Source of the DNA: Chromatiales bacterium 21-64-14
Lineage (GTDB): Bacteria; Pseudomonadota; Gammaproteobacteria; 21-64-14
NCBI GenBank assembly: GCA_002255365.1
Contig: NCBI01000006.1
Location: 18,742-82,741 of the forward strand
Length of the DNA stretch: 64,000 bases
Reading direction: 5' to 3'
Part shown: one piece after another, positions 1 to 64,000 of the stretch
Layout: the number at the start of each line of letters is the position of its first letter
Numbering within the stretch: position 1 is the first letter of the stretch
Notes under the pieces: model-generated
What the model was told of the DNA's origin: nothing
Database searches by the model: none
Seen by the model: only the letters and a program-made list of their open reading frames with translations
Program-made: the position numbers and the translations under genes

Positions 1-124
1 GGAGGCTGGTGCGTGGTGCCCTGTCGTGCGTAGCATCGGCAGAGCACGGCTCCGGCTTGAGCCGACCGTGGGGAGAGGGAGCAGCCGGTTCCGGCGCACA
101 TGCCGGAACCTGACTGTGGGGCCC

Positions 125-694
125 TTATTGCTGAGTTGGTGGAACGGCGGGGCGCGGAGTTCCGCCACCGGTGGTCGCGCCACCGGCGTCCACTGGCGGC
201 GCGGTCGGGGCGTAATCCAGGGTCGCTTGATCCAGCAGCCGGCCGGCGCCGTTTACCACCTCCACCTTCCAGGTGCCCGCCCACTGGGGCTGCAGCCGCT
301 TGCTGGACCACACCCGCCAGCGCGGTCCCTTGATCTGGAACGGTACGCTGGCGACCACCGCGCCGTTGTGGATCCAACGGTGGATTACCATGCCGCCGGC
401 CATACCCCGTACATCCGTGAAGAAATAGACCCGGCCCGTATCCCTGGTCAGGCGTTTGATGGCATCTACCGGCTCGCGGTCGTGGATGGCGGTGGTAAAC
501 TGTGCGCGCTCGACGCGGCCAGTAACCGCCGCTTCCGGCGCCACTGTGGTCCCGGCTGGGGCCGCGGGTACCGGCACTGCGGGTTCCACGGCCGGCGCGG
601 GTTTCGTCACCGGGGCGGCCTCGGTGACCGGACCGGCTGCGTACAAGGGGTTGCATAGCGCCAGCCCGGCGATCAAACCAATGGCGAATCGCAT
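125..694 (-). CDS. secreted protein, DUF2914-like (signal peptide, Ala/Pro-rich linker, conserved C-terminal domain)
   Basis: ORF with N-terminal signal peptide MRFAIGLIAGLALC...; C-terminal block VYFFTDVRGMAGGMVIHRWIHNG resembles DUF2914 from memory; no search possible. Confidence 0.4.
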   Translation of the reverse strand: MRFAIGLIAGLALCNPLYAAGPVTEAAPVTKPAPAVEPAVPVPAAPAGTTVAPEAAVTGRVERAQFTTAIHDREPVDAIKRLTRDTGRVYFFTDVRGMAGGMVIHRWIHNGAVVASVPFQIKGPRWRVWSSKRLQPQWAGTWKVEVVNGAGRLLDQATLDYAPTAPPVDAGGATTGGGTPRPAVPPTQQ

Positions 695-952
695 CGTGTC
701 CTCCTCCCTGCAGCGGCGTTGTTATGGTTGGATAGAACAGGTGCGCCGTGTCCGGGCCAGACATACCGACCCGTGCGCCTATCATACCCCTGGGCTCCGA
801 TGGTGGGATAGGGGTGCCCGGCCGCCGGTGCATCTCACACCGGGACATGGGAGCATCCCGGTGTCCGCGGTGCCATGGGGGCCGCGCACCCACGGCGCAG
901 CGGCGCCGGTGTCCGCGGCCTGGGCGGGGACTGGACACCGCGGCACGACCCG

Positions 953-1525
953 ATGACCAGAGCGATTGACTACCGGGACTGGCACATCCCGTTGCGCCGC
1001 GGGCGCATCACGTTGCGCGCGGCCCGCGCCCGACTCGCGTCAGTGGGCGCAGGTCCGCAGGCGATCCCGTTGATGGTGCGGCTGATGGAGAACCCGCGCT
1101 ACCGCGTGCCTGGGGTCACGGTTTTCCACGGTGCCGTAGACCTGGAGCAGCACGACTGCATCCACTTGGTGTTGGGGCGCGGGCTGTTGCCGAAGGACGA
1201 GGCTTTCACCATCGGTTTTACCATGGGCAGCACCCACAAGGTTAGTACCACTGAGGAAGCGCTGTTCGGGTTTGTCTCCCGGTATCTTTATCCGGAGGTC
1301 TACCGGTTCGGCGACGAGGAACTGCGGATCTTTCGTGACGCGGTGAAGCTCGGCTGGATCTCCGGGTGCCGGCCGTTGGATCAGGTCGATTTCGCGCCTT
1401 ACCTGGATTTGCCGCTGGCGCAGGTGCGTACCGAAATCGGACTCGAGCGGGAACTGATCTTGGCCTATTACCGCATCGAGAAGCGCCGCTATCCGAACGC
1501 GCCCGAGAGTCAGCGACTGGTATAA
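953..1525 (+). CDS. Coq4-family protein (HDxxH-x11-E zinc motif)
   Basis: Internal ATG at 953 (MTRAIDYRD); motif HDCIHLVLGRGLLPKDE matches Coq4 HDxxH-(x)11-E signature; ORF track frame 875..1525. Confidence 0.4.
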   Translation: MTRAIDYRDWHIPLRRGRITLRAARARLASVGAGPQAIPLMVRLMENPRYRVPGVTVFHGAVDLEQHDCIHLVLGRGLLPKDEAFTIGFTMGSTHKVSTTEEALFGFVSRYLYPEVYRFGDEELRIFRDAVKLGWISGCRPLDQVDFAPYLDLPLAQVRTEIGLERELILAYYRIEKRRYPNAPESQRLV

Positions 1526-1735
1526 ATTCAAAGGACGGCGCGTTCCCGGGACGTAGGATTGCGGTGGGGGAGCGCCTGCCGGGCCGTGCTATCATGATGC
1601 GCGGGCACCGGTACCCTGGGTCGCCTCGGGCCGCGAGGCACCGGTGCCCCGCATCCTGGCCCGCCGTGATCTCCTCCCGTGACCCGCGCGGTTCGGTGCC
1701 CCGTTGGACCGCCCCAGATTAGGAAGACCGGAACC

Positions 1736-3313
1736 TTGTATCGTGCATCGAAAGATTTCCTGGGCCGCCTGGCCGGTGTTGGCAGCCAGCGGCTGCTGCG
1801 GGCGGGAAAGGTCGGGATTGAAAAAGAAACCCTGCGCGTGTCGCCGGATGGGAAGATTACCCAGACGCCCCATCCGCAGGCCCTGGGCGCAGCGTTGACC
1901 CACCCGCACATCACCACCGATTACTCGGAGGCGCTGCTGGAGTTCGTGACGCCGGCGTTCACGGATATCTCTGAGGTCCTGGGCTTTCTTCGGGACACAC
2001 AGCAGTTCGTCTACGCCCAACTGCGCGACGAGATCCTGTGGGCCACCAGCATGCCGTGCGTGGTTGCAGGGGAAACCAGTATTCCCATCGCACGCTACGG
2101 AAGTTCCAACGCCGGCACGATGAAGACCGTATACCGGCGCGGACTGGGGCACCGTTACGGCCGCGTTATGCAGGTTATCGCCGGCGTGCACTTCAACTAC
2201 TCGTTCAATGACGCGCTTTGGCCGGTGCTCCAGGAACTCGAGGGAGATCGGCGCGCGCCGCATGTGTTCAGTTCGGAGCGCTATTTCGGCGTGCTCCGCA
2301 ACCTGCAGCGACTCGGATGGCTGGTCCCATACCTGTTCGGTGCGTCACCTGCGGTCTGCAAGTCGTTTCTGGGCGGAAAACCCACCACTCTGGCGGAGTT
2401 CAATACCACTACCTACTACGAGCCGTTCGGCACTTCCTTACGCATGGGTGACATCGGCTATCAGAATAACAAGGAGACCGAGACCGGCATCAAGGCGAAC
2501 TATGATGGCCTGGAGGCCTACATCCAGAGTCTCGAACACGCTATATCGACACCTTGGCCCGCGTACGAAAAGATCGGCGTGGTCGTCAACGGCCAGTACG
2601 AACAGCTCAACCCGAACCTGCTGCAGATCGAGAACGAATACTACAGCACTGTGCGCCCTAAGCAGTTGCTGAACGGCAACGAAAAGCCGATCCATGCGTT
2701 GCGCAGCCGCGGCGTGCGCTACGTGGAGCTGCGGTCGCTGGACGTCAATGCCTTCGATCCGTTGGGAGTCCATGAGGACCAGCTCCGTTTCCTGGAAGCG
2801 CTGATGGTGTTTTGCTTGATCCAGGACAGCCCGCGCATCGATGCCCGCGAGCGGCGCGAGATCGATTACAACGAGCTGGCCGCGGCGCACCGCGGGCGCG
2901 ATCCCGACCTGCAGCTGCAGCGCGGGGGCAGGGAGGTGACACTTCGGGATTGGGCGAGTGAGGTTTGTGAGTCCATGGAGGCGGTGTGCGCGCTGCTGGA
3001 CGGGGACCGCGATGACCGTCCCTATGCCGCCAGCTTGGAGATCCAGCGCCGGGCGGTTCAGGAGCCCCAGCGCACGCCCGCTGCCCGTATGCTGGCCGAG
3101 CTGCGCACGACCGGCGAGGGGTTCTACGACTTCGCGCGGCGCATGTCCCTTGAGCACCAACGCTATTTCAGTTCCCTGCCGGTAGACGAGGACCGCTTCC
3201 GGTGGTTCCGCGAGTTGGGCGCACGCTCCCACGCGGAGCAGGCCACCATGGAGGCGGCCGACGAGATCCCATTCGGGGAGTACCTGCGCCGTTACTTTGC
3301 CCAGGACGATTGA
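1736..3313 (+). CDS. gshA: glutamate--cysteine ligase (gamma-glutamylcysteine synthetase)
   Basis: Full-length colinear similarity to E. coli GshA (EKETLRV, SMPC, YLFGASPA, LQIENE, RSLD motifs). TTG at 1736 preceded by AGGAAG RBS fits the E. coli N-terminus; the alternative ATG at 1679 is possible. Confidence 0.85.
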   Translation: MYRASKDFLGRLAGVGSQRLLRAGKVGIEKETLRVSPDGKITQTPHPQALGAALTHPHITTDYSEALLEFVTPAFTDISEVLGFLRDTQQFVYAQLRDEILWATSMPCVVAGETSIPIARYGSSNAGTMKTVYRRGLGHRYGRVMQVIAGVHFNYSFNDALWPVLQELEGDRRAPHVFSSERYFGVLRNLQRLGWLVPYLFGASPAVCKSFLGGKPTTLAEFNTTTYYEPFGTSLRMGDIGYQNNKETETGIKANYDGLEAYIQSLEHAISTPWPAYEKIGVVVNGQYEQLNPNLLQIENEYYSTVRPKQLLNGNEKPIHALRSRGVRYVELRSLDVNAFDPLGVHEDQLRFLEALMVFCLIQDSPRIDARERREIDYNELAAAHRGRDPDLQLQRGGREVTLRDWASEVCESMEAVCALLDGDRDDRPYAASLEIQRRAVQEPQRTPAARMLAELRTTGEGFYDFARRMSLEHQRYFSSLPVDEDRFRWFRELGARSHAEQATMEAADEIPFGEYLRRYFAQDD

Positions 3314-3332
3314 AGCGCAGGACGGCCGTGTC

Positions 3333-3851
3333 TTAGTGTTTCCGGTCCCCGGGCGCGGTCCGCCAGTTACCGAGGAATCCGGCCGCGCCCAGACCGGCGA
3401 ACCAGGACAGGACCCATTCCGGCATGCTCAGTCCAAGAAACGTCCAGGAGATCCGCGCACAGTCCCCGGAGCCGGTGAGTACCATGCGCAGGGTCTTGGT
3501 GAGCGGGAAGGTTTCCAGCAGGTAGTTCAGCCCCGGACCGCAGGCCGGCACTTGATCGGCCGGCAGGTGCTGAATCCATACGTGACGGGCCGCCACTGCG
3601 GCGCCGGTCAGTGCGACGACGGCGATCGCGACGGCGTAGACCCGGCTGCCCGCGGACCCCGGCCCGTGGATGGCAGCGACCAAAAACGCGACACCCAGCG
3701 CCAGCACTCCGAGCCGCTCGAAGATGCACAACGGGCAGGGGTCGAGGTGATCGTGAAACTGTGCATAGTAGGCGTAGCCGAGCAGTGCCGCGCACGCCAG
3801 GAATCCGGCGGTATTGAGCCAGCGGTGGGTTGGTGCGTGGGTTGGGTTCAC
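3333..3851 (-). CDS. dsbB: disulfide bond formation protein B
   Basis: HDHLDPCPLC and SGDCARISWTFLGLSMPEW match the DsbB Cys pairs and topology; GTG at 3851 with upstream GGAG gives ~172 aa like E. coli DsbB; the ORF frame extends to 3953. Confidence 0.75.
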   Translation of the reverse strand: MNPTHAPTHRWLNTAGFLACAALLGYAYYAQFHDHLDPCPLCIFERLGVLALGVAFLVAAIHGPGSAGSRVYAVAIAVVALTGAAVAARHVWIQHLPADQVPACGPGLNYLLETFPLTKTLRMVLTGSGDCARISWTFLGLSMPEWVLSWFAGLGAAGFLGNWRTAPGDRKH

Positions 3852-3996
3852 GGGGCAATCTCCAGCGCCATGGTGCGCTGACTTTATCACGCGGGCTTGG
3901 GCAGGGTCCACGGCCGCCCGCGGAACGCGCGGGTGGCGGCACGATTTACGCAACCGGGGTAGCGTGTTCTAATGGCGCATCGATAAGATCTTCGGC

Positions 3997-4866
3997 ATGA
4001 TTCGCCGCGTTTGGAGGGATAAAGTGACCGAACAGCTGCCGGAAAAGGCCCAGAGCATGGCGGTGTTCTGCGATTTCGAGAACATCGCGCTTGGAGTCCG
4101 TGACGCGAAGTATGCGCAGTTCGACATCAACAAGGTGCTGGAACGGCTTTTGCTGAAAGGCAATATCGTTGTAAAAAAGGCTTATTGCGATTGGGAGCGA
4201 TACAAGGATTTCAAGCGCGCCATGCACGAGGCGTCGTTTGAGCTGATCGAGATTCCGCACGTGCGCCAGTCCGGGAAAAATTCGGCCGATATTCGGATGG
4301 TGGTGGACGCGTTGGATCTCTGCTATACCAAAGCGCACGTGAGCACCTTCGTGGTGATCAGCGGCGATTCGGATTTTTCTCCGCTGGTGAGTAAGCTGCG
4401 CGAGAACGACAAGGTGGTGATCGGGGTGGGGGTCAAGAACGCGACTTCCGATCTGCTGATCGCCAACTGCGATGAATTCATTTTCTACGATGACTTGGTG
4501 CGGGAGAAAGAGGGCCGTCGGCGTTCGCGCCGCAAACCCGCCGCCAAGGGTGCAGCGAAATCCGCCGAGGAGACGGAGACGGAGACGGTGCCGAAGTCCG
4601 ACGGCGAGAAGCAGCAGGACGCCCTGGACATGGTCATCGAAACGGTGGAGGCGCTGTTTACCGAACGCGGCGAGGAGGAAAAGATCTGGGGCTCCATGGT
4701 CAAGCAGACCCTGAAGCGGCGCAAACCGGGGTTCTCGGAGTCCTATTACGGGTTCCGCACCTTCAGCAAACTACTGGAGGAGGCGCAGACGCGCAATCTA
4801 CTGGAACTGGAGCGCGACGAGAAATCCGGCGGCTATATCATCCGCAGCTTCAACCATGAGGAATAA
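3997..4866 (+). CDS. NYN-domain (LabA-like) protein with C-terminal OST-HTH/LOTUS domain
   Basis: AVFCDFENIA...VVISGDSDFSPLV is a NYN nuclease-fold signature; a Lys/Glu-rich linker precedes the C-terminal YYGFRTFSKLLEE LOTUS-like domain; start may instead be ATG 4057. Confidence 0.7.
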   Translation: MIRRVWRDKVTEQLPEKAQSMAVFCDFENIALGVRDAKYAQFDINKVLERLLLKGNIVVKKAYCDWERYKDFKRAMHEASFELIEIPHVRQSGKNSADIRMVVDALDLCYTKAHVSTFVVISGDSDFSPLVSKLRENDKVVIGVGVKNATSDLLIANCDEFIFYDDLVREKEGRRRSRRKPAAKGAAKSAEETETETVPKSDGEKQQDALDMVIETVEALFTERGEEEKIWGSMVKQTLKRRKPGFSESYYGFRTFSKLLEEAQTRNLLELERDEKSGGYIIRSFNHEE

Positions 4867-4911
4867 CGCCGTTGCCGGCGTTGCGGAGGGGTCCGCAAGC
4901 GCGCACGCGGT

Positions 4912-5196
4912 TCAGTCCCCCATCCACCCGTTGAGGGCGTCGATAATGGCGCGCGCTTGATCCTTGCTCGAAATCGTGAATTTGGACTTCTGCTGATATT
5001 CCCCATTGCGCTTCTGGTAACGGCGGATGGAGAACTTGTCCGGACCGTACTCTTCTTTTTTGCGGTCCCATTCCTGGTAGCGGAACAGGATCGTGCTCCA
5101 GGCGCCCCGGGATAGGACCACCTTGTCCAGCTGCTTTATGAGCTGGGTGCCGTCTTCCACGTAGTCCACGGACAGTTCGTCGATTTCCGAGGCCAT
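4912..5196 (-). CDS. hypothetical small protein (94 aa), lower GC
   Basis: Clean ORF with non-Arg-biased composition, unlike the antisense artefacts; no recognisable domain. Confidence 0.3.
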   Translation of the reverse strand: MASEIDELSVDYVEDGTQLIKQLDKVVLSRGAWSTILFRYQEWDRKKEEYGPDKFSIRRYQKRNGEYQQKSKFTISSKDQARAIIDALNGWMGD

Positions 5197-5387
5197 ATGG
5201 CCCTCACTGGGTTGCGACTGGGCCTGTAAAGGTAGGCAATTCCCGGGCCGCGATCAAGTCGCATCGTGCTGGAGGGCGCTTGCACACCACCCGCAGATCG
5301 GCTACGTTGGCGCACGGGCGGGGTGCGCACCCCGTCTTGCGTCCCATCCGTCCCGGCTTCGCGCCCCGGACTAGTCCGGTTTGCACC

Positions 5388-7358
5388 ATGAAAAGCCTCT
5401 GGAATGACGACGAGGCGGCACGGTTCCGCGGTGATCTGGAACTGCGTGTCTACTCCTCGCGCCTGTTGGGACGCGAGCCTGCCCTGGTCCTGCACGGCGG
5501 CGGCAACACCTCAGTCAAGATCACCGAGCGCAACCTGCTCGGCGCGGAGGAGACCCTGCTCTACGTAAAGGGCAGCGGCTGGGATCTGGAGTCCATCGAC
5601 GTGGCGGGTTTTGCGCCGGTGCGCCTGGCGCATCTGGTGGCCCTGTCCCGGCTCGCGTCCCTATCCGATACGGAGATGGTCAACGAGCTGAAGACCCACA
5701 TGACCCGCGCCTCGGCGCCGACCCCGTCGGTGGAGGCAATCCTGCATGCCATCCTGCCGTATCGCTATGTAGACCATACCCACGCCGACGCGGTGGTTAC
5801 CATCACCAATACGGCCGATGGATTGGAGCGCATCCGGGAGGTGTACGGCGATCGCGTGGTGGTCATTCCGTACGTGATGCCGGGCTTCGATCTGGCGCGT
5901 CTGTGCGCTGAGCGGTTCCCCGCCGAGGCGGGCCCCGGGACCGTGGGCATGGTGCTCATGAATCACGGGATCTTCTCATTCGGGGAGAGCGCGCGGGAAT
6001 CCTACGAGTGCATGATCGATCTGGTCAGCCAGGCCGAGGCATATTTGCAGGGACGCAAGGCGTGGGTGCTGCCGGCGCCAGCGCAGACCGAGGCCGGCCC
6101 TGTGCTTGTGGAGACCATCGCGGCCTTGCGCCACGATCTGTCGGCGGCGGCGGGGGCCCCGATGATCCTGTCCACGGTACGGGATCCACGGTCCATGGAT
6201 TTTGCGCGGCGTGCCGATTTGGAGCGGATATCGCAACAGGGGCCGGCCACCCCCGATCACGTGATCCGCACCAAGCGGTTGCCGATGCTGGGCCGGGACG
6301 TGGCCGCCTACGCGCGTGCTTACCGGGCCTACTTCGAAGCCCACGCCCCACGCGGCGGTGCCAAGACCATGCTGGATCCCGCGCCGCGGGTGGTGCTGGA
6401 CCCGGAGCTTGGTTTGTGCGTGGCGGGCCGTACCGCGAAGGACGCCGCCATCGTGCGCGACCTGTACCGGCACACGATGGAAGTCATCCTGCGCGCCAGC
6501 GCGCTGGGGGGTTACCAGGCGTTGCCGGCGGCGGATATTTTCGACGTCGAGTACTGGGATCTGGAACAGGCCAAGCTGCGCAAGGGCGGAACGCCACCCC
6601 CGTTTACCGGGGAGGTGGCGCTGGTCACCGGCGGCGCGTCAGGTATCGGAAGCGCGTGCGTGACGGCGCTCCTGGAGCGGGGCGCCGCGGTGATCGCACT
6701 GGATCTGGATGCGCGGGTGACGGCCATGGAGGCACGCCCGGGGTTCCGCGGGATCCGCTGTGACGTGACCGACGAGGCCCAGGTGGCGCGGGCATTAGAG
6801 GAAGGCGTGCAGGCCTTCGGCGGCTTGGATATGCTGATTCTGAATGCTGGTGTGTTTCCCCAGAGCCGTTCCATTTCGGAGCTGTCGCAGGAGGAATGGC
6901 GACGGATCATGGCGGTGAACCTGGACGCGAATCTGAGTGTGATGCGTGCCGCGCATCCGTTGCTGAAACAGGCGCCGGCCCAGGGGCGTGTGGTTGTCAT
7001 CGGCTCCAAGAACGTGCCGGCGCCGGGTCCCGGGGCCGGGGCCTATTCCGCCTCCAAGGCCGCGTTGAACCAGTTGGCCCGAGTTGCCGCCCTGGAGTGG
7101 GGAGCAGACGGGATCCGCGTCAATATCCTGCATCCGAATGCGGTGTTCGACACCGGGATTTGGACCCGGGAGGTGTTGGAGGCGCGTGCCGCGCGCTACG
7201 GAGTGAGCGTGGAAGAATATAAGGCGCGCAACGTGCTGCGCACCGAGGTTACCAGCCGCGACGTGGCGGAACTTGCCGCGGCGATGTGCGGCGCGCTGTT
7301 TGCCAAGACCACTGGCGCGCAGGTGCCCGTGGATGGTGGCAACGAACGGGTGATCTGA
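5388..7358 (+). CDS. bifunctional class II aldolase (rhamnulose-1-phosphate aldolase-like) / short-chain dehydrogenase
   Basis: N-terminal class II aldolase/adducin domain (HGGGNTS...YVKGSGWDL) fused to an SDR domain (TGGASGIG...YSASKAAL); start at ATG 5388 (MKSLWNDDEAARF). Confidence 0.75.
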   Translation: MKSLWNDDEAARFRGDLELRVYSSRLLGREPALVLHGGGNTSVKITERNLLGAEETLLYVKGSGWDLESIDVAGFAPVRLAHLVALSRLASLSDTEMVNELKTHMTRASAPTPSVEAILHAILPYRYVDHTHADAVVTITNTADGLERIREVYGDRVVVIPYVMPGFDLARLCAERFPAEAGPGTVGMVLMNHGIFSFGESARESYECMIDLVSQAEAYLQGRKAWVLPAPAQTEAGPVLVETIAALRHDLSAAAGAPMILSTVRDPRSMDFARRADLERISQQGPATPDHVIRTKRLPMLGRDVAAYARAYRAYFEAHAPRGGAKTMLDPAPRVVLDPELGLCVAGRTAKDAAIVRDLYRHTMEVILRASALGGYQALPAADIFDVEYWDLEQAKLRKGGTPPPFTGEVALVTGGASGIGSACVTALLERGAAVIALDLDARVTAMEARPGFRGIRCDVTDEAQVARALEEGVQAFGGLDMLILNAGVFPQSRSISELSQEEWRRIMAVNLDANLSVMRAAHPLLKQAPAQGRVVVIGSKNVPAPGPGAGAYSASKAALNQLARVAALEWGADGIRVNILHPNAVFDTGIWTREVLEARAARYGVSVEEYKARNVLRTEVTSRDVAELAAAMCGALFAKTTGAQVPVDGGNERVI

Positions 7359-7413
7359 GTTGCAGTGCGAGATCCCGGCTGCCGTGGCGTCGCCGCCCAT
7401 GGGATCGCGCGGG

Positions 7414-8619
7414 TTATCCGCCGCCCATCAGGTGCTGGAAGATCCGAAATCCCGCCAGGTAGGTCCCCACCGCGGAACCCAGGGTGCTCAGCAGGAAGAC
7501 CAAAAGGGTGCGTGCGACCCGGTTGCGCCACCAGCCCTTCCAATGGGCCGTATCGGAACGCAGGCGGCTGAAGTCCCCAACCGTGGGCTTGCGCAACCAA
7601 GCCTCCACCGTCGCGGTTACCATGCCGGCGCCGATCATGGGGTTCAGTGAGGTGATGGGCGCCGCCACGAACCCGGTTGCTACGGTGAGCGGGTGGCCAC
7701 CGGCGATGCCAGCGCCCATCGCCGCGAGGATGCCGTTGATCAGGACCCATTCCGTCACCAGCCGCCAGCCAAGCGCTGGGCTGCGGTAAAACCCCAGGGC
7801 AAAGCCCAACACGATCAAACCCACGATCATCCAGGGCAGGAGCTTGGGCCATGGACTCGGCGCCGGCACTTGGTCCAGCGCCGCGATCACTCCCCGGGTG
7901 TCAGGATCCGCGTTCAGTAGGTGATGCTCGATGCCCTTCAGGTGTCCGGCGCCTATCACGGCCAGGAGGTGGGCGGGCCGCGCGGTCTTCATTTCATCGC
8001 TCAGGCGCGCGGCCATGTAACGGTCGCGTTCCTCGATCAGGGGGACGTAGAGCTCCCGCGCTTGGTCCGCGAACTGCGCGAAGATGGACTCCAGCATGTC
8101 GCCTTCCTTGAGCCGTTCGATCTCCGCTTCGGTGACCTTTTCGCGGGTGATCACACTGGCGATCAGGCCGGAGATCAGGTACAGGCGGCGCCACCACGGA
8201 ACGTTGCGGTAGACCCGCGTCAACGTTGTGCCTATTTCACGGTCGATTAGCAGCACCGGCAGCCCGGCGCCTTGGGCCGTCTCCACTGCGGTGCGCATCT
8301 CCTCCCCGGGGCGGATATCGAATTGTTCCGCGAGCCGTTGTTGGTAGGCGCTCAACGCGAGGTTTGCGGTGACCATGGAGGCCTTGCCGTTGCGCAGTGT
8401 CTTAATCAGGTCCAGCCCGGCAAAGGTGTCCGGGTTGATCAGCGCCTGGTAGCGGCTTGGGCACAACTCGACGGCCACGGCGTCATAGTCACCGGTAGCG
8501 AGCAGCGCCTCGACCTTGGCCGCGCTGGCCCGGGAGACATGGGCGGTTCCCAGCAGGGTGATGCGGCGGCCTCCCAGTTCCATCTGAACCAGGGGTTCGC
8601 GGTTTGCGGACGGGGGCAT
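7414..8619 (-). CDS. TraB/GumN-family protein with C-terminal transmembrane region
   Basis: ITLLGTAHVSRASAAKV...LLIDREIG is the TraB family core; hydrophobic C-terminus. Confidence 0.65.
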   Translation of the reverse strand: MPPSANREPLVQMELGGRRITLLGTAHVSRASAAKVEALLATGDYDAVAVELCPSRYQALINPDTFAGLDLIKTLRNGKASMVTANLALSAYQQRLAEQFDIRPGEEMRTAVETAQGAGLPVLLIDREIGTTLTRVYRNVPWWRRLYLISGLIASVITREKVTEAEIERLKEGDMLESIFAQFADQARELYVPLIEERDRYMAARLSDEMKTARPAHLLAVIGAGHLKGIEHHLLNADPDTRGVIAALDQVPAPSPWPKLLPWMIVGLIVLGFALGFYRSPALGWRLVTEWVLINGILAAMGAGIAGGHPLTVATGFVAAPITSLNPMIGAGMVTATVEAWLRKPTVGDFSRLRSDTAHWKGWWRNRVARTLLVFLLSTLGSAVGTYLAGFRIFQHLMGGG

Positions 8620-8987
8620 CGGGTAGGGACTCGCGGCGTGCCGAGGTTACCCTGCATTATACCGGTCTGCGTCCGGGAAGGCGCTGTCCAACTAGCGCCG
8701 CGTCGCGGTCTTCGCGACAACAAACCGGGCGGTGGTTCTCACCGCCCGCCTGCCGTTGTCGACCGGGCCGGAGGTACGAATTCCGTGTCGTCTTGGACGC
8801 GGCGCGGGGGGACGATCGTGTTGCCCTGTGGCGCCCGGGGTTGTGAAGGCGCGTGAGAAATGCGCAGCAGGACCGCACGCCGATCCGTAGGTGATCGATG
8901 GAAGCCGGCCGCCCGGAGCGTCCAGGGCCGCGGATTCCGTGCGCGTGGCTGTAATCACTGCGGGGACCGGTGCGCAGGCGATGCGGC

Positions 8988-9746
8988 TCAAAAATGATAG
9001 AACATGCCGGCGTAGGGACCTCGCCAAGTGATGTCCGCGTTAACATTCTGGAAGCCGTTCAACCGAATTTTCTGTCCGCGCCAGCCGATCTCGGCGCCGA
9101 GTCCCAGGCGGCTTTCGTAGGCGCCCTTCAGGGTGTAATCCAACAGCCGGCTGCCCGCATAGCGCGTGTAGCTCGCGTTTGCGCCTACCGAGGTTCCCGG
9201 GATCGGCAAGGGGATCACGGCATTCGCGTATAGCATGGGTACGGCACCCGAAACCCGCGTGCGCTCGAACTGAGTGCCGGACTGGACCTGTACATCACCG
9301 TTTAGGTACTTCACGTCCACGCCCAGATCCACCTGCATCCAAGTGCGGAGCAGCGAGTAATAGAGCACGGCATCGTATTGGTCGAGTGCCGCTTGGCTGG
9401 CGATGTTCTCGGACGTGGTGAATGTTGTTCCACCAAAGGTCAGGTCGCGGGACAAGGTACTGGCGCCGCCAGTGGAGGCATTGGTATAGACCAGGCGTAG
9501 GTTGGGGAGCAGCGGGATCGGGGATTCGAGGGTAAGCCATGCAAACGCCGCAGTGCGGCGCCCCAATCCGAGATCACGATTCAGGTCCAGGGTGTCGCCT
9601 TGGTACTGGACCGTCCCGCGCGGATCGTGATTCCATCCGCCAGCCCCGACCCAGACCGAGGGGGTGGCCGCGGCGGCGATGGAGACCAGGGCACTGCCTA
9701 GACCCAGGGACACCAGGGCGGCGATGTATTTCCAGTGACGTCCCAT
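8988..9746 (-). CDS. outer-membrane beta-barrel protein (signal peptide, C-terminal Phe)
   Basis: Signal peptide MGRHWKYIAALVSLGLGSALVSIAAAA; alternating amphipathic strands; terminal ...GMFYHF typical of OM barrel proteins. Confidence 0.5.
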   Translation of the reverse strand: MGRHWKYIAALVSLGLGSALVSIAAAATPSVWVGAGGWNHDPRGTVQYQGDTLDLNRDLGLGRRTAAFAWLTLESPIPLLPNLRLVYTNASTGGASTLSRDLTFGGTTFTTSENIASQAALDQYDAVLYYSLLRTWMQVDLGVDVKYLNGDVQVQSGTQFERTRVSGAVPMLYANAVIPLPIPGTSVGANASYTRYAGSRLLDYTLKGAYESRLGLGAEIGWRGQKIRLNGFQNVNADITWRGPYAGMFYHF

Positions 9747-9959
9747 TGGGTTCCCCCCGGCGTATGGCGGCAGCGGTAGCCGTTGCAGCGTACGGCTGGA
9801 ACCCGATTGGAACTGTGTCCCGGTTCACGCGTCCCGGCCCGTGGGACTGGGGACTACAGACGTTGTCGGCCTCGGGCGGCGGGTGCCCGGTTGCGGTGGA
9901 CGGGTGAACTGCGGCGGGGTATCCGGACCGGGGCGGTCCGGCGCAAGTACCGGGGCGGG

Positions 9960-10307
9960 TCAGCGGGCGAGCCAGCCTACCAGCAGCGCCTCGGGTATGC
10001 GTTCCTGCAACGCGCCGGTGATCTCCGCACAGACGCCGGGTGTGGGCCGGTGGGAGACCCACAGCAGGTTGAGTTTCACGTTGAGTTCCACGAACACCAC
10101 CGCATCATCGAAGCGTGCGCAGACCGCCTGGATCTCCTTCACGCAACGCTGGATGATGCGCTGGGGCTTGTTGCGCAACCCCGGAATGATCATCATGAAA
10201 TCGGCGAGCGCCCGACCGTGCTCGTCATGCAGGGGTACCCGTTTGCGCAGCGGTTCGACGTGTTGCAACGAAGCGCTTTTGGCTAAGTTGAAAGAGTCCA
10301 CCGCCAC
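9960..10307 (-). CDS. hypothetical protein
   Basis: 115-aa ORF with balanced composition; no confident family assignment. Confidence 0.3.
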   Translation of the reverse strand: MAVDSFNLAKSASLQHVEPLRKRVPLHDEHGRALADFMMIIPGLRNKPQRIIQRCVKEIQAVCARFDDAVVFVELNVKLNLLWVSHRPTPGVCAEITGALQERIPEALLVGWLAR

Positions 10308-10725
10308 TCTCTCTCCCGCGAGGCTTGCACAGTCTGATGATTACTAGGATACCGCAACGGTGTGGAAAGTTCCTGCCCCGGATTTGTCGGCCGCGCCTTC
10401 AAGCACTTGAGGGCGATGGGTATATCCACCCCGGCCCCAGGTGGGGTGGGCACGCGCGGCGGGTGCCGCGTGAGGCGTTTTGGTCCCGGACGCAATACTT
10501 GCGAGTAAACGCTTGAGAGGTGGCCTGTTTTGGTGCTCTTCCCAAGGTCCGGGTCGCTTCCGTCTGTAGCCAAAGGCGGGTGGTGATGTGGTATCGTATT
10601 GCCTCCGGCGGGGGGCGGAAACTACTCGCCGGAGCCACGATGTTCGCGGGTGTGACCACCAGCGTTGTTCCGCAGGGTGCCTCGCGAGCCCAGGTAGCTT
10701 TCCCAGATCGGCGAAGGAGATAACA

Positions 10726-10914
10726 ATGGCTGAAGGAAACGAAGTGCTGGTGGTTGCATCCAAAGTCAAAAACTATATTCGTGATAAGTCCGGGATGAAT
10801 ACCTCCGCCAGCGTGCTCGAAGTACTGTCCAACCGGTTGCGGGCCATCTGCGATCAGGCGATTGAGAACGCCCGCCGGGACGGACGCAAGACCGTCAAGG
10901 ACCGCGACGTCTGA
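10726..10914 (+). CDS. small histone-fold-like protein (DUF1931-like)
   Basis: ATG 10726 preceded by AGGAGA RBS; 62-aa product MAEGNEVLVVASKVKNYIRDKSG...VLEVLSNRL resembles bacterial DUF1931 histone-like proteins. Confidence 0.35.
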   Translation: MAEGNEVLVVASKVKNYIRDKSGMNTSASVLEVLSNRLRAICDQAIENARRDGRKTVKDRDV

Positions 10915-11630
10915 GAGTGATCGAGCGCCGCCGTTTCCGCGGCGCCGGATCTTGCTGTTTTCCTCGGCGTCAACTCGAGGACCCGTGGTGACGGATTGCG
11001 GCACTGTCCGATACCCCGCGCCGCGGGCCCGCACACCGCCGTCGTGCGGGTGGGGCGGTCTTTGTAACGGCAGGTTCCACCGGCTGGCCGGTCCCGGTGG
11101 ACCCGTTTCGGGCCGGTTTCTCTGGTTTGACCCCGGTCGACGTCCAGCGGATCGAGCAGCGCTGGCGTGCGTGCCTGGGACTCCGCAGCCGTGGGACCGG
11201 CAGGGCAGCTACCTTCATGATAAATAGCGCGGGCGGTGCCCGGGTAGCCGCCGTTCCGCCCCGGCGGATGCAGGTGATGCGCCCTTCCCGGGACATCGTG
11301 TTGCGGTTGCGGTAGGGTGTTTCGGACCTTGGTTTTCGGTCCGTATCATCGCGGTGCGCCCGCGTGGGCCTCATCGGATCGACACCCTGTCATCAATGGA
11401 CCCGCTCTGCGCGGCGTGGATTGCCGGGCCGTGCGCCCGACGGTGGCGGCACACCAGGCCGATGCCCCGGGGCGGAAGGCCCGGGGGCACGAACGCCGCG
11501 CCGACCCGGCGCGGGCATCGCGATCAGGTAATGAAACTCAGGGCCACCGCGCCTTGTAAGGAGCCTGGCCATTCCAGCGCGCCGCGCCGTTTCAAACCTC
11601 AGTAGGAGGAAGCCAAACCGGCGCCGGGGT

Positions 11631-12641
11631 GTGTCCGCCTGGGCGTCCCTGCCCAAGGACGAACTCCTGGATCTGCGAGTTTGCGACTTGGATCTGGAGA
11701 TCCAGGGTACCGATCTGGAGGCCCGGATCGCGCAGTTGTGCGCGGAGCTGGAGCAGCGCGGGTTCGTGTTCCGGCCCCATTTCTGGCTCTCCGACGACTG
11801 GTTCTGCCCGGACGGCGTCCCGGGGGTCGCCATTCCCTTTTACCTTGCCCATCCACGCCTCAAGCACCTGGAGCAGCGGCATATGCTGGAAGCCGAGGGC
11901 GGCACGCGGTCCTCCTGCATGAAGCTGCTGCGTCACGAGACCGGCCACGCCATCGCCAATGCGTACCTGGTTCACCGGCGCCGCGGCTGGCGCAAGCATT
12001 TCGGGAAATCGACCCAGACGTATCCGGACACCTATCTCCCCAAGCCATACAGCAAGCGCTACGTAATCCATTTGGATGACTGGTACGCTCAGAGTCATCC
12101 CGATGAGGATTGGGCCGAGACCTTTGCGGTGTGGTTGAAACCGCATTCGGGGTGGCGTACCCGATACCGGGGCTGGTCGGCGCTGCACAAGCTAGAATAC
12201 GTCGATGAACTGATGGATGAGATTCGGCTGCTACCGCCGCGGGTGCGCAACCGCAGACGCGTGGCGCCGGTACGCACGCTCCGGATGACCCTGCGTGAAT
12301 ACTACGAGGATAAGCAGTCGCGATACGGGGTCGACTATCCCGAGTTCTACGACCGTCATCTGCTGCGGCTTTTCTCCAATGATGAACAATACCGGAACAA
12401 CGAGCCGGCTTCCCATTATATCCGCCGGACGCGGGTCGAAGTACTCGGGATCGTGTCGCGCTGGACCAGCGAATACCGCTACCGCGTTGATCTTGTGATC
12501 CAGGAGATGATGCGGCGTTGTGATAAATTGGGTCTGCGCACAATCCGCGACGATCATCGGATGAAGCTGAACCTGACTTCCTGCTTGGTCATGATCGTAA
12601 TGAGCCACCTTCACAGCGGGAAATTCATGGTGGCCCTATGA
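11631..12641 (+). CDS. putative zinc-dependent metallopeptidase (HExxH)
   Basis: HETGH motif plus downstream DEDWAETFA; family known to pair with ATP-grasp ligases; GTG start. Confidence 0.55.
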   Translation: MSAWASLPKDELLDLRVCDLDLEIQGTDLEARIAQLCAELEQRGFVFRPHFWLSDDWFCPDGVPGVAIPFYLAHPRLKHLEQRHMLEAEGGTRSSCMKLLRHETGHAIANAYLVHRRRGWRKHFGKSTQTYPDTYLPKPYSKRYVIHLDDWYAQSHPDEDWAETFAVWLKPHSGWRTRYRGWSALHKLEYVDELMDEIRLLPPRVRNRRRVAPVRTLRMTLREYYEDKQSRYGVDYPEFYDRHLLRLFSNDEQYRNNEPASHYIRRTRVEVLGIVSRWTSEYRYRVDLVIQEMMRRCDKLGLRTIRDDHRMKLNLTSCLVMIVMSHLHSGKFMVAL

Positions 12642-13663
12642 GAAGGCTGCGAGTCATGTTGCTGGTTCACCCGAGCCTGATTCCCCCCGAAGGTGAGATC
12701 GACGTGACGGATCCGCGCATGCAGATCTACGAGACGGAATACGACGTTCGCAATGCGCTCATCGAGTTGGGGCATGAGGTCCGGGTCGTAGGCGTGTACG
12801 ACGATCTCGCTCCGATCCGGCAGACCATCGAGGAGTGGCGGCCGCATATTGCGTTCAACCTGCTGGAGGAGTTCGCGGGCCACGCGGATTTCGACTATTA
12901 CGTGGTGAGCTATCTCCGCATGATGGGGGTCCCCTATACCGGGTGCAAGCCGCGCGGTCTGGTGCTGGCCCGGGATAAGGCCTTGTCGAAGAAGATTCTC
13001 AAGTACCACCATATCCGGGTCCCCGACTTTGTGGTGTTCCCGCGCGGCAAGGTGCGGCGCAGACTCCCGCCGATCCGCTATCCTATGATCGTCAAGTCGC
13101 TGATCGAGCAGGGGTCGGTGGGGATATCGCGCGCCTCCCATGTGGAGAACGAGGCGCAACTCCGCGAGCGGGTGACGCTCATCCATGAGAAATTCGATTC
13201 CGATGCCATCGCGGAGCAATTTATCGATGGCCGCGAATTGTACGTGACAGTGGTCGGCAATACGCGTTTGGAGGTTTTCCCGATCCGCGAATTGACCTTC
13301 AGTAAGTTAGACGAAGGCGTGCCGCGGATGGCGACCTACAAGGTGAAATGGGACGCAAAATACCGCAAGCGGAGAGGAATCGACTATCAATTCGCCCGCA
13401 CCCTCGCGGAAGGGGTCCATGAACGCATTATCCGGTTGTGCAAACGCATATACCGGGTATTGGACCTGAGTGGCTATGCGCGCGTGGACCTGCGTCTTGA
13501 TACGCAAGGGCGGATTTTCGTTCTGGAGGCAAACCCCAACGCCGGAATCGCTCGCTCCGACGATTGCGCCTGGTCTGCGGAGAAGGCAGGTTTATCCTAC
13601 GGCCAATTCATCCAGCGCCTGCTGAGCCTTGGTCTCCGGGCCGGCCGCAACCGGGACGCGTGA
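12638..13663 (+). CDS. ATP-grasp enzyme, D-Ala-D-Ala-ligase-like (amide-bond forming)
   Basis: ATP-grasp fold motifs (PMIVKSLIEQGSVGIS, GYARVDLRL, FVLEANPNAG); 4-nt start/stop overlap with the upstream peptidase gene. Confidence 0.65.
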   Translation: MRRLRVMLLVHPSLIPPEGEIDVTDPRMQIYETEYDVRNALIELGHEVRVVGVYDDLAPIRQTIEEWRPHIAFNLLEEFAGHADFDYYVVSYLRMMGVPYTGCKPRGLVLARDKALSKKILKYHHIRVPDFVVFPRGKVRRRLPPIRYPMIVKSLIEQGSVGISRASHVENEAQLRERVTLIHEKFDSDAIAEQFIDGRELYVTVVGNTRLEVFPIRELTFSKLDEGVPRMATYKVKWDAKYRKRRGIDYQFARTLAEGVHERIIRLCKRIYRVLDLSGYARVDLRLDTQGRIFVLEANPNAGIARSDDCAWSAEKAGLSYGQFIQRLLSLGLRAGRNRDA

Positions 13664-13677
13664 ATATGACCGGTGGA

Positions 13678-13990
13678 TCACGATACCCGGTCAGCAGCCT
13701 CCATGTGCAGGAACTGGACCTCAGCGCCCGCCATGACGATGGTGCCCTGACGCCGGTTCTCGCCGGTGTCGCTGTATTCGAAGCCGTAGACGCGTGTCAA
13801 TTGCAGGTGACCGTCCCGATTCCGCTGCAGGCGCAGTCGGCGCAGGGAAACGGTGTCGTCCAGCAGCCGGGCCCCGAGGCCCGCGCAGGTTTCCGTGCAG
13901 ACACGGTTCGCGGCTTCCCGGGCGCGCATGGTATCGCGCCACGCCCAGACAATCATTCCCAGCAGCAGCAATCCCGCGAGTGGCAGCATG
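13678..13990 (-). CDS. DUF3301-like small membrane protein
   Basis: Internal ATG 13990 gives ~103 aa with an N-terminal TM helix (MLPLAGLLLLGMIVWAW); the longer frame to 14214 is Arg-rich and implausible. Confidence 0.4.
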
Positions 13991-14207
13991 GTGGCGGGTT
14001 CGGTGACCTTGGTCGTCGGTCGGGCGCCGGGGCCCGGCGGCGTGTGCAGGGAGCGCCATTCGCGTCCCCGAGACATGACTATATCATGACGGCCGTGGCC
14101 GCCGGCGTCGGCGCGGGTCCGGGGGTAGCGGAGCGGCGGGGGCCTCCAAGCGTAAAACATTGCACTGGTGTGTGCTTGCCATCCCAACGACGACGAACGG
14201 TGGATAT

Positions 14208-15230
14208 ATGACAACGAACGATTTGGAGTGGCGTGAACAGGCCGCGGCCCAGCTGCACGGTACGCTGGCGCTGAGCGTGGCCTATATAGGAGTGGTAAAT
14301 GGTCTGTTCGCGGCCCTGGATGACCTGGATGGTGCGGGGCCGACGGTGCTTGCTAAGACCGCCGGCATGGATGTGGGCTACGTTACCCGTTGGTGCGACG
14401 CGGCCTACGCCTTCGGCCTCCTGGATGAGGCCGATGCGGCGCGCTTTACGGTCACGGAACTGGGCCGCGCCTACCGGGGTAATTCCTTGGGGACGCTGAT
14501 GCCCTTCGCGGTCCGGGCCATGTTGTCGACCCACATGGCAGAGCGGGCCGCCGCACTGATGCGCAGCGGGGAGCGTCCCGGGGATGGGGTGCTCGCGGAG
14601 CGGGAGACGGTGGTGCCGTGGTTCGGCCCGATGCTAGAACACCAGTTCGGAGGTTTTTTCGAGCGGGAGATCCTTCCGAGCCTGCCTGCCTACCGGGAGG
14701 TGGACCGGCGCGGTGGCCTGGCGGTGGATCTGGGCTGCGGGAACGGCTGGTATGTGCGTCGCCTGGTGGCCCGATACCCGGGATTGCGCGGGCTCGGTCT
14801 GGACGCCATGGCCGAGAACATCACCCAGGCTGCTGAGTTGGCGCAGGCGGCCGGGATCGCCGACCGCCTGCGCTTCGAGACCGGGGATATCCATGATTTC
14901 CAGTCCCTGGAGCCGGCGGATCTGATCGCCATGAACCGAGCCCTGCACCACGTGTGGCACGACCGGGAGAACGTGTTTCGCATCATCCACGACCACCTCA
15001 AGCCCGGTGGGTACGCTGTGATCTGGGAGCCGAACTGGCCCGTGGAACGTTCGGCCTTGCGTATGCCTGGGCGCGCAGGCATGGCATTCCAGAACTTGGC
15101 CGAACACGTGCAGGGCAACCACCTCTTGCGTCCCGACGAGATCGCCGCGCAGTTCCGCAAGGTCGGCATGGAGCCTGAGATCTACCTGTTCGCCGATGGT
15201 GGCGAAGCGGTGATTACCGCCGTGCGGTGA
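14208..15230 (+). CDS. class I SAM-dependent methyltransferase with N-terminal dimerisation/winged-helix-like domain (O-methyltransferase-like)
   Basis: LAVDLGCGNGW motif I, acidic motif II, and IHDHLKPGGYAVIWE; start ATG 14208 (MTTNDLEW). Confidence 0.6.
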   Translation: MTTNDLEWREQAAAQLHGTLALSVAYIGVVNGLFAALDDLDGAGPTVLAKTAGMDVGYVTRWCDAAYAFGLLDEADAARFTVTELGRAYRGNSLGTLMPFAVRAMLSTHMAERAAALMRSGERPGDGVLAERETVVPWFGPMLEHQFGGFFEREILPSLPAYREVDRRGGLAVDLGCGNGWYVRRLVARYPGLRGLGLDAMAENITQAAELAQAAGIADRLRFETGDIHDFQSLEPADLIAMNRALHHVWHDRENVFRIIHDHLKPGGYAVIWEPNWPVERSALRMPGRAGMAFQNLAEHVQGNHLLRPDEIAAQFRKVGMEPEIYLFADGGEAVITAVR

Positions 15231-16671
15231 GTGGCGGCTGCTGCGGGGCAGACGGCGGAGACGCTGCGCCGGCGCGGCCCGGAGTGTCGCCGGGCGGCTT
15301 TGGCGGCGGATGGCGAAACATGGTGACGACGTCGAACATCAGACCCGAAAGTGCGTGGAAGCGCATGACCCGGAAGACCAGCGTAGGCAAGGACATCGCC
15401 CGCACCGTACGGACCTCCCGCAAGCGGGGAAGGAACGCGATGGCCACCGTGGCGCGTACCAGCGTGGAGACGAGAAATACGCCGTACAGCACACTGATCC
15501 AGCGTATTTCATGTCCGGCGACGGTGAAGCGGGTGGGCAGTGCACTGGCCAGCCAGGCGCCCAGCATGGCGCCCAGGAACAGACCCACGTTGACCAGTGT
15601 GTTGTGGAAGGCCAGGTAGGTGGTGCGTTTGGGGCTCGGTACAAGATCGTATAGAAAATTTCCGGAACTCAGACTGTAACCCGCCCAACTCAGACCCGCC
15701 AATATCTGCACGGCGATCAGGTACCAAAAGCTGGTGGAGACCAACCACAGGGCGGGTAGAAACGGAATCAGCGACCCGGTGAGCGCGAGGATCAAGCGAT
15801 TTCCGAACGCGTCGCTGATCCGGCCCCAGGTGTTCAGGGTCAGGATCTGGACGACCACGGCGGTGGCGGTGTTGGCCATGAATTGCAGATAGGAGAAATG
15901 CAGGTCCCGCAGCATATAGACAGTGAAAAACGGAGACGCGATGGATACCGCGAACTGCATCAGGAACACGAACAGCGAAAAGCGCAGGAACGACGATTTG
16001 CGCGCGCGTTTCAGCCAGCCGCCGGCCACCAGTTCCTGGACCATGGGGTGGCGGGGCGGTTCGTGCATGCGTGCCAGATGATAGATCGAGACCAAGCGCG
16101 CCACCGCCGCGGCCGCGAAAACCAGGAGATAACCGGTCACGGTGCTTCCGGCCCGGTCGAAGCCGTCTAGCACAAGACCGGCGCTTACCAGGGCCAGGAA
16201 TGCCATTACTGTCGCGTAGCGAGTGCGTCGCCCGAAGTAGCGGCCGCGTTTGCGTTCCGGGACCAGGTCGCCCATCAGGCTGGTCCACTGCGGTGCGATG
16301 AGGTTTCCACACATGTAATAGACCGTGACGCATCCGATCAGGATCATGACGGCGTGGTTTCGGAACAGGAGTGGAAGGAGCGCGAGCGGAAGCCAGGTCA
16401 GGGCCTGGAGTCCGGCACCGGCCAGGATGAGAGTCTTGCGCCGGGGGATGCGCCGTCCCAGCCACGCGGACAGCAACTGGGCGAAGGATCCCAGCAGTGG
16501 CGGCAGGGCAGCGAGCAGCGCGATCTGTTCGGTGCTGGCCTTGAGCAGCAGCGCAAAGGCGGACAGGTAGGTCTCGCCGCCGCCGGACATGACCGAATAG
16601 GCCGCAGCATCACGTACCGAGTGCCGTAGCGAGCGGTCAACCTGGGGGTCTTTCGAATACTGGTGAGTCAC
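15214..16671 (-). CDS. MFS transporter
   Basis: ~12 predicted TM segments; MFS-type loop motif GxLxDRxGRR-like (LGRRIPRRKTL). Confidence 0.7.
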   Translation of the reverse strand: MTHQYSKDPQVDRSLRHSVRDAAAYSVMSGGGETYLSAFALLLKASTEQIALLAALPPLLGSFAQLLSAWLGRRIPRRKTLILAGAGLQALTWLPLALLPLLFRNHAVMILIGCVTVYYMCGNLIAPQWTSLMGDLVPERKRGRYFGRRTRYATVMAFLALVSAGLVLDGFDRAGSTVTGYLLVFAAAAVARLVSIYHLARMHEPPRHPMVQELVAGGWLKRARKSSFLRFSLFVFLMQFAVSIASPFFTVYMLRDLHFSYLQFMANTATAVVVQILTLNTWGRISDAFGNRLILALTGSLIPFLPALWLVSTSFWYLIAVQILAGLSWAGYSLSSGNFLYDLVPSPKRTTYLAFHNTLVNVGLFLGAMLGAWLASALPTRFTVAGHEIRWISVLYGVFLVSTLVRATVAIAFLPRLREVRTVRAMSLPTLVFRVMRFHALSGLMFDVVTMFRHPPPKPPGDTPGRAGAASPPSAPQQPPLTARR

Positions 16672-17054
16672 GGCGGCGGTGGAAGTGGTCCGGGTACGGG
16701 CATCCGCGTTCCGCGCGGGACTGCGGCAAGGCCGGTTCCGGCGGGTGCCCGCGTCGAACGCCGTAGGCCGAGCGCATCACGCTAACCGAGTTCCGCCATC
16801 CACGCAAGGCGCCCGGTCCGGGTAGGGTGTGGACTGCGTTGCGGCGGATTCGCCATTCGGAGTAATCTTTATCATTGGTTGATTTGCCCGCCTTTCCGGG
16901 ATGCGGGCGACCGGAGCCAAGTCGCCCGGCGGTACCGACCGCAGGAGCCGTTCGAGGCGCGGACGATCAGGTTGAGCGGTGCCCCGAGTCCACCGGATTC
17001 GGGCTCAATGCGGCCGGACCCGGAGGGTTTGACCCAGGGGGTTGAAAGTCAGCG

Positions 17055-17330
17055 ATGGGAAAGTCGATATACGTGGGGAATCTGCCCTTCGATACTTCGG
17101 AAAATGAGGTGCGTGCGTTGTTCGCCCAGCACGGCGTGGTGCTTTCCGTCACGCTAGTCACTGACCGCGAGACCGGACAGCCGCGCGGCTTCGGATTCGT
17201 GGAGATGGAGCCGGGAGCCGTCGATACGGCGATCGAGCGACTCAACGGGGCGCAGTTTCAGGGCCGCGCGTTGCGTGTGAACGAGGCCCGCGGCAAGCAT
17301 TCCCGAGATGACGCGCCGCCCGGCGGATAG
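17055..17330 (+). CDS. RNA-binding protein (single RRM, RNP1/RNP2)
   Basis: IYVGNLPF (RNP2) and RGFGFVEM (RNP1) motifs; Gly-rich tail. Confidence 0.8.
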   Translation: MGKSIYVGNLPFDTSENEVRALFAQHGVVLSVTLVTDRETGQPRGFGFVEMEPGAVDTAIERLNGAQFQGRALRVNEARGKHSRDDAPPGG

Positions 17331-17455
17331 CCCGCATTTTTTATGACGCGTCGCGGCGCACGACGCGGTGCGCGGCGATCGGGCGGGAACCTACCAGCGC
17401 TGTGGGATCGGTGGGTCGCGTGCCGCCCGCACCGGCCCGCGGCGTATCCAGGTGC

Positions 17456-17815
17456 CTACGCATCGGAGTCTGGCAGCAGAATCCGGGTGCCTTCGGTGTC
17501 GAGCCCGTCCTCGCTGACGAAGCGCAGCTCCTGTGCTCCCACCCGCAGGACATCCCCGTGTTTCAGCAGATGGCGTGTCGCTGGCTTGCCGTTCACCTGG
17601 GTCCCGTTGGTGCTGCCGAGATCCTCCACGACGACGTCACACAGACTTTCCATGTAGGGACTGGGCCGGACCGTCAGCAGGGCGTGCCGGGTGCTGACGG
17701 TGGGGTCGTCGATCCGGATCTCGTTCTCCGGGCCGCGTCCGACGCGAAGCGTTCCCGAAACTATTTCGTACTCACGGATGGCGGTGCCTTCCAGGCTGTG
17801 TACGAGTTTGGGCAT
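17456..17815 (-). CDS. FHA-domain protein
   Basis: Internal ATG 17815; FHA signature GR..ENEIRIDDPTVSTRHALL...GSTNGTQVNG. Confidence 0.7.
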   Translation of the reverse strand: MPKLVHSLEGTAIREYEIVSGTLRVGRGPENEIRIDDPTVSTRHALLTVRPSPYMESLCDVVVEDLGSTNGTQVNGKPATRHLLKHGDVLRVGAQELRFVSEDGLDTEGTRILLPDSDA

Positions 17816-17873
17816 GGTGTTGCCTCCTTCTGAACCAAGCGGCGTTGCGCTGGTGTGATGGCGTGGGGCGCTA

Positions 17874-20405
17874 TCAGTTCGGACCCCGGCGCCGCCCGCC
17901 CTTGACCTGCTGACGGCATTTTCGCAGTGCCGCGGCCATGGCGGCGCCGTCGCTGTAGCGTTTTTTCGGGTCTTTTTGCAGGGCGGTGTTGATAACCCGG
18001 CCGACGCAGGCGGGCAGGCCACGGCGCTGCTTGCGGATGTCCACGTGACGCTGGTGAGCGATACGGTACATCAAGGTCGCCAGCGAATCCCCGGTAAACG
18101 GCAGTTGGGCGGTGAGCAGCTGATACAGGGTGACACCTAGGGAATACAGGTCCGTCGCCCCGTCCACCCGGTCTCCCGCCACCTGTTCCGGCGACATATA
18201 GGACGGGCTCCCCAACAGGGTTCCGGTGCGGGTGTGATGGCTGTCAGTCAGGGAAGCAATACCGAAGTCGGTCACTTTGATGTTCCCACCATCGCAGGGG
18301 TAGAGGATGTTCCCCGGTTTGATGTCGCGGTGGACCACGCCGCGGTGATGGGCGTAGTCCAATGCGTCCGCCACCTGTGCCCCGACGTCCAGCACTTCTC
18401 CCACGGGCAGGCGCCGGTCCGGTGCCGTGAACGACTCGAGGTTTTCCCCCTCCACGTAGTCCATGGCGATGTAGGCCACGTCGTGCTCTTCACCGACGTC
18501 ATAGATTGTCACGATGTTGGGGTGATCGAGCCGCCCGGCGGCCTGGGCCTCCTGCAGGAAACGCTGTTCGGCCGCCTGCAGGGCGCTGCCTTCGAACTCC
18601 TGGGACAATGCCAGGGTCTTGATGGCCACCGGCCGTCCGATCTTCGGGTCGGCGCCCAGGTAGACCATCCCCATGGTGCCCTTGCCCAGCTCGCGTTCCA
18701 GGCGGTACCGCCCGAGCATGGGTTTCTCCACCCGCGGATCGTTCATCACCAAGGTCTTGGTAGCCCCGAGTCCTACTCCGGCCCCGGCCCCGGCCGCGGA
18801 CGGAAAGTGTTCGGCGACGGATGCCAAGCGCCCGTGGCGCTCCCGTATGTCCCGGTACGCAGCGTCGTGACGGGCGATCCGGGCGTAGACCGCCATGGCC
18901 TTAGGGAACTGGCGGCGGCGCTCGAACTCCTGTCCCAATGAATACAGGGATTCCACCACGGCTGCATCCAGCGGGCAGCGGCACAGGATCTCGAACGCCT
19001 CGTCGAGTCGTCCCTGAGTCTGGAGCGCGGCGTGGGCGGCGGCGACGATTCCACGCATCCGGTGTCCCACCGCGAGCACCATTTGGGTCGTCACCAGGAA
19101 TACCGCCGGTAGTGTCAGGGGCAGCCACAGCAGATGGGTTACGAGTGCGAGCACTTCGGCGTTGAGCAGCAGCAGGGCGAGCGCGCCGCTCAGCCACAGG
19201 CCGCGGCGCCCGTGCATGGCGGAAGGCAGAAGCAGCAGCCATAGCGCCAGCAGGAGAATCAGGGCGCGCTGTGCTCCGAAGAACCACGTCGGTACGGTGA
19301 TACCGGTGCCGTTCAACAGGCTGTCCACCACCGCGGCGTTCCAGGTAACCGGGGTATAGCGCAGCCCCCCGACACCCGGGAACGGCGTCATCTGGTCGGG
19401 CGCGGTGAGACCCACGAGCACGATCCGCTGCCGCAACCGGCTCGCTGGAACCTCGCCTGCCCACCAGCGTGCCAGCGAATAGACAGGTACCGCGAGGCCG
19501 CCGCGGGTATCCCGGGGCGGCTGCGGATACCACCGATAACCCGGCCCTGTGCGGCGCATGAGCTGGCCGATCTGGATCCCACGACCCGGCATCGGTACCA
19601 CGGCGCCCATCGGCATCTCTACCGCCTGGGCCGCGAGCCGCAGCGCGAAGGATGGGAGGCGTTGACCGTCCACCCGGGGGAGCAGCGCGGCGCCCCGCGC
19701 GCGGCGTTGCTGCGTGTGGACCAGGCCTACGCCCGCCGCGCCGCGCATCAGGGACTCGAGGGGTGCGCGTACCACCTGGGGCGGGGTGCCAGGTGGCGCC
19801 AGGAAGGGTCGCAACAGCGTGGGGTAGGGGGGCGGCAGCAGGTCCCGAGCGGTCACCACTGCGGATTGCAAGGCGCCGGGCAGCGGCCGCGTTTCAGAGG
19901 TGGTGTGACCGTAGGCCGCGAGTATGACATTCCGCGTTTCCGCGAGGGCTTGTGCCAGTACGGTATCGGGGTCGGCATGGGCCAGCCATGCACGCACCTC
20001 CCGGGCCCCCGCGCTGTTCATCGTCTGCGCGTCGGCGCGCAGCTGCGCGAGACCCGGCGGTGTCTGGGATCCCGCGAGGGGGAGCAGCAGGCCTACGGCC
20101 CGGGGGTGGACGTCTTGCAGGCGCGTGACGATCCCGGCCAGCAAATCGTGCGGCCAGGGCCACGGACCCATGCGGGCGAGGGTGGCGGTATCGATGGCCA
20201 ACACCGCAACCGCGGCGGAATCCGGCGCAGGGGGCAGGAGGCGCGCGGCGAGTTCGTAGGCACGGTCTTCCACAGATTGCAAGGCGGCCGTGTAGGTGCC
20301 GAGCACCATGCAGCCGGCGGCAATGACAATCAGGAACCGGTGGTGGGTCCAGAGGGCAGGTCGCACAGGTGGGCCGTCCTGACGGTGCCGGGCGCCGAGA
20401 CGCAT
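17874..20405 (-). CDS. CHASE2 sensor domain Ser/Thr protein kinase
   Basis: N-terminal CHASE2-like periplasmic region flanked by TM helices; C-terminal Hanks kinase (GKGTMGMVY, VAIK, HRDIKPGNIL, DFG, SPEQ). Confidence 0.75.
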   Translation of the reverse strand: MRLGARHRQDGPPVRPALWTHHRFLIVIAAGCMVLGTYTAALQSVEDRAYELAARLLPPAPDSAAVAVLAIDTATLARMGPWPWPHDLLAGIVTRLQDVHPRAVGLLLPLAGSQTPPGLAQLRADAQTMNSAGAREVRAWLAHADPDTVLAQALAETRNVILAAYGHTTSETRPLPGALQSAVVTARDLLPPPYPTLLRPFLAPPGTPPQVVRAPLESLMRGAAGVGLVHTQQRRARGAALLPRVDGQRLPSFALRLAAQAVEMPMGAVVPMPGRGIQIGQLMRRTGPGYRWYPQPPRDTRGGLAVPVYSLARWWAGEVPASRLRQRIVLVGLTAPDQMTPFPGVGGLRYTPVTWNAAVVDSLLNGTGITVPTWFFGAQRALILLLALWLLLLPSAMHGRRGLWLSGALALLLLNAEVLALVTHLLWLPLTLPAVFLVTTQMVLAVGHRMRGIVAAAHAALQTQGRLDEAFEILCRCPLDAAVVESLYSLGQEFERRRQFPKAMAVYARIARHDAAYRDIRERHGRLASVAEHFPSAAGAGAGVGLGATKTLVMNDPRVEKPMLGRYRLERELGKGTMGMVYLGADPKIGRPVAIKTLALSQEFEGSALQAAEQRFLQEAQAAGRLDHPNIVTIYDVGEEHDVAYIAMDYVEGENLESFTAPDRRLPVGEVLDVGAQVADALDYAHHRGVVHRDIKPGNILYPCDGGNIKVTDFGIASLTDSHHTRTGTLLGSPSYMSPEQVAGDRVDGATDLYSLGVTLYQLLTAQLPFTGDSLATLMYRIAHQRHVDIRKQRRGLPACVGRVINTALQKDPKKRYSDGAAMAAALRKCRQQVKGGRRRGPN

Positions 20406-20538
20406 GCGCGCCGCAGCTTACGATCGGCATTGTGCCTGGCCGAGGGCACCGGTGCAGCGACCGGGTTCACAGGCCAGCGGGTTCCAGGCCAGGGCATGGC
20501 GATCTGAGCCGTGCCCCGACCTGGGTCCCGGTCCCCGG

Positions 20539-21246
20539 TTAGTCGGCCTTGGTGACCGGTTTCGCCGGCGGCTTGATGGACAGCAGATCGATGTCAAATA
20601 CCAAAGTCTGATTCGGACCGATCGCATCCCCCGCGCCGCGCGCGCCATAGGCGAGTTTACCGGGGATCACGACCTGCCACTTGGAACCCACGGGCATCTG
20701 TTTCAGCGCTTCCTGCCAACCGGGGATTACTTGTCCGACCGGGATCTCAGCGGGTTCGCCGCGCTTGTAGGAACTGTCGAATTCGGTACCGTTCGGCAGG
20801 GTTCCCCGATAGTTCACCACCACTGTGTCCCCGGCCGTGGGCTTCGGGCCGGTACCTTTGTGCAGTACCTTATATTGCAGACCGTCGGGCAGTTCCACCA
20901 CGCCCTTCTTCTTCCGGTTGGCCGCGAGGAAGGCCTCACCCGCCTTCTCGTTTTTCTCTGCCGCCATGGTCCGTTCGGCGATCTTCTTTTTCTGGAATTC
21001 CATTACCGCAACCTGCATCTGCTTAGCGGTGAGCTTGGGGGTCGCCCCGGAGAGCACGTCCCCGACCGCCAAGCTGAGGGCCTTGACGTCCAGATCCACG
21101 CCTTGGTCCTTCAGATTGTGGCCGATCTGGAACCCGATGGCGTAGCTCAGCCGCTCCTTCTCGGTCTTCAGACCGGCGGCGCCCTGAGCCCATGCCCCCA
21201 GCGGGAGGGTCGTAGCCAGGAATGCCAGGAGAAGTTTCTTTTTCAT
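20539..21246 (-). CDS. fkpA: FKBP-type peptidyl-prolyl cis-trans isomerase (periplasmic, FkpA-like)
   Basis: Signal peptide; N-terminal dimerisation helix; FKBP domain (GLQYKVL..G.G..P...D.V.V.Y.G.L.NG..FDSS). Confidence 0.8.
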   Translation of the reverse strand: MKKKLLLAFLATTLPLGAWAQGAAGLKTEKERLSYAIGFQIGHNLKDQGVDLDVKALSLAVGDVLSGATPKLTAKQMQVAVMEFQKKKIAERTMAAEKNEKAGEAFLAANRKKKGVVELPDGLQYKVLHKGTGPKPTAGDTVVVNYRGTLPNGTEFDSSYKRGEPAEIPVGQVIPGWQEALKQMPVGSKWQVVIPGKLAYGARGAGDAIGPNQTLVFDIDLLSIKPPAKPVTKAD

Positions 21247-21889
21247 GATGTCCCCTCAATGGTTGCGAAGTCCGGCGGCGCGCGGGTCGCGTGCGGCGCC
21301 ATGATGAGACCGCAGGCGGATTCGGCGTGGCCTCCCTGGGCCGCCGTGCCCCGGCGTCGGCACCGCGCTATGGTCCCATAACTGAAGCTCCGATCCAAGG
21401 GAGCGGCGTGCCGTTCCGGCGGCCCTGGTACGCTTTACCAGTGAATTCAATAATAAATTGAATTATATATGGATAATTATCAGTAATTATCAAAGAAGCG
21501 GTATAGGCGCGGTGGCAGGTAATGCTCAAGGGTGCCCGACCGGGCGCCGGCACGCGGCAGGGGGATGGGTAACCCACTCGGCGCGGAGGTGGCGCCATGC
21601 ACACGCGGTACTAGATGCCGGAGGACGTTGGCCTTCGGCTCCCGGGCGATCTGCGGTTCTCGTTCCGGGAGAGGCTCCGGGTAGTCCAGCGCTATCTGCG
21701 CGAAGTGCGCCGCGGCCAGCCGGTGATCGGCTTCCCTGGCCACGGGAGAATTCGGGTCCGCGCGGTCTGAACCCCGCTTCACGCCCGTCTGGTTCGGTGC
21801 CGCGCCAGCGTTGCGCGGGCCGCGGTATGTCATGACTTTTAAATATACAGCAGTTACCATGAAATATTTGTGGTCGGCGATAGGACGCC

Positions 21890-23962
21890 ATGGACATCAT
21901 CGACCTGAAGCAGCCAGAACTCTATTTCAATCGTGAACTGAGCCTGTTGGAATTCAGCGACCGCGTATTGGAACAGACCAAGGATGAGACGGCGCCACTC
22001 ATTGAGCGGCTCCGCTTCCTGTGTATCGCCAGTACCAACCTCGACGAATTCTTCGAGATCCGCGTCGCTGGGCTCAAGCAGCGTGCGGAACTGGGCGCAG
22101 TGCAATCCGGGCCCGACAACCGCACTCCCCAGGAGGTGCTGAAGGCAATCAGCGCCAAGGCGCGGAGATTGGTGGATGAACAGTACCGCGTCCTCAACGA
22201 TGTGCTGATCCCGCGGCTCGCCGAGCAGAACATCCGTTTCATCCGCCGTACGGAATGGACCGAGCCTCAGGAGGCATGGGTACGCAAGTACTTTGAAGAA
22301 AGTCTGCTGCCGGTGCTTTCCCCGCTGGGCTTGGATCCGGCTCACCCGTTTCCGCGTATTCTGAACAAGAGCCTCAATTTCATCGTATCTTTGGAGGGCA
22401 AGGACGCCTTCGGGCGCGGTGCCCAGGTGGCGGTGGTTCAGGCCCCGCGGGCGCTGCCGCGCATCATCCAGTTGCCTCCGGAGGACACCGGAGGCGGGCC
22501 TTGTGACTTCGTGTTCCTGTCTTCCGTCATACATGCCTTCATCGATCAGCAGTTCACCGGCATGAAGGTCAACGGTTGTTATCAGTTCCGGGTCACGCGC
22601 AACAGCGACCTGTTCGTGGACGAGGAGGAAATCGACGACCTGTTGCGTGCGGTCGAGGGCGAATTGGCCTCGCGCCGCTACGGGGCGGCAGTGCGCCTGG
22701 AGGTCGCCCATGACTGCCCGGACGACATGGTGGATTATTTGCTGAATAAATTTCAGCTCGGCCGCGACGACCTGTATCAGGTCAACGGGCCGGTGAATCT
22801 GAACCGCCTGTCCGCCGTCTGCGACCTCGTGGACCGTCCGGATCTCAAGTATCCCGGTTTCAGCTCCAGTCTCCCGGCGCGCCTCATGGGCAACCCGGAC
22901 TTGTTCGAAGTGCTGCGCCGTCAGGATATGTTGCTGCACCATCCGTTCGAGTCGTTCCTGCCGGTCATCGACCTCCTGCGTCAAGCCGCATCCGATCCCG
23001 ACGTGCTCGCCATCAAGCAGACTCTTTATCGCACGGGCCCGGAATCCGCGGTGGTGGATGCCTTGGTGGCCGCCGCCCAGGCGGCCAAGGAAGTCACCGT
23101 GATCATCGAGTTGCGGGCGCGCTTCGACGAGGCCGACAATATCGGGTTGGCCACTCGCCTGCAGGAGGCGGGCGCACATGTGGTCTACGGGATCGTCGGG
23201 TTCAAGACCCACGCCAAGATGATGCTGGTGGTGCGGCGCGAGGGGCGCGTGCTGCGTCGCTATGTGCATCTCGGTACCGGAAACTATCATCCCCGGACCG
23301 CGCGGCTGTATACGGATTACGGTTTGTTTACCGCCGATCCGGTGATCGGTGAAGATGTCCACCGGATCTTCCTGCAGCTTACCAGCGTGGGTCGGGCGTC
23401 GAAGATCCGCAAGATCCTCCAGTCCCCGTTCACCCTCCACGAGGGTATGCTCGCGCGGATCGACCGGGAGACCCGGAACGCCGCGGAAGGGCGCGCTGCG
23501 CGCATCATCGTCAAGCTCAATTCGCTGGTGGAGCCGCAGATCATCCAAGCGCTCTACAAGGCCTCCATGGCCGGGGTGCGTGTCGACCTGATCGTGCGCG
23601 GTATCTGCTGCCTGCGCCCCGGAGTTCCGGGGGTGTCGGATCGGATTCGCGTGCGCTCGGTGGTCGGGCGTTTTCTCGAACATACCCGGGTGTATTTCTT
23701 CCACAACGGCGGTGAGCCGGAAGTGTTCTGTGCCAGTGCCGACTGGATGGAGCGCAATTTTTTTCGCCGCGTGGAAGTCTGCTTCCCGATTGAATCGCGC
23801 GCGTTGCGCGAGCGGGTGGTGAAGGAACTCAAACTCTATCTCAAGGACAACACCCAGGCATGGGTGCTCCAGTCCGACGGGTCCTATCAGCGGCGTACCC
23901 CCCGGGGCGGGAGCGCGCCGTTCTCCGTTCAGCAGGCCCTTCTGGCCAGCTTGGCCGGTTAA
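21890..23962 (+). CDS. ppk: polyphosphate kinase 1
   Basis: Colinear with PPK1: ELYFNRELSLLEFNRRVL N-terminus; two PLD-like HKD regions; 690 aa. Confidence 0.9.
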   Translation: MDIIDLKQPELYFNRELSLLEFSDRVLEQTKDETAPLIERLRFLCIASTNLDEFFEIRVAGLKQRAELGAVQSGPDNRTPQEVLKAISAKARRLVDEQYRVLNDVLIPRLAEQNIRFIRRTEWTEPQEAWVRKYFEESLLPVLSPLGLDPAHPFPRILNKSLNFIVSLEGKDAFGRGAQVAVVQAPRALPRIIQLPPEDTGGGPCDFVFLSSVIHAFIDQQFTGMKVNGCYQFRVTRNSDLFVDEEEIDDLLRAVEGELASRRYGAAVRLEVAHDCPDDMVDYLLNKFQLGRDDLYQVNGPVNLNRLSAVCDLVDRPDLKYPGFSSSLPARLMGNPDLFEVLRRQDMLLHHPFESFLPVIDLLRQAASDPDVLAIKQTLYRTGPESAVVDALVAAAQAAKEVTVIIELRARFDEADNIGLATRLQEAGAHVVYGIVGFKTHAKMMLVVRREGRVLRRYVHLGTGNYHPRTARLYTDYGLFTADPVIGEDVHRIFLQLTSVGRASKIRKILQSPFTLHEGMLARIDRETRNAAEGRAARIIVKLNSLVEPQIIQALYKASMAGVRVDLIVRGICCLRPGVPGVSDRIRVRSVVGRFLEHTRVYFFHNGGEPEVFCASADWMERNFFRRVEVCFPIESRALRERVVKELKLYLKDNTQAWVLQSDGSYQRRTPRGGSAPFSVQQALLASLAG

Positions 23963-24099
23963 CGGGCGGTCTACCCGCCGCGCGACAGTCCGCGCTTCGC
24001 GCCGGTGTTTGTCACACGGGCGCGGCGGCGACCTCAGGACGGCGCCCATACCGGTGGCGAACCTCACCATCCCTCGGGCCCACTCATGAACCATGCGCG

Positions 24100-25605
24100 C
24101 TAGGTGATCGTCAGCGTGTAGCCGTCGGCCTTCAGGTAGTCGGCTTCCTGTTCCAGATCCGCCTGAGTGAGAGGATGCGCTTCCATCCACCCCTCCGGAA
24201 AGCGCAGCGCGATGGTTTTCGCATCGCCTTCCAGCTGTATCTGAGGAGGGAGGTTAGGATTGCGGCTGCGATGCACCACCACGGCGAGGCGCAGGATGAG
24301 GGCAAGGCGGGTTGCGGGTTGAATCCACGCCGCGGGCAGTTCGCGCAACACTGCCACGGGAAACTTGCGCCGATGGGCGCGGACGACGGCCGCAAGCAAT
24401 TGCTGGTCACGGCGCGAGAAACCCGCCAGATCGGCGTTGGCGAGCACGTAGGCGCCATGCTTGTGGTAGCCGCTGTGGGCGATGCCCATGCCGAGCTCGT
24501 GCAGCCGCGCGGCCCAGCTCAGCAGGCGTTCCGAGGCATCCTCGTCCAAGGACCATGTCCCCGCCACTTGGCCGAGAAAGTCCAGTGCGGTGCGTTCCAC
24601 CCGCTGGGCCTGTGCGAGATCGACGTTGTAGCGGCTTGCCAAGTTCGTCACGGTGCGCCCGCGCACATCGTCCTGGGCATGACGCCCGATGAGATCGAAC
24701 AGCAGGCCCTCGCGCAGCGCGCCGTCGGATACCCGCATGCGCTCGATGCCCAGCGCCTCGAAGGTGGCCAGGGCCACGGCGACGCCGCCGGGAAACACCG
24801 GGACGCGCGCCTCGCTCACCCCCGGAAGCTTGATCCGGCCCACATGACCGGCCTTCAGCAGGGCCTCCTGCAACCGGCGCAAGGCGGGTAAGGTGATCCC
24901 GGCGTCGCTCCAGCCCGATTCCAGCACCGCGCGGAGGATGGCGCGCAGGGTACCGGATGCGCCGATCGCGTCGCCCCAGCCGAGCCGCCGGAACGCCTCT
25001 ACGTGGGGTTCCAGTTCAGTGCGCGCCGCCAGCTCCGCGCGGCGCCAGCGCTTGGGGGTGATCTCTCCATCCGCGAAGTGGGCGCGACTCATGGTGACAC
25101 AGCCCATGTAGAGGCTTTCCATGTGTACCGGCTCGAAATGCTCGCCGATGATCAGCTCGGTGCTGCCGCCACCGATATCCATGGCGAGTCGTCGGCTACC
25201 GTCGTCGGCCACGCTGTGGGAGACCCCTGCGTAGACCAGCCGCGCCTCCTCGACCCCGGAGATCACCTCGATGGGGTGCCCGAGCGCCTGTTCGGCGGCG
25301 GCCAGGAATTCCGGGGCATTGCGGGCGCTGCGCAAGGTATTGGTGCCGACCGCGCGCACGCTCCCCGGCGCCATATGGCGCAGCCGCTGGCCGAAGCGTT
25401 CCAGGCAGGCGAGGGCGCGCTGCGCCGCCTCCTGCGTGATGCGGCGCTCCGCGTCCAAGCCACCAGCGAGGCGCACCATGTCATGCAGGCGATCGACCAC
25501 ACTGAGCTGCCCGTCCAGGAGCCGGGCGACCAGCATATGGAAGCTGTTAGAGCCGAGATCGACGGCAGCGACGGTCTCGGGTAGGGCTTTCCTGGCGCGG
25601 GGCAC
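24100..25605 (-). CDS. ppx: exopolyphosphatase (Ppx/GppA family)
   Basis: AAVDLGSNSFHMLVARL, DIGGGSTE, LPGVSEARV motifs colinear with E. coli Ppx; GTG 25605 fits the Ppx N-terminus; the ORF frame extends to 25806. Confidence 0.85.
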   Translation of the reverse strand: MPRARKALPETVAAVDLGSNSFHMLVARLLDGQLSVVDRLHDMVRLAGGLDAERRITQEAAQRALACLERFGQRLRHMAPGSVRAVGTNTLRSARNAPEFLAAAEQALGHPIEVISGVEEARLVYAGVSHSVADDGSRRLAMDIGGGSTELIIGEHFEPVHMESLYMGCVTMSRAHFADGEITPKRWRRAELAARTELEPHVEAFRRLGWGDAIGASGTLRAILRAVLESGWSDAGITLPALRRLQEALLKAGHVGRIKLPGVSEARVPVFPGGVAVALATFEALGIERMRVSDGALREGLLFDLIGRHAQDDVRGRTVTNLASRYNVDLAQAQRVERTALDFLGQVAGTWSLDEDASERLLSWAARLHELGMGIAHSGYHKHGAYVLANADLAGFSRRDQQLLAAVVRAHRRKFPVAVLRELPAAWIQPATRLALILRLAVVVHRSRNPNLPPQIQLEGDAKTIALRFPEGWMEAHPLTQADLEQEADYLKADGYTLTIT

Positions 25606-25699
25606 GGGGAATGTGTTAGCTCGGCGACGTGGCTCGGGTGGATCCAGGGACCATTCTGTCCGCTTGCGCCGCCTCCGGCAAGCACGACCGTGGTGTGGG

Positions 25700-26719
25700 T
25701 TATTCCAAGTCCGCGGTTTGCACCGCCCGCAGCGGCGCCGTGCCGCACGTCGCCAAGCGGCGGGCGCTCGCCCGCACCGATTCCAGTAGCGCAGCGTCTT
25801 GGTCAATGCTTCGCGCGTGCAGTACCACCCAGGCGGTGCGGTGGCGGACTACGGACTGTTGCGCCATCGCCATCAGTCCTGGTAATGGGTCGTCCCGCAG
25901 GGTGCGGCGCAATTGTGCCAGCGGCGCGTCGGCGAGCACCGATTCTATCACGCGCAACCCATGGCGTCCGGTGGCCTTGCGTGTCATCGCGCGCAAGCGC
26001 TCCGCCAGTACATGACTGTCCTGGAGTTCCCCGAGCTGATCTTGGAACGCGCTCAACCCAGCCAGTACCCCGGCGCCACCTTCCAGAGGGCCGGCAAAGG
26101 GTTCCAACAGATAACGCACGCTCTTGACGCGCAGGCGTACCCGGTGCGCCTGCGGATCGTCGGGCGCGGACCGTAGTTCTATCAGCGCACGCTCCAGCGC
26201 GTCGGCATAGCGATGGATTTGCACGCCGGTCGCTTGAGCGAATCCCACTGCCCAGGGGGCGGGTCCCCGGCTTCCGAGTCGCGCCAACAGACGTTCCTCG
26301 ATCCGTGCCCAGGCGGCGGGGACGCGCTTTTGCGCGCGACGCCGGGCCCGGACTTGGCGCTGTTCCCACTGGCCGATAAGCCACTCCACCCCGGGACGTT
26401 CCCGTGGCGCAAGTCCCGGGCGCGGGGATCGCAGCCATCCCGACGCGGCTTCGGCGTTGCGAGCGCCATTAGTGGTGCGCCGCAGGCGTCCCAGCGACCT
26501 CGGGATCTTGTCTCCGGTATTCAGCCACGCGCCGTAGGCCCGCAGTATGACCCGCAGGCGCCGCAGCGCCACGCGGAGATTGTGCAGCGCCTCCGGATCA
26601 TCCGTATCTCGCAGCTGTTTGACGCTGGTGCTCACGTTGCGGATCTGGGCAAGGCACCCGCGTCGCGCCCCGTCGACGGCGCTAAGGTGAAACAGGCCGA
26701 TATCCGCTGGCGTTCTCAT
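25700..26719 (-). CDS. CHAD-domain protein (polyphosphate-granule associated)
   Basis: Helical Arg/His-rich repeats with HxLRVALRRLR-type CHAD motifs; immediately upstream of ppx. Confidence 0.6.
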   Translation of the reverse strand: MRTPADIGLFHLSAVDGARRGCLAQIRNVSTSVKQLRDTDDPEALHNLRVALRRLRVILRAYGAWLNTGDKIPRSLGRLRRTTNGARNAEAASGWLRSPRPGLAPRERPGVEWLIGQWEQRQVRARRRAQKRVPAAWARIEERLLARLGSRGPAPWAVGFAQATGVQIHRYADALERALIELRSAPDDPQAHRVRLRVKSVRYLLEPFAGPLEGGAGVLAGLSAFQDQLGELQDSHVLAERLRAMTRKATGRHGLRVIESVLADAPLAQLRRTLRDDPLPGLMAMAQQSVVRHRTAWVVLHARSIDQDAALLESVRASARRLATCGTAPLRAVQTADLE

Positions 26720-27222
26720 AGTGTCTCGCTGTCGCCCAGCTCGCGGAGCTGGCGCGGCGTGTAGGCCCAGCGGAGCACTGCGGTCCCGAACGCAGGCATG
26801 GCAGGAAACTCGAGGAGACAGGCGGCGCCCTTCTTAAAGATAAACATGGGTGGGTCGGTACGGTCCAGGCACGCGCTGACCCACAAGCCCAGGATGGGTT
26901 CATGCCCTACCAGAATCATGACCGTGCCCGCGGTGTGTGTGGAGACCCATTCCAGCAGATCCTCGCCACAGGTGCCGGGCGCAAGAACGGAGGACTGTTC
27001 CAGCGTAACTCCGCCGTAGGCCTGGGCGATGAGTTCCGCGGTCTGTACCGCCCGTAGCAGGGGGCTGCTGACCAACCGCGTTGGTCCGCGAAGAATTCGC
27101 GCGAGTCCGATGGCGCCGCGGCGCATTTTCGCGCGGCCTTCTGGGGTCAGGGGCCGCGTGGCGTCACCGCCGGGGTCGCGGTCCTCCGCGATCGCATGCC
27201 GTACCACAGCGACCTGCAGCAT
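26716..27222 (-). CDS. sixA: phosphohistidine phosphatase SixA-like (histidine phosphatase superfamily)
   Basis: VVRHAIAE...RPLTPEGR (RHG motif) and C-terminal LVGHEP; 4-nt overlap with the CHAD gene; start ATG 27222. Confidence 0.6.
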   Translation of the reverse strand: MLQVAVVRHAIAEDRDPGGDATRPLTPEGRAKMRRGAIGLARILRGPTRLVSSPLLRAVQTAELIAQAYGGVTLEQSSVLAPGTCGEDLLEWVSTHTAGTVMILVGHEPILGLWVSACLDRTDPPMFIFKKGAACLLEFPAMPAFGTAVLRWAYTPRQLRELGDSETL

Positions 27223-27632
27223 GTGGGGGGTCCGCTCCTTAAGAATGGGGATCATGCCGGGGACCGGGCCGGCGTGCCTGCGGTTCAGTATAGGTAGCGG
27301 TTTTCCGGCCCGTCAAATCGTTCCGCGACGGCGCGCGCCGTTAGGATCAGATTCCCGGAAGGAGCTTACAAAAGGGAGTCCTCGATATTCAACTTCCTAT
27401 GGCCTGCAACAGGTGCATCGTTTACCTTATTCCCAATCCCTCCATCTGTTTGAAATATGCGCAAAATGCCGACTTCCGGCACTTGGCGGGTAGGAATCGG
27501 CTTGCGGCCAACGCGGTCGGCGGAAAAGCGTTCCTCCAGGATGTAATTTCAGTTGCGTTCCGACTGTTGGTCGCTCACCCGTAGCCCGCACTCAGTTATA
27601 TTCTGTACTATTTGCGATTTTTGAGATCGGCT

Positions 27633-28400
27633 CTAGTTCCTTCCTGCAATGACGCCCCCATCCACGTCCCATATTGCGCCCGTTACCCAAGCGGCTTTGC
27701 TGGAAAGCAGAAAGCATATGGTGTTGGCGACATCGTCCGGGACACCGATACGTCCGATGGGATGAAAGGCATTGAATGTCGCCAGTGTGGCGTCGATTTG
27801 CTTCGGGTCGATAAAGGCTTCGTATATGGGTGTCTTGACGACCGCGGGTGAGACTGCATTGACACGGATATTGTGGTCGGCCAGTTCCATGGCCATATGC
27901 TGGGTGAGTGAATGGAGGCCTGCCTTTGCCATTGAATAGGCTGACGACGGCGTGGCTTTAATGGCTTGCTTCGCCCACATGGAGCCGATGTTCACGATCG
28001 AGCCACCGCCATGGGTCACCATGTTCTTCGCGACAGCTTGGGAGATAAAGAATAGGGCCTTGTTCAGCGCCATGTAGGTTTCATAGTCCTCCTCGGAGTG
28101 CTCCAGGAAAGGGGTGGGCTTGAAATAGCCAGCCGCGTTTACCAGATACTTGATATGACGGTTATGATCGTTGGCTAGCGCCGTAACGCGTGCGATGCCG
28201 GAGGGCTCATAGAGGTTCGCTTGCAAGGGCTCGATTACGCCATAGTTGGATAGCGCCGCGATGGCGTGCTCGAGCTTTTTTGCGTCGTTGCCGACGATCA
28301 CTGCTTTAGAGCCGGATTCGAGTAGTTGCTTGGCTACGGCATAACCAATGCCGCTTGAACCGCCCACAATCATTGCCCATGCTGCGTTTGACGTGGTCAT
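27633..28400 (-). CDS. SDR-family oxidoreductase
   Basis: [11 protein letters not shown] Rossmann motif; catalytic YxxxK (YSMAKAGL); lower GC (~55%) than surroundings. Confidence 0.75.
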
Positions 28401-28530
28401 CTTTATCTCCTGGTGAATGCGTAGAGGCCGTGGGCGCCACTTTAGTGGCGGCGGTATACTATTGAAAGCCGGTGCAAAGCCATTGGGTAGGCAGTTTTCG
28501 GCGCATTTTCATGAAAAACATAGGGAATAA

Positions 28531-28854
28531 ATTTTCCCGGACGTCAGTGCCGGAACGTACTGCCCGGATGGTGGAGGCCATTTACGGCGCAAGTGGTTAC
28601 TTGCCGCCTACAATTTACAGGCAAATGAGATCAACCGGCCAGACGAGATGGTTCGATCTGTCGAGGGTCTTTCGACGGAGGTATTGAACGAGTGTCTGAG
28701 GCGGAACGTCGAGTTTGGAATTCTGGAACGGGTTGCATTCGCTGAGGTTCCGCCCCGGGCGGAATATAGGGTGACGCCATTCAAGGAGAAATTCCTTCGC
28801 ATTCTCGATGAGCTTGAGAAGTTGCAGGACAAGATTGAAAGTGAGCCGTTGTAG
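28531..28854 (+). pseudogene. HxlR-family winged-helix regulator lacking a canonical start (probable pseudogene or non-canonical initiation)
   Basis: C-terminal half EVPPRAEYRVTPFKEKFLRILDELEKL matches the HxlR consensus; the upstream in-frame segment (from the stop at 28528) encodes a CPDGG...KW HxlR-like N-term but has no ATG/GTG/TTG; first ATG is 28648; divergent from the SDR as typical for HxlR. Confidence 0.4.
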
Positions 28855-29007
28855 TGACATCGAGCGCAGACGCCGCAAGTTTGGCGTTGGAGTTCCTGCC
28901 GCCCATAGGCGGTTGCCACACGAGCTTCCGGCGACGCTGTTGTTTGCCGGAATGGGAAAAAAAAGGGGAGTCTCGTAGGGTAACGTGCGAATAGTGGAAT
29001 AGGGGGG

Positions 29008-29646
29008 GTGACTGTGATTACGAAAATGACAGGTCAAAAGATGGGGATTGGGGCCGCAACGAGCAACGACCCGCGGCCCAATGGCGACAAATATTCTACG
29101 TGCAGCAATCTCCCATTGCGGGTAGGCCGCAGAATCCGCGCGATTCAGTATCTTGTTGTTGGCCTATCCATCACGGTGGTCCAGCCGGCATGGTCCGCGG
29201 GACCTGATCTGAAGCCCGGGCTTTGGGAATATGCAACGTCCATCAAGGGGGCGGGTGTTGTTATGCCGGACCTGAGCAAACTGCCTCCGGAGCAGCGCGA
29301 GAAATTTCGCAAGGCGTTGATACAAATGGAAACTGAGCCGCGCAACATCGCGCTAAAAATTTGTTTGACCGAGGAGAAGATAAAGAGCATGGATTTCTCT
29401 GCGCGGAAAAAATCTCCCCACTGCACGCAAAGCGTGACGCAGGACGGGTCGGGGAAGTGGACCGAGACGTCGCATTGTGTGACGGACGGGCAGGCACAGG
29501 ATTCGGTTGTTAAAATTCATGTACTGAATCCCACCCATGTGACGAGTGCCGGTCAGGTTACCGTCACACGGGGCGCGCAGGTCCATAAATCGGAATTTCG
29601 TCAGGATGGTAAATGGGTGAGTGCCGATTGCGGCGGCGTGAAATAA
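29008..29646 (+). CDS. hypothetical secreted protein (possibly DUF3617-like)
   Basis: Hydrophobic signal-like segment AIQYLVVGLSITVVQPAWSAGP then PGLWE motif; Cys-containing C-terminal domain; low GC. Confidence 0.35.
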   Translation: MTVITKMTGQKMGIGAATSNDPRPNGDKYSTCSNLPLRVGRRIRAIQYLVVGLSITVVQPAWSAGPDLKPGLWEYATSIKGAGVVMPDLSKLPPEQREKFRKALIQMETEPRNIALKICLTEEKIKSMDFSARKKSPHCTQSVTQDGSGKWTETSHCVTDGQAQDSVVKIHVLNPTHVTSAGQVTVTRGAQVHKSEFRQDGKWVSADCGGVK

Positions 29647-30042
29647 GTAGCCACATGATGCGGGATGGACTTGGTGTTGGAAGGCCCGCAGCGGGTCTAA
29701 GTAGCGTTGGTGGGGCGGTGGGCTGAGCTGAGCGGAGGGCCCGAGTTGGGAACCAACTTACTATCAATACCCGTTGCGCTACGTTCTAACTAATGGCTTG
29801 GCAGCTTCGTCGGAACACGCGGCACTTTTGCGCTTGCAGTTGGCCATGGCGTTGGGCGGAATACGCAGCACGGCACGGGTTTGGATGTATTCGGGCGGCT
29901 TTTGTGCGGAAGTTGTTGGCTGGGCCTGGTACCATTTTCCGCCAGATAACATGACCGCGAATTGGTGTTGGCGTGCGTGGGATTAACGGTAGCAGATGAA
30001 GCGCTCCTCCTCTCCTGCTGGTTCGGAGCGCTTAGAAGTAAA

Positions 30043-30118
<76 letters not shown>

Positions 30119-30182
30119 GGTCGCGGTTTTACCACGTTTCCGCGCGGCGCGCGCTATTCTAGCACCGTCGCCGGGCCGGGTG

Positions 30183-30908
30183 CTAGCGGCGGCGGCGCTG
30201 GAGCAGTCTGCGCTCGAGTTCGGCCACGAACCGTTCCAGGCACTTCTGCTGGGCGCGGGTCAGGTCGAGAAACCGCCCACCGATGCGCAGTTTGCCCCGT
30301 GCCTCGTCGAATCGCACATAGCACACCTCCAGCGCGCTGCGCAGCGGAGGGGCGTCCGGGAGTTGGACCACGCAGGCCGGGACGGTATCGCCCCGTTGCA
30401 GGGTGCCGCTGGCGAGATAGGCGCCGACTCCGCTCACCGACAGATCATGCAACGAGCCATCCAGGAGTTGCTCGGGGCCGAGGGCAAGCTGAACTGGGAT
30501 CACCAAGGACGCGCCGACTTCCACCCGGTAATGGGTGCGCCGCTGGCGATAGCGGACCAGGCCGGGTATGGCCAACTGATAGTAGGCGATGCCCGCGGCG
30601 CCGCCGATCTCCTGCACCGCCGCGGGAAAGCGGATCTCGATGCCGTGCAGCCGGCCGATGACCTGCAGCTTGCGCGCTTCCAACAGGCGCTCATGACCGC
30701 GGCGCGGGTTCAGTTCGTCCAGCAGCAGGTGGCCCAGATCGGGATCCACCTCTAGCAGGGCACTGCTGTAGAGGGATTGTTCGCCGGGGATCGAGACGGA
30801 GAGCAGGGCGTGACTGTCCATCAGGCCGCGGAGCAGGGCCACGATCCGGGTAGGGTCGGTAACGTTCTCTTCGGCCCCGAATGGGTCTTGCCGGGATTGG
30901 TTTTCCAT
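30183..30908 (-). CDS. flgZ: flagellar brake protein YcgR/FlgZ-like (PilZN + PilZ domains)
   Basis: YcgR-type N-terminus (IVALLRGLMDSHALLSV), C-terminal PilZ RxxxR-like region, and position downstream of flgMN as in Pseudomonas FlgZ; start ATG 30908. Confidence 0.7.
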   Translation of the reverse strand: MENQSRQDPFGAEENVTDPTRIVALLRGLMDSHALLSVSIPGEQSLYSSALLEVDPDLGHLLLDELNPRRGHERLLEARKLQVIGRLHGIEIRFPAAVQEIGGAAGIAYYQLAIPGLVRYRQRRTHYRVEVGASLVIPVQLALGPEQLLDGSLHDLSVSGVGAYLASGTLQRGDTVPACVVQLPDAPPLRSALEVCYVRFDEARGKLRIGGRFLDLTRAQQKCLERFVAELERRLLQRRRR

Positions 30909-31013
30909 GTGCTCAGGGGGTGTTTCCCCGCGCCGCACAAGGCGGCTCGGTCGCTGTGACTGGAGCATCGTGATGCGCCTCCCTGCGCCGGTTCATCGGG
31001 TGCCGCCGTCGGC

Positions 31014-31493
31014 TCAGGCCTTGGCGATGCTGCGCCGCTGGTTGTGGCCCAGCGGTTTGCCTTTGGGTCCGTACCCGGATCCTCCCGGGAGTTGGCCGCG
31101 CAGGATATCCAGCGCTTGCTGGATCCGTATCCGGCTCATCTCGAGGATCCCGCCGTTGCGCCGATTCCGGTCCCGGCATGCCCGCACCTGGGTCAGTAAC
31201 TCTTCCCACTTTGCGCTGAGGACTCCGTCCGGATCGTTGGCGTGGAGGAATGCCGTCATCCCCGGGTTTCCTGGCGCGTAGCCGGCGGACGCCAAGAGTT
31301 GGAGCCGCCGGCGCTCCCAATCCTCGAGTTGTTCCAGATGCTGTTGTTTGTCGACTGTCAGGGTTTCCACCGTGGTGGGGTCCACCTGCGTGAGGGCGTT
31401 TTGTTCCTGGTCCAGCAACGCGTTCAAGCGGCTGGCCGCTTCCAACTGTTCTTGGAGCAGGCGAGCGAGAGCGCCGTAGATCGCGGAACTCAT
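31014..31493 (-). CDS. flgN: flagellar export chaperone FlgN
   Basis: FlgN-family helical protein (LLDQEQNALTQ...); located after flgM. Confidence 0.65.
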   Translation of the reverse strand: MSSAIYGALARLLQEQLEAASRLNALLDQEQNALTQVDPTTVETLTVDKQQHLEQLEDWERRRLQLLASAGYAPGNPGMTAFLHANDPDGVLSAKWEELLTQVRACRDRNRRNGGILEMSRIRIQQALDILRGQLPGGSGYGPKGKPLGHNQRRSIAKA

Positions 31494-31825
31494 GGTCTAC
31501 CGGGTGCTGGGAGTTGCGCGTCGAGCCGGATCAGCCGGTCGGCGATTCGGGGTGGGTCTGGCACGAAGGTGCCGTTGGCAATGGTTTGGCGGACCGCGCC
31601 CACCCGCTGTGCATCGACGATGGGGACCGAGGCTAAAGCCGCGTGCAGTTGCTGCAGGTGTTCGGCCGCGGCGGTGAGGTGCACCGTATCGGAATTTGTA
31701 GCGGTCCCCTGCTGCGTACCGTGGTTCGTGCCGCGCGCGCCGGGGGTGGCACCGTTGGTCCGACCGCCTTTGTCCACGTGGCCGTGGCCCAGATTCGCCA
31801 AATTGTTGACGTCTTTGATATCCAT
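31490..31825 (-). CDS. flgM: anti-sigma-28 factor FlgM
   Basis: C-terminal VDAQRVGAVRQTIANGTF...IADRLI matches the FlgM sigma-28-binding region; sigma-28 promoter upstream. Confidence 0.65.
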   Translation of the reverse strand: MDIKDVNNLANLGHGHVDKGGRTNGATPGARGTNHGTQQGTATNSDTVHLTAAAEHLQQLHAALASVPIVDAQRVGAVRQTIANGTFVPDPPRIADRLIRLDAQLPAPGRP

Positions 31826-31866
31826 GGTCCTAACTTACCTCCGCCGTAGTACTTTTTGCTGCCCAG

Positions 31867-31897
31867 TATGACGGCCGGGGTGGGGCAAACTTTAAAG
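31867..31897 (-). promoter_or_regulatory. sigma-28 (FliA) promoter upstream of flgM
   Basis: Minus-strand TTTAAAGTTT-N11-GCCGTCAT between the flgA stop and flgM start. Confidence 0.5.
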
Positions 31898-31945
31898 TGT
31901 CTCCCCTCAGGGTTACTTATTGATCCACCAGCAAGTCTGATGGCT

Positions 31946-32650
31946 TCACAGTGGGACCCGGACGACACCCGTGGCCACGACGGTGCCTTCCACCACGCGT
32001 TTGGAAGAGAGGTTGCGTACCTTGATATCCGCGCCGTTGGCGCCGTCCGCCAAGGCTGTGCCGGCCATGCGTACTTCCAAGCCGCCCACTCCTGCCACGA
32101 GGGTGACCTGTTGGCCACGGCGCACGAGGGGCGGAAACGCGAGGGTGTTGGGGGTGAGGGCGGCGCCTGCGGGGATGAGGCGGAGCGCCCGTTTACCCAA
32201 TGCGGTCTTGGGGTTTGTGAGGTATCCGTAGGCCAAGCCGTTCAGGTCGCGGCGCGCCAAGCGGAAGTCGTCGCTGGTCAGTGTGGTGCCCCGGGTGAGG
32301 GCACGTGCCGCTACCAGGACTTTTCCGTATAGGGCGACCTGCGCCGGCACATAGAGGGTCCAGGGGTGCGCTCCGGTGCAGCGGATGCCCACGGCCGTGT
32401 TCCCCAACGCCCTGCCGCCCGGCGGCAGGAAAGTCTGCAGCGCCACGGGACACTTGGGCAACCGCAGCCGCGGGTCGAGGGCGTCCACTTTCACTTGCAG
32501 CTCGCCCACGGTGGATCGGGCATGCTGGGCGCGCAGAAACCGGGCCGCGGCGTCCCGGATACTGGCGGTGGACTGCAGTTCCGCAGCCGGCACCGTCGGT
32601 GCGATGGCCAGTAAGGCGATTGAGAGTGCGACACCGGCGAATCGGATCAC
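31946..32650 (-). CDS. flgA: flagellar basal-body P-ring formation chaperone FlgA
   Basis: Signal peptide; SAF-like C-terminal domain (GQQVTLV...[16 protein letters not shown]). Confidence 0.75.
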
Positions 32651-34008
32651 GATGGGGTGTCCTCCGCGGGATTGGCCCGCAGCAGTTGGTGGATGCCACT
32701 GAACACGGTGTCCAGGGCGCTGTCCATCTCACCCATCTGCGCGCGCGCGGCGTCGAGGTTACCGGACGCCAGCCGACCTGCGATCTCCGCACCGCACTCG
32801 TGGAGTTGGCGGTGGGAGGCAACCAAGCCGCGGAATGCCGGATGCACGCCGTAACGCTGTTGGCCCCGATTGGCCAGCCACCGGCCCAGGCGGCATTCCT
32901 GATGGCCCTTGACGCCCTCTGGTGACACGGGCTCGTTTTTACGCAATGCCTCGTCCAGGGTGAGTTTCCACATCAGGTGTCCGCCCTTCACCCCGCACAA
33001 CAGGATCCGGTCGTCTTCAGAGTCGGCAAAGGCGTTGAGCTGGCGCGCGCCGGCCGCCGCGACGATCCGCGCGTGGTCAGCAAGCAAGCCGATCCGGCGG
33101 TTCTCTTCCTCCAGCTCGCTGGTGATCTCGCTCAGGGTGCGTGCCATGCTATGGGAGACCTGCTGCTGGTCGCCGGCGGCCACGGCGATCTGGTGGGCAC
33201 GCTCGGTAACGTCGTTCACCACCGCATGGATATCCGATAACGCTACCACCACGGTTTCCAGGGATTCGCCGCTGGTGGAGAGCCGCTGCAGGCCGGTTTG
33301 CACCGATGCCGTGGCGGTGCGCGACAACTCGTTCATGGTGGCCGTGACGGATTCGATTTCGGTAGTCGCCTGGGCGGTCTTGTCGGCGAGCTGCTTGACC
33401 TCGCCGGCGACTACTGCAAAGCCGCGGCCCGCTTCACCGGCCCGGGCTGCTTCGATAGCGGCGTTCAGGGCCAGGAGGTTGGTTTGGTGAGCGATGTCCT
33501 TGACGATGGCAGTGAGCTTGTCGATCTGCTGGGTGAACCCGGCCAACTGTTCCATGCTGTCGGCCATGGTGCGGACCGCCCCTTCCAGCAGGTCCAGTTC
33601 CCCCACCAGGGTGGAGGCGCAAACGTTGCCTTCCCGGACTTTGCCGCTGCCCTCACCGGCGCGCTCCGCCGTCTGGCCGGCGTGGGTGGAGATGGACTCC
33701 GCCGTCGCGGCCATCTCCTCTACCGCCGCGGCCACCCCGGTCACCTGATCCTTGAGGTCGGCGAGCCCATGATGAAAGGTCCCGGTTCCTTCCATGAGCC
33801 CGGTCGACTGTTCCATGAGTTCCATCCCCTCCCGCGCGATCCGGTAGAGCTTATCGTTCCAGTCCAGCAGGGCGGTGGTGACCGGCTCCAGAGCCGCACC
33901 GGTGGCGCGATGACGCTGTCGAGATTCGGCCACCCGTTGGCGGTCTGCGGCGAGCGCCGCGTTCAGCACTTCGAGGACATGCCGGGTGATGAGCAGGGCT
34001 TGCGTCAC
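32647..34008 (-). CDS. soluble methyl-accepting chemotaxis protein with C-terminal CZB (chemoreceptor zinc-binding) domain
   Basis: MCP signalling tip [34 protein letters not shown]; no TM segments; C-terminal CZB motif [11 protein letters not shown] with flanking His; 4-nt overlap with flgA. Confidence 0.75.
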
Positions 34009-34145
34009 GGTGTCTCCTTGGGCCAGAACGGTCGCGGTTTGGACGCCGCTCAGATTCGGGGTTCTGGGCTTTCAGCGGCGCCGAATCACCCGACCTTTAA
34101 TCAAGGTTGAGTAAATGCATATTCCATGCCGTCACGGCGTACCAG

Positions 34146-34172
34146 TAAAGGAATTAAAGACCGCGCCGATAC
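34146..34172 (+). promoter_or_regulatory. sigma-28 (FliA) promoter upstream of cheV-cheR
   Basis: TAAAGGAA-N11-GCCGATAC, near-perfect to TAAAGTTT-N11-GCCGATAA, ~30 nt upstream of cheV. Confidence 0.55.
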
Positions 34173-34201
34173 CGGTGGTGGGCCAGAATAGGAGGTGAAG
34201 G

Positions 34202-35149
34202 GTGGCGAGCATCCTGGATAGCGTCGACCAGCGGACCCAACTCGCGGGGCGCAACCGGCTCGAACTGCTGTTGTTCCGCTTAGGCGGCAAACAGCGATTC
34301 GGAATCAACGTGTTCAAGGTTCAGGAGGTGTTGCCCTGTCCGGTGATGACCCGTTTGCCGAAGTCCCATCCGGTGGTCAGCGGTGTGGCTCATGTACGCG
34401 GCAGGACCTTTCCGGTATTGGACCTGGCTCTCGCCATCGGCGCCGGCCCGTTGACGACGACGGAGCCCCGCTTCGTCGTGATAACGGAATACAACCGGTC
34501 GGTACAGGGTTTTCTGGTCAGTGCTGTGGACCGCATCGTCAATCTGCGCTGGGAAGACGTACGGCCGCCACCGCGCGGGGCCGGTGGGGAGGCGAGCTTC
34601 CTGACGGCGGTGACCCAGGTGGATGAGGATCTGGTCGAGATCATCGACGTGGAGCGGGTGTTGACCGACGTGGTTGGTGTGCCGGCTCCGGTTTCCGCCC
34701 TGATGGCAGAGGCGCCCCGGGACGTGGCGGTGACCCAGGCCCATGTGCTGGCCGTGGACGATTCCCTCGTGGCGCGTCGGCAGATTCGTCGCACGCTGGA
34801 GCAGATCGGCGTAGAATGCACCCTCGCTGATAACGGTCGGCTCGCGCTCGAACTGCTCCGCGGGTGGGCGGATGCGCAGGACCCGCGTTTCCAGCGTACG
34901 GTGATGGTGGTGTCCGACATCGAGATGCCGGAGATGGACGGGTATACCCTGACAACGGAATTGCGTAGCGATCCGCGCCTGCAGCATCTTTACGTGCTGC
35001 TCCATACTTCTCTGAGTGGTGTATTCAACAGCGCCATGGTGGAGAAGGTGGGTGCCAACCGCTTCCTGGCCAAATTCCAACCCGACGAATTGGCTGACGT
35101 AGTGTTGAACCGGATTCATGACGCCAGTGCCCGGGACTCCGCCGCCTGA
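34202..35149 (+). CDS. cheV: chemotaxis protein CheV (CheW-like + receiver domain)
   Basis: CheW-like N-terminal domain; C-terminal receiver (LAVDDS...VSDIEMPEMDG). Confidence 0.85.
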   Translation: MASILDSVDQRTQLAGRNRLELLLFRLGGKQRFGINVFKVQEVLPCPVMTRLPKSHPVVSGVAHVRGRTFPVLDLALAIGAGPLTTTEPRFVVITEYNRSVQGFLVSAVDRIVNLRWEDVRPPPRGAGGEASFLTAVTQVDEDLVEIIDVERVLTDVVGVPAPVSALMAEAPRDVAVTQAHVLAVDDSLVARRQIRRTLEQIGVECTLADNGRLALELLRGWADAQDPRFQRTVMVVSDIEMPEMDGYTLTTELRSDPRLQHLYVLLHTSLSGVFNSAMVEKVGANRFLAKFQPDELADVVLNRIHDASARDSAA

Positions 35150-35261
35150 TCCCGACGACCGCGGAACCTGATCGCGGTCACCGCGGTGCGTGGCGGCCCC
35201 CCGGCGCCGTAGCGCGGCCGCCGCGCTTGGATACCCCGTCGCAGCGTGACGTCTACCCTCG

Positions 35262-36176
35262 ATGGAAAGCGGTCCCAGCCACGATAATAGGCACGCAACA
35301 GGCTTCGTGTCAGGGATCGAAGACTTGAACGATACCGGCCTCACCGAGACGGAATACGAGGACTTCCGAGCGTTTCTGGAGGAATCCTGCGGCATCGCGC
35401 TGGGAGACCAAAAGCAATATCTGTTGACCACGCGCCTGCGGCCGTTGCTGGAGGAGTTCCGGTACGGATCCGTGGGCGAGTTGCTGGGGCATTTGCGCAA
35501 GGGGCTCGGGCTTGGGCTGCGGGAGCGGGTGGTCGATGCCATGACCACCAACGAGACCTACTGGTTCCGGGACGGACATCCCTATGAGATCCTCGCCAAT
35601 ACCATTCTGCCGGAGCTGGACAAGCGTCCCGGCGTGATGCCGCGGCTCTGGTCTGCCGCTTGTTCGTCGGGCCAGGAGCCCTATTCCATCAGTATCGTGA
35701 TTCAGGAGTACCTGCGCGCCCGTCCCGGCGCATTTCCATCCGGGGTGCAGGTGGTCGGGACGGATATTTCTCCCACCATGCTCAAGAAGGCCCGTTCCGG
35801 GCTCTACCATGAGAGCGACCTTGCCCGGGGATTACCGGCCGAGCAGCGTGACCGGTATTTCAAGCGCCGGGGATTCGGCTCGGAGATCAATCCGGAGATC
35901 CGGGCGCGGGTCCGGTTCATGGACCTGAACCTGCTCAAGCCCTATACCCTCATGGGCAATTTCGACGTGATCTTCTGTCGCAACGTGTTGATCTATTTCT
36001 CGGCGCAGTCCCGCCGTGACATCCTGGAACGCATGATCCGGGTGCTGAATCCCGGGGGCTACATGGTCATGGGCGCGTCTGAATCCCTGGCCAACCATGC
36101 CTCATCGTTTCAGATGGTGCGCGTCGGCGGGGGTATCGTCTACCGGCTGAAGGACCCGTCCCGTCCCCTGCGCTGA
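35262..36176 (+). CDS. cheR: chemotaxis protein methyltransferase CheR
   Basis: CheR N-terminal helical domain plus SAM-binding domain (RLWSAACSSGQEPYSI, FCRNVLIYF). Confidence 0.8.
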   Translation: MESGPSHDNRHATGFVSGIEDLNDTGLTETEYEDFRAFLEESCGIALGDQKQYLLTTRLRPLLEEFRYGSVGELLGHLRKGLGLGLRERVVDAMTTNETYWFRDGHPYEILANTILPELDKRPGVMPRLWSAACSSGQEPYSISIVIQEYLRARPGAFPSGVQVVGTDISPTMLKKARSGLYHESDLARGLPAEQRDRYFKRRGFGSEINPEIRARVRFMDLNLLKPYTLMGNFDVIFCRNVLIYFSAQSRRDILERMIRVLNPGGYMVMGASESLANHASSFQMVRVGGGIVYRLKDPSRPLR

Positions 36177-36298
36177 AGGTCCGCGGGGTCCGTGAGCTTC
36201 CAAGCATTGCCGCCTAGCGGCCTGGGTTTGCCGCCTGGACCTCGCTTGTCTCTTCCTCCATCCCACTGAAACCCTTTCGATTCAATCGCCTGTCAAGT

Positions 36299-36314
36299 TG
36301 GCACGGGCATTGCT
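36299..36314 (+). promoter_or_regulatory. sigma-54 promoter upstream of flgB (TGGCAC-N5-TTGCT)
   Basis: Exact -24/-12 consensus TTGGCACGGGCATTGCTT ~30 nt upstream of the flgB ATG. Confidence 0.6.
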
Positions 36315-36344
36315 TTATTTGAGCTGAAGGGAATGGAGGGTGTC

Positions 36345-36764
36345 ATGGCGTTCAGTCTAGATCAGGTGTTCGGCATTCATGCCCAGGCGCTGCTGCTGCG
36401 GGGCAAACGCGCGGAGATCCTGGCGTCCAACCTCGCCAATGCAGACACGCCCAACTACAAGGCGCGGGATATCGACTTCAAGGCGCTCCTTGAACAGGCG
36501 CAGGGAATGAGCGGGTCGGCCGGATCACAGCCGCCCATGGCGCTTACGGTCACCCACGCCGATCAGATTCAGCCCTCGGCGACGGGATTCGGTGGCGTAT
36601 CGCTGCTCTACCGGGTGCCCACCCAGCCTTCCCTGGACGGGAATACCGTGAACACCCAGCAGGAAGAGGCCGAGTTCTCGCGCAACGCGGTTCAGTATCA
36701 GGCGAGTCTCACATTCCTGACCGGCGGGATCAAGACGATCATGACCGCCATTATGGGAACTTAA
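36345..36764 (+). CDS. flgB: flagellar basal-body rod protein FlgB
   Basis: N-terminal rod motif LANADTPNYKARDIDF; GGAGGG RBS before ATG 36345. Confidence 0.85.
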   Translation: MAFSLDQVFGIHAQALLLRGKRAEILASNLANADTPNYKARDIDFKALLEQAQGMSGSAGSQPPMALTVTHADQIQPSATGFGGVSLLYRVPTQPSLDGNTVNTQQEEAEFSRNAVQYQASLTFLTGGIKTIMTAIMGT

Positions 36765-36767
36765 GCC

Positions 36768-37178
36768 ATGTCCTTACTCAACGTCTTCAATGTGGCCGGT
36801 TCCGCAATGAGCGCGCAGTCTGTGCGCCTCAACGTGGTGGCCAGCAACCTTGCCAACGCCGACAGCGCCGCCAGCAGCACGGGTCAGACGTATCGTGCGC
36901 GGATGCCGGTGTTTTCGGCGGTCTACAGTCCCGACGGAGATGGGTCCGCGGTTGGGGTACGGGTGGCCGGCATCGTGCAGAGCCAAGCGCCGCTGCGCAG
37001 CCGCTACTCTCCGGGCAATCCCCTGGCGGACAAGAACGGCTATATCCACCTGCCGAACGTCAACACCATCGAGCAGATGGCGGATATGATCTCGGCATCA
37101 CGCACCTACCAGGACAACGTGCAGGTGCTCAACACCTCCAAGCAGCTTTTATTGAACACCTTGCGCTTGGGGCAGTGA
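36768..37178 (+). CDS. flgC: flagellar basal-body rod protein FlgC
   Basis: SNLANADS...YQDNVQVLNTSKQLLL is the FlgC signature. Confidence 0.9.
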   Translation: MSLLNVFNVAGSAMSAQSVRLNVVASNLANADSAASSTGQTYRARMPVFSAVYSPDGDGSAVGVRVAGIVQSQAPLRSRYSPGNPLADKNGYIHLPNVNTIEQMADMISASRTYQDNVQVLNTSKQLLLNTLRLGQ

Positions 37179-37207
37179 GTTTACACTGGGCCTGAAGGAG
37201 TTTCGAA

Positions 37208-37888
37208 ATGACATCCGCCATCAACACCGCAACCTTGCAGCAACTGGGCCTGCTTCAGACCCCGCCGCCCGCGGCGAGCAGCAACTCGGCGCAACTGGGG
37301 CAGAGCGCTTTTCTAACGCTCATGACTACTCAGCTGCAGAATCAGGATCCGTTGCAGCCCATGGACAATAGCCAGTTTCTGAGTCAGATGGCCCAGTTCG
37401 GGACGGTATCCGGGATACAGGGCCTGCAGACGTCGCTCACGCAGCTGTCCAATACCTTGTCCTCGAGCCAGGCCCTGCAGGCGTCGAGCCTAGTCGGGCG
37501 CACGGCGCTGGTTCCCCAGAACACGGGCCTGTTATCGACCGGCGGCGTACTGCAGGGGGCCGTCACGATGCCGGCCGGCGCGACCGGCGGAACCGTGAAG
37601 ATCTACGACATGAGTGGGCAACTGGTACGCAGTATGAGCCTCGACACCCCGGTGGGCGGGTTCGCGAATTTCCAGTGGAACGGTATTGAGGATAACGGCA
37701 GTCAGGCCCCGGCTGGCCAGTATCAGGTTCAAACCGCGGCGAATATTGGCGGGACGTCGACGGCGCTACAGACCCTCATCGCCGCGCCGGTGGACAGCGT
37801 CATTCTGGGTAGCAGTGGCAGCGGCTTGACCCTGAATCTGGGAGGGATCGGTCCAGTCGCATTGTCGGACGTTCAGCAGATCATGTGA
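37208..37888 (+). CDS. flgD: flagellar hook capping/assembly protein FlgD
   Basis: FLTLMTTQLQNQDPLQPMDNSQFLSQMAQF N-terminal FlgD motif. Confidence 0.85.
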   Translation: MTSAINTATLQQLGLLQTPPPAASSNSAQLGQSAFLTLMTTQLQNQDPLQPMDNSQFLSQMAQFGTVSGIQGLQTSLTQLSNTLSSSQALQASSLVGRTALVPQNTGLLSTGGVLQGAVTMPAGATGGTVKIYDMSGQLVRSMSLDTPVGGFANFQWNGIEDNGSQAPAGQYQVQTAANIGGTSTALQTLIAAPVDSVILGSSGSGLTLNLGGIGPVALSDVQQIM

Positions 37889-37911
37889 TCAACCTGTAGA
37901 GGTAAGCGATC

Positions 37912-39132
37912 ATGGCATTCGGGATAGCATTGAGCGGGTTGGACGCGGCATCGTCCGATCTGAACACCATCGGCAATAACATCGCCAATGCCGGTACCGT
38001 CGGCTTCAAGGGTTCGCGCGCCGAATTCGGTGATGTTTACGCGGTTAGTGCACAGGGGATCAGTTCCACGGCCATCGGTAGCGGCGTGCGTCTGCAGAAG
38101 GTCGCCCAGCAGTTCGATCAGGGTAATATCCAGTCCACTGGCAAGAATCTGGATCTGGCGATCAGTGGACAGGGTTTCTTTACCGTCAGCAACAATGGAA
38201 GTTTGGCCTATACCCGCGCGGGTAGCTTCAGCGTGGATAATAATGGCTACGTGGTCGACCCCGCTGGGGATCATTTGCAGGTGTTCCCTCCTGGGAGCCT
38301 CCCCGGGACCTTCAACACCGGGACCCTGAGCGATCTGCAGCTGGCCAATACACTTGGCACCCCGAAGGCGACCGCCAACGTGAGCCTCGGCCTGAATCTG
38401 CCCGCGGGCGCGACACCGCCGACCACGACGCCTTTCAGTCCGACCAACCCCAGTACCTATAACCAAGCCACGTCCATCACCATGTACGATTCGCTGGGCA
38501 CCGCACACACGGCGAGTACCTACTATGTGAAGACGTCGACGCCAAATCAGTGGCAAGCCTATCTCTACATCGACGGCAATCAGTTGACCAGTGGCGGAAG
38601 CCCCGCGACGACCCTGCAGTTCAACAGCAGCGGCCAGTTGACCAGTCCGGCGAGTGGAAAGATTGCCTACAGTACTGATCCGACCACCGGGATCACTCCG
38701 ACCCTGGACTATTCCAACACGACCCAGTTTGGTGCCGGATTCGCGGTGAATTCGCTGACCCAGGACGGTTACGCAGCCGGCCGGCTGAGTGGCATCAATA
38801 TCGACAGCACCGGAGTGGTACAGGCCCAATTCACCAACGGGCAGTCTCAGAATCTGGGTCAGCTGGCCCTGGCCAACTTCGCCAACCCCGAGGGTCTGCA
38901 GCAGCTCGGGAACACCAGTTGGGCGGAAACCTTCGCTTCTGGGTCCCGTCTACTGGGGCAAGCCGGCACCGCGAGCTTCGGTAACGTCCAGTCCGGCGCG
39001 CTGGAGAGCTCCAATGTCGACATTACCAAGGAGCTGGTAAACATGATCATCGCACAACGTAACTTCCAGGCGAACGCCAAGGTGATTACCACCGCGGATA
39101 CCCTCACCCAGACCATCATCAATATGCGTTAA
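37912..39132 (+). CDS. flgE: flagellar hook protein FlgE
   Basis: Conserved hook-protein termini (MAFGIALSGL...NIANAGTVGFK; C-term QRNFQANAKVITTADTLTQTIINM). Confidence 0.9.
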   Translation: MAFGIALSGLDAASSDLNTIGNNIANAGTVGFKGSRAEFGDVYAVSAQGISSTAIGSGVRLQKVAQQFDQGNIQSTGKNLDLAISGQGFFTVSNNGSLAYTRAGSFSVDNNGYVVDPAGDHLQVFPPGSLPGTFNTGTLSDLQLANTLGTPKATANVSLGLNLPAGATPPTTTPFSPTNPSTYNQATSITMYDSLGTAHTASTYYVKTSTPNQWQAYLYIDGNQLTSGGSPATTLQFNSSGQLTSPASGKIAYSTDPTTGITPTLDYSNTTQFGAGFAVNSLTQDGYAAGRLSGINIDSTGVVQAQFTNGQSQNLGQLALANFANPEGLQQLGNTSWAETFASGSRLLGQAGTASFGNVQSGALESSNVDITKELVNMIIAQRNFQANAKVITTADTLTQTIINMR

Positions 39133-39171
39133 CGATGATCTTGGAACGCAAGCAGGCATAAGAGAGTTTCC

Positions 39172-39912
39172 ATGGACCGTGTACTCTATATCGCGATGTC
39201 CGGTGCCCAGCAGACGATGCTGGCGCAAGCGGCGAACAGCCAGAATCTGGCTAACGCTAATACGACCGGCTTCCGTTCCGAGTTGTCCGCGTTCCGCAGT
39301 CAACCGGTTTTCGGGCCAGGCTATCCGAGCCGTGTGTATGCGATGGCGGAGAGTCCGGGGGTGAATTATTCCAGCGGCACTCTCGAGTCCACGGGCCGTA
39401 CCCTCGATGTCGCCGTGAGCGGTCCCGGTTGGATCGCGGTGCAGGCACCGGACGGTTCCGAGGCCTATACGCGGGCCGGCGACCTGCGCATCACCACGGC
39501 TGGGATCTTGGAGACAAGCACCGGCTTTCCGGTGTTGGGCAACGGGGGGCCGCTTGCGGTGCCGCCTCACCAGAAGCTGGCGATCGGACGTGATGGGACG
39601 GTGTCGGTGGTTCCCCTGGGGCAGCAGCCGAATACGTTGGCGGTAGTCGACCGGATCAAGTTGGTGAATCCCTCCCCGTCCGATCTGCAACGTAGCGCCG
39701 ATGGCCTGTTCGTGAGTCGTAGCGGGAAGCCGGTTCCGCCGGACGCAAACGTACAACTGATATCCGGCGCCCTGGAGACGAGCAACGTCAACCCGGTGAA
39801 CGCCATGGTCAATATGATCGAGTTGGCACAGGCATATGAGATGCAGGTGAAGGTAATGAGTACGGCACGTCAGAACGACGCAGCCACGACGCAGCTGATG
39901 GTGATCCAGTAG
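39172..39912 (+). CDS. flgF: flagellar basal-body rod protein FlgF
   Basis: [12 protein letters not shown]...[10 protein letters not shown]; C-terminal rod motif. Confidence 0.85.
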
Positions 39913-39958
39913 ACTAGCGCGCCGCGGGATTAGACAGAGCGATTTCAGGAGAGATGCG

Positions 39959-40744
39959 ATGACCCCAGCATTGTGGGTGGCGAAGACCGGGCTCGACGCG
40001 CAGCAGACGCGCATGACGGTGATTGCGAACAACTTGGCGAATGCCAATACCATGGGTTATAAGCAGACCCGAGCCGTATTCGAGGACTTGTTGTATCAGA
40101 ACGTGCGCCAAGTCGGTGGGCAGACCTCCCAGAATACGCAGCTGCCGTCCGGGTTGATGCTGGGAACTGGCGTCCGGCCGGTAGCTACCGAGAAGCTCTT
40201 CACTCAGGGCAACTTGGTACAGACCGGAAACCCGCTGGATCTGGCGATTCAGGGGCGGGGCTTTTTCCAGGTACTCCTGCCGGATGGGACTACGGCGTAT
40301 TCGCGCGACGGTACCTTCCAGGTGAACTCCCAGGGCGAATTGGTTACCTCCAGCGGGTATACGGTGCAGCCGTCGATCACGATCCCCAGCAACGCCCAGA
40401 GCGTCACCATCGGGACCGACGGCACGGTGAGTGTAAGCCTGCCCGGGCAGGCGAGCCCCTCGCAGCTCGGGTCATTGCAACTCGCGGATTTCGTCAACCC
40501 GGCGGGCCTGCAGCCCATGGGGGACAACCTGTACCTGGAGTCGGCGGCCAGTGGCACCGCGCAGAGTGGGAACCCCGGGTTATCCGGCCTCGGGACTGTG
40601 GTACAGGGCTCTCTGGAGAGTTCCAACGTGAACGTTGTGCAAGAGCTGGTGGACATGATCGAGACGCAACGCGCCTATGAGATGAACTCCAAGGCGATCT
40701 CCACCACGAACCAGATGTTGCAGTTCGCCAGTACCAACCTTTAA
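39959..40744 (+). CDS. flgG: flagellar distal rod protein FlgG
   Basis: [31 protein letters not shown]; C-terminal [23 protein letters not shown]. Confidence 0.9.
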
Positions 40745-40856
40745 GGCGGTAGTCGGCAGGGAGCTGGCACTAGGGGTTTGCAGGACGCAATTGGTGGTCA
40801 AGGATGACCCCCTTTCTTTGGTTAGATGCTGCCATCGCGACAAACAGGGAACTGGA

Positions 40857-41579
40857 ATGGGTGCTGACAGACATTTTCGGATTTTGCGCTTGGCGGCAAT
40901 CCTGCTGACGGCGGTGCTGGCCTCGGCGTGCGCGTCGATGCCGTACTCCCACCCGGAAGCCTACAAACCGATGGAATTGCCGAAAATTCCTCCGCCGCAG
41001 AGGAACGGAGCGATCTACCAGGCGGGTTATAGTGTCGGGATCTTCGAGGACCCGAAGGCACGGCGGGTTGGAGATTTGCTTACCATAGTCCTGGCGGAGA
41101 ATACCCAGGCATCGAAGAGCGCCAGCACCACCGCCAAGAAGACGGACACCGTGGATATCGCGAATCCGACTATCCTGGGCTCTCCGGTGCAGTTCGCCGC
41201 GCCGGGACTGCTCCCGCTCCTTACCAACCGCAATAACAATTTGGCGAATTCCCTTTCTTCTTCGAATAACTTCGCGGGTGCCGGAGACACGAGCCAGAGC
41301 AACAGCCTGACCGGGAATATCACGGTGATGGTCACACACGTGATGTCCAACGGAAATCTGGTAGTGGAGGGTGACAAGCACCTTACGTTGAATCAGGGTG
41401 ACGAGGTGATCCACATCCAAGGCATCGTGCGTCCGGTCGATGTGCAGGACGACAACACGGTGTTGTCCACGCGGGTGGGCGACGCCGTGATCACCTATCG
41501 CGGGAAGGGCGTGGTGGCCGATGCCAGCAAGATGGGGTGGCTGTCGCGCTTCTTTATAAGTGTTTTCTGGCCGTTCTGA
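40857..41579 (+). CDS. flgH: flagellar L-ring lipoprotein FlgH
   Basis: Lipobox LASAC after ATG 40857; conserved FlgH core ([10 protein letters not shown]...[13 protein letters not shown]). Confidence 0.85.
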
Positions 41580-41685
41580 GGTTTCCGGTCCAATGGATGC
41601 CGCCCTAAACAGATGCGAGGCGAACGAGATGACCGTAGACACCCGGATTGCTGGTGGTGGGCCCGGTACGCGCGGCGAGTGGCGC

Positions 41686-42813
41686 ATGCCCGGCACTGGA
41701 TTCGGGGCACGGGTCGCGGCCGGTGTTTCCCTGCTCATGCTGCTCGTTATGACCGCGGCGCCGGCCTTGGCCGAACGCGTGCAGGACCTCGCGTCGGTGG
41801 CCGGTGTACGCAACAACCAGCTGGTCGGCTACGGTCTTGTGGTCGGGCTCGACGGTACTGGAGATCAGACCAGCCAGGCGCCGTTCACGGTCCAGAGCCT
41901 GATGAATATGCTGACCCAGTACGGAGTCACGCTTCCGCCCAACGCCAACCCGCAGCTCAAGAACATCGCGGCGGTGTCGGTGAGCGCGGAGCTGCCACCG
42001 TTCGCGAAGCCGGGACAGGCGATCGACGTGACGGTCTCATCGATCGGCAACGCTAAGAGCCTGCGCGGCGGTACGTTGTTGATGACACCGTTGCATGGGG
42101 CCGACGGACAGGTCTACGCCATCGCTCAGGGCAACCTGCTGGTGGGCGGTTTTGGGGCGTCGGGTAGCAGTGGTTCCAGCGTGACGGTGAACATCCCAAG
42201 CGTGGGAAGCATTCCCAACGGCGCGACGGTTGAACGTTCGGTGCCCACATCCTTCGATGCGGGTAACACCGTCCAGTTGAACCTGGATAGCCCGGATTTT
42301 ACTACCTCGTACCGGGTTGCTGAGGCAATCAACAAGGCGATCGGGGAGGGGACGGCGCAGCCGGTGGACGGCAGCTCGATCCGCGTGAACGCGCCTACAG
42401 ACGCGGCGCAGCGGGTAGCCTTCGTCTCGATGATCGAAAATATCCAGGTCCACCCCGGAACGGTCCCGGCGCGGGTGATCATTAACGCGCGCACCGGCAC
42501 CGTGGTTATCGGCAGCGGGGTGATGGTATTGCCGGCGGCGGTGGCGCACGGGAATCTTTCGGTGACCATCTCCGAACAACCCCTGGTGAGCCAGCCCGGA
42601 CCGCTTTCCAACGGCACCACCCAGGTAGTCCCGCAGACCAGTATCCAGATCACCGAGCAGAAGCGGCGGTTGTTTGTGCTCAAGCCGGGCGTGACGTTGG
42701 ACGACTTGGTGCGGGCCATCAATAAGGTGGGCGCCACACCCAGCGATCTGGTCGCGATCCTGGAGGCCTTGCACGCGGCGGGTGCGCTGCGGGCCCAACT
42801 GATCGTCATTTAA
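41686..42813 (+). CDS. flgI: flagellar P-ring protein FlgI
   Basis: Signal peptide then [31 protein letters not shown]; start ATG 41686 (alt 41632). Confidence 0.85.
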
Positions 42814-42899
42814 TCCTAGTCGATGGACATACGGATGCGTTCTAGGTGCGGTGCCAGAGGTATGGGAGCCAGGCATAACGGTCCACCGGAGCCCGCGTC

Positions 42900-43898
42900 A
42901 TGACTGCGCCGATGGTGGATCCTGGGGTCTACCTGGATTTCCAGGGCCTCAACCGATTGAAGGCGGAGGCAGGTCGGGATTCGCCCGGCGCGGTGGCACA
43001 GGCCGCGCGCCAGTTCGAAGCGCTGTTTCTCCAAATGATGTTGAAGAGCATGCGCAAGGCCACGGAGGGCCTGGGCCATGGCCTGTTGGATAACGATCAG
43101 ACCCGCTTCTACCAGGGACTGGCGGATCAGCAACTGGCCCTGTCCATGTCCCGGAATTCCGGGCTGGGCTTGGCGAAGTTGCTGGTGGAACAGCTCGGGG
43201 GCCACCACGCCGACAAGGTGCAGCCGGGCGCGGTGTCCGGCGCGGGCATCAGCCTGTTGAGAGCGTCTGTACGGAAGGGGCTACCCCTACATCGGCAACA
43301 GCAACGCGCCTTTCCGTTGGGACCTCAGGTACGGACACCGGGGACGGTAGCGACCGACGTGCCCGCGGGAAGTCCCCCCGAGGGAGGCCCCTCCAGTGGC
43401 CCGGCTGCCTTCGTACACAAGGTGTGGCCGCTGGCGCAAACCGCGGCGGCGGCCTTGGGGGTCAGCCCAGTGGTGCTGTTGGCGCAGGCGGCGCTCGAGA
43501 CGGGTTGGGGGAGCGCGGTCATCCACCATCCGAACGGACTCAGTAGCCACAACCTGTTTGGGATCAAGGCCGGTTCCGGTTGGAGTGGCCCCAGCGTGGG
43601 AGTTTCCACCGTGGAGTACCAGGACGGAACCGCGGTGCGCCGCGTGGAGCCGTTCCGGGCCTACGGGTCCTATGCCGAAAGCTTTGCGGACTATGTCCAT
43701 TTGCTCAAGCAGAGCCCACGTTATCAGCAGGCCTTAGCCAGCGGCGGGGATCCGGTGGCCTTTGCCACCGCCCTGCAGGAGGCCGGTTACGCTACCGACC
43801 CCAACTATGCCGCCAAACTCCAGGGCGTATTGGGAGGCGCGACCCTGCGGGATGCCCTATCGTCCCTCAAGGAGACCGACGGTCGGCCGTTAATCTGA
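42900..43898 (+). CDS. flgJ: flagellar rod assembly protein / peptidoglycan hydrolase FlgJ
   Basis: N-terminal FlgJ rod-capping domain (QFEALFLQMMLKSMRKA) plus C-terminal glucosaminidase domain (AQAALETGWGSA...NLFGIKAG). Confidence 0.8.
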   Translation: MTAPMVDPGVYLDFQGLNRLKAEAGRDSPGAVAQAARQFEALFLQMMLKSMRKATEGLGHGLLDNDQTRFYQGLADQQLALSMSRNSGLGLAKLLVEQLGGHHADKVQPGAVSGAGISLLRASVRKGLPLHRQQQRAFPLGPQVRTPGTVATDVPAGSPPEGGPSSGPAAFVHKVWPLAQTAAAALGVSPVVLLAQAALETGWGSAVIHHPNGLSSHNLFGIKAGSGWSGPSVGVSTVEYQDGTAVRRVEPFRAYGSYAESFADYVHLLKQSPRYQQALASGGDPVAFATALQEAGYATDPNYAAKLQGVLGGATLRDALSSLKETDGRPLI

Positions 43899-43985
43899 AG
43901 GACGAGCGGAAAACCGTAGGGGCTGCCGTGAAATACCGATTTGACGTCCACCTCTATCGGACGGGACTCCCGGAGGAGTGCTGAA

Positions 43986-45908
43986 ATGGCCGACCTGCTG
44001 AGTATCGGGGCCTCCGCGCTCCTCGCGGACCAGACGTTGCTGAATACCGTTAGCCAAAATATAGCTAACGTCAATACGCCGAGCTATTCCCGCCAACGGG
44101 TGAATCTGACTCCCCAGCAGGCGCAGTTTACCGGTGCGGGTTACATCGGTAGCGGTGTGCAGGTGAGCGGGGTTCAGCGCGTCTACGATCAATTTCTTAA
44201 CAATCAGGTGGTGACCAATACTTCCGCACAGAATCAGTTGCAGCAGCTCTACCAGCTGTCGAGCCAAGTGGACAATTTGTTGGGCACGAGCGGTTCAGGT
44301 GTCACTACCGCCGTCCAAAACTTCTTCAATTCCGTGCAGGATGTGGCCAATAGCCCCACGTCCACCGCTACCCGGGAGGCCTTGTTGGGTAGCGGCCAAT
44401 CCGTGGTGCAGACCTTCAATACCCTGAGTGCTCAGCTCACCAGCCTGGACAGCGGCGTCAATCAGAACCTGACGAACGCGGCGTCGAATATTACCAGCCT
44501 TGCCCAGGGAATCGCGCAGTTGAACCAGCAGATCGTCAACGCGCAGGCCGCGGGCCAGGGCGTGAGCCCCAACGATCTCCTGGATCAGCGTGATGCCCTG
44601 GTAACCCAGCTCGCCCAGCAGGTTGGAGTCACTACCAGCACGGAGAGCAATGGAGCACTGGATGTCTCCATTGGAAGTGGCCAGTCTCTGGTGGTGGGGC
44701 TGAAGGCCGCCACCCTCGCCACGGTCAACAACTCTGTGAACCCTTCCCGGAAGGACATCACCCTGACCTTTGGTAGCCAGTCGGTGGTCGTGACCAATCA
44801 GATCACTGGGGGGCAGGTGGGCGGCATGCTGCAGTTCCGTACGAACGTGCTGGATCCCGCCCTCAACGGGCTAGGCCGCGTCGCTATCGGATTGGCCGGT
44901 ACCTTCAACAAGCAGCAGCAACTGGGTATGGACCTAAATGGTCAGCTCGGCGGTAATTTCTTTACCGTGCCCCAGCCACAGGTTTTGCCGAATCCCGGTA
45001 ATAGCGGATCGATCAGCGTCGGGTTCAGCAATGTCGGCAATCTAACGACTTCAGACTATACGTTGGCTTACAACGGGAGCAGTTACACCCTGACCCGGCT
45101 TAGTGACGGGAAGAATATTCCAATGTCCGGCGCCGGGACGTCGACCAACCCGTTCGTTGCCGATGGCTTGAGTATCGTGGTGGGGCCGGGAGCGGCCGCC
45201 GGCGATCAGTACCTGATCCAGCCCACGCGCCTGGGCGCCGCCCAGATAGGCATGGCAATTACTGATCCCAGCAAGGTCGCCGCGGCGGCCCCGGTGCAGA
45301 TCAATGCCGCTACGAATTCCACCGGGACGCCGACCAATGCCGGCTCCGGGAGCTTTACCAACGTCGCTGCGACGACGGCCAGCGGCCTACCCCTGAGCAG
45401 CAACGTGACATTTACCTATGATGCCACGGCGAAGGTCTTCAACTATTCAGGCGCTGTGAGTGGGAGTTTCGCCTATGACCCGACGGTCGACAGCGGCAAG
45501 ACGTTTTCGGCCGGGGGCATTCAGTTCACCGTCACCGGGACTCCGGCCACTGGCGATCAGTTCGTCATGTCCAATAACACCAGCGGGTCCGGTGACAACA
45601 GCAACGCGGTGTTGCTGGCGGGCCTGCAGAGTCAGCCGCTCCTCGCATCGGGCACGGCCACCTACTCCGACACCTACGGGCAAGTCGTGGCGAATATCGG
45701 CAGCCAGACTCAGCAGGCCAACATTGCCCAGCAGGCGCAGACCGCACTGCTGCAGCAGGCACAACAGGCCCGGGACTCGGTATCCGGGGTGAACCTGGAC
45801 GAGGAGGCCGCAAACATGATCAAGTTTCAGCAAGCCTATCAAGCGGCTGCGCAGGTCATTTCGGTGTCCAACACCTTGTTTCAGTCCCTCCTCAGCGCGG
45901 TGAGGTAA
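43986..45908 (+). CDS. flgK: flagellar hook-associated protein 1 FlgK
   Basis: ATG 43986 after GGAGGA RBS (MADLLSIGASAL); conserved HAP1 N and C termini. Confidence 0.85.
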   Translation: MADLLSIGASALLADQTLLNTVSQNIANVNTPSYSRQRVNLTPQQAQFTGAGYIGSGVQVSGVQRVYDQFLNNQVVTNTSAQNQLQQLYQLSSQVDNLLGTSGSGVTTAVQNFFNSVQDVANSPTSTATREALLGSGQSVVQTFNTLSAQLTSLDSGVNQNLTNAASNITSLAQGIAQLNQQIVNAQAAGQGVSPNDLLDQRDALVTQLAQQVGVTTSTESNGALDVSIGSGQSLVVGLKAATLATVNNSVNPSRKDITLTFGSQSVVVTNQITGGQVGGMLQFRTNVLDPALNGLGRVAIGLAGTFNKQQQLGMDLNGQLGGNFFTVPQPQVLPNPGNSGSISVGFSNVGNLTTSDYTLAYNGSSYTLTRLSDGKNIPMSGAGTSTNPFVADGLSIVVGPGAAAGDQYLIQPTRLGAAQIGMAITDPSKVAAAAPVQINAATNSTGTPTNAGSGSFTNVAATTASGLPLSSNVTFTYDATAKVFNYSGAVSGSFAYDPTVDSGKTFSAGGIQFTVTGTPATGDQFVMSNNTSGSGDNSNAVLLAGLQSQPLLASGTATYSDTYGQVVANIGSQTQQANIAQQAQTALLQQAQQARDSVSGVNLDEEAANMIKFQQAYQAAAQVISVSNTLFQSLLSAVR

Positions 45909-45914
45909 TCGGCC

Positions 45915-46817
45915 ATGCGTATCGCCACGATCGACATGTTTCAGCAGGGCACCGCGAGCATCCTGAACCAGCAGACCCTGCTGAGCCAGACGCAGCAGCA
46001 ACTGGCGACCGGGCAGCAGCTGCTCAGTCCGTCGGACAATCCCGCTGCGGCGGCGCAGGTGCAGAGCCTGGATGTGTCGATCAGTCAGACCAATCAGTAT
46101 CAAACCAATGCCGATGCTGCGACTGCTAGCCTCAATGTAGAAAACAGTGCTCTGACTTCCGTGGTCAATGGTCTGCAGAGCGCCAGGGACTTGGCCGTGC
46201 AGGGTCTGAACGGGACGCAGAGCGCGCAGGCACGCCAGGGCATCGCGACCCAGGTGCAGCAGATCCTTGATCAGGTCGTGAGCGTCGCCAATACTCAGGA
46301 TGTTAATGGGAAGTACATATTCGCCGGGTACAGCAGCGGCAGTGCACCGGTGAGCGCAACGGGTACCACCTACACCTATACGGGAGACAGTGGCCAGCGA
46401 CTCGCGCAGATCGGGCCGAGCCGGCAGGTCGCGGTGGGTGATTCCGGTTCCGCGGTGTTCATGAATGTCCCCGCGAGTGGGGGTGGGAAGCAGAGCGTCT
46501 TCAAGACCTTGTCGGACCTGATTGCGGGCTTGCAGGCCAACAACCCGAGTCAGAGTTCCCTGACGAATCTGGACAACGCGCTCAATAATGTTCTGACTGT
46601 GCAGACAGAGATCGGGTCGCGCCTCAATGCAATTTCCGACCAAAAAAATCTAAATACCAATTTCCTCACCCAAGTAACGACAAACCGGTCGCAACTGGCG
46701 GATGTGAACGTCGCCCAGGCTTCAATCCAACTCAATCAGCAGCTTCTGGCCTTGCAGGCGGCTCAACAGAGCTTTGCCAAGATCCAGGGCCTGTCCTTGT
46801 TTAATTACCTGCGCTGA
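45915..46817 (+). CDS. flgL: flagellar hook-associated protein 3 FlgL
   Basis: Flagellin-like N/C termini; follows flgK. Confidence 0.8.
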   Translation: MRIATIDMFQQGTASILNQQTLLSQTQQQLATGQQLLSPSDNPAAAAQVQSLDVSISQTNQYQTNADAATASLNVENSALTSVVNGLQSARDLAVQGLNGTQSAQARQGIATQVQQILDQVVSVANTQDVNGKYIFAGYSSGSAPVSATGTTYTYTGDSGQRLAQIGPSRQVAVGDSGSAVFMNVPASGGGKQSVFKTLSDLIAGLQANNPSQSSLTNLDNALNNVLTVQTEIGSRLNAISDQKNLNTNFLTQVTTNRSQLADVNVAQASIQLNQQLLALQAAQQSFAKIQGLSLFNYLR

Positions 46818-46847
46818 GCCACGGCGGGCGCACGACACGCGGCAATG

Positions 46848-46863
46848 TGGTACGAAGCTTGCA
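46848..46863 (+). promoter_or_regulatory. candidate sigma-54 promoter (TGGTAC-N5-TTGCA) upstream of the giant gene
   Basis: GG-N10-GC spacing correct; one mismatch to the -24 consensus; ~260 nt leader. Confidence 0.35.
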
Positions 46864-47122
46864 TCTTGCATTGAGTCTCATGCGAGCTGCTGCGTGGCTC
46901 GCCGTTCTCCTCGGCGAAGGGATGCGACCGTGACGGCAGAACACGGAAATACGAGCCCGGCCGGTCCGAATGCCTGCCGTATACCCGCACGTCAGCCAGC
47001 GCCGGTGCCCATGCGCCGCGTGGTCACCGAGTTGCGGCCAGATTGCGCCTGGCCTGGCCGGTGGTCGGAATCCCTTAGTGGCGCTCGCGCCTGTCTCGCG
47101 CCAAACACGTGGGTCCCAAACA

Positions 47123-50100
47123 ATGGATGCGGATGAATTGTTGATCGCTTGTGTGGCGGAAGACCGTCGTGATCACCACATCAAGGTCGCGAATCTGGTC
47201 GGTACGATCAGGTCTTTCGGCGGGAGTTTAGCGAGCGCTCGAATCGCGGTTAATTACGTCGAGTCTGTCGATTCCGGAATCCGCGCATCGCTCGAGGAAG
47301 CGGGTGCCGATGTGAGGGTCGTGCCGCGGTTTGATCCGCGCTGTCCGCATGCCAACAAGCTTCGTATGTTGGAACAGGTGGCAGGTGTGGGCCTGCTCGT
47401 CGCCATGGATGTCGATATGGCTGTGGTTAGGGACTTCCGCTCACAACTCCACACGGGTGGGATAAGCGCCAAGATCGTCGATCTTAATCCCTTGAGTGAG
47501 ACGCAGTGGCACCAGCTTTTTGACTACGCAGGGCTGCCGATGCCCGGGCAGCGATACGTATGTAGTTCCGATGGTGGCGTGGTCCCCCCGTATTTCAATA
47601 GTGGCCTGCTTACCATTCCAGTGCAGTGGATATCGTCCCTGCGCGCGAGCTGGGGTGCATACGTGGCATGGCTGCTCGACGCCAGAATGGACCTGCCTTG
47701 GCTTGAACAGCACGCGTTCTTTACCGACCAACTGGCACTCGCCCTCGCACTGCAGGCGATCCAGTGCCCGGTAATACCACTGCCGATTGAAATGAACTTC
47801 CCAACCCATATACCAGTGGCACCCAACTTCCATCCGGACGATGTAGAGCCATATATAGTTCACTACCATGACCGCGTGAATGCGGACGGAACCTTGGGTC
47901 TTACGGCTTACCGTGCACCCAATCTGGGGATCAAGCGGGTAAACGAATCGATTATAGGCAACATAACCCTCGGCGATGCCGGTACAGCATCGGACCGATT
48001 CAGTAATTCGGTGTTCTGGGAAAAACATTATCGAGACGCGCCTGATCTCGGTTCCGGGGTCGGATCGCGGGCGCAGTTTGCGCGGTATAAGAGCGTGATT
48101 ATTGACCAGCTCACGCAGGAAATGGGGCCTGCCAGTGTGTTGGATGTGGGTTGTGGTGATCTCGCATCAGTCGCGGGCCGACCATGGCCCGAATATACCG
48201 GAATTGACATAGCAGGATGCGTAATAGAGCGCAATCGAACGGCATTTCCGCATTGGAAGTTTCTCCCCGGCGATTTTCTGGAGTTATCTGAGAGTGCTGA
48301 CATCGACGCGGATTTGGTGCTGTGCTTTGACGTCCTGATCCATGAGCATGACCCAATCCGATATGAACAAATTGTTGGGAAATTGCTTCGATCGACAGGC
48401 CGCTGCCTGATGATCGGAGGGTACGACTCCCCCCCATTGCAACGGTACTCCAGTGGGATTAACGCGTTTCATGAACCGCTGTCGGATACCCTTCGCCGCT
48501 ACGGCGTGACTCGAATTGTACGGATTGGTGGCTACCGGGGGGTGACCATGCTGCGGGTAGACCTCGACGATGGGTTGGTCACTCCGCAGCGTAGGCGTAG
48601 TGAAAAAGACGACGATCGGGGGTTCGCGATATTGCGCAGCGGCACGCGGGATGACACGACGCCGGACCGGCCGCAGGAATCCAGTATTACCTCGGGCGTG
48701 GCGAAGGTTTCCTCAGCGCACATGAGTCCGGAACCGGTAGCTGAAGGTGAATCCCCTGAGGTTGGGGATATGCCACAAGCCATCCTCATTGTCGGGATGC
48801 ATCGCAGTGGAACGTCAGCGCTGGCGCGGGTGTTGAACCTGCACGGTGTCCGTCTCGGATCCCGGATGATCCCCCCTCAGGACGATAATGCGCGCGGGTT
48901 CTGGGAGCATCCCGCTGTCATGGCGCTAAATGAACGTGTGTTGGCGTATTTCGGAGGAGCATGGGATCGTCCTGGTCCACTGAGGAATGATGGCCAGAGT
49001 CTGGAGGAGTTCACGGCACTGTTGAACGATGCAGCGACATTAGTGGACGGCGAGTTCTCGGCTACGAAGCTTTGGGGCATCAAGGACCCGCGCTTGTGCC
49101 GTACGCTCCCGTTTTGGCACCGCGTGCTGGAGCGCGCGCGGACTGAGTCGCGGCACGTTCTTGTCATCCGTAACCCGCTGGAAATCGCTGCCTCCTTGGC
49201 GAAGCGAGATGGGTTCTCGCAGACGAGGTCACTTCTGCTCTGGTTCAGATATCTTTTGGACGCCGAGCACGACAGCCGTGGCACCAAGCGCGTCTTTATT
49301 ACCTACGAGCAATTACTCGGTGATTGGAGAAGCGCGATTCGGCATCTTGCCTCCGGTCTTGGAGTCGTCCTGGATCCGGAGACGGAAACCGTCGCGCGTC
49401 GCGTGGAGGCCTTCCTTTCTCCGCAGCTGCGGCATCACCACATGAGGCGACCGCCCACGGTCCAAGACCACGCCCGGTTGGGCCCGCTGGCCGCCGAGTT
49501 CTATGATGCCTTACTCGCAGCGTCACACGGTGATGAAAGTGGACTCGCTGACCTGGATCGGTTGCGGTCGGATATTGAACTTCTGGAGCAGGATTTTAAC
49601 CATAAGAATGCAGCTCCCGAATCCACATCGGGCGCAATACGGAGCATGGTAGAGCCGGAGGCAATCCTTCGCCAGTTGGGCCGGCCGTTACGCGTCGGGA
49701 TCCTTTCTACCGAGAGGAAGGAATGGGGGTGCGCGCACATTCGTCTAGTCAGCCCATTGGCATCTCTCCAGAAGCAGGTGGAGGTCATCTGGGCGGTCCC
49801 TGAAGCGGACGCAACCGCGAGGATCGATTTCGAGCTGCTCGATTCCGCCGATTTGTTTGTTGTCCAAAGGTTCTTCCCATCCGCGGTCAACATGGAGTTG
49901 ATCCGGCTGTTGTTGTCTTCGGGAAAGCCGGTGATCTACGAGGCCGACGACCTCGTAACGGCGATTCCGGAGGCTAACCCTGGGTACGCCGTGGCAGCGG
50001 CAATGCGGCCGTATATTCTGGAAACGGTGACGTCCGTGCATGCGCTGACGGTTTCGACGGAAGAGCTGCGGCGGGCTTTTGCGTCGTACAACAGCAATAT

Positions 50101-53100
50101 TTATATTTTGCCAAACCTGCTGGATGACCGTTTGTGGAATCGGGAGCCGGTCGACGGGAGCGCCGTAGTCGTGATCGGCTATGTCGGCACCTGGACCCAC
50201 CTGGATGACTTGGAAATCATCGAGCCGGCACTCGAAATCATTGCGAAAATATATGGTAGCCGCGTACGGTTCGAATTCGCTGGCTGCATCTCAGAGCGTC
50301 TGAGGGGGCTGCCCAATCTGACGGTGCGAGAGTTTCAGCCGGGCTACGCTGCTTATGCACAGACCCTGCAGGGCCTTGGCGTTGACATCGCGGTGGCGCC
50401 GCTTCGTGATACCGCGTTCAACCGGGTAAAGAGCAATATTAAATGGCTGGAATATTCCGCCTGCGGGATCGCGGGTGTCTACTCAGCAGTTCCGCCCTAT
50501 GTTGCGGACGTGGTGCATGGGGAAACGGGTTTGCTGGCAGGGGAGGATGTGGATGAATGGGTCAATGCGATCGCGAGTTTGGTGGAAAGCCGGGACCGGC
50601 GATTGGCGATCGCTGGTAAGGCGCGGGAACGGGTGTTGGCCGACTACACGGCGAGCCGTGGCGCCCGATCCTACCTTCAGGCCTATGTGGACGTGCTTGC
50701 TAACTTCCAAACCAGACCAAATCGCATGCCGCAGATATCGGCTGAGTACGAGCTTTGGCGGGAGCGCCGTTCCCACAGGGTAGCGACGAGGTTGGACGGG
50801 CTCCGCGATGCGCCCGCCATTCATCTCATCGTCTGCCTCCACGAGGGACAGGAGGCGGCGCTAGCCGATACCGTTGATACGCTCGCCGCGCAGACCTACG
50901 GTGGATGGGGCCTTAGTGTTGTCGCGGATTTTCCATGCCGACAGCCGGACTTCGAGGCGCTGCCGATGTGCGAATGGGTAGCGTCCGACGGCGAGTTCCA
51001 GGATACGGTAAATCAGCTTGTGGCCACTTCGCAGGCTGATTGGTTGGCGCAGATCGATGTCGGAGACCGCTTCGATGCGTCCTTGCTTGCCAGCTTGGCG
51101 CACTACTTGGCTCTGTTCGGCGATTGGCGGGTGGTTTATGTGGATGAAGATGTATGGTTGGCGGACGGGCGCCGTGTCGCCCCTAAATTCAAGCCGGATT
51201 TCAACTTAGATTTGCTTCGTTCTACACCCTATGTAGGCGCCCTCTGTTTCGTGCGCAGGGATGTGTTGGTCGCGATCGGAGGATTTTCGGGCGGGGATGG
51301 CCTAAGCCGAACGTATGATACCGTGCTGCGAGTGCTGGAACATTCGGGGGAAAAGTCGGTCGGTCATGTGCCAGATTTACTTTTCCACCGCAGTGGCGGC
51401 AATGCTGCCGCAGTGGATTTCGCCGCCTCACACGGTGTATGTCGAAGACATCTGGAAGCGCATCTGCAGCGTTGTGGCGTGCACGCGGTTGTTCATCAGG
51501 GTCGTGCCGAGGGTACCCAGTTTATCGAGTATCCAGTGGGCGAACACTGCCGCGTGTCTGTGGTGATCCCCACCGATGGACGTTTGCGGTTTCTTGAGCC
51601 ATGTATCCGGACGGTACTTTCCAACACGGAGTACCCGGACCTCGAAGTCGTCGTGGTGACCGGAACGGAACAGGATCCTAGCCTGGGCCAGTGCCTGTAC
51701 GAACTAATGGCTTGCGACAACCGGGTGCGTGTGGTTTCGAGCGGCGGAGAAAATGGGGTTACGGCGGCTCTGGACGCGGGGGTCCGGGAGGCGTCAGGAG
51801 AATATGTGCTGCTGTTGCACGACGACACATTGATAGTCCAGAAGGACTGGTTGAGCCGGATGGTATCCCTCGCCAAGCGCGACGACGTTGGTGTCGTAGG
51901 GGTAAGGCTGGTGTTCCCTGACCAGCGGATACAGAACTCGGGGATCATCCTGGGCGGCGGCCCCTGGGGCGTTGCGGAGTGCCGGGATGTTGGGAAAACG
52001 CTGACGGACCCAGGGTACCTGGGGCGTCTTGCCTGCGTCCAGGACCTTTCCGCGGTTAGCGGGGCTTGTCTGATGATCCGCGCTGAACTGTACCGACAGG
52101 TCATGGCGACCGAGATGGCGGCGGCGGGACATTTCTGGGATGTGGCCTTGTGTCTGCGAGTGGGTAGGTTGGGGTACAAGGTGGTGTGGACCCCGTACGT
52201 GACGGTGGTCCACCATCATACATCCGTGCGTGAGGCGTGTGATGCTGATCGGCACGGGATCGAGCGGGACGCGGCGCGGATGCGGGCACAGTGGCTGGGA
52301 CGACTTGCGAGTGACCCGGCCTATAACCGCAATCTTTCGCTCACGGGTGGGGGTTGGCGCCCGGATGTAAACCTTTTTTGTCCGTGGGATCCGGCACTCC
52401 GTGAGGACCACCGGATCGTCGGGGTCGGGGCCGGCTCCTACGGATCCTGGCGCTATCGCCTCGCGGATCCCCTGGCGGGCCTCGAGGGCGCAGGGCGTGC
52501 CCGCCCGATGGTCGTCGAGTATTACAGTGAGACAGCGCCCATGCCTACGGTGACGGAGCTCGCGCGGTTAGGGCCCGATACCCTCTTCATGCACAACGCT
52601 GTTCACGATTCGCAGATTGCCCTCATCAAGGAGTACAGGGAACTCCGCCAGGGATTCGTGGTGTTCGGGCAGGACGACCTGATGTTCGAGCTTCCCGGGA
52701 AAAATCCCTTCCAGAAAACCGTGTTCAAGGACATCAAGCGCCGGCTGCGGACCTGTATTGGTTTGGCGGACCGCTTGGTCGTGACGACGGAACCGTTGGC
52801 AGAGGCCTACCGGGAGTGGGCCCAGGATGTGCGGATCGTGCCGAACTATCTCGAACGCTCGGTCTGGGGCGCACTTCGGTCAGAACGCCGGACCGCGCGG
52901 CGACCCCGGGTTGGCTGGGCGGGGGCAATGCAGCACGGTGGGGATCTGGAGCTCCTGATCGAGGTAGTGAAAGAAACCGCGGGTGAATTGGATTGGGTGT
53001 TCTTTGGGATGTGTCTGGAGGAACTGCGGCCATTGGCGGCAGAACTGTGCCCGGCGGTGGCTTTTGACGACTATCCCAAGGTGCTGGCACGGCTGAACCT

Positions 53101-53446
53101 GGACTTGGCTGTCGCTCCTCTGGCGCGCAACCGTTTCAACGAGGCCAAGAGCAATCTACGGATCTTGGAGTACGGGGCGTTGGGGTGGCCGGTGGTGTGC
53201 AGCGATATCCAACCCTACCGGGATGCGCCGGTATGTCGCGTGCCTAACAACTCGCGGGCGTGGATCGAGGCGATCCGGGAGCGCGCCCACGACCTGGACG
53301 CGGCGGCGGTGGAGGGAGACCGGTTGCGGGACTGGGTCCTGAGGGATTGGATGCTTGAGGATCACCTGGAGCAATGGCTGGAGGCGCTGGTTTGTCCCGG
53401 GGCGGCGGTGGGCGGGGCGGACATTCAGGCACACGGAGGTGGCTGA
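47123..53446 (+). CDS. giant multidomain protein: DxD domain + class I SAM-methyltransferase + sulfotransferase + GT-B-like + two GT2 + second GT-B-like domain (candidate flagellin glycan synthesis/modification enzyme)
   Basis: Single 2158-codon ORF (46970..53446); likely start ATG 47123. VLDVGCGDL (MTase motif I) ~48.1 kb; GMHRSGTS (PAPS 5'-PSB) ~48.8 kb; GT2 DxD/VVIPT regions ~50.8-52.2 kb; repeated AVAPL..N..KSN...LEY.A.G motif at ~50.4 and ~53.1 kb. Lies between flgL and fliC where Pseudomonas carries its flagellin glycosylation island. Confidence 0.7.
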   Translation: MDADELLIACVAEDRRDHHIKVANLVGTIRSFGGSLASARIAVNYVESVDSGIRASLEEAGADVRVVPRFDPRCPHANKLRMLEQVAGVGLLVAMDVDMAVVRDFRSQLHTGGISAKIVDLNPLSETQWHQLFDYAGLPMPGQRYVCSSDGGVVPPYFNSGLLTIPVQWISSLRASWGAYVAWLLDARMDLPWLEQHAFFTDQLALALALQAIQCPVIPLPIEMNFPTHIPVAPNFHPDDVEPYIVHYHDRVNADGTLGLTAYRAPNLGIKRVNESIIGNITLGDAGTASDRFSNSVFWEKHYRDAPDLGSGVGSRAQFARYKSVIIDQLTQEMGPASVLDVGCGDLASVAGRPWPEYTGIDIAGCVIERNRTAFPHWKFLPGDFLELSESADIDADLVLCFDVLIHEHDPIRYEQIVGKLLRSTGRCLMIGGYDSPPLQRYSSGINAFHEPLSDTLRRYGVTRIVRIGGYRGVTMLRVDLDDGLVTPQRRRSEKDDDRGFAILRSGTRDDTTPDRPQESSITSGVAKVSSAHMSPEPVAEGESPEVGDMPQAILIVGMHRSGTSALARVLNLHGVRLGSRMIPPQDDNARGFWEHPAVMALNERVLAYFGGAWDRPGPLRNDGQSLEEFTALLNDAATLVDGEFSATKLWGIKDPRLCRTLPFWHRVLERARTESRHVLVIRNPLEIAASLAKRDGFSQTRSLLLWFRYLLDAEHDSRGTKRVFITYEQLLGDWRSAIRHLASGLGVVLDPETETVARRVEAFLSPQLRHHHMRRPPTVQDHARLGPLAAEFYDALLAASHGDESGLADLDRLRSDIELLEQDFNHKNAAPESTSGAIRSMVEPEAILRQLGRPLRVGILSTERKEWGCAHIRLVSPLASLQKQVEVIWAVPEADATARIDFELLDSADLFVVQRFFPSAVNMELIRLLLSSGKPVIYEADDLVTAIPEANPGYAVAAAMRPYILETVTSVHALTVSTEELRRAFASYNSNIYILPNLLDDRLWNREPVDGSAVVVIGYVGTWTHLDDLEIIEPALEIIAKIYGSRVRFEFAGCISERLRGLPNLTVREFQPGYAAYAQTLQGLGVDIAVAPLRDTAFNRVKSNIKWLEYSACGIAGVYSAVPPYVADVVHGETGLLAGEDVDEWVNAIASLVESRDRRLAIAGKARERVLADYTASRGARSYLQAYVDVLANFQTRPNRMPQISAEYELWRERRSHRVATRLDGLRDAPAIHLIVCLHEGQEAALADTVDTLAAQTYGGWGLSVVADFPCRQPDFEALPMCEWVASDGEFQDTVNQLVATSQADWLAQIDVGDRFDASLLASLAHYLALFGDWRVVYVDEDVWLADGRRVAPKFKPDFNLDLLRSTPYVGALCFVRRDVLVAIGGFSGGDGLSRTYDTVLRVLEHSGEKSVGHVPDLLFHRSGGNAAAVDFAASHGVCRRHLEAHLQRCGVHAVVHQGRAEGTQFIEYPVGEHCRVSVVIPTDGRLRFLEPCIRTVLSNTEYPDLEVVVVTGTEQDPSLGQCLYELMACDNRVRVVSSGGENGVTAALDAGVREASGEYVLLLHDDTLIVQKDWLSRMVSLAKRDDVGVVGVRLVFPDQRIQNSGIILGGGPWGVAECRDVGKTLTDPGYLGRLACVQDLSAVSGACLMIRAELYRQVMATEMAAAGHFWDVALCLRVGRLGYKVVWTPYVTVVHHHTSVREACDADRHGIERDAARMRAQWLGRLASDPAYNRNLSLTGGGWRPDVNLFCPWDPALREDHRIVGVGAGSYGSWRYRLADPLAGLEGAGRARPMVVEYYSETAPMPTVTELARLGPDTLFMHNAVHDSQIALIKEYRELRQGFVVFGQDDLMFELPGKNPFQKTVFKDIKRRLRTCIGLADRLVVTTEPLAEAYREWAQDVRIVPNYLERSVWGALRSERRTARRPRVGWAGAMQHGGDLELLIEVVKETAGELDWVFFGMCLEELRPLAAELCPAVAFDDYPKVLARLNLDLAVAPLARNRFNEAKSNLRILEYGALGWPVVCSDIQPYRDAPVCRVPNNSRAWIEAIRERAHDLDAAAVEGDRLRDWVLRDWMLEDHLEQWLEALVCPGAAVGGADIQAHGGG

Positions 53447-53520
53447 AGGGGGACTCAGGCAGCGCTGGGGCGCCCTTTCCAGGAGGCGTGCTTTCCGCGC
53501 CGGATTATTGTCATCCCACC

Positions 53521-53547
53521 TCAAGTTTTGTCCGATGCGATCCGATA
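53521..53547 (+). promoter_or_regulatory. sigma-28 (FliA)-like promoter upstream of fliC
   Basis: TCAAGTTT-N13-CCGATAC resembles TAAAGTTT-N11-GCCGATAA. Confidence 0.4.
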
Positions 53548-53663
53548 CAGGGACCGGGAGCGGTGAATGCGCAGGCGATGCGCCCACGCATATCCGCTAA
53601 GAATGATTCCCCGGGTAACCTTATATAAATAATGGTTATTCGTGGTTTGCGAGGGTTCCGACC

Positions 53664-54500
53664 ATGGCACTAGTCATCAACACCAACATGAATTCTCTGG
53701 TTGCACAGAACAACCTGAGCAAGTCCCAAGATGCCCTGTCTCAGGCCATCCAACGCCTCTCCTCTGGACTGCGGATCAACAGTGCCAAGGACGACGCAGC
53801 TGGATTCTTCACTTCCCAGCTGATGACGCAGGACATCAACGGCATGAATCAGGCGGTGCGCAACGCCAACGACGGCGTATCTCTGGCCCAGACCGCCGGG
53901 GGCGCGATGACCCAGATCAGCAGCGACCTGCAGCGTATCAACCAGCTCGCGGTGCAATCGGCCAACGGTACCGTCCAGAACCGTACCGGCCTCCAGGCCG
54001 AGGTGGATCAGTTGACCCAGGATATCTCGCAGATCGTTCAGACCACCAGCTTCACCGGCGTCAATATGCTGGCTGGGACCAGCGGCACCATCACCTTCCA
54101 GGTCGGAGCGCAGGGCAGTGCCTCCGATCAGATCTCGGTGACCGGGCTCAATCTCACCACGCTGAAGTCCTATGCCGCCGGGCTGACTGCCACCGGCACC
54201 GTCGATGTTAGCACCCAGGCGGCGGCCTCCGCGGCGATCGCCAACGTCCAGGCGGATATCCAGACCGTGGCGGCCGACAGTGCCACCTTCGGCGCGGTGG
54301 AGAACCGGTTCAGTGCGGTGATCAATAACCTGACGAATACGGCGCAGAACCTTACCGCGGCCCGTAGCCGTATCGTGGATGCGAACTTCGCGCAGGAAAC
54401 CGCGAATCTATCACGGGCCCAGATCCTGCAGCAGGCCGGTGTGGCGGTGCTCCAACAGGCCAACACGAGTCCCAATATCGCGTTGACGCTGTTACGGTAA
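53664..54500 (+). CDS. fliC: flagellin
   Basis: Conserved D0/D1 termini (MALVINTNMNSLVAQNNL...; C-term LSRAQILQQAGVAVLQQANTSPNIALTLLR); 278 aa with a short Ser/Thr-rich central segment. Confidence 0.9.
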   Translation: MALVINTNMNSLVAQNNLSKSQDALSQAIQRLSSGLRINSAKDDAAGFFTSQLMTQDINGMNQAVRNANDGVSLAQTAGGAMTQISSDLQRINQLAVQSANGTVQNRTGLQAEVDQLTQDISQIVQTTSFTGVNMLAGTSGTITFQVGAQGSASDQISVTGLNLTTLKSYAAGLTATGTVDVSTQAAASAAIANVQADIQTVAADSATFGAVENRFSAVINNLTNTAQNLTAARSRIVDANFAQETANLSRAQILQQAGVAVLQQANTSPNIALTLLR

Positions 54501-54515
54501 CGGTAGCATTGGACA

Positions 54516-54549
54516 GCGTACGGGGCAGGATGCCCCGTACGCCGTTTCT
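54516..54549 (+). terminator. Rho-independent terminator after fliC
   Basis: Perfect 12-bp stem GCGTACGGGGCA-gga-TGCCCCGTACGC followed by CGTTTCT. Confidence 0.65.
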
Positions 54550-54566
54550 AAGATTCAGGCGATCAT

Positions 54567-54959
54567 ATGAGCGTCATGCCAATTGATCTGAACCCAAACC
54601 CCCCAGTGGGACCGGTCCAGGGACAGGGCGGGCCGCCGGTCGGTAGTGCCCCAGTACCCGCGGGCGCTGTCCTTCCAGGCACTTCGAATCCATTGCCAGT
54701 GGGTACACCAATAGGCGCGGGCGTGTCTCCCATATCGGAGGCCGCGGTTAACGCCGCGGTCCGTCAGTTGAACCAGAGTGTACAGGCCACCAGCAGCGAG
54801 CTGCAGTTCTCCGTCGATAAACAGACTGACCGTATCGTGGTCAAGGTGATTGATATGAAGACCAACCAGGTGATCCGGCAGATTCCATCGCAGGATATTC
54901 TGTCGTTGGACCACCGGATGCAACAACTGGCCGGCATCCTGTTGCGCGCGCGTGCCTAG
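54567..54959 (+). CDS. flaG: flagellar protein FlaG
   Basis: C-terminal LQFSVDKQTDRIVVKVIDMKTNQVIRQIP is the FlaG signature. Confidence 0.7.
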   Translation: MSVMPIDLNPNPPVGPVQGQGGPPVGSAPVPAGAVLPGTSNPLPVGTPIGAGVSPISEAAVNAAVRQLNQSVQATSSELQFSVDKQTDRIVVKVIDMKTNQVIRQIPSQDILSLDHRMQQLAGILLRARA

Positions 54960-55012
54960 CTGCGCGCATTGCTCTTGCCCGCTTATGATTTGCAGGTTAG
55001 CCGAGGTGTGCC

Positions 55013-56371
55013 ATGACGATTAGCAGCAGCAATCTTTCCCCCACCCTGAGCGCCCCCGGGATCGGGACGGGGCTCGACGTCTCCAGCATCGTCAGTCAGC
55101 TGATGGCGGTTGCGAGCCAACCCATGCAGGCGCTACAAGCGCAGCAGTCGGGCATCCAGGCTGAAGTGAGCGGCCTCGGACAGTTGTCGAGTTCGCTGTC
55201 CACGTTTCAGACTGCGCTCCAAGGGCTTACCCTGGACCAATTTCAGGCCCATACCGCGACCTCGGCGGATACCACCAAGTTTACTGCCAGCGCCGATGGG
55301 ACCGCGGTCGTCGGATCTTACCAAATTGGGGTCACCAGCCTGGCGCAGGCGCAGCAGATGGCCTCCGCGGCGTTTGCGGATTCCACGACCACGACGGTCG
55401 GGAATCCCGGCGACACCATGACGATCCAGGTCGGCAGCAGCAGCTCCAACGCATTCACGGTAGCGATCGGCGGGCAGACCCTTACCGGTATCGCCGACGC
55501 TATCAACAACGCTACAAACAACACGGGTGCTACCGCCTCGATACTCCACACGGACGCGGGTTACCAGCTCGTGCTCTCGTCGAATCAGACGGGGACAGCC
55601 AACGCCTTGACGCTGTCGTTCGCGAACAGCAGTGGCACCGCGATCACGGACCCCCTCTCTCTGGCTACGACCCAGGCGGCCGCGGACGCGGTGATTCAGG
55701 TCAATGGACAACAGGCTACCCGGTCCTCTAATACGATCTCCGATGTGATCCAGGGGGTCACGCTGAATCTGGTCGGGACCAGTGCCACCGGCGTCACTAC
55801 CGCGCTGACGGTGGGCCAGGACCCCACGACGGTTACCAAGTCCATTCAGAGTTTCGTGGACGCCTACAACGCGCTCCAAACATCGCTCGGGTCTTTGCAG
55901 ACCGGGAGCCTTTCCGGAGATGGAACCGTTTCCATGGTCAAGTCCCAGTTGCTCGGGGTCATCAACACCCCGGCGACCGGCGTGAGCAACACCTACTCGT
56001 ATCTCGCGGAAATCGGCGTGTCGATCCAGAAGGACGGCACGATGGGGATCGACACCACCCAGTTGAACACCGCCCTCAGCACCGATCCGCAGGGCGTGGC
56101 CCGGGTGTTCGCGGACAGTACCCAGGGGTTTGCGACGCGCCTGGCTGCGCTGGCCGGCCAATTGACCGGGCCCAACGGTATGGTGGCGAGCCAGACCCAG
56201 GGTCTGAATAGCAGCATCAGCATGCTCCAGGATCAGATCGACAATCAGCAGCAGATGCTGAATGCTCAGCAGACAGCGCTAATGGCTCAATATTCGTCGC
56301 TGGATGCGCTGCTCGGTACGATGCAGACTACTAGTAGTTTTCTGAGCCAGCAGCTATCTACGTTGCGATGA
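55013..56371 (+). CDS. fliD: flagellar filament capping protein FliD
   Basis: Conserved FliD N-terminus (GIGTGLDVSSIVSQLMAVASQP) and C-terminus. Confidence 0.85.
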   Translation: MTISSSNLSPTLSAPGIGTGLDVSSIVSQLMAVASQPMQALQAQQSGIQAEVSGLGQLSSSLSTFQTALQGLTLDQFQAHTATSADTTKFTASADGTAVVGSYQIGVTSLAQAQQMASAAFADSTTTTVGNPGDTMTIQVGSSSSNAFTVAIGGQTLTGIADAINNATNNTGATASILHTDAGYQLVLSSNQTGTANALTLSFANSSGTAITDPLSLATTQAAADAVIQVNGQQATRSSNTISDVIQGVTLNLVGTSATGVTTALTVGQDPTTVTKSIQSFVDAYNALQTSLGSLQTGSLSGDGTVSMVKSQLLGVINTPATGVSNTYSYLAEIGVSIQKDGTMGIDTTQLNTALSTDPQGVARVFADSTQGFATRLAALAGQLTGPNGMVASQTQGLNSSISMLQDQIDNQQQMLNAQQTALMAQYSSLDALLGTMQTTSSFLSQQLSTLR

Positions 56372-56477
56372 AGACCACGGGCGGTTTTCTGACACAGCAG
56401 CTAGCGGCGCTGCCCGGGCTATGTATGGTGCTTGGCAGTAGTGGTGCGGGAGTAATCCGGCCGGTGGACATGATAGA

Positions 56478-56500
56478 GATCGACATCGACATCGACATCG
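56478..56500. repeat. hexanucleotide microsatellite (ATCGAC/GACATC)x3.5
   Basis: gatcgacatcgacatcgacatcg read directly. Confidence 0.8.
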
Positions 56501-56553
56501 GGGCAGCAGCGTCTGTACGACGTTGGTTTCAACCATAGGATGGAGTCGTAGAC

Positions 56554-57021
56554 ATGGGCTACAAGAACCTGCACGGCGCTCTCAAGCAGTATAGCCAGAC
56601 CGCGATGGAATCGGGGATCGAGAGTGCCAGCCCGCACCGGTTGGTACAGATGCTCATGGAGGGCGCGCTGGATAAGATTGCTTCCGCGAAAGGATCCATG
56701 GCACGCCGTGCCTTCGAGGCCAAGGGGCATCAGATCAACTGGGCCATCTCCATCATCAACGGGCTACGCATGAGTCTCGACAAGGACGGCGGGGGTGAAT
56801 TGGTGGAGAACCTGGATAGCCTGTATGACTATATGGTCCGTCGGCTGATGTCGGCCCATGTGGAAAACAATCCCGCGATGCTGGATGAAGTGGCCTCCCT
56901 GCTGCGTGAGATCAAGTCGGCGTGGGATGCAATCCCCGACGAGATCAAGAATGCGCCGCGTGCGGCGCCGGAGACGATCGAGCGTGAGGCCGCAAAGCCG
57001 GCCGCGGCGACGGGGCGCTAA
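56554..57021 (+). CDS. fliS: flagellar export chaperone FliS
   Basis: FliS four-helix family (YSQTAMESGIESASPHRLVQMLMEGAL). Confidence 0.85.
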   Translation: MGYKNLHGALKQYSQTAMESGIESASPHRLVQMLMEGALDKIASAKGSMARRAFEAKGHQINWAISIINGLRMSLDKDGGGELVENLDSLYDYMVRRLMSAHVENNPAMLDEVASLLREIKSAWDAIPDEIKNAPRAAPETIEREAAKPAAATGR

Positions 57022-57023
57022 AC

Positions 57024-57359
57024 GTGAACCAAGCACCTGAGTTGGCAACCCCGGAAGCCGACGCCTTGGGTGACATCCTGTCCTTGTCCCGTGCGATGGT
57101 GGCAGCGGCCGAACAAGGGGACTGGGAGGCGGTTACGGCCCAGGAGCAGGACCGGCGCGGGCGGATCAAACGCTACTTTTCCCAAGCCCCGGTCGTGGCC
57201 GCGTCGGCCGGACTGACCGAGGCAGTCCATACCCTTGTGGCCCTGGATCAGCGGGTGATCGAACTGGGCAAGGCGCGTCGCAATCAGATCGTGGATACAC
57301 TCCGCGGCTTGGGTCAGGGCAGCCGCGCGGTTCGAGCCTATCGGCAGGCCGGGCGTTGA
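57024..57359 (+). CDS. fliT: FliT-like flagellar chaperone/regulator
   Basis: Small helical protein with FliT-like LSLSRAMVAAAEQGDWEAV pattern; position after fliS as in Pseudomonas. Confidence 0.5.
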   Translation: MNQAPELATPEADALGDILSLSRAMVAAAEQGDWEAVTAQEQDRRGRIKRYFSQAPVVAASAGLTEAVHTLVALDQRVIELGKARRNQIVDTLRGLGQGSRAVRAYRQAGR

Positions 57360-57405
57360 TAGGCGCGCTCTGTTCCCGCAATACCGGATCGGGTATCTTG
57401 CCCTC

Positions 57406-57984
57406 ATGGCTCCCTCATCGTCCCAGGACCCCTTCTTCGAAGGGCTGAGCTACCAGGACTTCCTGCCCCTGGCGTGGCGGCCCATGCCGACCACATTGAC
57501 GGCGGCGGAATCGGTACGCCTCAACCGGGACAACGAGACGGTGTTGCGGGTGGCGGCTGCCCTGGACGATTTCCGGCCCGATACCAGCGATGAGTCGGGG
57601 GTGGGCTCTGAGCTCGGCCACCTGGATTTCAAACTGAACGTGTTGCTGGATCTGGTCGGCCACTTGGTCACCCGGGACCAGCCGCTGCCGGCGCAGACGC
57701 CGATCCGGCTGAGTGCCCGTGGCCTGGAGTGGACCGCATCTGAATTGCCTGCCGCGGCAGCGCCGGTGGTGGTGAGTCTCCACCTGCAGCCTTCCTATCC
57801 CAGGCCACTGGAACTGCCGGCACGGGTGGTCTTCGTGGCGACGGCCCCCGACGGGGGCCGTCGGGTCCAGGTGCTCTTCGAGGGTCTCAGCGAGGCGGTG
57901 GCGGATGGGCTGGAACGCCTGATTTTCCGCAACCACCGCCGTCAGATCGCCCAGAGCCGGTCCGCCCCCCGCGCCGACGACTGA
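57406..57984 (+). CDS. hypothetical protein in the flagellar regulon (possible atypical PilZ-like fold)
   Basis: 192-aa ORF between fliT and fleQ with no counterpart in the Pseudomonas aeruginosa order; HLDFKLNVLLDLVGHL...beta-rich C-term loosely PilZ-like; no canonical RxxxR/DxSxGG. Confidence 0.4.
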   Translation: MAPSSSQDPFFEGLSYQDFLPLAWRPMPTTLTAAESVRLNRDNETVLRVAAALDDFRPDTSDESGVGSELGHLDFKLNVLLDLVGHLVTRDQPLPAQTPIRLSARGLEWTASELPAAAAPVVVSLHLQPSYPRPLELPARVVFVATAPDGGRRVQVLFEGLSEAVADGLERLIFRNHRRQIAQSRSAPRADD

Positions 57985-58038
57985 GTCTCGCGCCTCCCGG
58001 CCTGCCGGCAGCGGTGGTGCCTCCGGGTAGACAAAATT

Positions 58039-58067
58039 TTGACATCCACCCCCCTTCGTGCTTATGT
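58039..58067 (+). promoter_or_regulatory. sigma-70 promoter upstream of fleQ (TTGACA-N17-TTATGT)
   Basis: Consensus -35 hexamer, 17-nt spacer, near-consensus -10. Confidence 0.5.
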
Positions 58068-58197
58068 TATTGGGTCATGAGGGCGGCCCCGGTGGGGGCG
58101 GCACCCGGAAAACAATAACAATCTCTACAATAGAATGGCGCAGGGCAGGAGGGACCCACGGGCCCCGACTGGCCCCCGCCGACAGGGTATCCCAGAC

Positions 58198-59640
<1,443 letters not shown>

Positions 59641-59693
59641 CTACCCTGGACCAGGGCATTCCTAATTACCTGATTTTATAAGCCTTGCTATTG

Positions 59694-59709
59694 CGGCATG
59701 GTTCTTGCT
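59694..59709 (+). promoter_or_regulatory. sigma-54 promoter upstream of fleSR (CGGCAT-N5-TTGCT)
   Basis: GG/GC dinucleotides at correct -24/-12 spacing. Confidence 0.45.
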
Positions 59710-59772
59710 GTCTTGTGACGGCAGGGGCCGGTTTGTTTGGCAGGTCCCTTGAGGCCGCCATCAGGAGCCGCA

Positions 59773-61014
59773 ATGAGTCACGAGGCGACACGCCGCGCGC
59801 AACAACTCACCGACGCGTTCTACACCTTCAACGAGATGTCGCTTCAATTGGCGGCATCTTATCGGGAGCTGGAGACCCGCGTGGCGGAACTGAGCCAGGA
59901 GTTGGCGGCGGCGCGTTCCGAACGGCTCCAACAGCTGGCGGAAAAGGAACGCCTTGCGGATCGCTTGGCCCGGCTGTTGGAGGCCCTGCCTGGCGCGGTG
60001 ATCGTGCTCGACGGGAGTGGCCGGGTCCAGGAGTGCAACCCGGCGGCCCGGGAGTTGCTGGAAACCCCGCTCGTGGGAGAGCCGTGGCCGGAGCTTGCGC
60101 GGCGCACTTTCGTTCCCCAACCCGGCAGCGGCCATGAACTGCGTCTGCGGGACGGGCGCCAAGTGACCGTCTCGGTTCGGCCCCTGGCAGCGGAGCCCGG
60201 ACAGATCCTGTTGCTGCAAGATGTTACCGAGCACCGCGCACTGGAGGAACAACTCAGCCGCCACCAGCGCCTCTCGGCCATGGGGGAGATGGCCGCCAGT
60301 CTCGCCCATCAGATCCGAACGCCGCTGGCCTCGGCGCTGCTGTATGCGTCCAACCTCGCGCGCGGTGCCGCGCTGGGCGAAGCCGAACGGGGGCGCTTTG
60401 CGGAACGGATCGTCGCGCGTCTCAAGCACCTTGAGCGTATGGTCAACGACATGTTGCAGTTTGCCCGCGGCGGCCACTTCGGGATCGAGGAGATCTCCGT
60501 GGATGGACTGTTAGCGGCCGTGCAGCAGCACCTGGAGCCCCAGTTGCAGGCCGCCGGTGCGCGCCTGGCGCTGGAGAATGCCACCCGCTGCGCCTGTCTT
60601 CACGGTAGCCGTGACGCCCTTATCGGTGCCCTCCATAATCTGGCCACCAACGCCCTGCAGGCCACACCCCACCAGGCCCGGCTGCGGCTGGTTGTCCGCC
60701 AGGAGTCGTCCGGTTATCTGATATTTGAATTCTCCGACAACGGCCCCGGCATCCCGGAGGAGATCCGCGAGCGCATCTTCGAGCCGTTCTTCACGACCCG
60801 GTCCGACGGCACCGGTCTCGGGCTGGCGGTGGTGCACGCGGTGGTGCGTGCCCACCATGGCGATCTATCGGTGGTCACGACGCCCGGTCAGGGTGCCACC
60901 TTCCTGATCCGGCTTCCCATGGCCGAGGCTGCGTTGCCAGCGGCACTCTCGGAGACCAGCGTCGCTACACCCGCGGATAGCGAGCGCCCGGCCCTTTCCA
61001 GATCCACGGTGTGA
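59773..61014 (+). CDS. fleS: two-component sensor histidine kinase FleS
   Basis: PAS-like region; HisKA H-box (MAASLAHQIRTPLA); HATPase N/G1/G2 boxes (DNGPGIP, GTGLGLA). Confidence 0.8.
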   Translation: MSHEATRRAQQLTDAFYTFNEMSLQLAASYRELETRVAELSQELAAARSERLQQLAEKERLADRLARLLEALPGAVIVLDGSGRVQECNPAARELLETPLVGEPWPELARRTFVPQPGSGHELRLRDGRQVTVSVRPLAAEPGQILLLQDVTEHRALEEQLSRHQRLSAMGEMAASLAHQIRTPLASALLYASNLARGAALGEAERGRFAERIVARLKHLERMVNDMLQFARGGHFGIEEISVDGLLAAVQQHLEPQLQAAGARLALENATRCACLHGSRDALIGALHNLATNALQATPHQARLRLVVRQESSGYLIFEFSDNGPGIPEEIRERIFEPFFTTRSDGTGLGLAVVHAVVRAHHGDLSVVTTPGQGATFLIRLPMAEAALPAALSETSVATPADSERPALSRSTV

Positions 61015-61027
61015 GGAGGTTTCTTCC

Positions 61028-62407
61028 ATGAGTCAATCCGCGGTACTGGTGGTGGAAGACGATCACAGCTTGCGCGAAGCCCTGTGCGATACGCTGCAGT
61101 TGGCGGGTTACCCGGTGCTGGCTGCGCAGGACGGTGCGGGCGCCCTGGATGTGATCGAGCAGCAGGCTGTCGTTATGGTGGTGAGCGATGTGCAGATGCG
61201 GCCCATGGACGGGCACACCCTGTTGCGGAAGATCCGCGCCCTGCATGCGAATCTCCCGGTGGTGCTCATGACCGCCTATGGAACAATCGAGAAGGCCGTG
61301 GCCGCGATGCGCGATGGCGCCACCGACTACCTGGTCAAGCCCTTCGAGGCGGACCTGCTGGTGGAGCTGGTGAGCCGCTACCTTCCCGCGGTCCACGAGG
61401 ACATCGGCTTGGTGGCTGAAGATCCGGCCAGCCAGCGTATCCTGGATCTGGCGCAACGGGTGGCGTCGAGCGAAGTCACGGTAATGATCAGCGGGGAGAG
61501 CGGGACCGGAAAGGAGGTCTTCGCACGCTATATCCATCGCCATTCGGCCCGCGCTGGCGGCCCGTTCGTGGCCATCAACTGCGCCGCCATTCCGGAGAAC
61601 ATGCTGGAGGCGGTGCTGTTCGGCCATGAGAAGGGCGCGTTCACCGGGGCCTACCAGGCCCATGCCGGGAAGTTCGAGCAGGCCCAGGGCGGCACCCTGT
61701 TACTGGACGAGATATCGGAGATGGATCTGAGCCTGCAGGCTAAGCTGCTGCGGGTGATCCAGGAGCGGGAGGTGGAGCGGCTGGGAGGTCGGAAGGTGAT
61801 CCCCCTGGACGTGCGGGTGCTGGCAACCTCGAACCGGAATCTGCGGCAAGAGGTGACCGCCGGCCGGTTCCGGGAGGACCTCTTTTACCGCCTGAACGTA
61901 TTTCCTCTCAATCTACCGCCTTTGCGCGAACGGCCCGCGGATATCCTGCCCCTCGCCCGGCGCGCGGTGGAGCGCTACGGGCGCGACCGGTGTCCACTGC
62001 CGGATCTGTCCGCCGCCGCCGCCGAACGCCTGCTGGCCCATTGCTGGCCGGGTAACGTGCGCGAGCTGGAAAACCTCCTGCAACGATCACTGATTCTAGC
62101 CGCGGCGGGCACTATCGGCGCGGAGCACCTGCAGTTCGAGACCGCGTCCCCGGTGATTCAGAGTCCTGGGGGAGGGCAGGCGGCCCCGGCTGGGGATCCG
62201 GCGATTGCCGGCCCGCCCAGCCTTGGGGAGGATCTGCGGGTACGCGAGCAACGCCTGATTCTGGACGCCCTGCGCGAGGGTCGAGGTAGCCGCAAGCGGG
62301 CCGCTGAGGCCCTTGGGATCAGTCCGCGGACCCTGCGGTACAAGCTCGCCCGCCTGCGCGATGCGGGAGTCGAAATTCCGGCGCTGTTTGGCGCGGAACA
62401 TGCATAG
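61028..62407 (+). CDS. fleR: sigma-54-dependent response regulator FleR
   Basis: Receiver domain (VVEDD...SDVQMRPMDG), AAA+ sigma-54 activator with GAFTGA, C-terminal Fis-type HTH. Confidence 0.85.
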   Translation: MSQSAVLVVEDDHSLREALCDTLQLAGYPVLAAQDGAGALDVIEQQAVVMVVSDVQMRPMDGHTLLRKIRALHANLPVVLMTAYGTIEKAVAAMRDGATDYLVKPFEADLLVELVSRYLPAVHEDIGLVAEDPASQRILDLAQRVASSEVTVMISGESGTGKEVFARYIHRHSARAGGPFVAINCAAIPENMLEAVLFGHEKGAFTGAYQAHAGKFEQAQGGTLLLDEISEMDLSLQAKLLRVIQEREVERLGGRKVIPLDVRVLATSNRNLRQEVTAGRFREDLFYRLNVFPLNLPPLRERPADILPLARRAVERYGRDRCPLPDLSAAAAERLLAHCWPGNVRELENLLQRSLILAAAGTIGAEHLQFETASPVIQSPGGGQAAPAGDPAIAGPPSLGEDLRVREQRLILDALREGRGSRKRAAEALGISPRTLRYKLARLRDAGVEIPALFGAEHA

Positions 62408-62506
62408 GAGCGTGTCAAGGCAGGGGTATCTTGGCACGTACCACGACGGCGTGCCGGCGAACCGGGGCCGGACCGAATCGATCGAGATCAACGGGGACAG
62501 AAAGCC

Positions 62507-62833
62507 ATGAGCGAAGTCGACGTCAGCCAGTTGTTGGCGCAGATGCGGGCCATGACCGCGCGGGCCGAGTATGCCGTGGGCCCGGCGCCGGCGTCAGGCA
62601 ATCCCAAGCAGGTGAATTTCGCCCACCTGCTCAAGGACTCCATCAACAAGGTCAACGATACGCAACAGCAGGCGGCCAGCTTGGCCAAGTCCTTTGAACT
62701 TGGTCAGGGCCAGGTGGATCTGTCGGAGGTTATGGTGGCCCTGCAGAAGGCTAATGTGTCCTTCGAGGCCATGACTCAGGTGCGGAACAAGCTGGTCTCG
62801 GCGTACCAGGACATTATGAATATGTCGATCTGA
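62507..62833 (+). CDS. fliE: flagellar hook-basal body protein FliE
   Basis: FliE family (FAHLLKDSINKVNDTQQQA...VMVALQKANVSFEAMTQVRNKLVSAYQDIM). Confidence 0.8.
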   Translation: MSEVDVSQLLAQMRAMTARAEYAVGPAPASGNPKQVNFAHLLKDSINKVNDTQQQAASLAKSFELGQGQVDLSEVMVALQKANVSFEAMTQVRNKLVSAYQDIMNMSI

Positions 62834-62896
62834 TGCGCGCTTCGTCCCACGGCTGCCCGGTGACCTCGCAATGCAATTCAGGAACTGACGACGACC

Positions 62897-64000
62897 ATGG
62901 CCAATGACGCGGTAAGTACCCGTTCCATTGCGGCGCCCCTGCAGGGACTCACCCAGCTCCCGGCGCTGCGCCAGCTCGGGGTCATGGTGGGCATCGCCGC
63001 CAGCGTCGCGCTGGGTGTGGCCATCGTGCTGTGGTCCTGGACCCCCACCTACAGCCTGCTCTACAGCAGCCTTTCGGATAAGGACGCAGGCCAAGTCATG
63101 GCGGCGTTACAAAAGGACAATATTCCTTACCGCGTGGACGAGGCGAGCGGTGCGGTGATGGTTCCGGCATCTCAGGTACATGCCGCGCGCATCAAGCTTG
63201 CCGGCGAGGGGCTGCCCAAAGGCTCGGCAGTGGGTTTTGAACTGTTGGACAAAAACAGCGGCTTCGGCACCAGCCGCTTTGTGGAGAACGTGCGCTACCA
63301 GCGCGCGTTGGAGGCGGATCTCGCCAGCTCCATCATGACCCTGGACAATGTTGAGATCGCCCGGGTACATCTGGCGATCCCCAAGGCCCCGACCTTCCTG
63401 CGTGATAAGGAGAAGCCCAGCGCGTCGGTGCTGGTGAAGCTCTACTCGGGACGGACCCTGGATTCCGGCCAGGTCGCGGCTATCGTTCATCTGGTGGCGT
63501 CCAGCGTACCCGACCTGGAAGCGGCGCGGGTGACCGTGGTGGATCAAAAGGGCGATCTGCTTACGCCACAAGATCCGAACAGTACCATGGCCATGACTTC
63601 GAATCAGTTCCAGTACACGCGCAGGGTAGAGCAGAGTTATGTCCAGCGTATCGAAAATCTCCTGACGCCCATAGTCGGATCAGGCAAGGTCCGCGCCCAA
63701 GTGGTGGCAAATGTGGACTTCACCACAACTGAACAGACCCGCGAGACCTATAATCCGGATCAGCCGGCGTTGCGCAGCGAGCAGACGGTGGACGAGCAGA
63801 ACAGCGCTGGCGGCGGGGCGATGGGCGTTCCCGGCGCGTTGTCCAACCAGCCCCCGGGCGCCGGGGTAGCCCCGGAGCAGGTACCCGCCAAGGGCGCGGC
63901 AGGGGCAGCCGCGCCCGCTGGGAAGAGCGCGCCGCCTGAGCCTACCAATACGGTGCGGCGCGCAACCCGCAACTTCGAGCTCGACCGCACCATCAGCCAT
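62897..64000 (+). CDS. fliF: flagellar MS-ring protein FliF (5' partial, continues past window end)
   Basis: ATG 62897 opens a frame with no stop to the window end; N-terminal TM helix then conserved FliF periplasmic domain (DKDAGQVMAALQKDNIPYRVDEASGAVMVPAS..). Confidence 0.85.
   Translation, partial: MANDAVSTRSIAAPLQGLTQLPALRQLGVMVGIAASVALGVAIVLWSWTPTYSLLYSSLSDKDAGQVMAALQKDNIPYRVDEASGAVMVPASQVHAARIKLAGEGLPKGSAVGFELLDKNSGFGTSRFVENVRYQRALEADLASSIMTLDNVEIARVHLAIPKAPTFLRDKEKPSASVLVKLYSGRTLDSGQVAAIVHLVASSVPDLEAARVTVVDQKGDLLTPQDPNSTMAMTSNQFQYTRRVEQSYVQRIENLLTPIVGSGKVRAQVVANVDFTTTEQTRETYNPDQPALRSEQTVDEQNSAGGGAMGVPGALSNQPPGAGVAPEQVPAKGAAGAAAPAGKSAPPEPTNTVRRATRNFELDRTISH

Follow-up and report, generated by a model that had tools for sequence, protein, structure and literature searches.

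A widespread overlapping gene pair predicted to encode a zincin-type peptidase and an ATP-grasp ligase apparently distinct from Ddl and RimK

Two genes that overlap by four nucleotides in the genome of Chromatiales bacterium 21-64-14 encode a predicted zinc metallopeptidase and a predicted ATP-grasp ligase (Table 1), and on the evidence they form a genuine and widespread unit of two enzymes and are not housekeeping genes of the cell wall. To judge from conserved residues and gene order, both enzymes retain complete catalytic sets and the genes are co-inherited and translationally coupled. At least 590 species-level genomes and thousands of metagenomic sequences contain the pair; among its carriers are nitrite oxidisers, sulfur oxidisers, planctomycetes and soil acidobacteria. 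This degree of conservation, with about 50-65% identity from phylum to phylum and the 4-nt overlap included, implies that the pair serves a basic function in the cells of many bacteria of environmental importance. The design itself is unsurprising; pairs of an ATP-grasp ligase and a peptidase are known for cell-wall dipeptides, cyanophycin, the tailing of S6 and tubulin, and glutathionylspermidine. What is new here is a pairing for which we found no assigned substrate, curated ligase family model or publication. Full-text literature searches returned no paper on the pairing, the likeliest prior mention, the amidoligase survey of Iyer et al. (2009), lying outside their reach; a paper on Klebsiella CfmP deals with TupA-like enzymes and not with this pair. 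The searches, and the lack of a dedicated NCBIfam model, agree with a prior reading made from the sequence alone (here, the sequence-only reading), which had called the pairing poorly characterised.

Table 1. Features of the gene pair and its upstream region, in coordinates of the window (the whole 64,000-nucleotide stretch of contig NCBI01000006.1 that was analysed).
Feature	Position	Strand	Description
Histone-fold gene, 62 aa	10726..10914		Directly upstream of the spacer; AGGAG ribosome-binding site
Non-coding spacer, 716 bp	10915..11630	+	69% GC; codon-position GC flat
Hairpin after upstream histone gene	~10924-10946		In the 716-bp spacer
Peptidase gene, 336 aa	11631..12641	+	GTG start; predicted cytoplasmic zinc metallopeptidase
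HETGH motif, residues 102-106 (H102, E103, H106)	11934..11948	+	Predicted zinc-binding/catalytic motif; translation checked
YAQSHPDEDWAE block	12084..12119	+	Y152, predicted oxyanion Tyr; E159, predicted third zinc ligand; E163, conserved
ATGA overlap, 4 nt	12638..12641	+	Peptidase stop codon overlaps ATP-grasp start codon (sequence)
ATP-grasp gene, 341 aa	12638..13663	+	ATG start; predicted carboxylate-amine ligase, D-Ala-D-Ala-ligase structural clade, altered substrate pockets
Omega-loop region KWDAKYRKR	13346..13372	+	K237 = Ddl K215; hhalign vs E. coli DdlB
Catalytic and Mg-binding R282, D284, E297, N299	13481..13534	+	Ddl R255, D257, E270, N272; MAFFT/hhalign, conservation
Acidic pair D308-D309	13559..13564	+	At the Ddl S281-L282 position; hhalign vs DdlB

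The sequence-only reading had described a 336-aa HETGH protein and a 341-aa ATP-grasp enzyme joined by a 4-nt overlap, and both reading frames and the ATGA at their junction stand exactly where it placed them. Its two family assignments are likewise correct: the proteins match Peptidase_Mx and Dala_Dala_lig_C of Pfam above cutoff, and the fold matches agree. The codon-position GC bias (0.63/0.41/0.76 in the peptidase ORF and 0.63/0.39/0.77 in the ATP-grasp ORF), together with thousands of homologues of each protein, indicates that both are real genes and not chance ORFs. The GTG at 11631 is the sole possible start of the peptidase gene, since an in-frame TAG lies upstream (11604-11606) with no further start codon after it, and since the N-terminal Trp at residue 4 is conserved. 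An AGGAGG (11605-11610) is found 20 nt 5' of this GTG, an unusually large distance. Inspection of the two proteins revealed no signal peptide and no hydrophobic segment. The ATGA overlap is most simply read as translational coupling of the two genes.

One genome per species was scanned for relatives of the peptidase, with at least 590 genomes matching, and 81 loci were compared, namely the best 80 of these relatives and the closest relative, L081. Taxonomically, the best 80 belong to Gammaproteobacteria (Acidiferrobacterales, Muproteobacteria, Thiohalophilus and others), Nitrospirota, Planctomycetota, Acidobacteriota, Methylomirabilis (Methylomirabilota) and Nitrospinota. Their peptidases are 51-65% identical to the window's protein, and that of L081 is 80% identical; across phyla, identity is 45-70% for both proteins. 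By tblastn, the next gene downstream of the peptidase gene is the ATP-grasp gene at 72 of the 81 loci (71 of the 80, plus L081), in at least six phyla, and the overlap, as ATGA or GTGA, is kept at 62 of these 72. Moreover, reciprocal look-ups from two ATP-grasp homologues found the peptidase directly upstream in both cases. These counts bear out the conservation of the two genes as neighbours, the lack of which the sequence-only reading had named as one result that would refute its proposal, and a functional link between them is well supported.

The nine exceptions to adjacency are all Acidobacteriota, and in one of them the ligase lies 10 kb from the peptidase. As for a replacement ligase at these loci, the downstream genes (M28 peptidase, HD-GYP-like protein, TonB receptor, MacB, aconitase) are unrelated. 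Separation at the nine loci means that adjacency is not obligatory, a point in favour of the alternative that the two genes are merely co-transcribed and serve unrelated pathways. We consider this alternative very improbable, however, because the identical overlap persists at 62 loci in different phyla even as every other neighbour differs, a pattern that is hard to explain other than by selection for co-expression.

No third conserved gene emerged from de novo clustering of ORFs of at least 60 aa, from about -7 to +8 kb at the compared loci; the clusters reflect just clade-specific synteny (TraB/GumN, MipA and chorismate synthase in Acidiferrobacterales) and a generic ABC-ATPase cluster. Similarly, there is no conserved small ORF (18-90 aa) within 700 bp on either side, at 75 and 63 loci, respectively. 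The sole conserved neighbour of the ligase is the zincin. With neither a third gene nor a small ORF conserved, the substrate would be encoded elsewhere in the genome. Combinations of an ATP-grasp enzyme and a peptidase do occur in graspetide loci (PMC8939145), and the pair might on that account be taken for a graspetide-like ribosomal-peptide cluster, or for a conflict or defence system on mobile DNA; this proposal is largely refuted, and we find it barely credible. Graspetide and other RiPP systems have a precursor gene beside the ligase, whereas none is conserved beside the window's pair. Neither protein matches the PADLOC defence-system models, and 72,556 plasmid and 50,697 phage records hold no relative of the peptidase.

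Upstream of the pair, the sequence-only reading had pointed to a gene-less leader of about 700 bp. This is real (716 bp, with GC flat at 0.69/0.70/0.69 by codon position) and lineage-specific, so that it carries no weight for the function of the pair; its equivalent in L081 measures 134 bp, which places the spacer outside the conserved unit. A riboswitch, an sRNA and a mobile element were each rejected as explanations of the spacer, which has no Rfam match, folds no more strongly than its shuffles (z -0.17), contains no sigma-70-like site, has no repeats or copies within the window or the compared loci and is missing from L081. The gene before the spacer encodes a Bd0055-type (HBb-type) histone, and its product matches the solved Bdellovibrio histone (8cmp, 8fvx) with an E value of 7e-14. 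This gene is also adjacent in L081, and by tblastn it occurs within 10 kb at none of the other 80 loci. Adjacency was therefore rejected as evidence that the histone is the substrate, the synteny being lineage-specific.

The peptidase consists of an N-terminal zincin catalytic domain (residues 1-184, approximately) and a basic, all-helical C-terminal domain (approximately residues 185-336). In 82 sequences from several phyla, H102, E103 and H106 of the HExxH motif and Y152, H156, E159, D160 and E163 of the downstream block are each at least 97% conserved. Roles were assigned to Y152 and E159 from spacing and fold: the Y152-x6-E159 spacing equals that of Tyr190 and Glu197, which are the oxyanion Tyr and the third zinc ligand of PPEP-3 (PMC12828418). 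The gluzincin signature is thus present (HExxH, a downstream Glu, and a Tyr seven residues before that Glu), with metal binding as a prediction. On the strength of this conservation and of the PPEP-3-like spacing, the peptidase looks catalytically complete, and it looks like a divergent member of the lethal-factor/Pro-Pro-endopeptidase-like zincins. Its best fold matches are PPEP and lethal factor, with weak similarity and no Pfam ATLF match.

The Pfam match of the peptidase to Peptidase_Mx (PF15887) scores 32.1 bits against a cutoff of 27 and spans residues 100-170 only, that is, profile positions 90-165 of 236. To our knowledge, Peptidase_Mx is a family of no known function. In a permissive Pfam scan, all 49 peptidase family members examined matched this profile, and nothing else notable appeared beside it; NCBIfam holds no model that matches the peptidase, and no solved structure is meaningfully related to it by sequence. 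At 50% identity the family falls into 2758 clusters, 934 of which reach E 1e-30 or better, and almost every one is a single-domain protein of 335-350 aa. The core is basic, with a median pI of 9.3 and a net charge of about +10 in 82 sequences, and in the window's protein the positive charge is located in the C-terminal domain (pI 9.7). Lys/Arg-rich N-terminal extensions, from 10 to more than 140 residues long (up to 141 aa), occur in many orthologues from Gammaproteobacteria and Planctomycetota. The N-termini of the Nitrospirota and Acidobacteriota peptidases are acidic or neutral, and the window's protein has no K/R tail.

The ATP-grasp protein has the ATP-grasp fold with the three-domain arrangement of Ddl, and its best sequence and fold matches are Ddl and VanA. 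Pfam Dala_Dala_lig_C scores 101 bits against a cutoff of 24. Homologues are 335-386 aa long and carry ATP-grasp Pfam domains alone; the ligase is near neutral (median pI 7.8). None of the curated Ddl and Van models of NCBIfam reaches its cutoff, the best being NF002378 (131.1 bits vs 243), with TIGR01205 for Ddl at 112 bits vs 245.65; the RimK model TIGR00768 scores 37 bits vs 143. NCBIfam has no dedicated model for the protein. Residue equivalences were drawn by aligning the family to E. coli DdlB with MAFFT and hhalign, at 24-28% identity, and 66 sequences were scored. DdlB K97, K144, S151, E180 and E187 correspond to K114, K153, S160, E193 and E200 of the window's ligase, and K215, R255, D257, E270 and N272 to K237, R282, D284, E297 and N299; all ten are 98-100% conserved.

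In contrast to this catalytic set, the regions that determine specificity differ from those of Ddl and VanA. In Ddl, S281-L282 hold the D-Ala2 carboxylate. At the equivalent place the family has [ED][DE], position 308 being E/D and position 309 D/E in 66 of 66 sequences. Ddl S150, part of the Glu15-Ser150-Tyr216 triad, is replaced by Gly or Ala at position 159. The omega loop has a 4-residue insert relative to Ddl, with either Y242 or W238 as the equivalent of Ddl Y216; conservation in the loop is 100% for K237, 91% for W238, 97% for Y242 and 97% for K/R at position 245. Residues 1-79, the N-terminal domain, are not alignable to Ddl, and the candidates for Glu15 are E34 (100% conserved) and D/E25 (97% acidic).

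That the ATP-grasp enzyme is neither Ddl nor RimK is well supported by the curated thresholds and the specificity residues, and we would not expect it to make D-Ala-D-Ala. Orthology to housekeeping Ddl or RimK, the outcome that the sequence-only reading had treated as fatal to its proposal, was not found. A cell-wall module would combine a second D-Ala-D-X ligase with a D,D-peptidase and serve to remodel or recycle peptidoglycan, on the pattern of VanA/VanX or Ddl/DdpX. The standing of Ddl and VanA as best sequence and fold matches speaks for it, as does the name 'D-alanine--D-alanine ligase' on some database entries for homologues, a label that the altered specificity residues contradict. We nevertheless regard the module as quite improbable: the ligase scores far under every Ddl and Van cutoff, the D-Ala2-binding residues have become acidic and S150 is lost, and the partner is not an M15 dipeptidase of the VanX type but resembles the lethal-factor-like zincins. 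Nor do the conserved neighbours include mur, fts or vanH, and in the window the pair is flanked by the histone gene and a DUF3301 gene.

What the unit may do can be outlined from these features. It would be a cytoplasmic, chromosomally inherited and self-contained unit whose two enzymes make and break an amide bond of the peptide type, in line with the making and trimming of such bonds that the sequence-only reading had put forward. The ligase would use ATP and Mg to convert a carboxylate to an acyl-phosphate, which an amine would then attack; the fully conserved catalytic residues argue for this Ddl-like chemistry. The acidic D308-D309, the Gly or Ala in place of Ser and the remodelling of the N-terminal domain, which in Ddl makes up the first D-Ala site, suggest that the amine partner is probably positively charged or without a free carboxylate. 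The zincin fold would grip an extended peptide of several residues, in keeping with the PPEP-type cleft, where a six-residue extended peptide is bound against the edge strand (PMC12828418). A fold that clamps about six residues probably cuts a peptide chain and not a dipeptide-sized amide. The strictly conserved ATGA coupling would hold both activities in fixed proportion.

Our tentative preference is for a writer and an eraser, in which the ligase would extend a peptide or protein by one or a few residues and the peptidase would remove or trim these. The basic C-terminal domain and the K/R-rich tails point to association with a polyanion or macromolecule, which suggests that the peptidase may work on or near the ribosome, the nucleoid, polyphosphate or an acidic peptide. 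Points against the writer and eraser are the missing K/R tails in the window's protein and in those of Nitrospirota and Acidobacteriota, and the nine Acidobacteriota loci at which the genes are separated.

In favouring a peptide or protein as the substrate over a small molecule, we state no more than a preference. Instead, the pair could be a small-molecule synthetase and amidase, in which the ligase would couple a small cationic amine (a polyamine, a diamine or a basic amino acid) with an amino acid or another carboxylate and the zincin would hydrolyse the conjugate. The nearest relatives of the ligase, Ddl and VanA, join free amino acids, and this speaks for a small-molecule product. This alternative seems to us possible and somewhat doubtful, and we place it behind the writer and eraser: the ligands of PPEP/lethal-factor-type HExxH zincins are extended peptides some six residues long (PMC12828418), not dipeptide-sized amides; the basic C-terminal domain and K/R tails are unexpected for an enzyme that acts on a cationic metabolite; and there is no Pfam match to the glutathionylspermidine synthetase or cyanophycin synthetase families.

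A more specific form of the writer and eraser, which we hold to be unlikely, is a bacterial cycle like that of tubulin tyrosination, with reversible, ATP-dependent addition and removal of residues on a polyanion-bound housekeeping protein that is itself conserved. Candidate targets would be proteins of the ribosome or the nucleoid, and the HBb-type histone encoded upstream is conceivable. Were this true, the cycle would be a post-translational 'tail code' not recognised before and conserved over at least six phyla of bacteria. As both proteins are small, soluble and well modelled, function is directly testable in vitro.

Among known systems, the closest in ligase fold are Ddl (DdlA/DdlB) and the VanA-type D-Ala-D-Lac ligases, to which the window's ligase is 24-28% identical. 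The E. coli ddlB gene lies between murC and ftsQ, whereas the gene in the window is coupled to a zincin and lacks mur/fts context. VanA/VanX and Ddl/DdpX resemble the pair in the genetic linkage of a Ddl-fold ligase to a zinc peptidase. VanX and DdpX are M15 dipeptidases without the HExxH motif. The partner in the window, in contrast, is a predicted HExxH-plus-Glu zincin, probably with a lethal-factor/PPEP-like fold, and the pair has no VanH-type dehydrogenase. For the peptidase, Peptidase_Mx at large (e.g., the structural-genomics protein 4l7a, BACCAC_01431 of Bacteroides caccae) shares just the active-site helix region, and the window's protein belongs to a separate subfamily that is tightly conserved, has a C-terminal domain of its own and is paired with an ATP-grasp enzyme. 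Lethal factor and the PPEPs (ATLF-like, MEROPS M34) are secreted (PMC12828418), whereas this peptidase has no signal peptide by inspection and possesses in addition a C-terminal domain, basic and helical, of some 150 aa.

The small-molecule analogues are glutathionylspermidine synthetase/amidase, carnosine synthase/carnosinase and cyanophycin synthetase/cyanophycinase. Cyanophycin synthetase is an ATP-grasp enzyme fused to a Mur-ligase-like domain, whereas the window's ligase is a single ATP-grasp enzyme of 341 aa; glutathionylspermidine synthetase/amidase combines a GSP_synth-type ATP-grasp with a CHAP amidase, and neither window protein gives such Pfam matches. The unit belongs to no named family among those tested, with the peptidase scoring above the Peptidase_Mx threshold, and it appears to work like the known ligase/hydrolase pairs. 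RimK, the ribosomal protein S6 polyglutamylase, is an ATP-grasp enzyme that adds residues to a protein terminus, and in some bacteria a protease is genetically linked to it; RimK and its operon partners are a model for reading the pair as writer and eraser. In tubulin tyrosine ligase with the detyrosinating peptidases, as in glutathionylspermidine synthetase/amidase, an ATP-grasp ligase and an opposing hydrolase set the steady-state level of an amide bond, and these two systems serve as working analogies for the window's pair, at the level of function only.

Upstream of the peptidase-ligase pair, the window encodes a 62-residue protein that matches the solved histone of Bdellovibrio bacteriovorus (8cmp/8fvx; E about 7e-14). 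The host is apparently a gammaproteobacterium, represented by a MAG. The histone gene is preceded by a strong AGGAG ribosome-binding site, and a GC-rich hairpin lies 3' of it at about 10924-10946. L081, the locus of the closest relative, also carries a histone gene (5678-5866), 134 bp 5' of its peptidase gene. No histone gene was found in the 80 other peptidase loci that we fetched, which are the best 80 from at least 590 genomes. Window and L081 share a gene order as well: a TraB/GumN-like gene, the outer-membrane protein (OMP) gene upstream of the histone gene, then histone, peptidase, ligase and DUF3301.

Between histone and peptidase genes lies a spacer with a GC content of 69%, compared with about 60% in the flanking genes; its counterpart in L081 is shorter by about 580 bp. 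We searched the spacer for coding signal, structure signal, repeats and relatives, and found none of these. A decayed gene and an insertion remnant are the candidate origins. Near its 3' end is the sole Shine-Dalgarno-like sequence available to the peptidase gene, AGGAGG at 11605-11610. It stands 20 nt 5' of the GTG start, an unusually large distance (region 11605-11633), and there is no in-frame alternative start.

On the other side of the pair, the DUF3301 and ATP-grasp genes point towards each other and their stop codons are just 14 bp apart, an arrangement also present in L081. Given the residues spanned by its Pfam match, the listed DUF3301 ORF is probably too long at its 5' end. The next two genes, encoding a methyltransferase with a weak Rv2258c-like winged-helix match at its N-terminus and a transporter, are convergent and overlap by 17 nt.

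Features of the window and of related peptidase loci
Feature	Source	Position	Strand	Match
Outer-membrane beta-barrel protein gene, TIGR04219 family	window	8988-9746	-	178 bits
Bacterial histone-fold protein gene, 62 aa	window	10726-10914	+	solved histone structure
Spacer between histone and peptidase genes, 716 bp	window	10915-11630		
DUF3301 protein gene	window	13678-14214	-	Pfam, residues 81-172
SAM-dependent methyltransferase gene	window	14160-15230	+	
MFS transporter gene	window	15214-16671	-	
Lys/Arg-rich peptidase tail	L004	about 3913-4215		
Lys/Arg-rich peptidase tail	L011	upstream of 9393		
Lys/Arg-rich peptidase tail	L012	upstream of 10001		
Lys/Arg-rich peptidase tail	P0095 (an orthologue protein)	residues 1-110		
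Peptidase gene without ATP-grasp gene next	L031, L047, L051, L064, L068, L072, L075, L076, L077			

Elsewhere in the window, the segment 28001-30118 has low GC (0.55 vs about 0.63) and high GC skew (0.17), adjoins the window's only tRNA gene (tRNA-Ala CGC, 30043-30118, minus strand) and is possibly an element that has integrated there. Positions 46970-53446 on the plus strand hold a very long ORF, with 2158 codons for amino acids.

In a subset of Acidobacteriota, no ATP-grasp gene directly follows the peptidase gene at the locus; in one of these, L047, a fragment of such a gene lies at the locus edge, 10 kb from the peptidase gene. The peptidase itself also varies at its N-terminus. A Lys/Arg-rich tail is missing from the window's peptidase and from the Nitrospirota and Acidobacteriota orthologues. 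Many of those from Gammaproteobacteria and Planctomycetota carry extremely Lys/Arg-rich tails, reaching about 140 aa with more than 55% Lys plus Arg, that look like the tails of histone H1 or of ribosomal proteins.

Follow-up and report, generated by a model that had tools for sequence, protein, structure and literature searches.

A conserved gene pair for a CHASE2-sensor kinase and a small FHA protein in a gammaproteobacterium

The analysed window, a 64-kb stretch of DNA, encodes a CHASE2-sensor Hanks-type Ser/Thr kinase of 843 aa (17874..20405, minus strand) and, directly after it, a single-domain FHA protein of 119 aa (17456..17815, minus strand). The two genes constitute a real and evolutionarily conserved signalling unit, and their products are probably cognate partners dedicated to one phospho-signalling pathway. 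Systems of this kind are well known, and the pair, an uncharacterised example, has the domain content and pairing that a specialist would expect; it overturns nothing. Hanks kinases that act with FHA partners have been well characterised, both in Actinobacteria and in type VI secretion. CHASE2-sensor receptor kinases have so far only been catalogued: neither a functionally characterised CHASE2 kinase nor an experimental study of any member of this kinase-FHA family was found in the literature searched. Being small, clean and conserved, and having one invariant threonine in the tail of its FHA protein, the unit may offer a convenient entry to CHASE2 kinase signalling.

Organisation and conservation of the gene pair

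Both genes lie on the minus strand, the kinase gene first, and are separated by 58 nt (17816-17873), so the compact co-oriented pair of the original prediction proved exact on the ORF calls. The kinase call is supported by Pfam matches and by full-length orthologues of 36-59% identity, and the FHA call by its Pfam domain and the starts of its orthologues. Translation of the FHA gene was assigned to the ATG at 17815, which is preceded by a Shine-Dalgarno sequence, GGAGG (17823-17827, minus strand), read in the sequence with a 7-nt spacer; every orthologue starts with M-[PA]-K-L at the same point. A longer version of this gene (a mechanical ORF of 188 aa starting with GTG at 18022) was rejected because it would overlap the kinase gene by 149 nt and lacks orthologue support, and because of the strong Shine-Dalgarno sequence before the ATG. 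A plus-strand ORF overlapping the FHA gene (17402..17833, 143 aa) was taken as a high-GC artefact.

The MAG Chromatiales bacterium 21-64-14 has a protein with 100% identity to the FHA protein, and a 'MAG Gammaproteobacteria bacterium' has one with 99% identity to the kinase, so the host was rightly named a gammaproteobacterium. Scans of 16600-21900 for terminators, promoters and structure gave no signal above shuffled background, and the 128 nt from the FHA stop codon to the next gene (17331-17458) folded no better than shuffles (z = +1.1). No paralogous kinase or FHA genes were found in the 64-kb window. An Rfam scan of the window returned one tRNA only (30046-30118).

Among the closer kinase relatives (40-58% identity), a kinase gene followed by a short FHA gene was present in 7/7 independent contexts (the window, L064, L065, L066/67, L071, L074 and L075) with different flanking genes, which argues for a pairing beyond chance. 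Five loci of distant relatives (L001, L002, L070, L072 and L073; 35-40% identity) have the order kinase-PP2C-FHA. Taken together, 12 independent contexts, with kinase identities as low as 35%, retain the adjacency and orientation amid changing flanks. A reciprocal test starting from two FHA orthologues (P0127 and P0128) found a full-length kinase orthologue directly upstream in both, and the control, a 130-aa FHA relative without the tail motif described below (P0144), lacked a kinase within 6 kb. Four kinase relatives (L003, L004, L068 and L069) have no adjacent FHA gene, so the kinase can exist without an operon-encoded FHA partner. These four would fit a view of the two genes as mere neighbours with no functional coupling, but such a view is set against the 12 contexts and against the nature of FHA domains, which are dedicated phosphothreonine readers, and it deserves hardly any credence. 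As for family size, a pool of 5.8 billion protein clusters yielded about 25 for the kinase (clustered at 90% identity), and the FHA family has at least 20 representatives.

It had been remarked that no PP2C phosphatase is adjacent to the pair, and this holds well beyond the immediate neighbours: tblastn of the whole 64-kb window with two PP2C proteins from relatives gave a best E of 0.68, and no PP2C was found in the flanks of the six other closer-clade loci. Since a PP2C gene stands between kinase and FHA in more distant members of this kinase family, its absence here is probably best taken as derived. The second domain of the FHA protein, like PP2C, is present in more distant relatives and absent in the window's clade. 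Judged by these comparisons, this clade probably represents the classical kinase/phosphatase/FHA triad in trimmed form, without its phosphatase, and a phosphatase may be encoded elsewhere in the genome.

Domains of the kinase and of the FHA protein

The domain search gave CHASE2, Pkinase and FHA above their cut-offs, in agreement with the original prediction of a Hanks-type CHASE2 kinase with an FHA neighbour. The CHASE2 domain of the kinase (residues 31-392; 19230..20315, minus strand; Pfam PF05226, E 2.6e-28, 99.7 bits against a cut-off of 26.3, profile positions 3-254 of 257) was predicted to be periplasmic, between TM1 (about 23-42) and TM2, and its GPWPWP motif (G80, W82, P83, W84) is invariant in a nine-sequence kinase alignment. 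Transmembrane helices were predicted from hydropathy at about 23-42, 375-397, 403-425 and 428-450. The last three follow the CHASE2 domain (residues about 375-450; 19056..19283, minus strand) and correspond to Kyte-Doolittle peaks, in a 19-residue window, at 382-391, 411-421 and 426-439, with W427, P433 and L437 invariant in the same alignment. TM1 followed by about 330 residues and three TMs is the standard CHASE2 layout, as given by hydropathy prediction only.

The membrane part is joined to the catalytic domain by a conserved cytoplasmic TPR-like juxtamembrane linker (residues about 455-530, QGRLDEAF...EFERRRQF...YRD; 18816..19043, minus strand), in which G465, A470, E495, R496, R498, A503 and D519 are invariant (alignment A2); precomputed annotations of the orthologues P0019, P0020, P0021 and P0026 show faint TPR_2/TPR_14 matches at this linker. 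The catalytic domain (residues 567-818; 17952..18707, minus strand; Pfam PF00069, E 1.5e-52, 179 bits against a cut-off of 31.7) has Mycobacterium tuberculosis PknB/PknA and StkP as its best solved relatives (E about 1e-48). Its motifs are intact (G574-x-G576 of the glycine loop, V593-A-I-K596, the alpha-C glutamate E619, H692-R-D694 and N699 of the catalytic loop, D713-F-G715 and the APE-like S738-P-E740) and invariant in the nine-sequence alignment, which spans 37-59% identity. Loss of the VAIK lysine or of the HRD and DFG aspartates had been named as what would refute the prediction; this refutation fails, because K596, D694 and D713 are present on the alignment together with all other catalytic residues. 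The activation-loop threonines T725-R-T727-G-T729 (18219..18233, minus strand) form a candidate autophosphorylation and FHA-docking site: in nine kinase orthologues T725 never varies and 727 is either T or S, and in alignment with PknB the two positions match the T-Q-T of its activation loop.

The FHA domain of the smaller protein was matched at residues 24-93 (Pfam PF00498, E 2.9e-19, 69.7 bits against a cut-off of 20.7), and begins at about residue 3 in the AlphaFold2 model. The phosphothreonine-contact signature (G-R, S-x-x-H, S/T-N-G) is complete, and G26, R27, S41, H44, S68, T69, N70 and G71 are invariant in alignments of 18-20 sequences. In the AlphaFold2 model (pLDDT 84.7) residues 1-100 form a confident beta-sandwich, with pLDDT of about 79-94 per 10-residue block. 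Foldseek gave a probability of 1.00 against FhaA, GarA and OdhI, with which the profile matches agree. The nearest solved relatives are GarA/OdhI, FhaA and DgcB, that is, tail- or kinase-binding FHA proteins, and the solved matches include the PknB-GarA complex (6i2p) and the DgcB FHA-phosphopeptide complex (6hc1). The models of three named families scored below their cut-offs on this protein: FhaB/FipA (Rv0019c; NF049868, 43.1 bits against 125), GarA/OdhI (NF041660, 41.4 against 200) and TagH/Fha (TIGR03354, 32.3 against 120.25). A profile search of a representative library with the FHA family listed mostly multi-FHA proteins and added 11 further family members, namely nine full-length short proteins, one 96-aa fragment and one 243-aa two-domain form.

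Beyond the domain, family conservation points to a tail motif, E108-G-T110-R-I-L-L-P-D116 (17468..17494, minus strand), as a candidate phospho-acceptor and FHA ligand. Its consensus is [ED]-x-T-[RMA]-I-[LY]-[LI]-P-[DE], and 30/30 family members have the threonine, always the same number of residues from the STNG motif. Position -2 is E/D in 26/30 and +6 is D/E in 23/30, while positions -4, -3, -1 and +7 vary; position +2 is I/L/V and +3 hydrophobic in all 30, counts that are partly built in by the script's search pattern, T-x-[ILV]-[ILVYFM]. A nine-sequence alignment made without a regular expression (A5) likewise shows no variation at T110 or I112. Hydrophobic residues at +2/+3 of a phosphothreonine are the usual FHA ligand preference, so the phosphorylated tail would suit FHA domains. 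AlphaFold2 gave the tail a pLDDT of 52-58, neither placing it confidently nor modelling a strand. The threonine lies only about 10 residues past the last FHA strand, for which reason intramolecular binding of phosphorylated T110 may be sterically strained; an interaction in trans or a phosphorylation-independent docking role of the tail is equally possible. The motif is also kept in the long two-domain FHA forms, there inside the interdomain linker. It resembles the GarA motif E20-T-T22-S-V-F-R-A-D28, checked in PDB chain 2kfu_A ('Rv1827 pThr 22'), while an N-terminal ETTS phospho-acceptor tail before the FHA domain is absent from the protein, where the similar motif is only C-terminal.

Proposed signalling route and known systems

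The kinase may function as a four-helix membrane receptor whose periplasmic CHASE2 domain senses an extracytoplasmic cue, and the signal would be relayed by the three transmembrane helices and the TPR-like hairpin, which is conserved, to a Hanks kinase domain of the arginine-aspartate ('RD') type. This domain might, by analogy with that of PknB, autophosphorylate T725/T727 in the activation loop. The phosphothreonine pocket of the FHA protein (R27, S41, N70) would then dock on the phosphorylated kinase, as that of GarA does on PknB, and the docked protein would in turn be phosphorylated on the invariant T110 of its tail (E-G-T-R-I-L-L-P-D). Once phosphorylated, the tail might bind an FHA domain in cis or in trans and so switch the interaction with an effector. 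That T110 specifically is such a phospho-switch is a tentative proposal, to which we give somewhat less than even weight. Slightly more doubtful is the complete scenario of a 'reversed GarA', a stand-alone FHA switch with a C-terminal phospho-acceptor that, driven by a CHASE2 kinase in response to a periplasmic cue, would toggle the binding of a cytoplasmic effector, perhaps a metabolic enzyme as with GarA/OdhI, with no phosphatase encoded in the operon. Were this borne out, a function would for the first time be assigned to a CHASE2 Ser/Thr kinase, and the reach of GarA-type phospho-switch regulation would widen beyond Actinobacteria to include Gammaproteobacteria.

PknB-GarA of M. tuberculosis and PknG/PknB-OdhI of Corynebacterium glutamicum resemble the pair in having a transmembrane RD Hanks kinase with a T-x-T activation loop and a small single-FHA-domain protein, GarA and OdhI being among the nearest solved relatives; GarA also has a flexible tail with an E-x-T-x-hydrophobic-hydrophobic-x-x-D motif. 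PknB is described as recruiting GarA via its phosphorylated activation loop (Villarino et al. 2005, as cited in PMC6213207). In contrast, the tail described here is C-terminal and about 10 residues from the domain, whereas those of GarA and OdhI are N-terminal and about 30 residues away; the sensor is CHASE2 instead of PASTA, the kinase and FHA genes are adjacent, and the host is a gammaproteobacterium rather than an actinobacterium. The PpkA-PppA-Fha1 threonine phosphorylation pathway, which belongs to the H1 type VI secretion system of Pseudomonas aeruginosa, likewise joins a membrane Hanks kinase of a proteobacterium with an FHA protein (PMC6213207), and a PP2C gene stands beside the pair in the more distant relatives of the window's kinase family. 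However, the window has no PP2C, the sensor domain is another and the FHA protein is much smaller; type VI secretion genes are not among the annotated genes of the window.

The N-terminal sensor and the topology are the same as those of other CHASE2 receptors, such as the Sinorhizobium meliloti adenylate cyclases CyaD1/CyaD2/CyaK and cyanobacterial CHASE2 Ser/Thr kinases, but the output here is a kinase with a dedicated FHA partner. The combination of CHASE2 and Pkinase was already listed in a 2007 survey of cyanobacteria (PMC2176072), and CHASE2 cyclases respond to an external cue through an outer-membrane protein (PMC13001267). In Bdellovibrio bacteriovorus DgcB (FHA-GGDEF), which is among the closest structural matches, the FHA domain binds, in trans, a phosphorylated flexible tail belonging to its own protein family (PDB 6hc1/6hc0); its tail is N-terminal and its FHA domain is fused to a diguanylate cyclase, whereas the FHA protein of the window stands alone.

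Alternative readings and neighbouring genes

The main competitor of the T110 switch holds that the FHA protein is only a regulator or scaffold, which would clamp the phosphorylated activation loop or bridge kinase dimers while its tail served as a phosphorylation-independent docking strand for the kinase or another partner. The tail is strongly hydrophobic (R-I-L-L-P), could add a beta-strand and lies very near the end of the domain, and retention of its motif within the interdomain linker of two-domain forms would also fit. Against this, the one strictly invariant tail residue is a threonine, the acidic -2 and hydrophobic +2/+3 positions fit both the GarA phospho-motif and the usual ligand preference, and the tail is not a strand in the AlphaFold2 model, which makes the scaffold reading unlikely. 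Far less weight still can be given to the kinase being an anti-phage defence kinase of PD-T4-6 or MADS type with FHA as an accessory. The PADLOC models PD-T4-6 and mad6 do match it, with up to 307 bits, but all these matches are confined to the generic kinase domain (residues about 560-835); NCBIfam MAD6 gives 152 bits, far under its cut-off of 460, and the FHA, FKBP and RRM proteins have no PADLOC matches. Moreover, neither a CHASE2 receptor with four TMs nor a stable housekeeping setting (FKBP, ppk/ppx) is typical of defence islands.

That the pair signals to an RNA-binding protein for post-transcriptional control of gene expression is also highly improbable. As originally noted, a gene for a 91-aa RRM protein (17055..17330, plus strand; Pfam RRM_1, E 1.2e-19) does lie just beyond the pair, 125 nt past the FHA stop, but it is convergent with the FHA gene, and among 73 loci a homologue was near the pair only in the closest relative, L064 (58% identity). 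There it lies within 3 kb, with two sulfite/nitrite-reductase-like genes between RRM and FHA. No RRM homologue was found in L065, L066/67, L071, L074, L075 or the clade-B loci, in flanks of 6-10 kb a side where the contig allowed. The suggested post-transcriptional output is thus unsupported, already largely refuted by this lack of conservation, and a link between the pair and the RRM protein is not demonstrable. The window and L064 have broad synteny in common (ppk, ppx, CHAD, FKBP, ATP-grasp), which explains the proximity by common descent; on this gene order, the closeness reflects inherited local synteny rather than a functional link that has been conserved.

On the other side of the pair, 133 nt upstream of the kinase and co-oriented with it, lies a gene for an FkpA-like periplasmic FKBP prolyl isomerase (20539..21246, minus strand; Pfam FKBP_N and FKBP_C). 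An FKBP gene precedes the kinase in the window, L064 (58%) and L066/67 (44%), but not in L065, L071 or L075; the position is therefore kept in 3/6 contexts with a visible upstream gene, L074 ending inside the kinase. An association of FKBP with the kinase-FHA pair is possible, if unproven. No conserved effector gene was found beside the pair among the contexts compared. L074 carries a sucA-like gene about 3.3 kb downstream of FHA, a position that is not conserved. The annotated neighbours in the window comprise FKBP, ppk, ppx, MFS, methyltransferase and flagellar genes.

The kinase and FHA genes and their conservation

The kinase ORF (17874..20405, minus strand) encodes a protein of 843 aa and is followed on the same strand, after an intergenic gap of 58 nt, by the gene of a 119-aa FHA protein (17456..17815); ORF reading found the coordinates and sizes of the original prediction to be exact for this pair. 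The mechanical start of the FHA ORF is a GTG at 18022, overlapping the kinase gene, but the true start codon is the ATG at 17815, which has GGAGG upstream at a spacing of 7 nt and is where every FHA orthologue begins, with M-[PA]-K-L. According to Pfam, the kinase carries CHASE2 (residues 31-392, 99.7 bits against a cut-off of 26.3) and Pkinase (residues 567-818, 179 bits) domains, and the small protein an FHA domain (residues 24-93, 69.7 bits). The host is a gammaproteobacterial MAG, and a 'Chromatiales bacterium 21-64-14' protein matches the FHA protein at 100% identity.

The adjacency of the two genes is meaningful, and they form a genuine conserved signalling module. In the closer clade, comprising the window and the fetched loci L064, L065, L066/67, L071, L074 and L075 (kinase identity of 40-58% in full-length alignment, including CHASE2), a gene for a 117-122-aa FHA protein directly follows the kinase gene on the same strand in all seven contexts. 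Two of these loci, L074 and L075, were reached starting from the FHA side, as a reciprocal test of the pairing. The outer flanking genes vary within the clade, and the retention of adjacency across independent contexts with differing outer genes upholds the proposal of a phospho-signalling unit. No PP2C gene was found in the flanks of the seven contexts.

In more distant relatives (L001, L002, L070, L072 and L073; kinase identity 35-40%) the gene order is kinase, PP2C, FHA in 5 of 5 contexts. Their FHA proteins are either short (122 aa in L070) or 218-235 aa long, the latter bearing a second, degenerate FHA-like domain at the C-terminus. L005, a partial match over residues 476-827, has a convergent FHA gene in its one context, and no FHA gene adjoins the kinase at L003, L004, L068 and L069 (33-40% identity). 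The parsimonious reading of these gene orders is that the fuller form of the family is a classical kinase/phosphatase/FHA triad, and that in the clade of the window the operon has probably lost both the phosphatase gene and the second domain of the FHA protein.

Features of the kinase and the FHA protein

The kinase has the complete set of motifs, G574/G576, K596 (VAIK), E619, H692-R-D694, N699, D713-F-G715 and S-P-E740, every one of them invariant across nine orthologues (37-59% identity). Absence of the VAIK lysine or of the HRD or DFG aspartate had been named as grounds for rejecting the kinase assignment; these residues are intact, and the assignment stands. The nearest solved kinases are PknB and PknA of M. 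tuberculosis and pneumococcal StkP (E about 1e-48). Hydropathy predicts one helix near residues 23-42 and three more within about 375-450; in this prediction, which follows the usual arrangement for CHASE2, the CHASE2 domain is periplasmic and the kinase domain cytoplasmic. The last helix and the kinase domain are separated by a conserved TPR-like hairpin (QGRLDEAF...EFERRRQF...YRD), in which E495, R496, R498, A503 and D519 are invariant in the nine-sequence kinase alignment; faint TPR matches occur on some orthologues. Just before this hairpin the window kinase is about 11 residues shorter than all eight aligned orthologues (residues about 459-465, nt about 19011-19031, alignment columns about 505-515). 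The activation loop reads T725-R-T727-G-T, with T725 invariant; its first two threonines correspond in alignment to the T-Q-T of PknB, where they are the autophosphorylation sites T171/T173.

In the FHA protein, the phosphothreonine-pocket residues G26, R27, S41, H44, S68, T69 and N70 are all present and invariant. Its AlphaFold2 model (mean pLDDT 84.7) consists of a confident eleven-strand-type sandwich (residues 1-100) and a low-confidence tail (residues 101-119, pLDDT 52-58). The closest PDB groups found by Foldseek and profile search are GarA/OdhI, including the PknB-GarA complex 6i2p, FhaA (Rv0020c) and the FHA domain of Bdellovibrio DgcB, whose matched structure carries a bound phosphorylated tail peptide.

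Alignment of the kinase-linked FHA proteins revealed a single invariant threonine (T110 in the window) in an otherwise variable tail. The tail was sampled in 30 non-identical family members: 18 with a confirmed adjacent kinase gene, one a 226-aa FHA protein at L071, encoded upstream of the kinase at a distance of 3.5 kb, and the remaining 11 from a 50%-identity representative library, which carries no genomic context. Relative to the threonine (30/30), E or D stands at -2 in 26 members, R (17), M (5) or A (4) at +1, L or I at +4 in 24, P at +5 in 16 and D or E at +6 in 23, while at least eight different residues occur at each of positions -4, -3, -1 and +7. I/L/V at +2 and L/Y/I/V/F/M at +3 were found in 30/30, counts that are partly built in by the extraction pattern T-x-[ILV]-[ILVYFM]; T110 and I112 are also invariant in a nine-sequence FHA alignment made with no such pattern. 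Bacterial FHA domains generally favour hydrophobic residues at +2/+3. The threonine lies 42-43 residues past the STNG motif in 26 of the 30, and in the long two-domain forms the motif is present between both domains. It is absent from a related subfamily of 130-aa FHA proteins, and no kinase gene was found within 6 kb of P0144, the sole member of that subfamily with readable context. The motif is similar to the phospho-acceptor motif of GarA, E20-T21-T22-S-V-F-R-A-D28, a sequence checked in PDB chain 2kfu_A ('Rv1827 pThr 22'), and the activation-loop site of the kinase itself is likewise T-R/K.

Proposed mechanism and relation to known systems

A periplasmic cue would act on CHASE2 and the signal would cross the membrane, with autophosphorylation of the activation loop probably occurring at T725/T727, by homology to PknB. 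The FHA protein might then dock on the phosphorylated kinase via R27/S41/N70, in analogy with PknB-GarA (Villarino et al. 2005, as cited in PMC6213207). The conservation of T110 suggests that it may be phosphorylated; more speculatively, the phospho-tail might bind, in cis or trans, to the pocket of an FHA domain and alter effector binding. Binding in trans, as in DgcB, may be likelier than a GarA-style intramolecular closure, because T110 is only about 10 residues past the last strand.

The unit would work like PknB-GarA/OdhI and the kinase-PP2C-FHA triads (PpkA-PppA-Fha1) but lies outside these specific families. The FHA protein scored 41 bits against the NCBIfam cut-off of 200 for OdhI, 43 against 125 for FhaB/FipA and 32 against 120 for TagH/Fha. 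Its tail follows the FHA domain, where that of GarA precedes it, and, unlike PpkA-PppA-Fha1, the pair has neither PP2C nor type VI secretion genes nearby. A reading as a defence system was rejected, as the PADLOC matches (PD-T4-6 and mad6) were restricted to the generic kinase domain. The CHASE2 and kinase architecture was on record in cyanobacteria by 2007 at the latest (PMC2176072), functional knowledge of CHASE2 is limited to adenylate cyclases (PMC13001267), and the literature searched contained no work on the function of a CHASE2 Ser/Thr kinase. The pair is an uncharacterised addition to a well-known kind of system, with two modest points of its own: the phosphatase-less operon of its clade and the conserved GarA-like threonine motif C-terminal to the FHA domain.

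Neighbouring genes

The gene of a 91-aa RRM_1 protein (Pfam; 17055..17330) is located just beyond the FHA gene, as had been noted, on the plus strand and hence convergent with it, an orientation left unstated in the original prediction. The suggested post-transcriptional output via this protein is unsupported: among 73 fetched loci an RRM homologue occurs near the pair only at L064, the closest relative, where two NIR_SIR genes separate it from the FHA gene. Since the synteny between L064 and the window is broad, taking in FKBP, ppk, ppx, CHAD and ATP-grasp/Peptidase_Mx, the gene arrangement indicates that the RRM proximity is an inherited neighbourhood and not a conserved functional association. 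An FkpA-like FKBP gene (20539..21246), co-oriented with the kinase and 133 nt upstream of it, has counterparts in this position in L064 and in L066/67, the latter more divergent; L065, L071 and L075 have none there (L074 is cut inside the kinase). Its association with the kinase is a weak lead, as a periplasmic folding factor would be paired with a periplasmic sensor.

Downstream of the triad, some distant relatives carry genes of a CHASE2 cyclase, a class-II phosphodiesterase-like protein, and pilins or secretion ATPases, a hint that the output there may involve cyclic nucleotides or type IV pili; no comparable genes adjoin the pair in the window. In L073 (4148-10128) the genes after the triad encode a CHASE2 adenylate/guanylate cyclase, a metallo-beta-lactamase of the class-II phosphodiesterase-like kind and two pilins. 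L002 (5667-8878) shares the phosphodiesterase-like gene and adds an ORF of 807 aa, judged by eye to encode a GspE/PilB-type secretion ATPase. The second FHA protein of L071 (1-2515; 226 aa) is encoded beside two PilT-like ATPases. Two genes downstream of the FHA gene were each seen at a single locus: in L075, at a distance of 0.5 kb, one of the BLH_phosphatase family (6216-6686, minus strand), and in L074, at about 3.3 kb, one for 2-oxoglutarate dehydrogenase E1 (5827-8496, plus strand), a neighbour made intriguing by GarA/OdhI.

Elsewhere in the window, a polyphosphate cluster (21890-27255) encodes ppk (plus strand) and, on the minus strand, ppx, a CHAD-domain protein and a histidine-phosphatase-superfamily protein; it is syntenic beside the pair in L064 (58% identity). 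A minus-strand tRNA gene (30046-30118) adjoins a stretch of lower GC content (28001-30000, GC 0.55). A large flagellar and chemotaxis cluster (30183-46817 and 55013-59640) includes genes of a YcgR-like PilZN-PilZ protein, FlgN, FlgA, an MCP with a CZB zinc-binding domain, FlgB-FlgK, FliD and FleQ. Set among flagellar genes, with the FlgK/FlgL region upstream and FliD downstream, is one ORF of 2158 aa (46970-53446, plus strand) with methyltransferase, sulfotransferase, GT1 and GT2 glycosyltransferase domains, which may be a giant flagellin-modification enzyme. Two plus-strand genes at 11631-13663 overlap by 4 nt, one for a putative zinc metallopeptidase (Peptidase_Mx) and the other for an ATP-grasp enzyme resembling D-Ala-D-Ala ligase, and this gene pair is kept in L064 too.

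What the first reader, a model, noticed from the sequence alone, without database searches (positions are those of the whole stretch)
21890..27222. Polyphosphate locus: ppk1 convergent with a sixA-CHAD-ppx operon
ppk (+) and ppx (-) converge with a 137-nt spacer. ppx is preceded, in the same operon with 4-nt overlap, by a CHAD-domain protein (polyP-granule binding) and a SixA-like phosphohistidine phosphatase. PPK1 autophosphorylates on histidine. A dedicated His-phosphatase in the ppx operon suggests a regulatory or proof-reading role on phospho-His PPK or polyP-associated proteins.
Basis: partly seen in the sequence, partly recalled or inferred. Interest (0 to 1): 0.5.

Follow-up and report, generated by a model that had tools for sequence, protein, structure and literature searches.

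The report
Polyphosphate locus with SixA-like/CHAD gene pair
This is a real polyphosphate gene cluster (ppk1 facing sixA-like, CHAD and ppx) of a kind already noted in the literature; the small histidine phosphatase is consistently tied to polyphosphate genes, most tightly to the polyphosphate-binding CHAD protein, but what it dephosphorylates is still unknown.

Summary
They are ppk1 (21890-23962, +), ppx (24100-25605, -), a CHAD protein (25700-26719, -) and a 168-aa SixA-like histidine phosphatase (26716-27222, -). The ppk/ppx spacer is 137 nt. The 4-nt ATGA overlap joins sixA-like and CHAD; CHAD and ppx are 94 nt apart.

The phosphatase is not canonical SixA. It scores below the NCBIfam equivalog cut-off and is about 27% identical to E. 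coli SixA. It keeps all catalytic residues and the SixA fold.

The linkage is conserved. Of 80 species-level relatives, 66 have CHAD, PPX, PPK1 or PPK2 in the fetched flanks, in at least 8 gene orders and three phyla. CHAD lies directly downstream in 51. A Chitinivibrionales MAG and related metagenome contigs fuse CHAD and the SixA-like domain into one protein downstream of ppk1, preceded by ppx in two of the three loci.

Some relatives sit behind PPK2 instead. Published Sulfolobus operons pair a SixA with PPK3. So phospho-His PPK1 cannot be the only target.

Published papers already list SixA/histidine phosphatases and CHAD as usual neighbours of ppk and ppx. This is therefore a new member of a known kind, with an open biochemical question that can be tested. 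Interest 0.37.

The parts
21890..23962 (+). ppk1, polyphosphate kinase 1 (690 aa)
   Evidence: It has the Pfam PP_kinase_N, middle, C_1 and C domains. NCBIfam NF003918 scores 1106 bits against a cut-off of 691, and TIGR03705 scores 962 bits. It aligns end to end with solved PPK1 structures, E. coli 1XDO at 8e-122. The KTHAK histidine (His441) and His460 are present.
23963..24099 (.). 137-nt spacer between the convergent ppk1 and ppx stop codons
   Evidence: Read directly from the sequence. No hairpin-plus-T-run terminator was found. Folding energy is no better than shuffles on either strand, z about -0.7.
24100..25605 (-). ppx, exopolyphosphatase (501 aa from a GTG start)
   Evidence: PF02541 at 8e-73 and PF21447 at 9e-56. 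TIGR03706 exo_poly_only scores 319 bits against a cut-off of 307. The GTG start at 25605 gives an N-terminus MPRARKALPETVAAVDLGS and equals the NCBI gene call on the identical contig.
25606..25699 (-). 94-nt gap between CHAD and ppx
   Evidence: Read from the sequence. No promoter-like or terminator-like site and no unusual fold, z +1.1. Co-transcription of ppx with the two upstream genes is inferred, not shown.
25700..26719 (-). CHAD-domain protein (phosin-like, 339 aa, pI 11.5)
   Evidence: PF05235 at 1.6e-30. Sequence match to the solved CHAD structures 6QV7/3E0S (about 1e-8) and 6QV5 (7.8e-8). The conserved LHxxRVAxRRLR and HRxRxxxKxxRYxxE motifs are shared with 51 relatives.
26716..27222 (-). 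SixA-like histidine phosphatase (168 aa); its stop overlaps the CHAD start by 4 nt (ATGA)
   Evidence: PF00300 at 5e-9. TIGR00249 sixA scores 55.9 bits, below the 74.5 cut-off. Arg8, His9, Arg23, Arg57 and His107 are invariant in the alignment with E. coli SixA. The AF2 model has pLDDT 91. Foldseek gives TM 0.86 to Alr0221 (3F2I) and 0.79 to E. coli SixA (1UJB).
27235..27240 (-). AAGGAG Shine-Dalgarno-like motif, 12 nt upstream of the sixA-like ATG
   Evidence: Read from the sequence.
27287..27316 (-). Sigma-70-like promoter candidate TTGACG-18-TATACT, about 65 nt upstream of sixA-like
   Evidence: It matches 10 of 12 consensus positions and is the only such site in 21200-27800. One site is what shuffles give (mean 1.4), so only its position is suggestive.

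Best explanation
The locus is a polyphosphate (polyP) metabolism cluster. PPK1 makes polyP and Ppx degrades it from the ends. The translationally coupled pair sixA-like/CHAD forms an accessory module that works at polyP.

Proposed mechanism:
- The very basic CHAD protein (pI 11.5) binds polyP and has no catalytic activity. This is established for the family, not for this protein.
- CHAD serves as the targeting or substrate-recruiting partner for the SixA-like enzyme.
- The enzyme uses His9 as nucleophile, with Arg8, Arg23, Arg57 and His107, to take a phosphoryl group from a substrate on or made from polyP and release it as phosphate.

My preferred substrate class is a phosphoanhydride: a polyP chain end, a short oligophosphate, or a nucleoside oligophosphate made by PPK side reactions. 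This is by analogy with the other catalytic partners of CHAD (the TTM/CYTH triphosphatase in YgiF, and Ppx/HD domains) and with the Nudix gene that occupies the same operon position in Streptomyces. A phosphohistidine protein on the granule is the main alternative.

Shown: gene identities, intact catalytic residues, the fold, conserved linkage, and gene fusion. Inferred: co-transcription, physical association of the SixA-like protein with CHAD, and the substrate.

Confidence 0.6 applies to the statement that this is a polyP-linked accessory phosphatase working with CHAD. Within that, I put roughly 0.35 on a phosphoanhydride or small-molecule substrate, 0.25 on phospho-His PPK1, and the rest on other phosphoproteins or something not considered.
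For: - Linkage: 66 of 80 species-level relatives, and 41 of 46 with full flanks, have CHAD, PPX, PPK1 or PPK2 in the fetched flanks. They show at least 8 different gene orders in Gemmatimonadota, Gammaproteobacteria and Myxococcota.
- CHAD is the closest partner. It lies directly downstream in 51 of 80 loci, and all 51 pass Pfam CHAD. The junction overlaps or is 10 nt or less in 49 of 52 junctions scored, with peaks at -8 and -4 nt. Five full-flank loci have CHAD as the only polyP gene in the fetched flanks.
- Gene fusion: CHAD::His_Phos_1 single proteins P0285, P0286 (Chitinivibrionales MAG; 43% identical to P0285 over 97% of its length) and P0287 lie downstream of ppk1 in all three loci. A ppx (or a long uncharacterised ORF in the same position) precedes ppk1 in L087 and L088. 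Catalytic residues are intact in P0285, the one fusion domain aligned.
- The link does not depend on kinase type. A two-domain PPK2 lies directly upstream in L059, L067 and L069, and about 0.8 kb upstream in L071. The Sulfolobus sixA-ppx-PPK3-CHAD operon is published (PMC12995831).
- More distant relatives (about 37% identity) are again wedged as ppk1>sixA>ppx or ppk1>sixA.
- Family knowledge: CHAD binds polyP, lacks enzymatic activity and enhances the YgiF polyPase (PMC6537752).
- Other CHAD fusions seen here are with CYTH and with Ppx_III/HD phosphohydrolase domains.
- The subfamily is basic, median pI 8.7, against 4.45 for E. coli SixA.
Against: - No biochemical data exist for any polyP-linked SixA-like protein, here or in the literature searched.
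- The only characterised activities in the SixA clade are on phosphohistidine proteins (ArcB HPt and NPr; my own knowledge). None is on phosphoanhydrides.
- The cluster already encodes Ppx, so a second polyP-end hydrolase would look redundant.
- Five of 46 full-flank relatives have no polyP gene nearby, and one distant relative is unlinked.
- Basic pI is weak evidence in GC-rich, Arg-rich genomes.
- Co-transcription of ppx with sixA-CHAD across the 94-nt gap is not demonstrated.
- The junction-distance rule favours short distances.
Confidence: 0.6

Rival explanations
1. The SixA-like enzyme is a dedicated phosphohistidine phosphatase that removes the phosphoryl group from autophosphorylated PPK1 (His441 here). 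This would brake or reset polyP synthesis, or together with PPK1's reverse reaction drain polyP. CHAD would bring the enzyme to the granule where PPK1 works.
For: - The SixA fold and all catalytic residues are present.
- PPK1 here retains the KTHAK histidine and the second histidine.
- In 24 of 26 relatives with ppk1 upstream, sixA-like starts 0-14 nt after the ppk1 stop.
- Distant relatives are arranged ppk1>sixA(>ppx), with 4-nt overlaps in L093.
- The CHAD::SixA fusions follow ppk1 directly.
- In mycobacterial MutT1 the SixA-like C-terminal domain supports dephosphorylation of phospho-His NDK, although the Nudix domain is the catalytic one (PMC11784022).
Against: - Relatives follow PPK2 (L067, L069 directly; L071 at about 0.8 kb) with no PPK1 in the fetched flanks. 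PPK2 is a P-loop kinase without a phospho-His intermediate (my own knowledge).
- Sulfolobus has a SixA in a polyP operon and no PPK1 at all (PMC12995831).
- Five full-flank loci have CHAD but no PPK1 within about 8 kb.
- Hydrolysing a catalytic intermediate would amount to a futile ATPase.
- The PPK1 histidine lies in an enclosed active-site tunnel in the E. coli structure (my own knowledge), which questions access for a protein phosphatase.
Confidence: 0.25
2. The SixA-like enzyme dephosphorylates another phosphohistidine protein connected to phosphate or polyP signalling. Candidates are an HPt domain or histidine kinase, NPr of the nitrogen PTS as for E. coli SixA, NDK, or phosphorylated conserved histidines of CHAD itself.
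For: - The known SixA substrates are phosphohistidine proteins (my own knowledge).
- CHAD histidines were originally proposed as possible phosphoacceptors (Iyer and Aravind 2002, as quoted in PMC6537752).
- His45 and His191 of this CHAD lie in the nearly invariant motifs of 51 relatives.
- Translational coupling and fusion with CHAD.
Against: - No kinase for CHAD is known, and CHAD histidine phosphorylation has never been reported in the papers read.
- PTS-Ntr and ArcB are absent from many of the lineages that carry the module, for example archaea (my own knowledge).
- The protein fails the canonical SixA equivalog cut-off.
Confidence: 0.1
3. The adjacency has no shared mechanism. The SixA-like gene is a housekeeping phosphatase that merely hitch-hikes in a phosphate-regulated operon.
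For: - Five of 46 full-flank relatives and one distant relative are unlinked.
- A Streptomyces Nudix gene in the equivalent position had no phenotype when deleted (PMC8003754).
Against: - The linkage survives at least 8 rearranged gene orders in three phyla.
- It is retained with PPK1, with PPK2 and, in the literature, with PPK3.
- It has been cemented by gene fusion with CHAD.
Confidence: 0.05

Closest known systems
Sulfolobus acidocaldarius polyP operon sixA (saci_2017)-ppx-PPK3 (two dTMPK-like genes)-CHAD (PMC12995831; also Fig. 2 of PMC10892726)
   Same: It has the same accessory set, SixA-type phosphatase, Ppx and CHAD, co-transcribed with the polyP kinase. The authors also list SixA and CHAD among proteins typically associated with PPK1/PPK2, and they flag the role of SixA as unknown.
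   Different: It is archaeal, the kinase is PPK3 rather than PPK1, and the gene order differs. Whether Saci_2017 belongs to the same SixA subfamily was not tested here.
Streptomyces ppk-pptA (CHAD phosin)-SLI_4382 (Nudix) operon (PMC8003754)
   Same: The logic is the same: kinase, CHAD and a small phosphohydrolase, with overlapping or co-transcribed genes. [quoted passage not shown]
   Different: The hydrolase is a Nudix enzyme, not of the histidine-phosphatase fold. The operon is PhoP-controlled there, whereas no E. coli-type Pho box was found here. ppx is not part of it.
E. coli SixA (PDB 1UJB), phosphohistidine phosphatase of ArcB HPt and NPr
   Same: Same minimal histidine-phosphatase fold (TM 0.79) and identical catalytic residues.
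   Different: Only about 27% identical, and below the TIGR00249 equivalog cut-off. The subfamily has its own motif, [LF][KR]KGAACLL, and GHEP. The protein is neutral and the subfamily basic, whereas E. coli SixA is acidic. E. coli sixA is not next to ppk-ppx (my own knowledge).
Alr0221 of Nostoc (PDB 3F2I), structural-genomics SixA-like protein
   Same: It is the closest solved structure, with sequence E 6e-15, TM 0.86 and about 32% identity, and it shares a KK(A)G motif.
   Different: Its function is unknown, and its genomic context was not examined here.
YgiF (TTM/CYTH triphosphatase fused to CHAD)
   Same: A phosphohydrolase is joined to a CHAD polyP-binding module, and CHAD enhances the enzyme's activity (PMC6537752). 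CYTH-CHAD relatives appeared among homologues of this CHAD.
   Different: The catalytic fold differs. In the window the two parts are separate, translationally coupled genes. Here a fusion was found only in a Chitinivibrionales MAG and related metagenome contigs.
Mycobacterial MutT1 (Rv2985): Nudix domain plus SixA-like C-terminal domain
   Same: Its SixA-like domain is a structural neighbour (3FJY, 5GG5, 9CXX). The protein removes phosphate from phospho-His NDK (PMC11784022). It lies beside ppk1 (Rv2984) in M. tuberculosis (my own knowledge, not verified here).
   Different: It is a fusion with Nudix, and the phosphoprotein phosphatase activity was assigned to the Nudix domain. No CHAD is involved.
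Convergent ppk/ppx arrangement of Pseudomonas aeruginosa
   Same: ppk and ppx are transcribed towards each other rather than as the E. coli ppk-ppx operon (my own knowledge, not verified here).
   Different: No sixA-like/CHAD pair upstream of ppx has been described there, to my knowledge.

Membership tests
Polyphosphate kinase 1 (PPK1) | Four-domain architecture (N, head/middle, C1, C2) scoring above the curated cut-offs | tested here: met
   All four Pfam domains are present at E 1e-37 to 1e-70. NF003918 scores 1106 bits against 691, and TIGR03705 scores 962 against 466.
Polyphosphate kinase 1 (PPK1) | Autophosphorylated histidine in the K(T/I)HAK motif and a second conserved histidine | tested here: met
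   His441 (GFKTHAKMM) and His460 (VHLGTGNYH) align with the corresponding motifs of the solved PPK1 9UUH shown; E. coli 1XDO matches at 8e-122.
Exopolyphosphatase Ppx (Ppx/GppA family) | Ppx-GppA ASKHA domains I-II plus domain III, scoring above the exopolyphosphatase model cut-off | tested here: met
   PF02541 at 8e-73 and PF21447 at 9e-56. TIGR03706 scores 319 bits against 307. The E. coli-specific Ppx and GppA equivalogs are both below their cut-offs, so the Ppx versus GppA preference is not settled by sequence.
CHAD / phosin family | CHAD domain above the Pfam gathering score, with similarity to solved CHAD structures | tested here: met
   PF05235 scores 107 bits against 25.6. It matches 6QV7/3E0S and 6QV5 at about 1e-8.
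CHAD / phosin family | Binds polyP and localises to polyP granules | not testable with these tools
   Only indirect evidence is available: pI 11.5 and conserved basic motifs.
Canonical SixA (TIGR00249 equivalog; ArcB/NPr phosphohistidine phosphatase) | Score at or above the equivalog cut-off | tested here: not met
   55.9 bits against a cut-off of 74.5. About 27% identity to E. coli SixA. NCBI names the identical protein 'SixA phosphatase family protein'.
Canonical SixA (TIGR00249 equivalog; ArcB/NPr phosphohistidine phosphatase) | Phosphohistidine-protein phosphatase activity | not testable with these tools
Histidine phosphatase superfamily, branch 1, SixA-like minimal fold | RH(G/A) nucleophile motif, two further arginines and a second histidine; alpha/beta fold without a cap insertion | tested here: met
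   Arg8, His9, Arg23, Arg57 and His107 are invariant. PF00300 scores 36 bits against 21.7. The AF2 model has pLDDT 91, with TM 0.86 to 3F2I, 0.79 to 1UJB and 0.77 to 2RFL.
Conserved polyP neighbourhood 'ppk/ppx + SixA + CHAD' (as described in PMC12995831 and PMC8003754) | The SixA-type gene is adjacent to polyP genes across unrelated lineages | tested here: met
   66 of 80 relatives, and 41 of 46 with full flanks; at least 8 gene orders; CHAD::SixA fusions.

The most novel reading that the evidence does not exclude
The SixA-like/CHAD pair is a two-subunit, polyP-tethered phosphohistidine phosphatase; in some lineages it is one fused protein. It would strip the catalytic phosphoryl group from PPK1, or from the conserved histidines of CHAD itself. 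That would give bacteria a post-translational switch between polyP synthesis and breakdown that has not been described.
Probability: 0.2. Interest if true: 0.7.

Novelty: new member of a known kind. Interest (0 to 1): 0.37.

Why it matters
How bacteria switch between making and consuming polyphosphate is poorly understood, and no post-translational regulator of PPK1 is established. A small phosphatase travels with ppk1, ppk2, ppx and above all CHAD across phyla, and is occasionally fused to CHAD. It is a concrete, cheap-to-test candidate for a missing component of polyP metabolism. It would also give the non-enzymatic CHAD 'phosins' a catalytic partner.

The gene neighbourhood itself is already in the literature. 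The value here is a sharper hypothesis: CHAD, not PPK1, is the constant partner, and the link does not depend on kinase type. It is not a discovery of a new system.

Tried and rejected
- Terminator or structured RNA in the 137-nt ppk/ppx spacer and the 94-nt CHAD/ppx gap: none. Folding energies are within shuffles and there is no Rfam hit in the locus.
- E. coli-type Pho box (CTGTCAT-N4-CTGTCAT, up to 3 mismatches): the only window hit is at 14075, below chance expectation, and there is none near the locus.
- The longer ORF readings were rejected in favour of 25605 and 27222. These readings are ppx from the TTG at 25806, which would overlap CHAD by about 100 nt, and sixA-like from the ATG at 27255. 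The basis is homologue N-termini and the NCBI calls.
- The 20404-21381 (+) ORF upstream of ppk has no Pfam hit. The real gene there is an FKBP-type isomerase on the other strand.
- Fusions among the 150 best 50%-identity representatives of the SixA-like protein: none, all stand-alone proteins of about 165-175 aa. Fusions were found only by querying with a SixA+CHAD concatenation.
- P0269, an apparent SixA::CHAD fusion of 304 aa, was discounted. Its CHAD part is truncated on a short contig, and a frameshift across the normally overlapping genes is the likely cause.
- Literature that could not be reached: the supplementary neighbourhood tables of PMC12995831 are not held, and Iyer and Aravind 2002 is not held. 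No paper links Rv2985 with Rv2984.
- A second SixA paralogue in the window: none was found by tblastn.

Full report
**What is in the sequence**

The region 21890-27222 holds four genes, and domain searches identify all of them.
- ppk1: 21890-23962 (+), 690 aa, with all four PPK1 domains. NF003918 scores 1106 bits against a cut-off of 691. The KTHAK histidine (His441) and His460 align with solved PPK1 structures.
- ppx: its ORF runs 24100-25806 (-). The N-terminus that matches homologues starts at the GTG at 25605, giving 501 aa. It has PF02541 and PF21447, and TIGR03706 scores 319 bits against 307.
- CHAD protein: 25700-26719 (-), 339 aa. PF05235 at 1.6e-30, with sequence matches to the solved CHAD structures 6QV7, 3E0S and 6QV5.
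- Histidine-phosphatase-fold protein: 26716-27222 (-), 168 aa.

An identical 168-aa protein occurs on a contig of a Gammaproteobacteria MAG (GCA_027311285.1), with the same gene order and spacings. NCBI's gene calls there give the same four coordinates.

The 4-nt ATGA overlap lies between the SixA-like gene and CHAD. CHAD and ppx are separated by 94 nt.

Upstream of the SixA-like gene there is an AAGGAG motif, and a TTGACG-18-TATACT promoter-like site at 27316-27287. One such site is no more than shuffles give.

Neither the 137-nt spacer nor the 94-nt gap has a terminator-like hairpin or an unusual fold. There is no E. coli-type Pho box near the locus.

**What the phosphatase is**

- It scores 55.9 bits on the NCBIfam SixA equivalog, below the 74.5 cut-off.
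- It is about 27% identical to E. coli SixA.
- Arg8, His9, Arg23, Arg57 and His107 are invariant in alignments that include E. coli SixA.
- An AlphaFold model has pLDDT 91. It superposes on Alr0221 of Nostoc (3F2I, TM 0.86), on the A. tumefaciens and E. coli SixA structures (TM 0.77-0.79), and on the C-terminal domain of MutT1 proteins.

So it is a catalytically intact member of the SixA-like minimal histidine-phosphatase clade, but not canonical SixA.

Its subfamily carries the motifs GHEP and [LF][KR]KGAACLL. About 2100 clusters at 50% identity match it at E of 1e-10 or better, and the best 150 are all stand-alone proteins of about 165-175 aa.

**Is the linkage conserved?**

A scan of one genome per species returned 80 loci, from Gemmatimonadota, Gammaproteobacteria (Chromatiales, Ectothiorhodospiraceae, Sedimenticola, Thiomargarita, Parabeggiatoa, Halofilum) and Myxococcota. 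I translated all six frames and searched them iteratively with the window's four proteins and a PPK2.
- 66 of 80 loci have CHAD, PPX, PPK1 or PPK2 within the fetched flanks.
- Of the 46 loci with full flanks, 41 (89%) do: CHAD in 35, PPX in 32, PPK1 in 30 and PPK2 in 8.

The gene orders differ:
- ppx>ppk1>sixA>CHAD: 24 loci, three of which carry an extra convergent PPK1-like ORF.
- sixA>CHAD alone: 12.
- sixA>CHAD followed by convergent ppk1 and ppx: 8.
- sixA>ppx: 6.
- The window's own order, sixA>CHAD>ppx facing ppk1: 2 (L004, L005).
- ppk1>sixA>ppx>CHAD: 2, in Polyangiaceae.
- Several singletons.

All 51 ORFs directly downstream of the SixA-like gene pass Pfam CHAD at E of 1e-5 or better. 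The sixA/CHAD junction overlaps or is 10 nt or less in 49 of 52 junctions scored, with peaks at -8 and -4 nt. My rule for picking starts favours short distances.

Three more distant relatives (about 37% identity) gave ppk1>sixA, ppk1>sixA>ppx with 4-nt overlaps on both sides, and one unlinked locus.

**Two observations that bear on mechanism**

First, several loci that at first looked unlinked have a two-domain PPK2. It ends just before the SixA-like gene in L067, L069 and L059, and lies about 0.8 kb upstream in L071. L067, L069 and L071 have no PPK1 in the fetched flanks.

Second, a search with the SixA-like and CHAD sequences joined end to end found natural fusions in the order CHAD then His_Phos_1:
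- P0285, 469 aa.
- P0286, 496 aa, from a Chitinivibrionales MAG; 43% identical to P0285 over 97% of its length.
- P0287, with a 492-aa form.

Each lies downstream of ppk1. In L087 a ppx precedes ppk1, and in L088 a long ORF that was not annotated takes that position; L085 is cut inside ppk1. Catalytic residues are intact in P0285, the one fusion domain I aligned. An apparent fusion in the opposite order (P0269) looks like a frameshift artefact.

Other CHAD fusions seen in the same searches are with CYTH/TTM and with Ppx domain III/HD.

The window's CHAD is very basic (pI 11.5). The SixA-like protein is neutral (pI 6.8) and its subfamily basic (median 8.7). E. coli SixA is acidic (pI 4.45).

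**What is already known**

- A 2026 J Biol Chem paper on archaeal PPK3 describes the Sulfolobus operon sixA-ppx-PPK3-CHAD. [quoted passage not shown]
- A 2024 paper draws the same archaeal cluster (PMC10892726).
- A 2023 paper shows ppk, a phosphohistidine phosphatase and ppx together in a phosphate island of marine HIMB59 (PMC10734472).
- A 2021 Streptomyces study shows a Pho-regulated ppk-pptA(CHAD)-Nudix operon. [quoted passage not shown]
- CHAD domains bind polyP, lack enzymatic activity and enhance the polyPase YgiF (PMC6537752).
- Mycobacterial MutT1, a Nudix domain plus a SixA-like domain, dephosphorylates phospho-His NDK, mainly through its Nudix domain (PMC11784022).

I found no experiment on any polyP-linked SixA-like protein.

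**Interpretation**

The gene identifications and the conserved linkage are solid. The SixA-like gene is a polyP-locus component, and its most constant partner is CHAD. Three things point that way: translational coupling, loci in which CHAD is the only polyP gene within reach, and fusion. The link persists with PPK1, with PPK2 and, in the literature, with PPK3.

The simplest reading is that CHAD tethers or feeds the phosphatase at polyP, as it does for the TTM domain in YgiF. I therefore favour a substrate on or derived from polyP: a chain end, a short oligophosphate, or a nucleoside oligophosphate by-product.

It fits the very frequent ppk1>sixA adjacency and the known chemistry of SixA. It cannot be the general explanation, because the PPK2 and PPK3 contexts lack a phospho-His kinase. 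These tools cannot decide the substrate.

**Verdict**

This is a new member of a known kind of polyP gene neighbourhood with an open, testable biochemical question. Interest 0.37.

Noticed in passing
window 30043-30118 (-), with 28001-30000: A tRNA-Ala(CGC) sits beside the lowest-GC stretch of the window (0.549 against about 0.63). It overlaps a spurious 221-aa ORF at 29996-30661 (+). In a second assembly that encodes the identical SixA-like protein (L002), the DNA beyond the adjacent DUF3617 gene carries a Toprim/AAA_25 primase-like gene instead of the HxlR/PilZ/FlgN genes seen in L001 and L003. This may be an integrated element at the tRNA.
   Followed up: partly
window 17874-20405 (-): An 843-aa protein with an N-terminal CHASE2 sensor domain and a C-terminal eukaryote-type Ser/Thr kinase domain. 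It lies about 1.5 kb upstream of ppk1 on the opposite strand.
   Followed up: no
window 21480-21833 (-) and 21834-21889: A 117-aa ORF with no Pfam hit, called as a gene by NCBI (87 aa in L002). It diverges from ppk1 with only 56 nt between the two start codons, so the ppk1 promoter probably lies inside or overlaps this gene.
   Followed up: no
window 21440-21500: A strikingly AT-rich stretch (aataataaattgaattatatatggataattatcagtaattatcaaag) in an otherwise 64% GC region. It spans the gap downstream of the 117-aa ORF and about 20 nt of that ORF's 3' end, and lies upstream of the FKBP-type gene at 20539-21246 (-).
   Followed up: no
L006 9991-12912, L009 9983-13573, L063 9991-12795 (- strand in locus coordinates): Three Gemmatimonadota relatives with the ppx>ppk1>sixA>CHAD operon carry a second, much longer PPK1-like ORF (about 930-1200 aa). 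It is convergent and lies directly after CHAD.
   Followed up: no
L054 8001-8273 and 8298-8507: In a Sedimenticola MAG the SixA-like gene upstream of ppx is split into two ORFs. This could be a frameshift, a pseudogene or an assembly error.
   Followed up: no
P0288 (Kiritimatiella glycovorans) and P0294 (Terriglobales MAG): Proteins that combine Ppx domain III, an HD domain and CHAD (PF21447+PF01966+PF05235). This is another example of CHAD fused to a polyP-related phosphohydrolase module.
   Followed up: no

Follow-up and report, generated by a model that had tools for sequence, protein, structure and literature searches.

At the flagellar gene locus of Chromatiales bacterium 21-64-14, a gene for a soluble chemoreceptor directly precedes flgA. 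This raises the questions of what kind of receptor is encoded, what it would sense and whether its place before a P-ring chaperone gene carries meaning. The window (the whole 64-kb stretch of DNA that was analysed) was compared with a family sample of approximately 50 related metagenomic loci from uncultured organisms (38–100% identity, GC 38–76%). Coordinates of all features are listed in Table 1.

Table 1. Features of the receptor locus, with positions in the window.
Feature	Position	Strand	Remarks
PilZN-PilZ gene (YcgR/FlgZ type), last of putative operon	30183..30968	-	Pfam PilZN + PilZ
flgN	31014..31493	-	Pfam FlgN
flgM (anti-sigma-28)	31490..31825	-	Pfam FlgM
Possible internal sigma28 promoter before flgM	31868..31894	-	3 mismatches; weak
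flgA (P-ring chaperone, signal peptide), second cistron	31946..32650	-	Pfam ChapFlgA_N + SAF + ChapFlgA; TIGR03170
GTGA stop/start overlap, receptor gene/flgA	32647..32650	-	TGA 32647-32649, GTG 32648-32650
MCP-CZB receptor gene	32647..34008	-	453 aa; GTG start, TGA stop; ORF list
CZB four-helix bundle, residues 333-445 (Pfam core 344-409)	32674..33012	-	Pfam, NCBIfam, model
H403 codon, predicted zinc ligand	32800-32802	-	aligned to DgcZ H83
H399 codon, predicted zinc ligand	32812-32814	-	aligned to DgcZ H79
C372 codon, predicted zinc ligand	32893-32895	-	aligned to DgcZ C52
H344 codon, predicted zinc ligand	32977-32979	-	aligned to DgcZ H22
Antiparallel coiled-coil signalling domain, ~residues 52-332	33013..33855	-	alignment + AF2 model
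Hairpin tip, E192 codon	33433-33435	-	family alignment
Methylation consensus A93-A94-A-V-E97-E98-M-A-A101-T102	33703..33732	-	aligned to Tsr LEE site
Receptor N-terminal region, residues 1-51	33856..34008	-	three short helices (8-19, 23-32, 34-39)
Weaker sigma28-like site TAAAG-N15-GCCGCTGA	34072..34099	-	11/13; between sigma54 site and receptor start codon
Predicted sigma54 promoter CGGCATGGAATATGCA	34116..34131	-	9/12 to TGGCACG-N4-TTGCW; 107 nt upstream of receptor start
Predicted sigma28 (FliA) promoter of cheV-cheR, TAAAG-N14-GCCGATAC	34146..34172	+	1 mismatch
cheV (CheW + Response_reg), divergent neighbour	34202..35149	+	Pfam
cheR (MCP methyltransferase), divergent	35262..36176	+	Pfam CheR_N + CheR

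Receptor gene and signalling domain

The gene lies between flgA and cheV, as described in the earlier note; cheV is divergent, on the plus strand. A Shine-Dalgarno sequence (AGGAG) is located 5 nt upstream of the GTG start at 34008. The deposited protein with 100% identity to the receptor is annotated as hypothetical protein ('Chromatiales bacterium 21-64-14') and can be renamed as cytoplasmic CZB-type methyl-accepting chemotaxis protein. No second MCP or CZB copy was found within the window. Long opposite-strand ORFs, e.g. 34280-35551(-), were rejected as high-GC shadow ORFs.

The claim that this ORF encodes a soluble MCP was borne out: the highest Kyte-Doolittle value of any 19-residue window was 1.16, so the protein contains no transmembrane helix, and hidden ones were ruled out by the same maximum. 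In residues 1–51 no Pfam domain was found; this region is helical without strands and thus lacks the N-terminal PAS domain of TlpD. Residues T8, L12, L15 and A18 therein are conserved within the family. Protein length is very uniform among family members (445–455 aa).

Pfam MCPsignal (PF00015) was matched at residues 144–296 (E 5.2e-37, 127.8 bits versus a cutoff of 34.6), and the tip residues E186, E192, R195 and F197 were invariant in 45/45 family sequences, which confirms the canonical signalling tip recognised earlier. A full-length AF2 model was all-helical (pLDDT 88.5) with an unbroken helix from residue 41 to 325, and its best Foldseek matches were the MCP cytoplasmic domains 2ch7, 3zx6 and 1qu7. 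The signalling domain was aligned without gaps over 233 residues to P. putida PcaY (PcaY_PP, 6s18) and over 220 residues to CtpM (NF058645), and therefore falls into the same coiled-coil length class; alignments to Tsr and TM1143 contained 7-residue gaps. PcaY and the Pseudomonas F6 receptors are presumably of the 40H class. The coiled coil of approximately 280 residues would accordingly have 40H-type length, an assignment based on the ungapped PcaY alignment and not on a formal heptad count. Using the consensus [ASTG][ASTG]xx[EQ][EQ]xx[ASTG][ASTG], one clear methylation site was found in the receptor, with E97 and E/Q98 each present in 45/45 family sequences.

CZB domain and zinc ligands

Pfam CZB (PF13682) was matched at residues 344–409 (E 2.1e-12, 47.7 bits versus a gathering score of 29.4), and the NCBIfam DgcZ model at residues 344–434 (E 6e-7). 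The motif quoted in the earlier note for a C-terminal CZB domain corresponds to residues 368–378, and its proposed 3His/1Cys site was recovered in the alignment to DgcZ. A model of the CZB domain alone (pLDDT 89.9, pTM 0.82) gave 3t9o_B and 3t9o_A as ranks 1 and 2 of 350,542 PDB chains (TM 0.58–0.66, at an E-value of only 0.03); model and match bore out the four-helix-bundle fold. By its sequence, the bundle would hold one Zn2+ through H344, C372, H399 and H403. The protein can be classed as a cytoplasmic chemotaxis receptor with a predicted zinc-binding sensor domain. This receptor type is already known, and the protein is an ordinary further member of the class of soluble chemoreceptors with C-terminal CZB.

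In the search-derived family alignment (A1), which provides the unbiased ligand counts, H344, C372, H399 and H403 were kept in 43, 39, 40 and 40 of 44 members, respectively. The metagenome search pattern of the narrower alignment A4 contains HTQCR, so ligand conservation among the resulting loci L090–L137 is partly by construction. Missing ligands and unrecognised transmembrane helices, the two observations named beforehand as speaking against an MCP-CZB assignment, were both looked for in the receptor, and neither was found.

The motif C-R-L-G-x-W around C372 is conserved in the family, with the Arg placed directly after the Cys, a typical feature of soluble CZB chemoreceptors (PMC8262984). 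Conservation of C372 and its motif would also suit a direct sensor of HOCl or peroxide, in which the zinc-bound C372 thiolate is oxidised and no labile Zn2+ pool is read out. This mechanism was originally put forward for TlpD and DgcZ, and in both proteins the Cys was shown to be oxidised in an HOCl-dependent manner (PMC6715182, PMC8262984). Direct oxidant sensing is nevertheless unlikely here: according to source names, the family comes from mine drainage, sediment and vents, where neutrophil HOCl is irrelevant, and the study on McpA favours the Zn2+ pool as general signal and treats Cys oxidation as an exception limited to high HOCl (bioRxiv 10.64898/2026.07.03.735341).

In one sub-clade (P0031, P0034, P0060 and P0075), three of the four ligands (C372, H399 and H403) are lost and the gene still stands before flgA. 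Zinc sensing alone is therefore not the selective reason for this position, and the sub-clade represents a natural experiment on the contribution of the CZB domain. As full length and an intact tip are also retained there, and length is uniform in the whole family, the CZB domain might be mainly structural and the receptor a ligand-independent scaffold or baseline receptor, which nucleates or balances the array when the flagellum is built. We regard this as distinctly improbable: all four ligands are kept in ~90% of members across 38–100% identity, a sign that zinc binding is under purifying selection in most lineages.

Operon context and conservation of the flgA link

The 4-nt overlap with flgA was present as previously noted, and GGAGGA is located 9 nt upstream of the flgA GTG start. 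The order flgA-flgM-flgN-PilZ gene, divergent from cheV-cheR-flgB, was also found in loci L001, L002, L003 and L008. Between 29900 and 36400, no terminator-like site was found on the minus strand; together with the 4-nt overlap, this indirectly supports transcription of the putative operon as a single unit. An Rfam search of the same interval revealed no RNA element in the leader. The sole Rfam match in this interval was the tRNA.

Among informative family loci, flgA lies directly downstream of the receptor gene in 50 of 52. An ATGA or GTGA overlap was found in 36 of these 50, and the other 14 have spacings between -17 and +8 nt. In contrast, flgA adjacency was found in 0/104 control MCP loci (0/80 generic MCP, 0/24 more distant CZB-MCP); the generic controls were matches of a genome-contig search whose patterns were universal MCP hairpin peptides. 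The flgA link had been called unusual in the earlier note. This holds among MCPs generally, but the link is not peculiar to the 21-64-14 genome, as it is conserved in the orthologous family, where it persists through very large sequence and GC divergence.

Two family members, L105 and L107, have left the flgA site, so that the protein can exist elsewhere. The adjacency might accordingly be neutral, the result of a lineage-specific insertion that is expressed independently and whose overlap is devoid of regulatory meaning. Retention of the arrangement with gaps of at most 8 nt from 38 to 76% GC makes this very unlikely, as do the co-variation of MCP and FlgA identities to the window proteins (Spearman 0.80, n=39) and the finding that neither a terminator-like nor a sigma70-like site lies between receptor gene and flgA.

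A literature search for the link between a CZB receptor and flgA returned nothing relevant, nor does the link occur in the CZB-chemoreceptor papers cited here; a search for an Acidiferrobacter flagellar MCP likewise returned nothing relevant. A CZB receptor as first gene of the flgA operon across a group of uncultured sulfur-oxidiser-like bacteria therefore appears to be undescribed, and its conserved operon context is modestly interesting.

Predicted promoters

The 9/12 match of the window to the sigma54 consensus had a shuffle p of ~0.045. Of the high-GC orthologous loci, 15/15 have a sigma54 motif of at least 9/12 in sense orientation 52–113 nt upstream of the gene, whereas none has one on the antisense strand. 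In the low-GC half of the family no canonical GG-N10-GC motif was found; early-class expression may therefore not be general. The weaker sigma28-like site before the receptor gene is too weak for reliance, with comparable sites only in L001, L002, L102 and L115. Upstream of cheV, a sigma28 motif (11–13/13, at a distance of 25–50 nt) occurs in most high-GC orthologous loci. The predicted promoters would fit the Pseudomonas flgAMNZ/cheVR scheme, with sigma54 before the receptor gene and sigma28 before cheV.

In the earlier note the flgA link had also been connected to P-ring assembly. Operon membership stands, but no evidence was found for a functional tie, and the link is more plausibly explained by co-regulation within a Pseudomonas-type flgAMNZ operon. 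Alternatively, the receptor would not be a chemotaxis input at all, and would make flagellar assembly or the activity of sigma28 dependent on the zinc/redox state via its operon partners FlgA/FlgM. The conserved translational coupling to flgA would suit this, as would a predicted early-class sigma54 promoter, which is atypical of chemoreceptor genes. However, direct contact is implausible, as FlgA is periplasmic (signal peptide) and the receptor cytoplasmic; the CheA/CheW-binding tip is invariant and the methylation site conserved, and co-regulation suffices to explain operon membership, as in P. putida flgAMNZ (bioRxiv 10.1101/2021.08.29.457346). Such an assembly role is hardly credible.

Proposed function

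Most likely, the protein is a Zn2+/redox-taxis receptor whose gene is expressed within the flagellar regulon. Taken as a whole, a model is probable in which a homodimeric cytoplasmic MCP-CZB provides zinc/redox input to CheA and is encoded by the first cistron of a sigma54-dependent flgAMNZ-type operon. Its mechanism was drawn from studies of related proteins (PMC6715182, PMC8262984, bioRxiv 10.64898/2026.01.16.699579, 10.64898/2026.07.03.735341).

Each subunit of the dimer would consist of the short helical N-terminus, a long 40H-type hairpin and the C-terminal CZB bundle. Zinc occupancy of the CZB domain would change either with a labile Zn2+ pool that tracks external redox chemistry or by oxidation of the Cys thiolate, and, by analogy with TlpD, McpA and DgcZ, this change would be relayed through the coiled coil as far as the hairpin tip, which would control CheA through CheW/CheV. 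For adaptation, E97/E98 would be methylated by the neighbour-encoded CheR; genes for CheA, CheW and CheB are located beyond the window. The gene would stand first in a Pseudomonas-type flgA-flgM-flgN-flgZ operon, translationally coupled to flgA and transcribed from the predicted sigma54 promoter (FleQ-type), perhaps along with a sigma28 promoter in tandem. From this position and promoter it follows that the receptor would be made whenever the flagellum is built, and would give the cell an inherent zinc/redox-taxis input by default.

The large class of soluble CZB chemoreceptors, which was recently proposed to sense environmental redox potential through zinc availability, is known almost entirely from work on host-associated pathogens. 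In the present family, free-living chemolithotroph-like bacteria carry the same sensor as a fixed part of their flagellar regulon. If the coupling is functional, zinc/redox taxis would be core behaviour for these gradient organisms rather than an option.

A wider reading, which we offer as a speculation with a small chance of being right, is that in a gammaproteobacterial sulfur-/iron-oxidiser-like clade a zinc-sensing cytoplasmic receptor has become a permanent part of the early (sigma54) flagellar operon, translationally coupled to flgA, and forms an undescribed redox-taxis module linked to the flagellum. If so, each newly flagellated cell would carry one default receptor reading the labile Zn2+ pool. 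Because sulfide and oxygen chemistry determines this pool, the receptor would use it as a stand-in for the oxic-sulfidic interface, and expression timing would depart from the late (sigma28) pattern that chemoreceptor genes usually show. The clade spans from Acidiferrobacterales-like mine-drainage lineages to bacteria related to marine vent and tubeworm symbionts.

Comparison with known systems

The receptor had been likened to Helicobacter pylori TlpD. This is correct for the architecture class: both are soluble, with an MCP hairpin (MA domain) directly followed by a C-terminal CZB domain with a 3His/1Cys site, and the long-range coupling of zinc site to kinase-control tip is presumably the same. 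In detail the likeness fails. In TlpD a PAS domain occupies the N-terminus, the coiled coil has about half the length and methylation sites are missing, and H. pylori is devoid of CheR and CheB (bioRxiv 10.64898/2026.01.16.699579). The 21-64-14 receptor, in contrast, has no PAS domain, a ~280-residue coiled coil instead of a TlpD-type short MA domain (~178 residues, no methylation sites), a methylation consensus, an adjacent cheR and a place in the flgA operon. A TlpD orthologue was therefore rejected on account of missing PAS domain, long coiled coil and methylation consensus; the two proteins are also not orthologous because full-length relatives outside the family show at most 33% identity.

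Similar in N-terminal organisation, by published description, are Salmonella Typhimurium McpA and the extended-N-helix receptors of Vibrio/Aeromonas, which are likewise MCP-CZB proteins without PAS. Their N-terminal region is short or purely helical (bioRxiv 10.64898/2026.01.16.699579). McpA mediates taxis to the Zn2+ pool, ROS and O2 via the conserved Cys (bioRxiv 10.64898/2026.07.03.735341). For the sensor domain, the CZB of E. coli DgcZ (PDB 3t9o, 4h54) was the best match both by sequence (E 4.7e-4) and by structure (TM 0.58–0.66), and all four of its ligands align with those of the receptor. Unlike in DgcZ, the CZB domains of MCP-CZB proteins straddle the coiled coil (bioRxiv 10.64898/2026.01.16.699579). 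The Pseudomonas 40H receptors PcaY_PP and CtpM resemble it in coiled-coil length of the signalling domain, but are transmembrane proteins with periplasmic ligand-binding domains and HAMP, none of which is present here.

For the operon, the closest counterpart is P. putida, with a sigma54-dependent flgAMNZ operon and a FliA-dependent cheVR operon (bioRxiv 10.1101/2021.08.29.457346). Gene order, a sigma54 promoter heading the flgA operon and a FliA promoter before cheV are shared, the promoters being represented here by motifs. The 21-64-14 operon differs by an extra first cistron: an MCP-CZB gene located between the predicted sigma54 promoter and flgA, which it overlaps by 4 nt.

Receptor gene and flagellar neighbourhood

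A soluble chemoreceptor with an MCP domain and a C-terminal CZB domain, encoded between flgA and cheV and overlapping flgA by 4 nt, had been claimed in an earlier note on this DNA, and all of these features were borne out. Pfam placed the MCP signalling domain at residues 144-296 (E 5.2e-37) and the CZB domain at residues 344-409 (E 2.1e-12), both far over the curated thresholds. Residues 344-434 matched the NCBIfam model of DgcZ, an E. coli CZB protein, and the motif cited in the note corresponds to residues 368-378. The maximum 19-residue Kyte-Doolittle mean was 1.16 (a membrane helix needs well more), in agreement with the claimed lack of transmembrane segments.

The start codon is preceded by AGGAG (5 bases 5'). 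The TGA stop of the receptor gene and the GTG start of flgA share the tetranucleotide GTGA, and GGAGGA is located 9 bases 5' of the flgA start. The flgA product carries ChapFlgA_N, SAF and ChapFlgA domains and matches TIGR03170; flgM, flgN and a PilZN-PilZ gene follow. On the opposite strand, cheV and cheR start 193 bp from the receptor gene and are followed by flgB onward. No second MCP or CZB sequence was found within the window.

On its left side the flagellar cluster is bounded by a tRNA-Ala(CGC) directly downstream of the PilZN-PilZ gene, a fall in GC to 0.55 across 28-30 kb of the window, and a DUF3617 gene. Between flgL and fliC, a 2158-aa ORF with a sigma54-like site nearby combines glycosyltransferase family 2, glycosyltransferase family 1, methyltransferase and sulfotransferase domains (Pfam); it probably encodes a giant enzyme of several domains that modifies flagellin.

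Coordinates of features in the window and in related loci (L-numbers, metagenomic or contig loci)
Feature	Sequence	Position	Strand	Remark
MCP-CZB receptor gene	window	32647-34008	-	453-aa ORF, GTG start
Canonical sigma54 motif, exact match	window	36300-36314	+	directly upstream of flgB
Canonical sigma54 motif, one mismatch	window	59695-59709	+	directly upstream of gene at 59737, taken as fleS
DUF3617 gene	window	29008-29646		
tRNA-Ala(CGC)	window	30043-30118	-	
Sigma54-like site	window	46849-46863		near 2158-aa ORF
2158-aa ORF	window	46970-53446	+	
Ligand-less sub-clade gene	L008	6001-7347		
Ligand-less sub-clade gene	L009	4109-5455		
Relocated family member	L107	3026-4399		
Broken family copy	L105	2589-3969		
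Locus of CZB-MCP P0090 and divergent PilZ gene	L007	5063-5686		
PAS-PAS-MCP gene	L003	3098-4663		
Split flgA	L003	7360-8104		

Signalling domain and zinc ligands

In the full-length model (pLDDT 88.5) every element was helical: three short helices at the N-terminus, a single long hairpin spanning residues 41-325, and the helices of the CZB. The structural neighbours of the model were MCP cytoplasmic domains. The signalling domain aligned with Pseudomonas putida PcaY (6s18) over 233 residues with zero gaps and with a P. aeruginosa CtpM model over 220 residues without a gap, whereas alignments to Tsr and Thermotoga TM1143 required 7-residue gaps. With the tip at E192, each hairpin arm has ~140 residues, a length that would suit the 40H class found in F6 systems of the Pseudomonas type, to which the reference receptors belong. 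The tip was invariant across 44 aligned members of the family of full-length orthologues. The methylation consensus is matched by A93-T102, which aligned to the LEE site of Tsr.

In a search of PDB sequences, the C-terminal 125 residues matched best to the CZB domain of DgcZ (3t9o, E 4.7e-4). H344, C372, H399 and H403 fell on the DgcZ zinc ligands H22, C52, H79 and H83, so that the proposed 3His/1Cys set is present. An AlphaFold2 model of the CZB domain alone was a helical bundle (pLDDT 89.9), for which the two chains of 3t9o were the top two of 350,542 PDB chains (TM 0.58-0.66); the E-value was weak, which is unsurprising for a helical bundle this small.

The four ligands were retained in 43, 39, 40 and 40 of the 44 family members, respectively. 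C372, H399 and H403 were lost together in four sequences (P0031, P0034, P0060, P0075; C to G/D, H399 to R/L, H403 to Q), which no longer score as CZB in Pfam. Members of this sub-clade are still full-length, with the MCP tip retained and the gene directly upstream of flgA, which speaks against zinc sensing as the sole reason for keeping the gene there.

Conservation of the flgA linkage

Among 5.8 billion proteins searched, one is identical and is annotated as hypothetical in the MAG 'Chromatiales bacterium 21-64-14'. Another ~90 are full-length relatives (445-455 aa, 38-88% identity), all from metagenomes or MAGs; the few named ones are labelled Acidiferrobacterales or Gammaproteobacteria bacterium. 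Below this family, identity was 33% or less and domain contexts differed.

Six orthologue contigs (71, 51, 50, 46, 42 and 40% identity) all shared the gene order of the window, with cheR and cheV on one strand and the receptor gene, flgA, flgM and flgN on the other; in the high-GC members the PilZN-PilZ gene followed flgN. A metagenome scan seeded by the family CZB region added 65 further loci. Of 55 family loci examined by tblastn with window proteins, 52 were long enough to be informative. flgA lay immediately downstream in 50 of the 52, with an ATGA or GTGA stop/start overlap in 36 and a spacing between -17 and +8 nt in the remaining 14. The exceptions were L107, where an intact member has moved to a site flanked by rapA and LigT/LysR genes, and L105, where the copy is broken and a 4HB-HAMP MCP comes next.

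As controls, flgA was found within the flanks of 0/80 generic MCP loci from GTDB genomes and of 0/24 more distant CZB-MCP loci. The nearest protein outside the family, the 33%-identical CZB-MCP P0090, is not encoded beside flgA; its gene is divergent from a stand-alone PilZ gene.

Family loci spanned 38 to 76% GC and formed a high-GC group, including the window, and a low-GC group, whose housekeeping protein Era shared 90% identity with the Era of a sulfur-oxidising tubeworm endosymbiont. Receptor and FlgA identity to the window co-varied (Spearman 0.80, n=39), as expected for joint vertical descent. From the conserved context, the controls and this co-variation, the linkage is real, old and maintained.

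Local variants were also observed. In L003 an extra PAS-PAS-MCP gene is inserted between cheV and cheR, and flgA is split in two ORFs by a frameshift or assembly error. The two highest-GC loci (L102 and L115, 0.72-0.76) are without cheV and have cheR as divergent neighbour of the receptor gene.

Predicted promoters

In the 193-bp divergent region, a sigma28-type site with 1 mismatch from consensus lies 29 nt upstream of cheV. On the receptor strand, a sigma54-type site (CGGCATGGAATATGCA) with only a 9/12 match lies 107 nt upstream of the start. A sense-strand sigma54 element (mostly 10-12/12, 52-113 nt upstream) was present in 15/15 high-GC loci, with perfect 12/12 motifs in L102 and L115, and none was found on the antisense strand of these 15 loci. 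In the window and four other loci, a weaker sigma28-like site follows the sigma54 site, ahead of the start codon. From the receptor gene to the PilZ gene, no site resembling a terminator or a sigma70 promoter was found on the minus strand. The predicted sigma54 sites before flgB and the putative fleS are consistent with a FleQ/FleR-type flagellar hierarchy.

No canonical sigma54 motif was found in the low-GC group. These loci (L004, L006, L109-L136) carry a strongly conserved ~45-nt block (GATATTAGTCTATATAnAGTGAAGnGCTAGTAAATAACGnTAAAC) some 40-90 nt before the receptor ATG, and many have a TGGCAC box further upstream whose -12 region is degenerate. The block could have a regulatory role, as a promoter of sigma28-like type or otherwise. 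Promoter class thus varies within the family, and flgA coupling is uniform.

Proposed function and comparison with known systems

The receptor has every sequence feature needed for the CZB zinc/redox mechanism. We infer a cytoplasmic zinc/redox-taxis receptor that would feed the flagellar chemotaxis pathway, would be made together with the flagellum by virtue of its gene's position in the predicted flgA operon, and may adapt through the putative methylation site and the neighbouring CheR. The interpretation in the earlier note holds with refinements. No support was found for a functional tie to P-ring assembly itself: FlgA acts as a chaperone in the periplasm, to which it is secreted, and co-regulation is enough to account for the receptor gene's place in the operon.

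DgcZ is controlled by zinc and by C52 oxidation (PMC8262984). In a system reconstituted with CheW and CheA, Helicobacter pylori TlpD responds to HOCl via the CZB cysteine (PMC6715182). In TlpD crystal structures two CZBs straddle the coiled coil, and small zinc-site changes are transmitted as far as the tip that controls the kinase (bioRxiv 10.64898/2026.01.16.699579). In Salmonella, McpA mediates attraction to oxidants, O2 and zinc-depleted buffer, which prompted the proposal that the labile Zn2+ pool is what CZBs read and that it stands in for external redox potential (bioRxiv 10.64898/2026.07.03.735341).

Seven CZB architectures have been catalogued; one of them, the soluble chemoreceptor with a C-terminal CZB, accounts for about half of all CZB proteins and typically has Arg after Cys (PMC8262984; bioRxiv 10.64898/2026.01.16.699579). 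The window protein belongs to this class. It is not a TlpD orthologue: the window receptor is without PAS, its coiled coil is ~100 residues longer, and, unlike TlpD, it carries a predicted methylation site and has CheR encoded nearby, which would allow adaptation. McpA and the Vibrio/Aeromonas proteins with an extended N-terminal helix, likewise PAS-less, are closer in plan.

The CZB studies cited here are silent on gene context, a full-text literature search for CZB with flgA returned nothing relevant, and the conserved first-cistron position seems undescribed. The protein would be no surprise to a chemotaxis specialist, who might be mildly surprised by the strict flgA coupling across divergent genomes; the operon context is a modestly interesting conserved variation. 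Experiments in P. putida have defined a flgAMNZ operon that depends on sigma54/FleQ and, divergent from it, a cheVR operon that depends on FliA (bioRxiv 10.1101/2021.08.29.457346). The predicted promoter scheme of the window matches this arrangement, but differs by the receptor gene inserted as first cistron.
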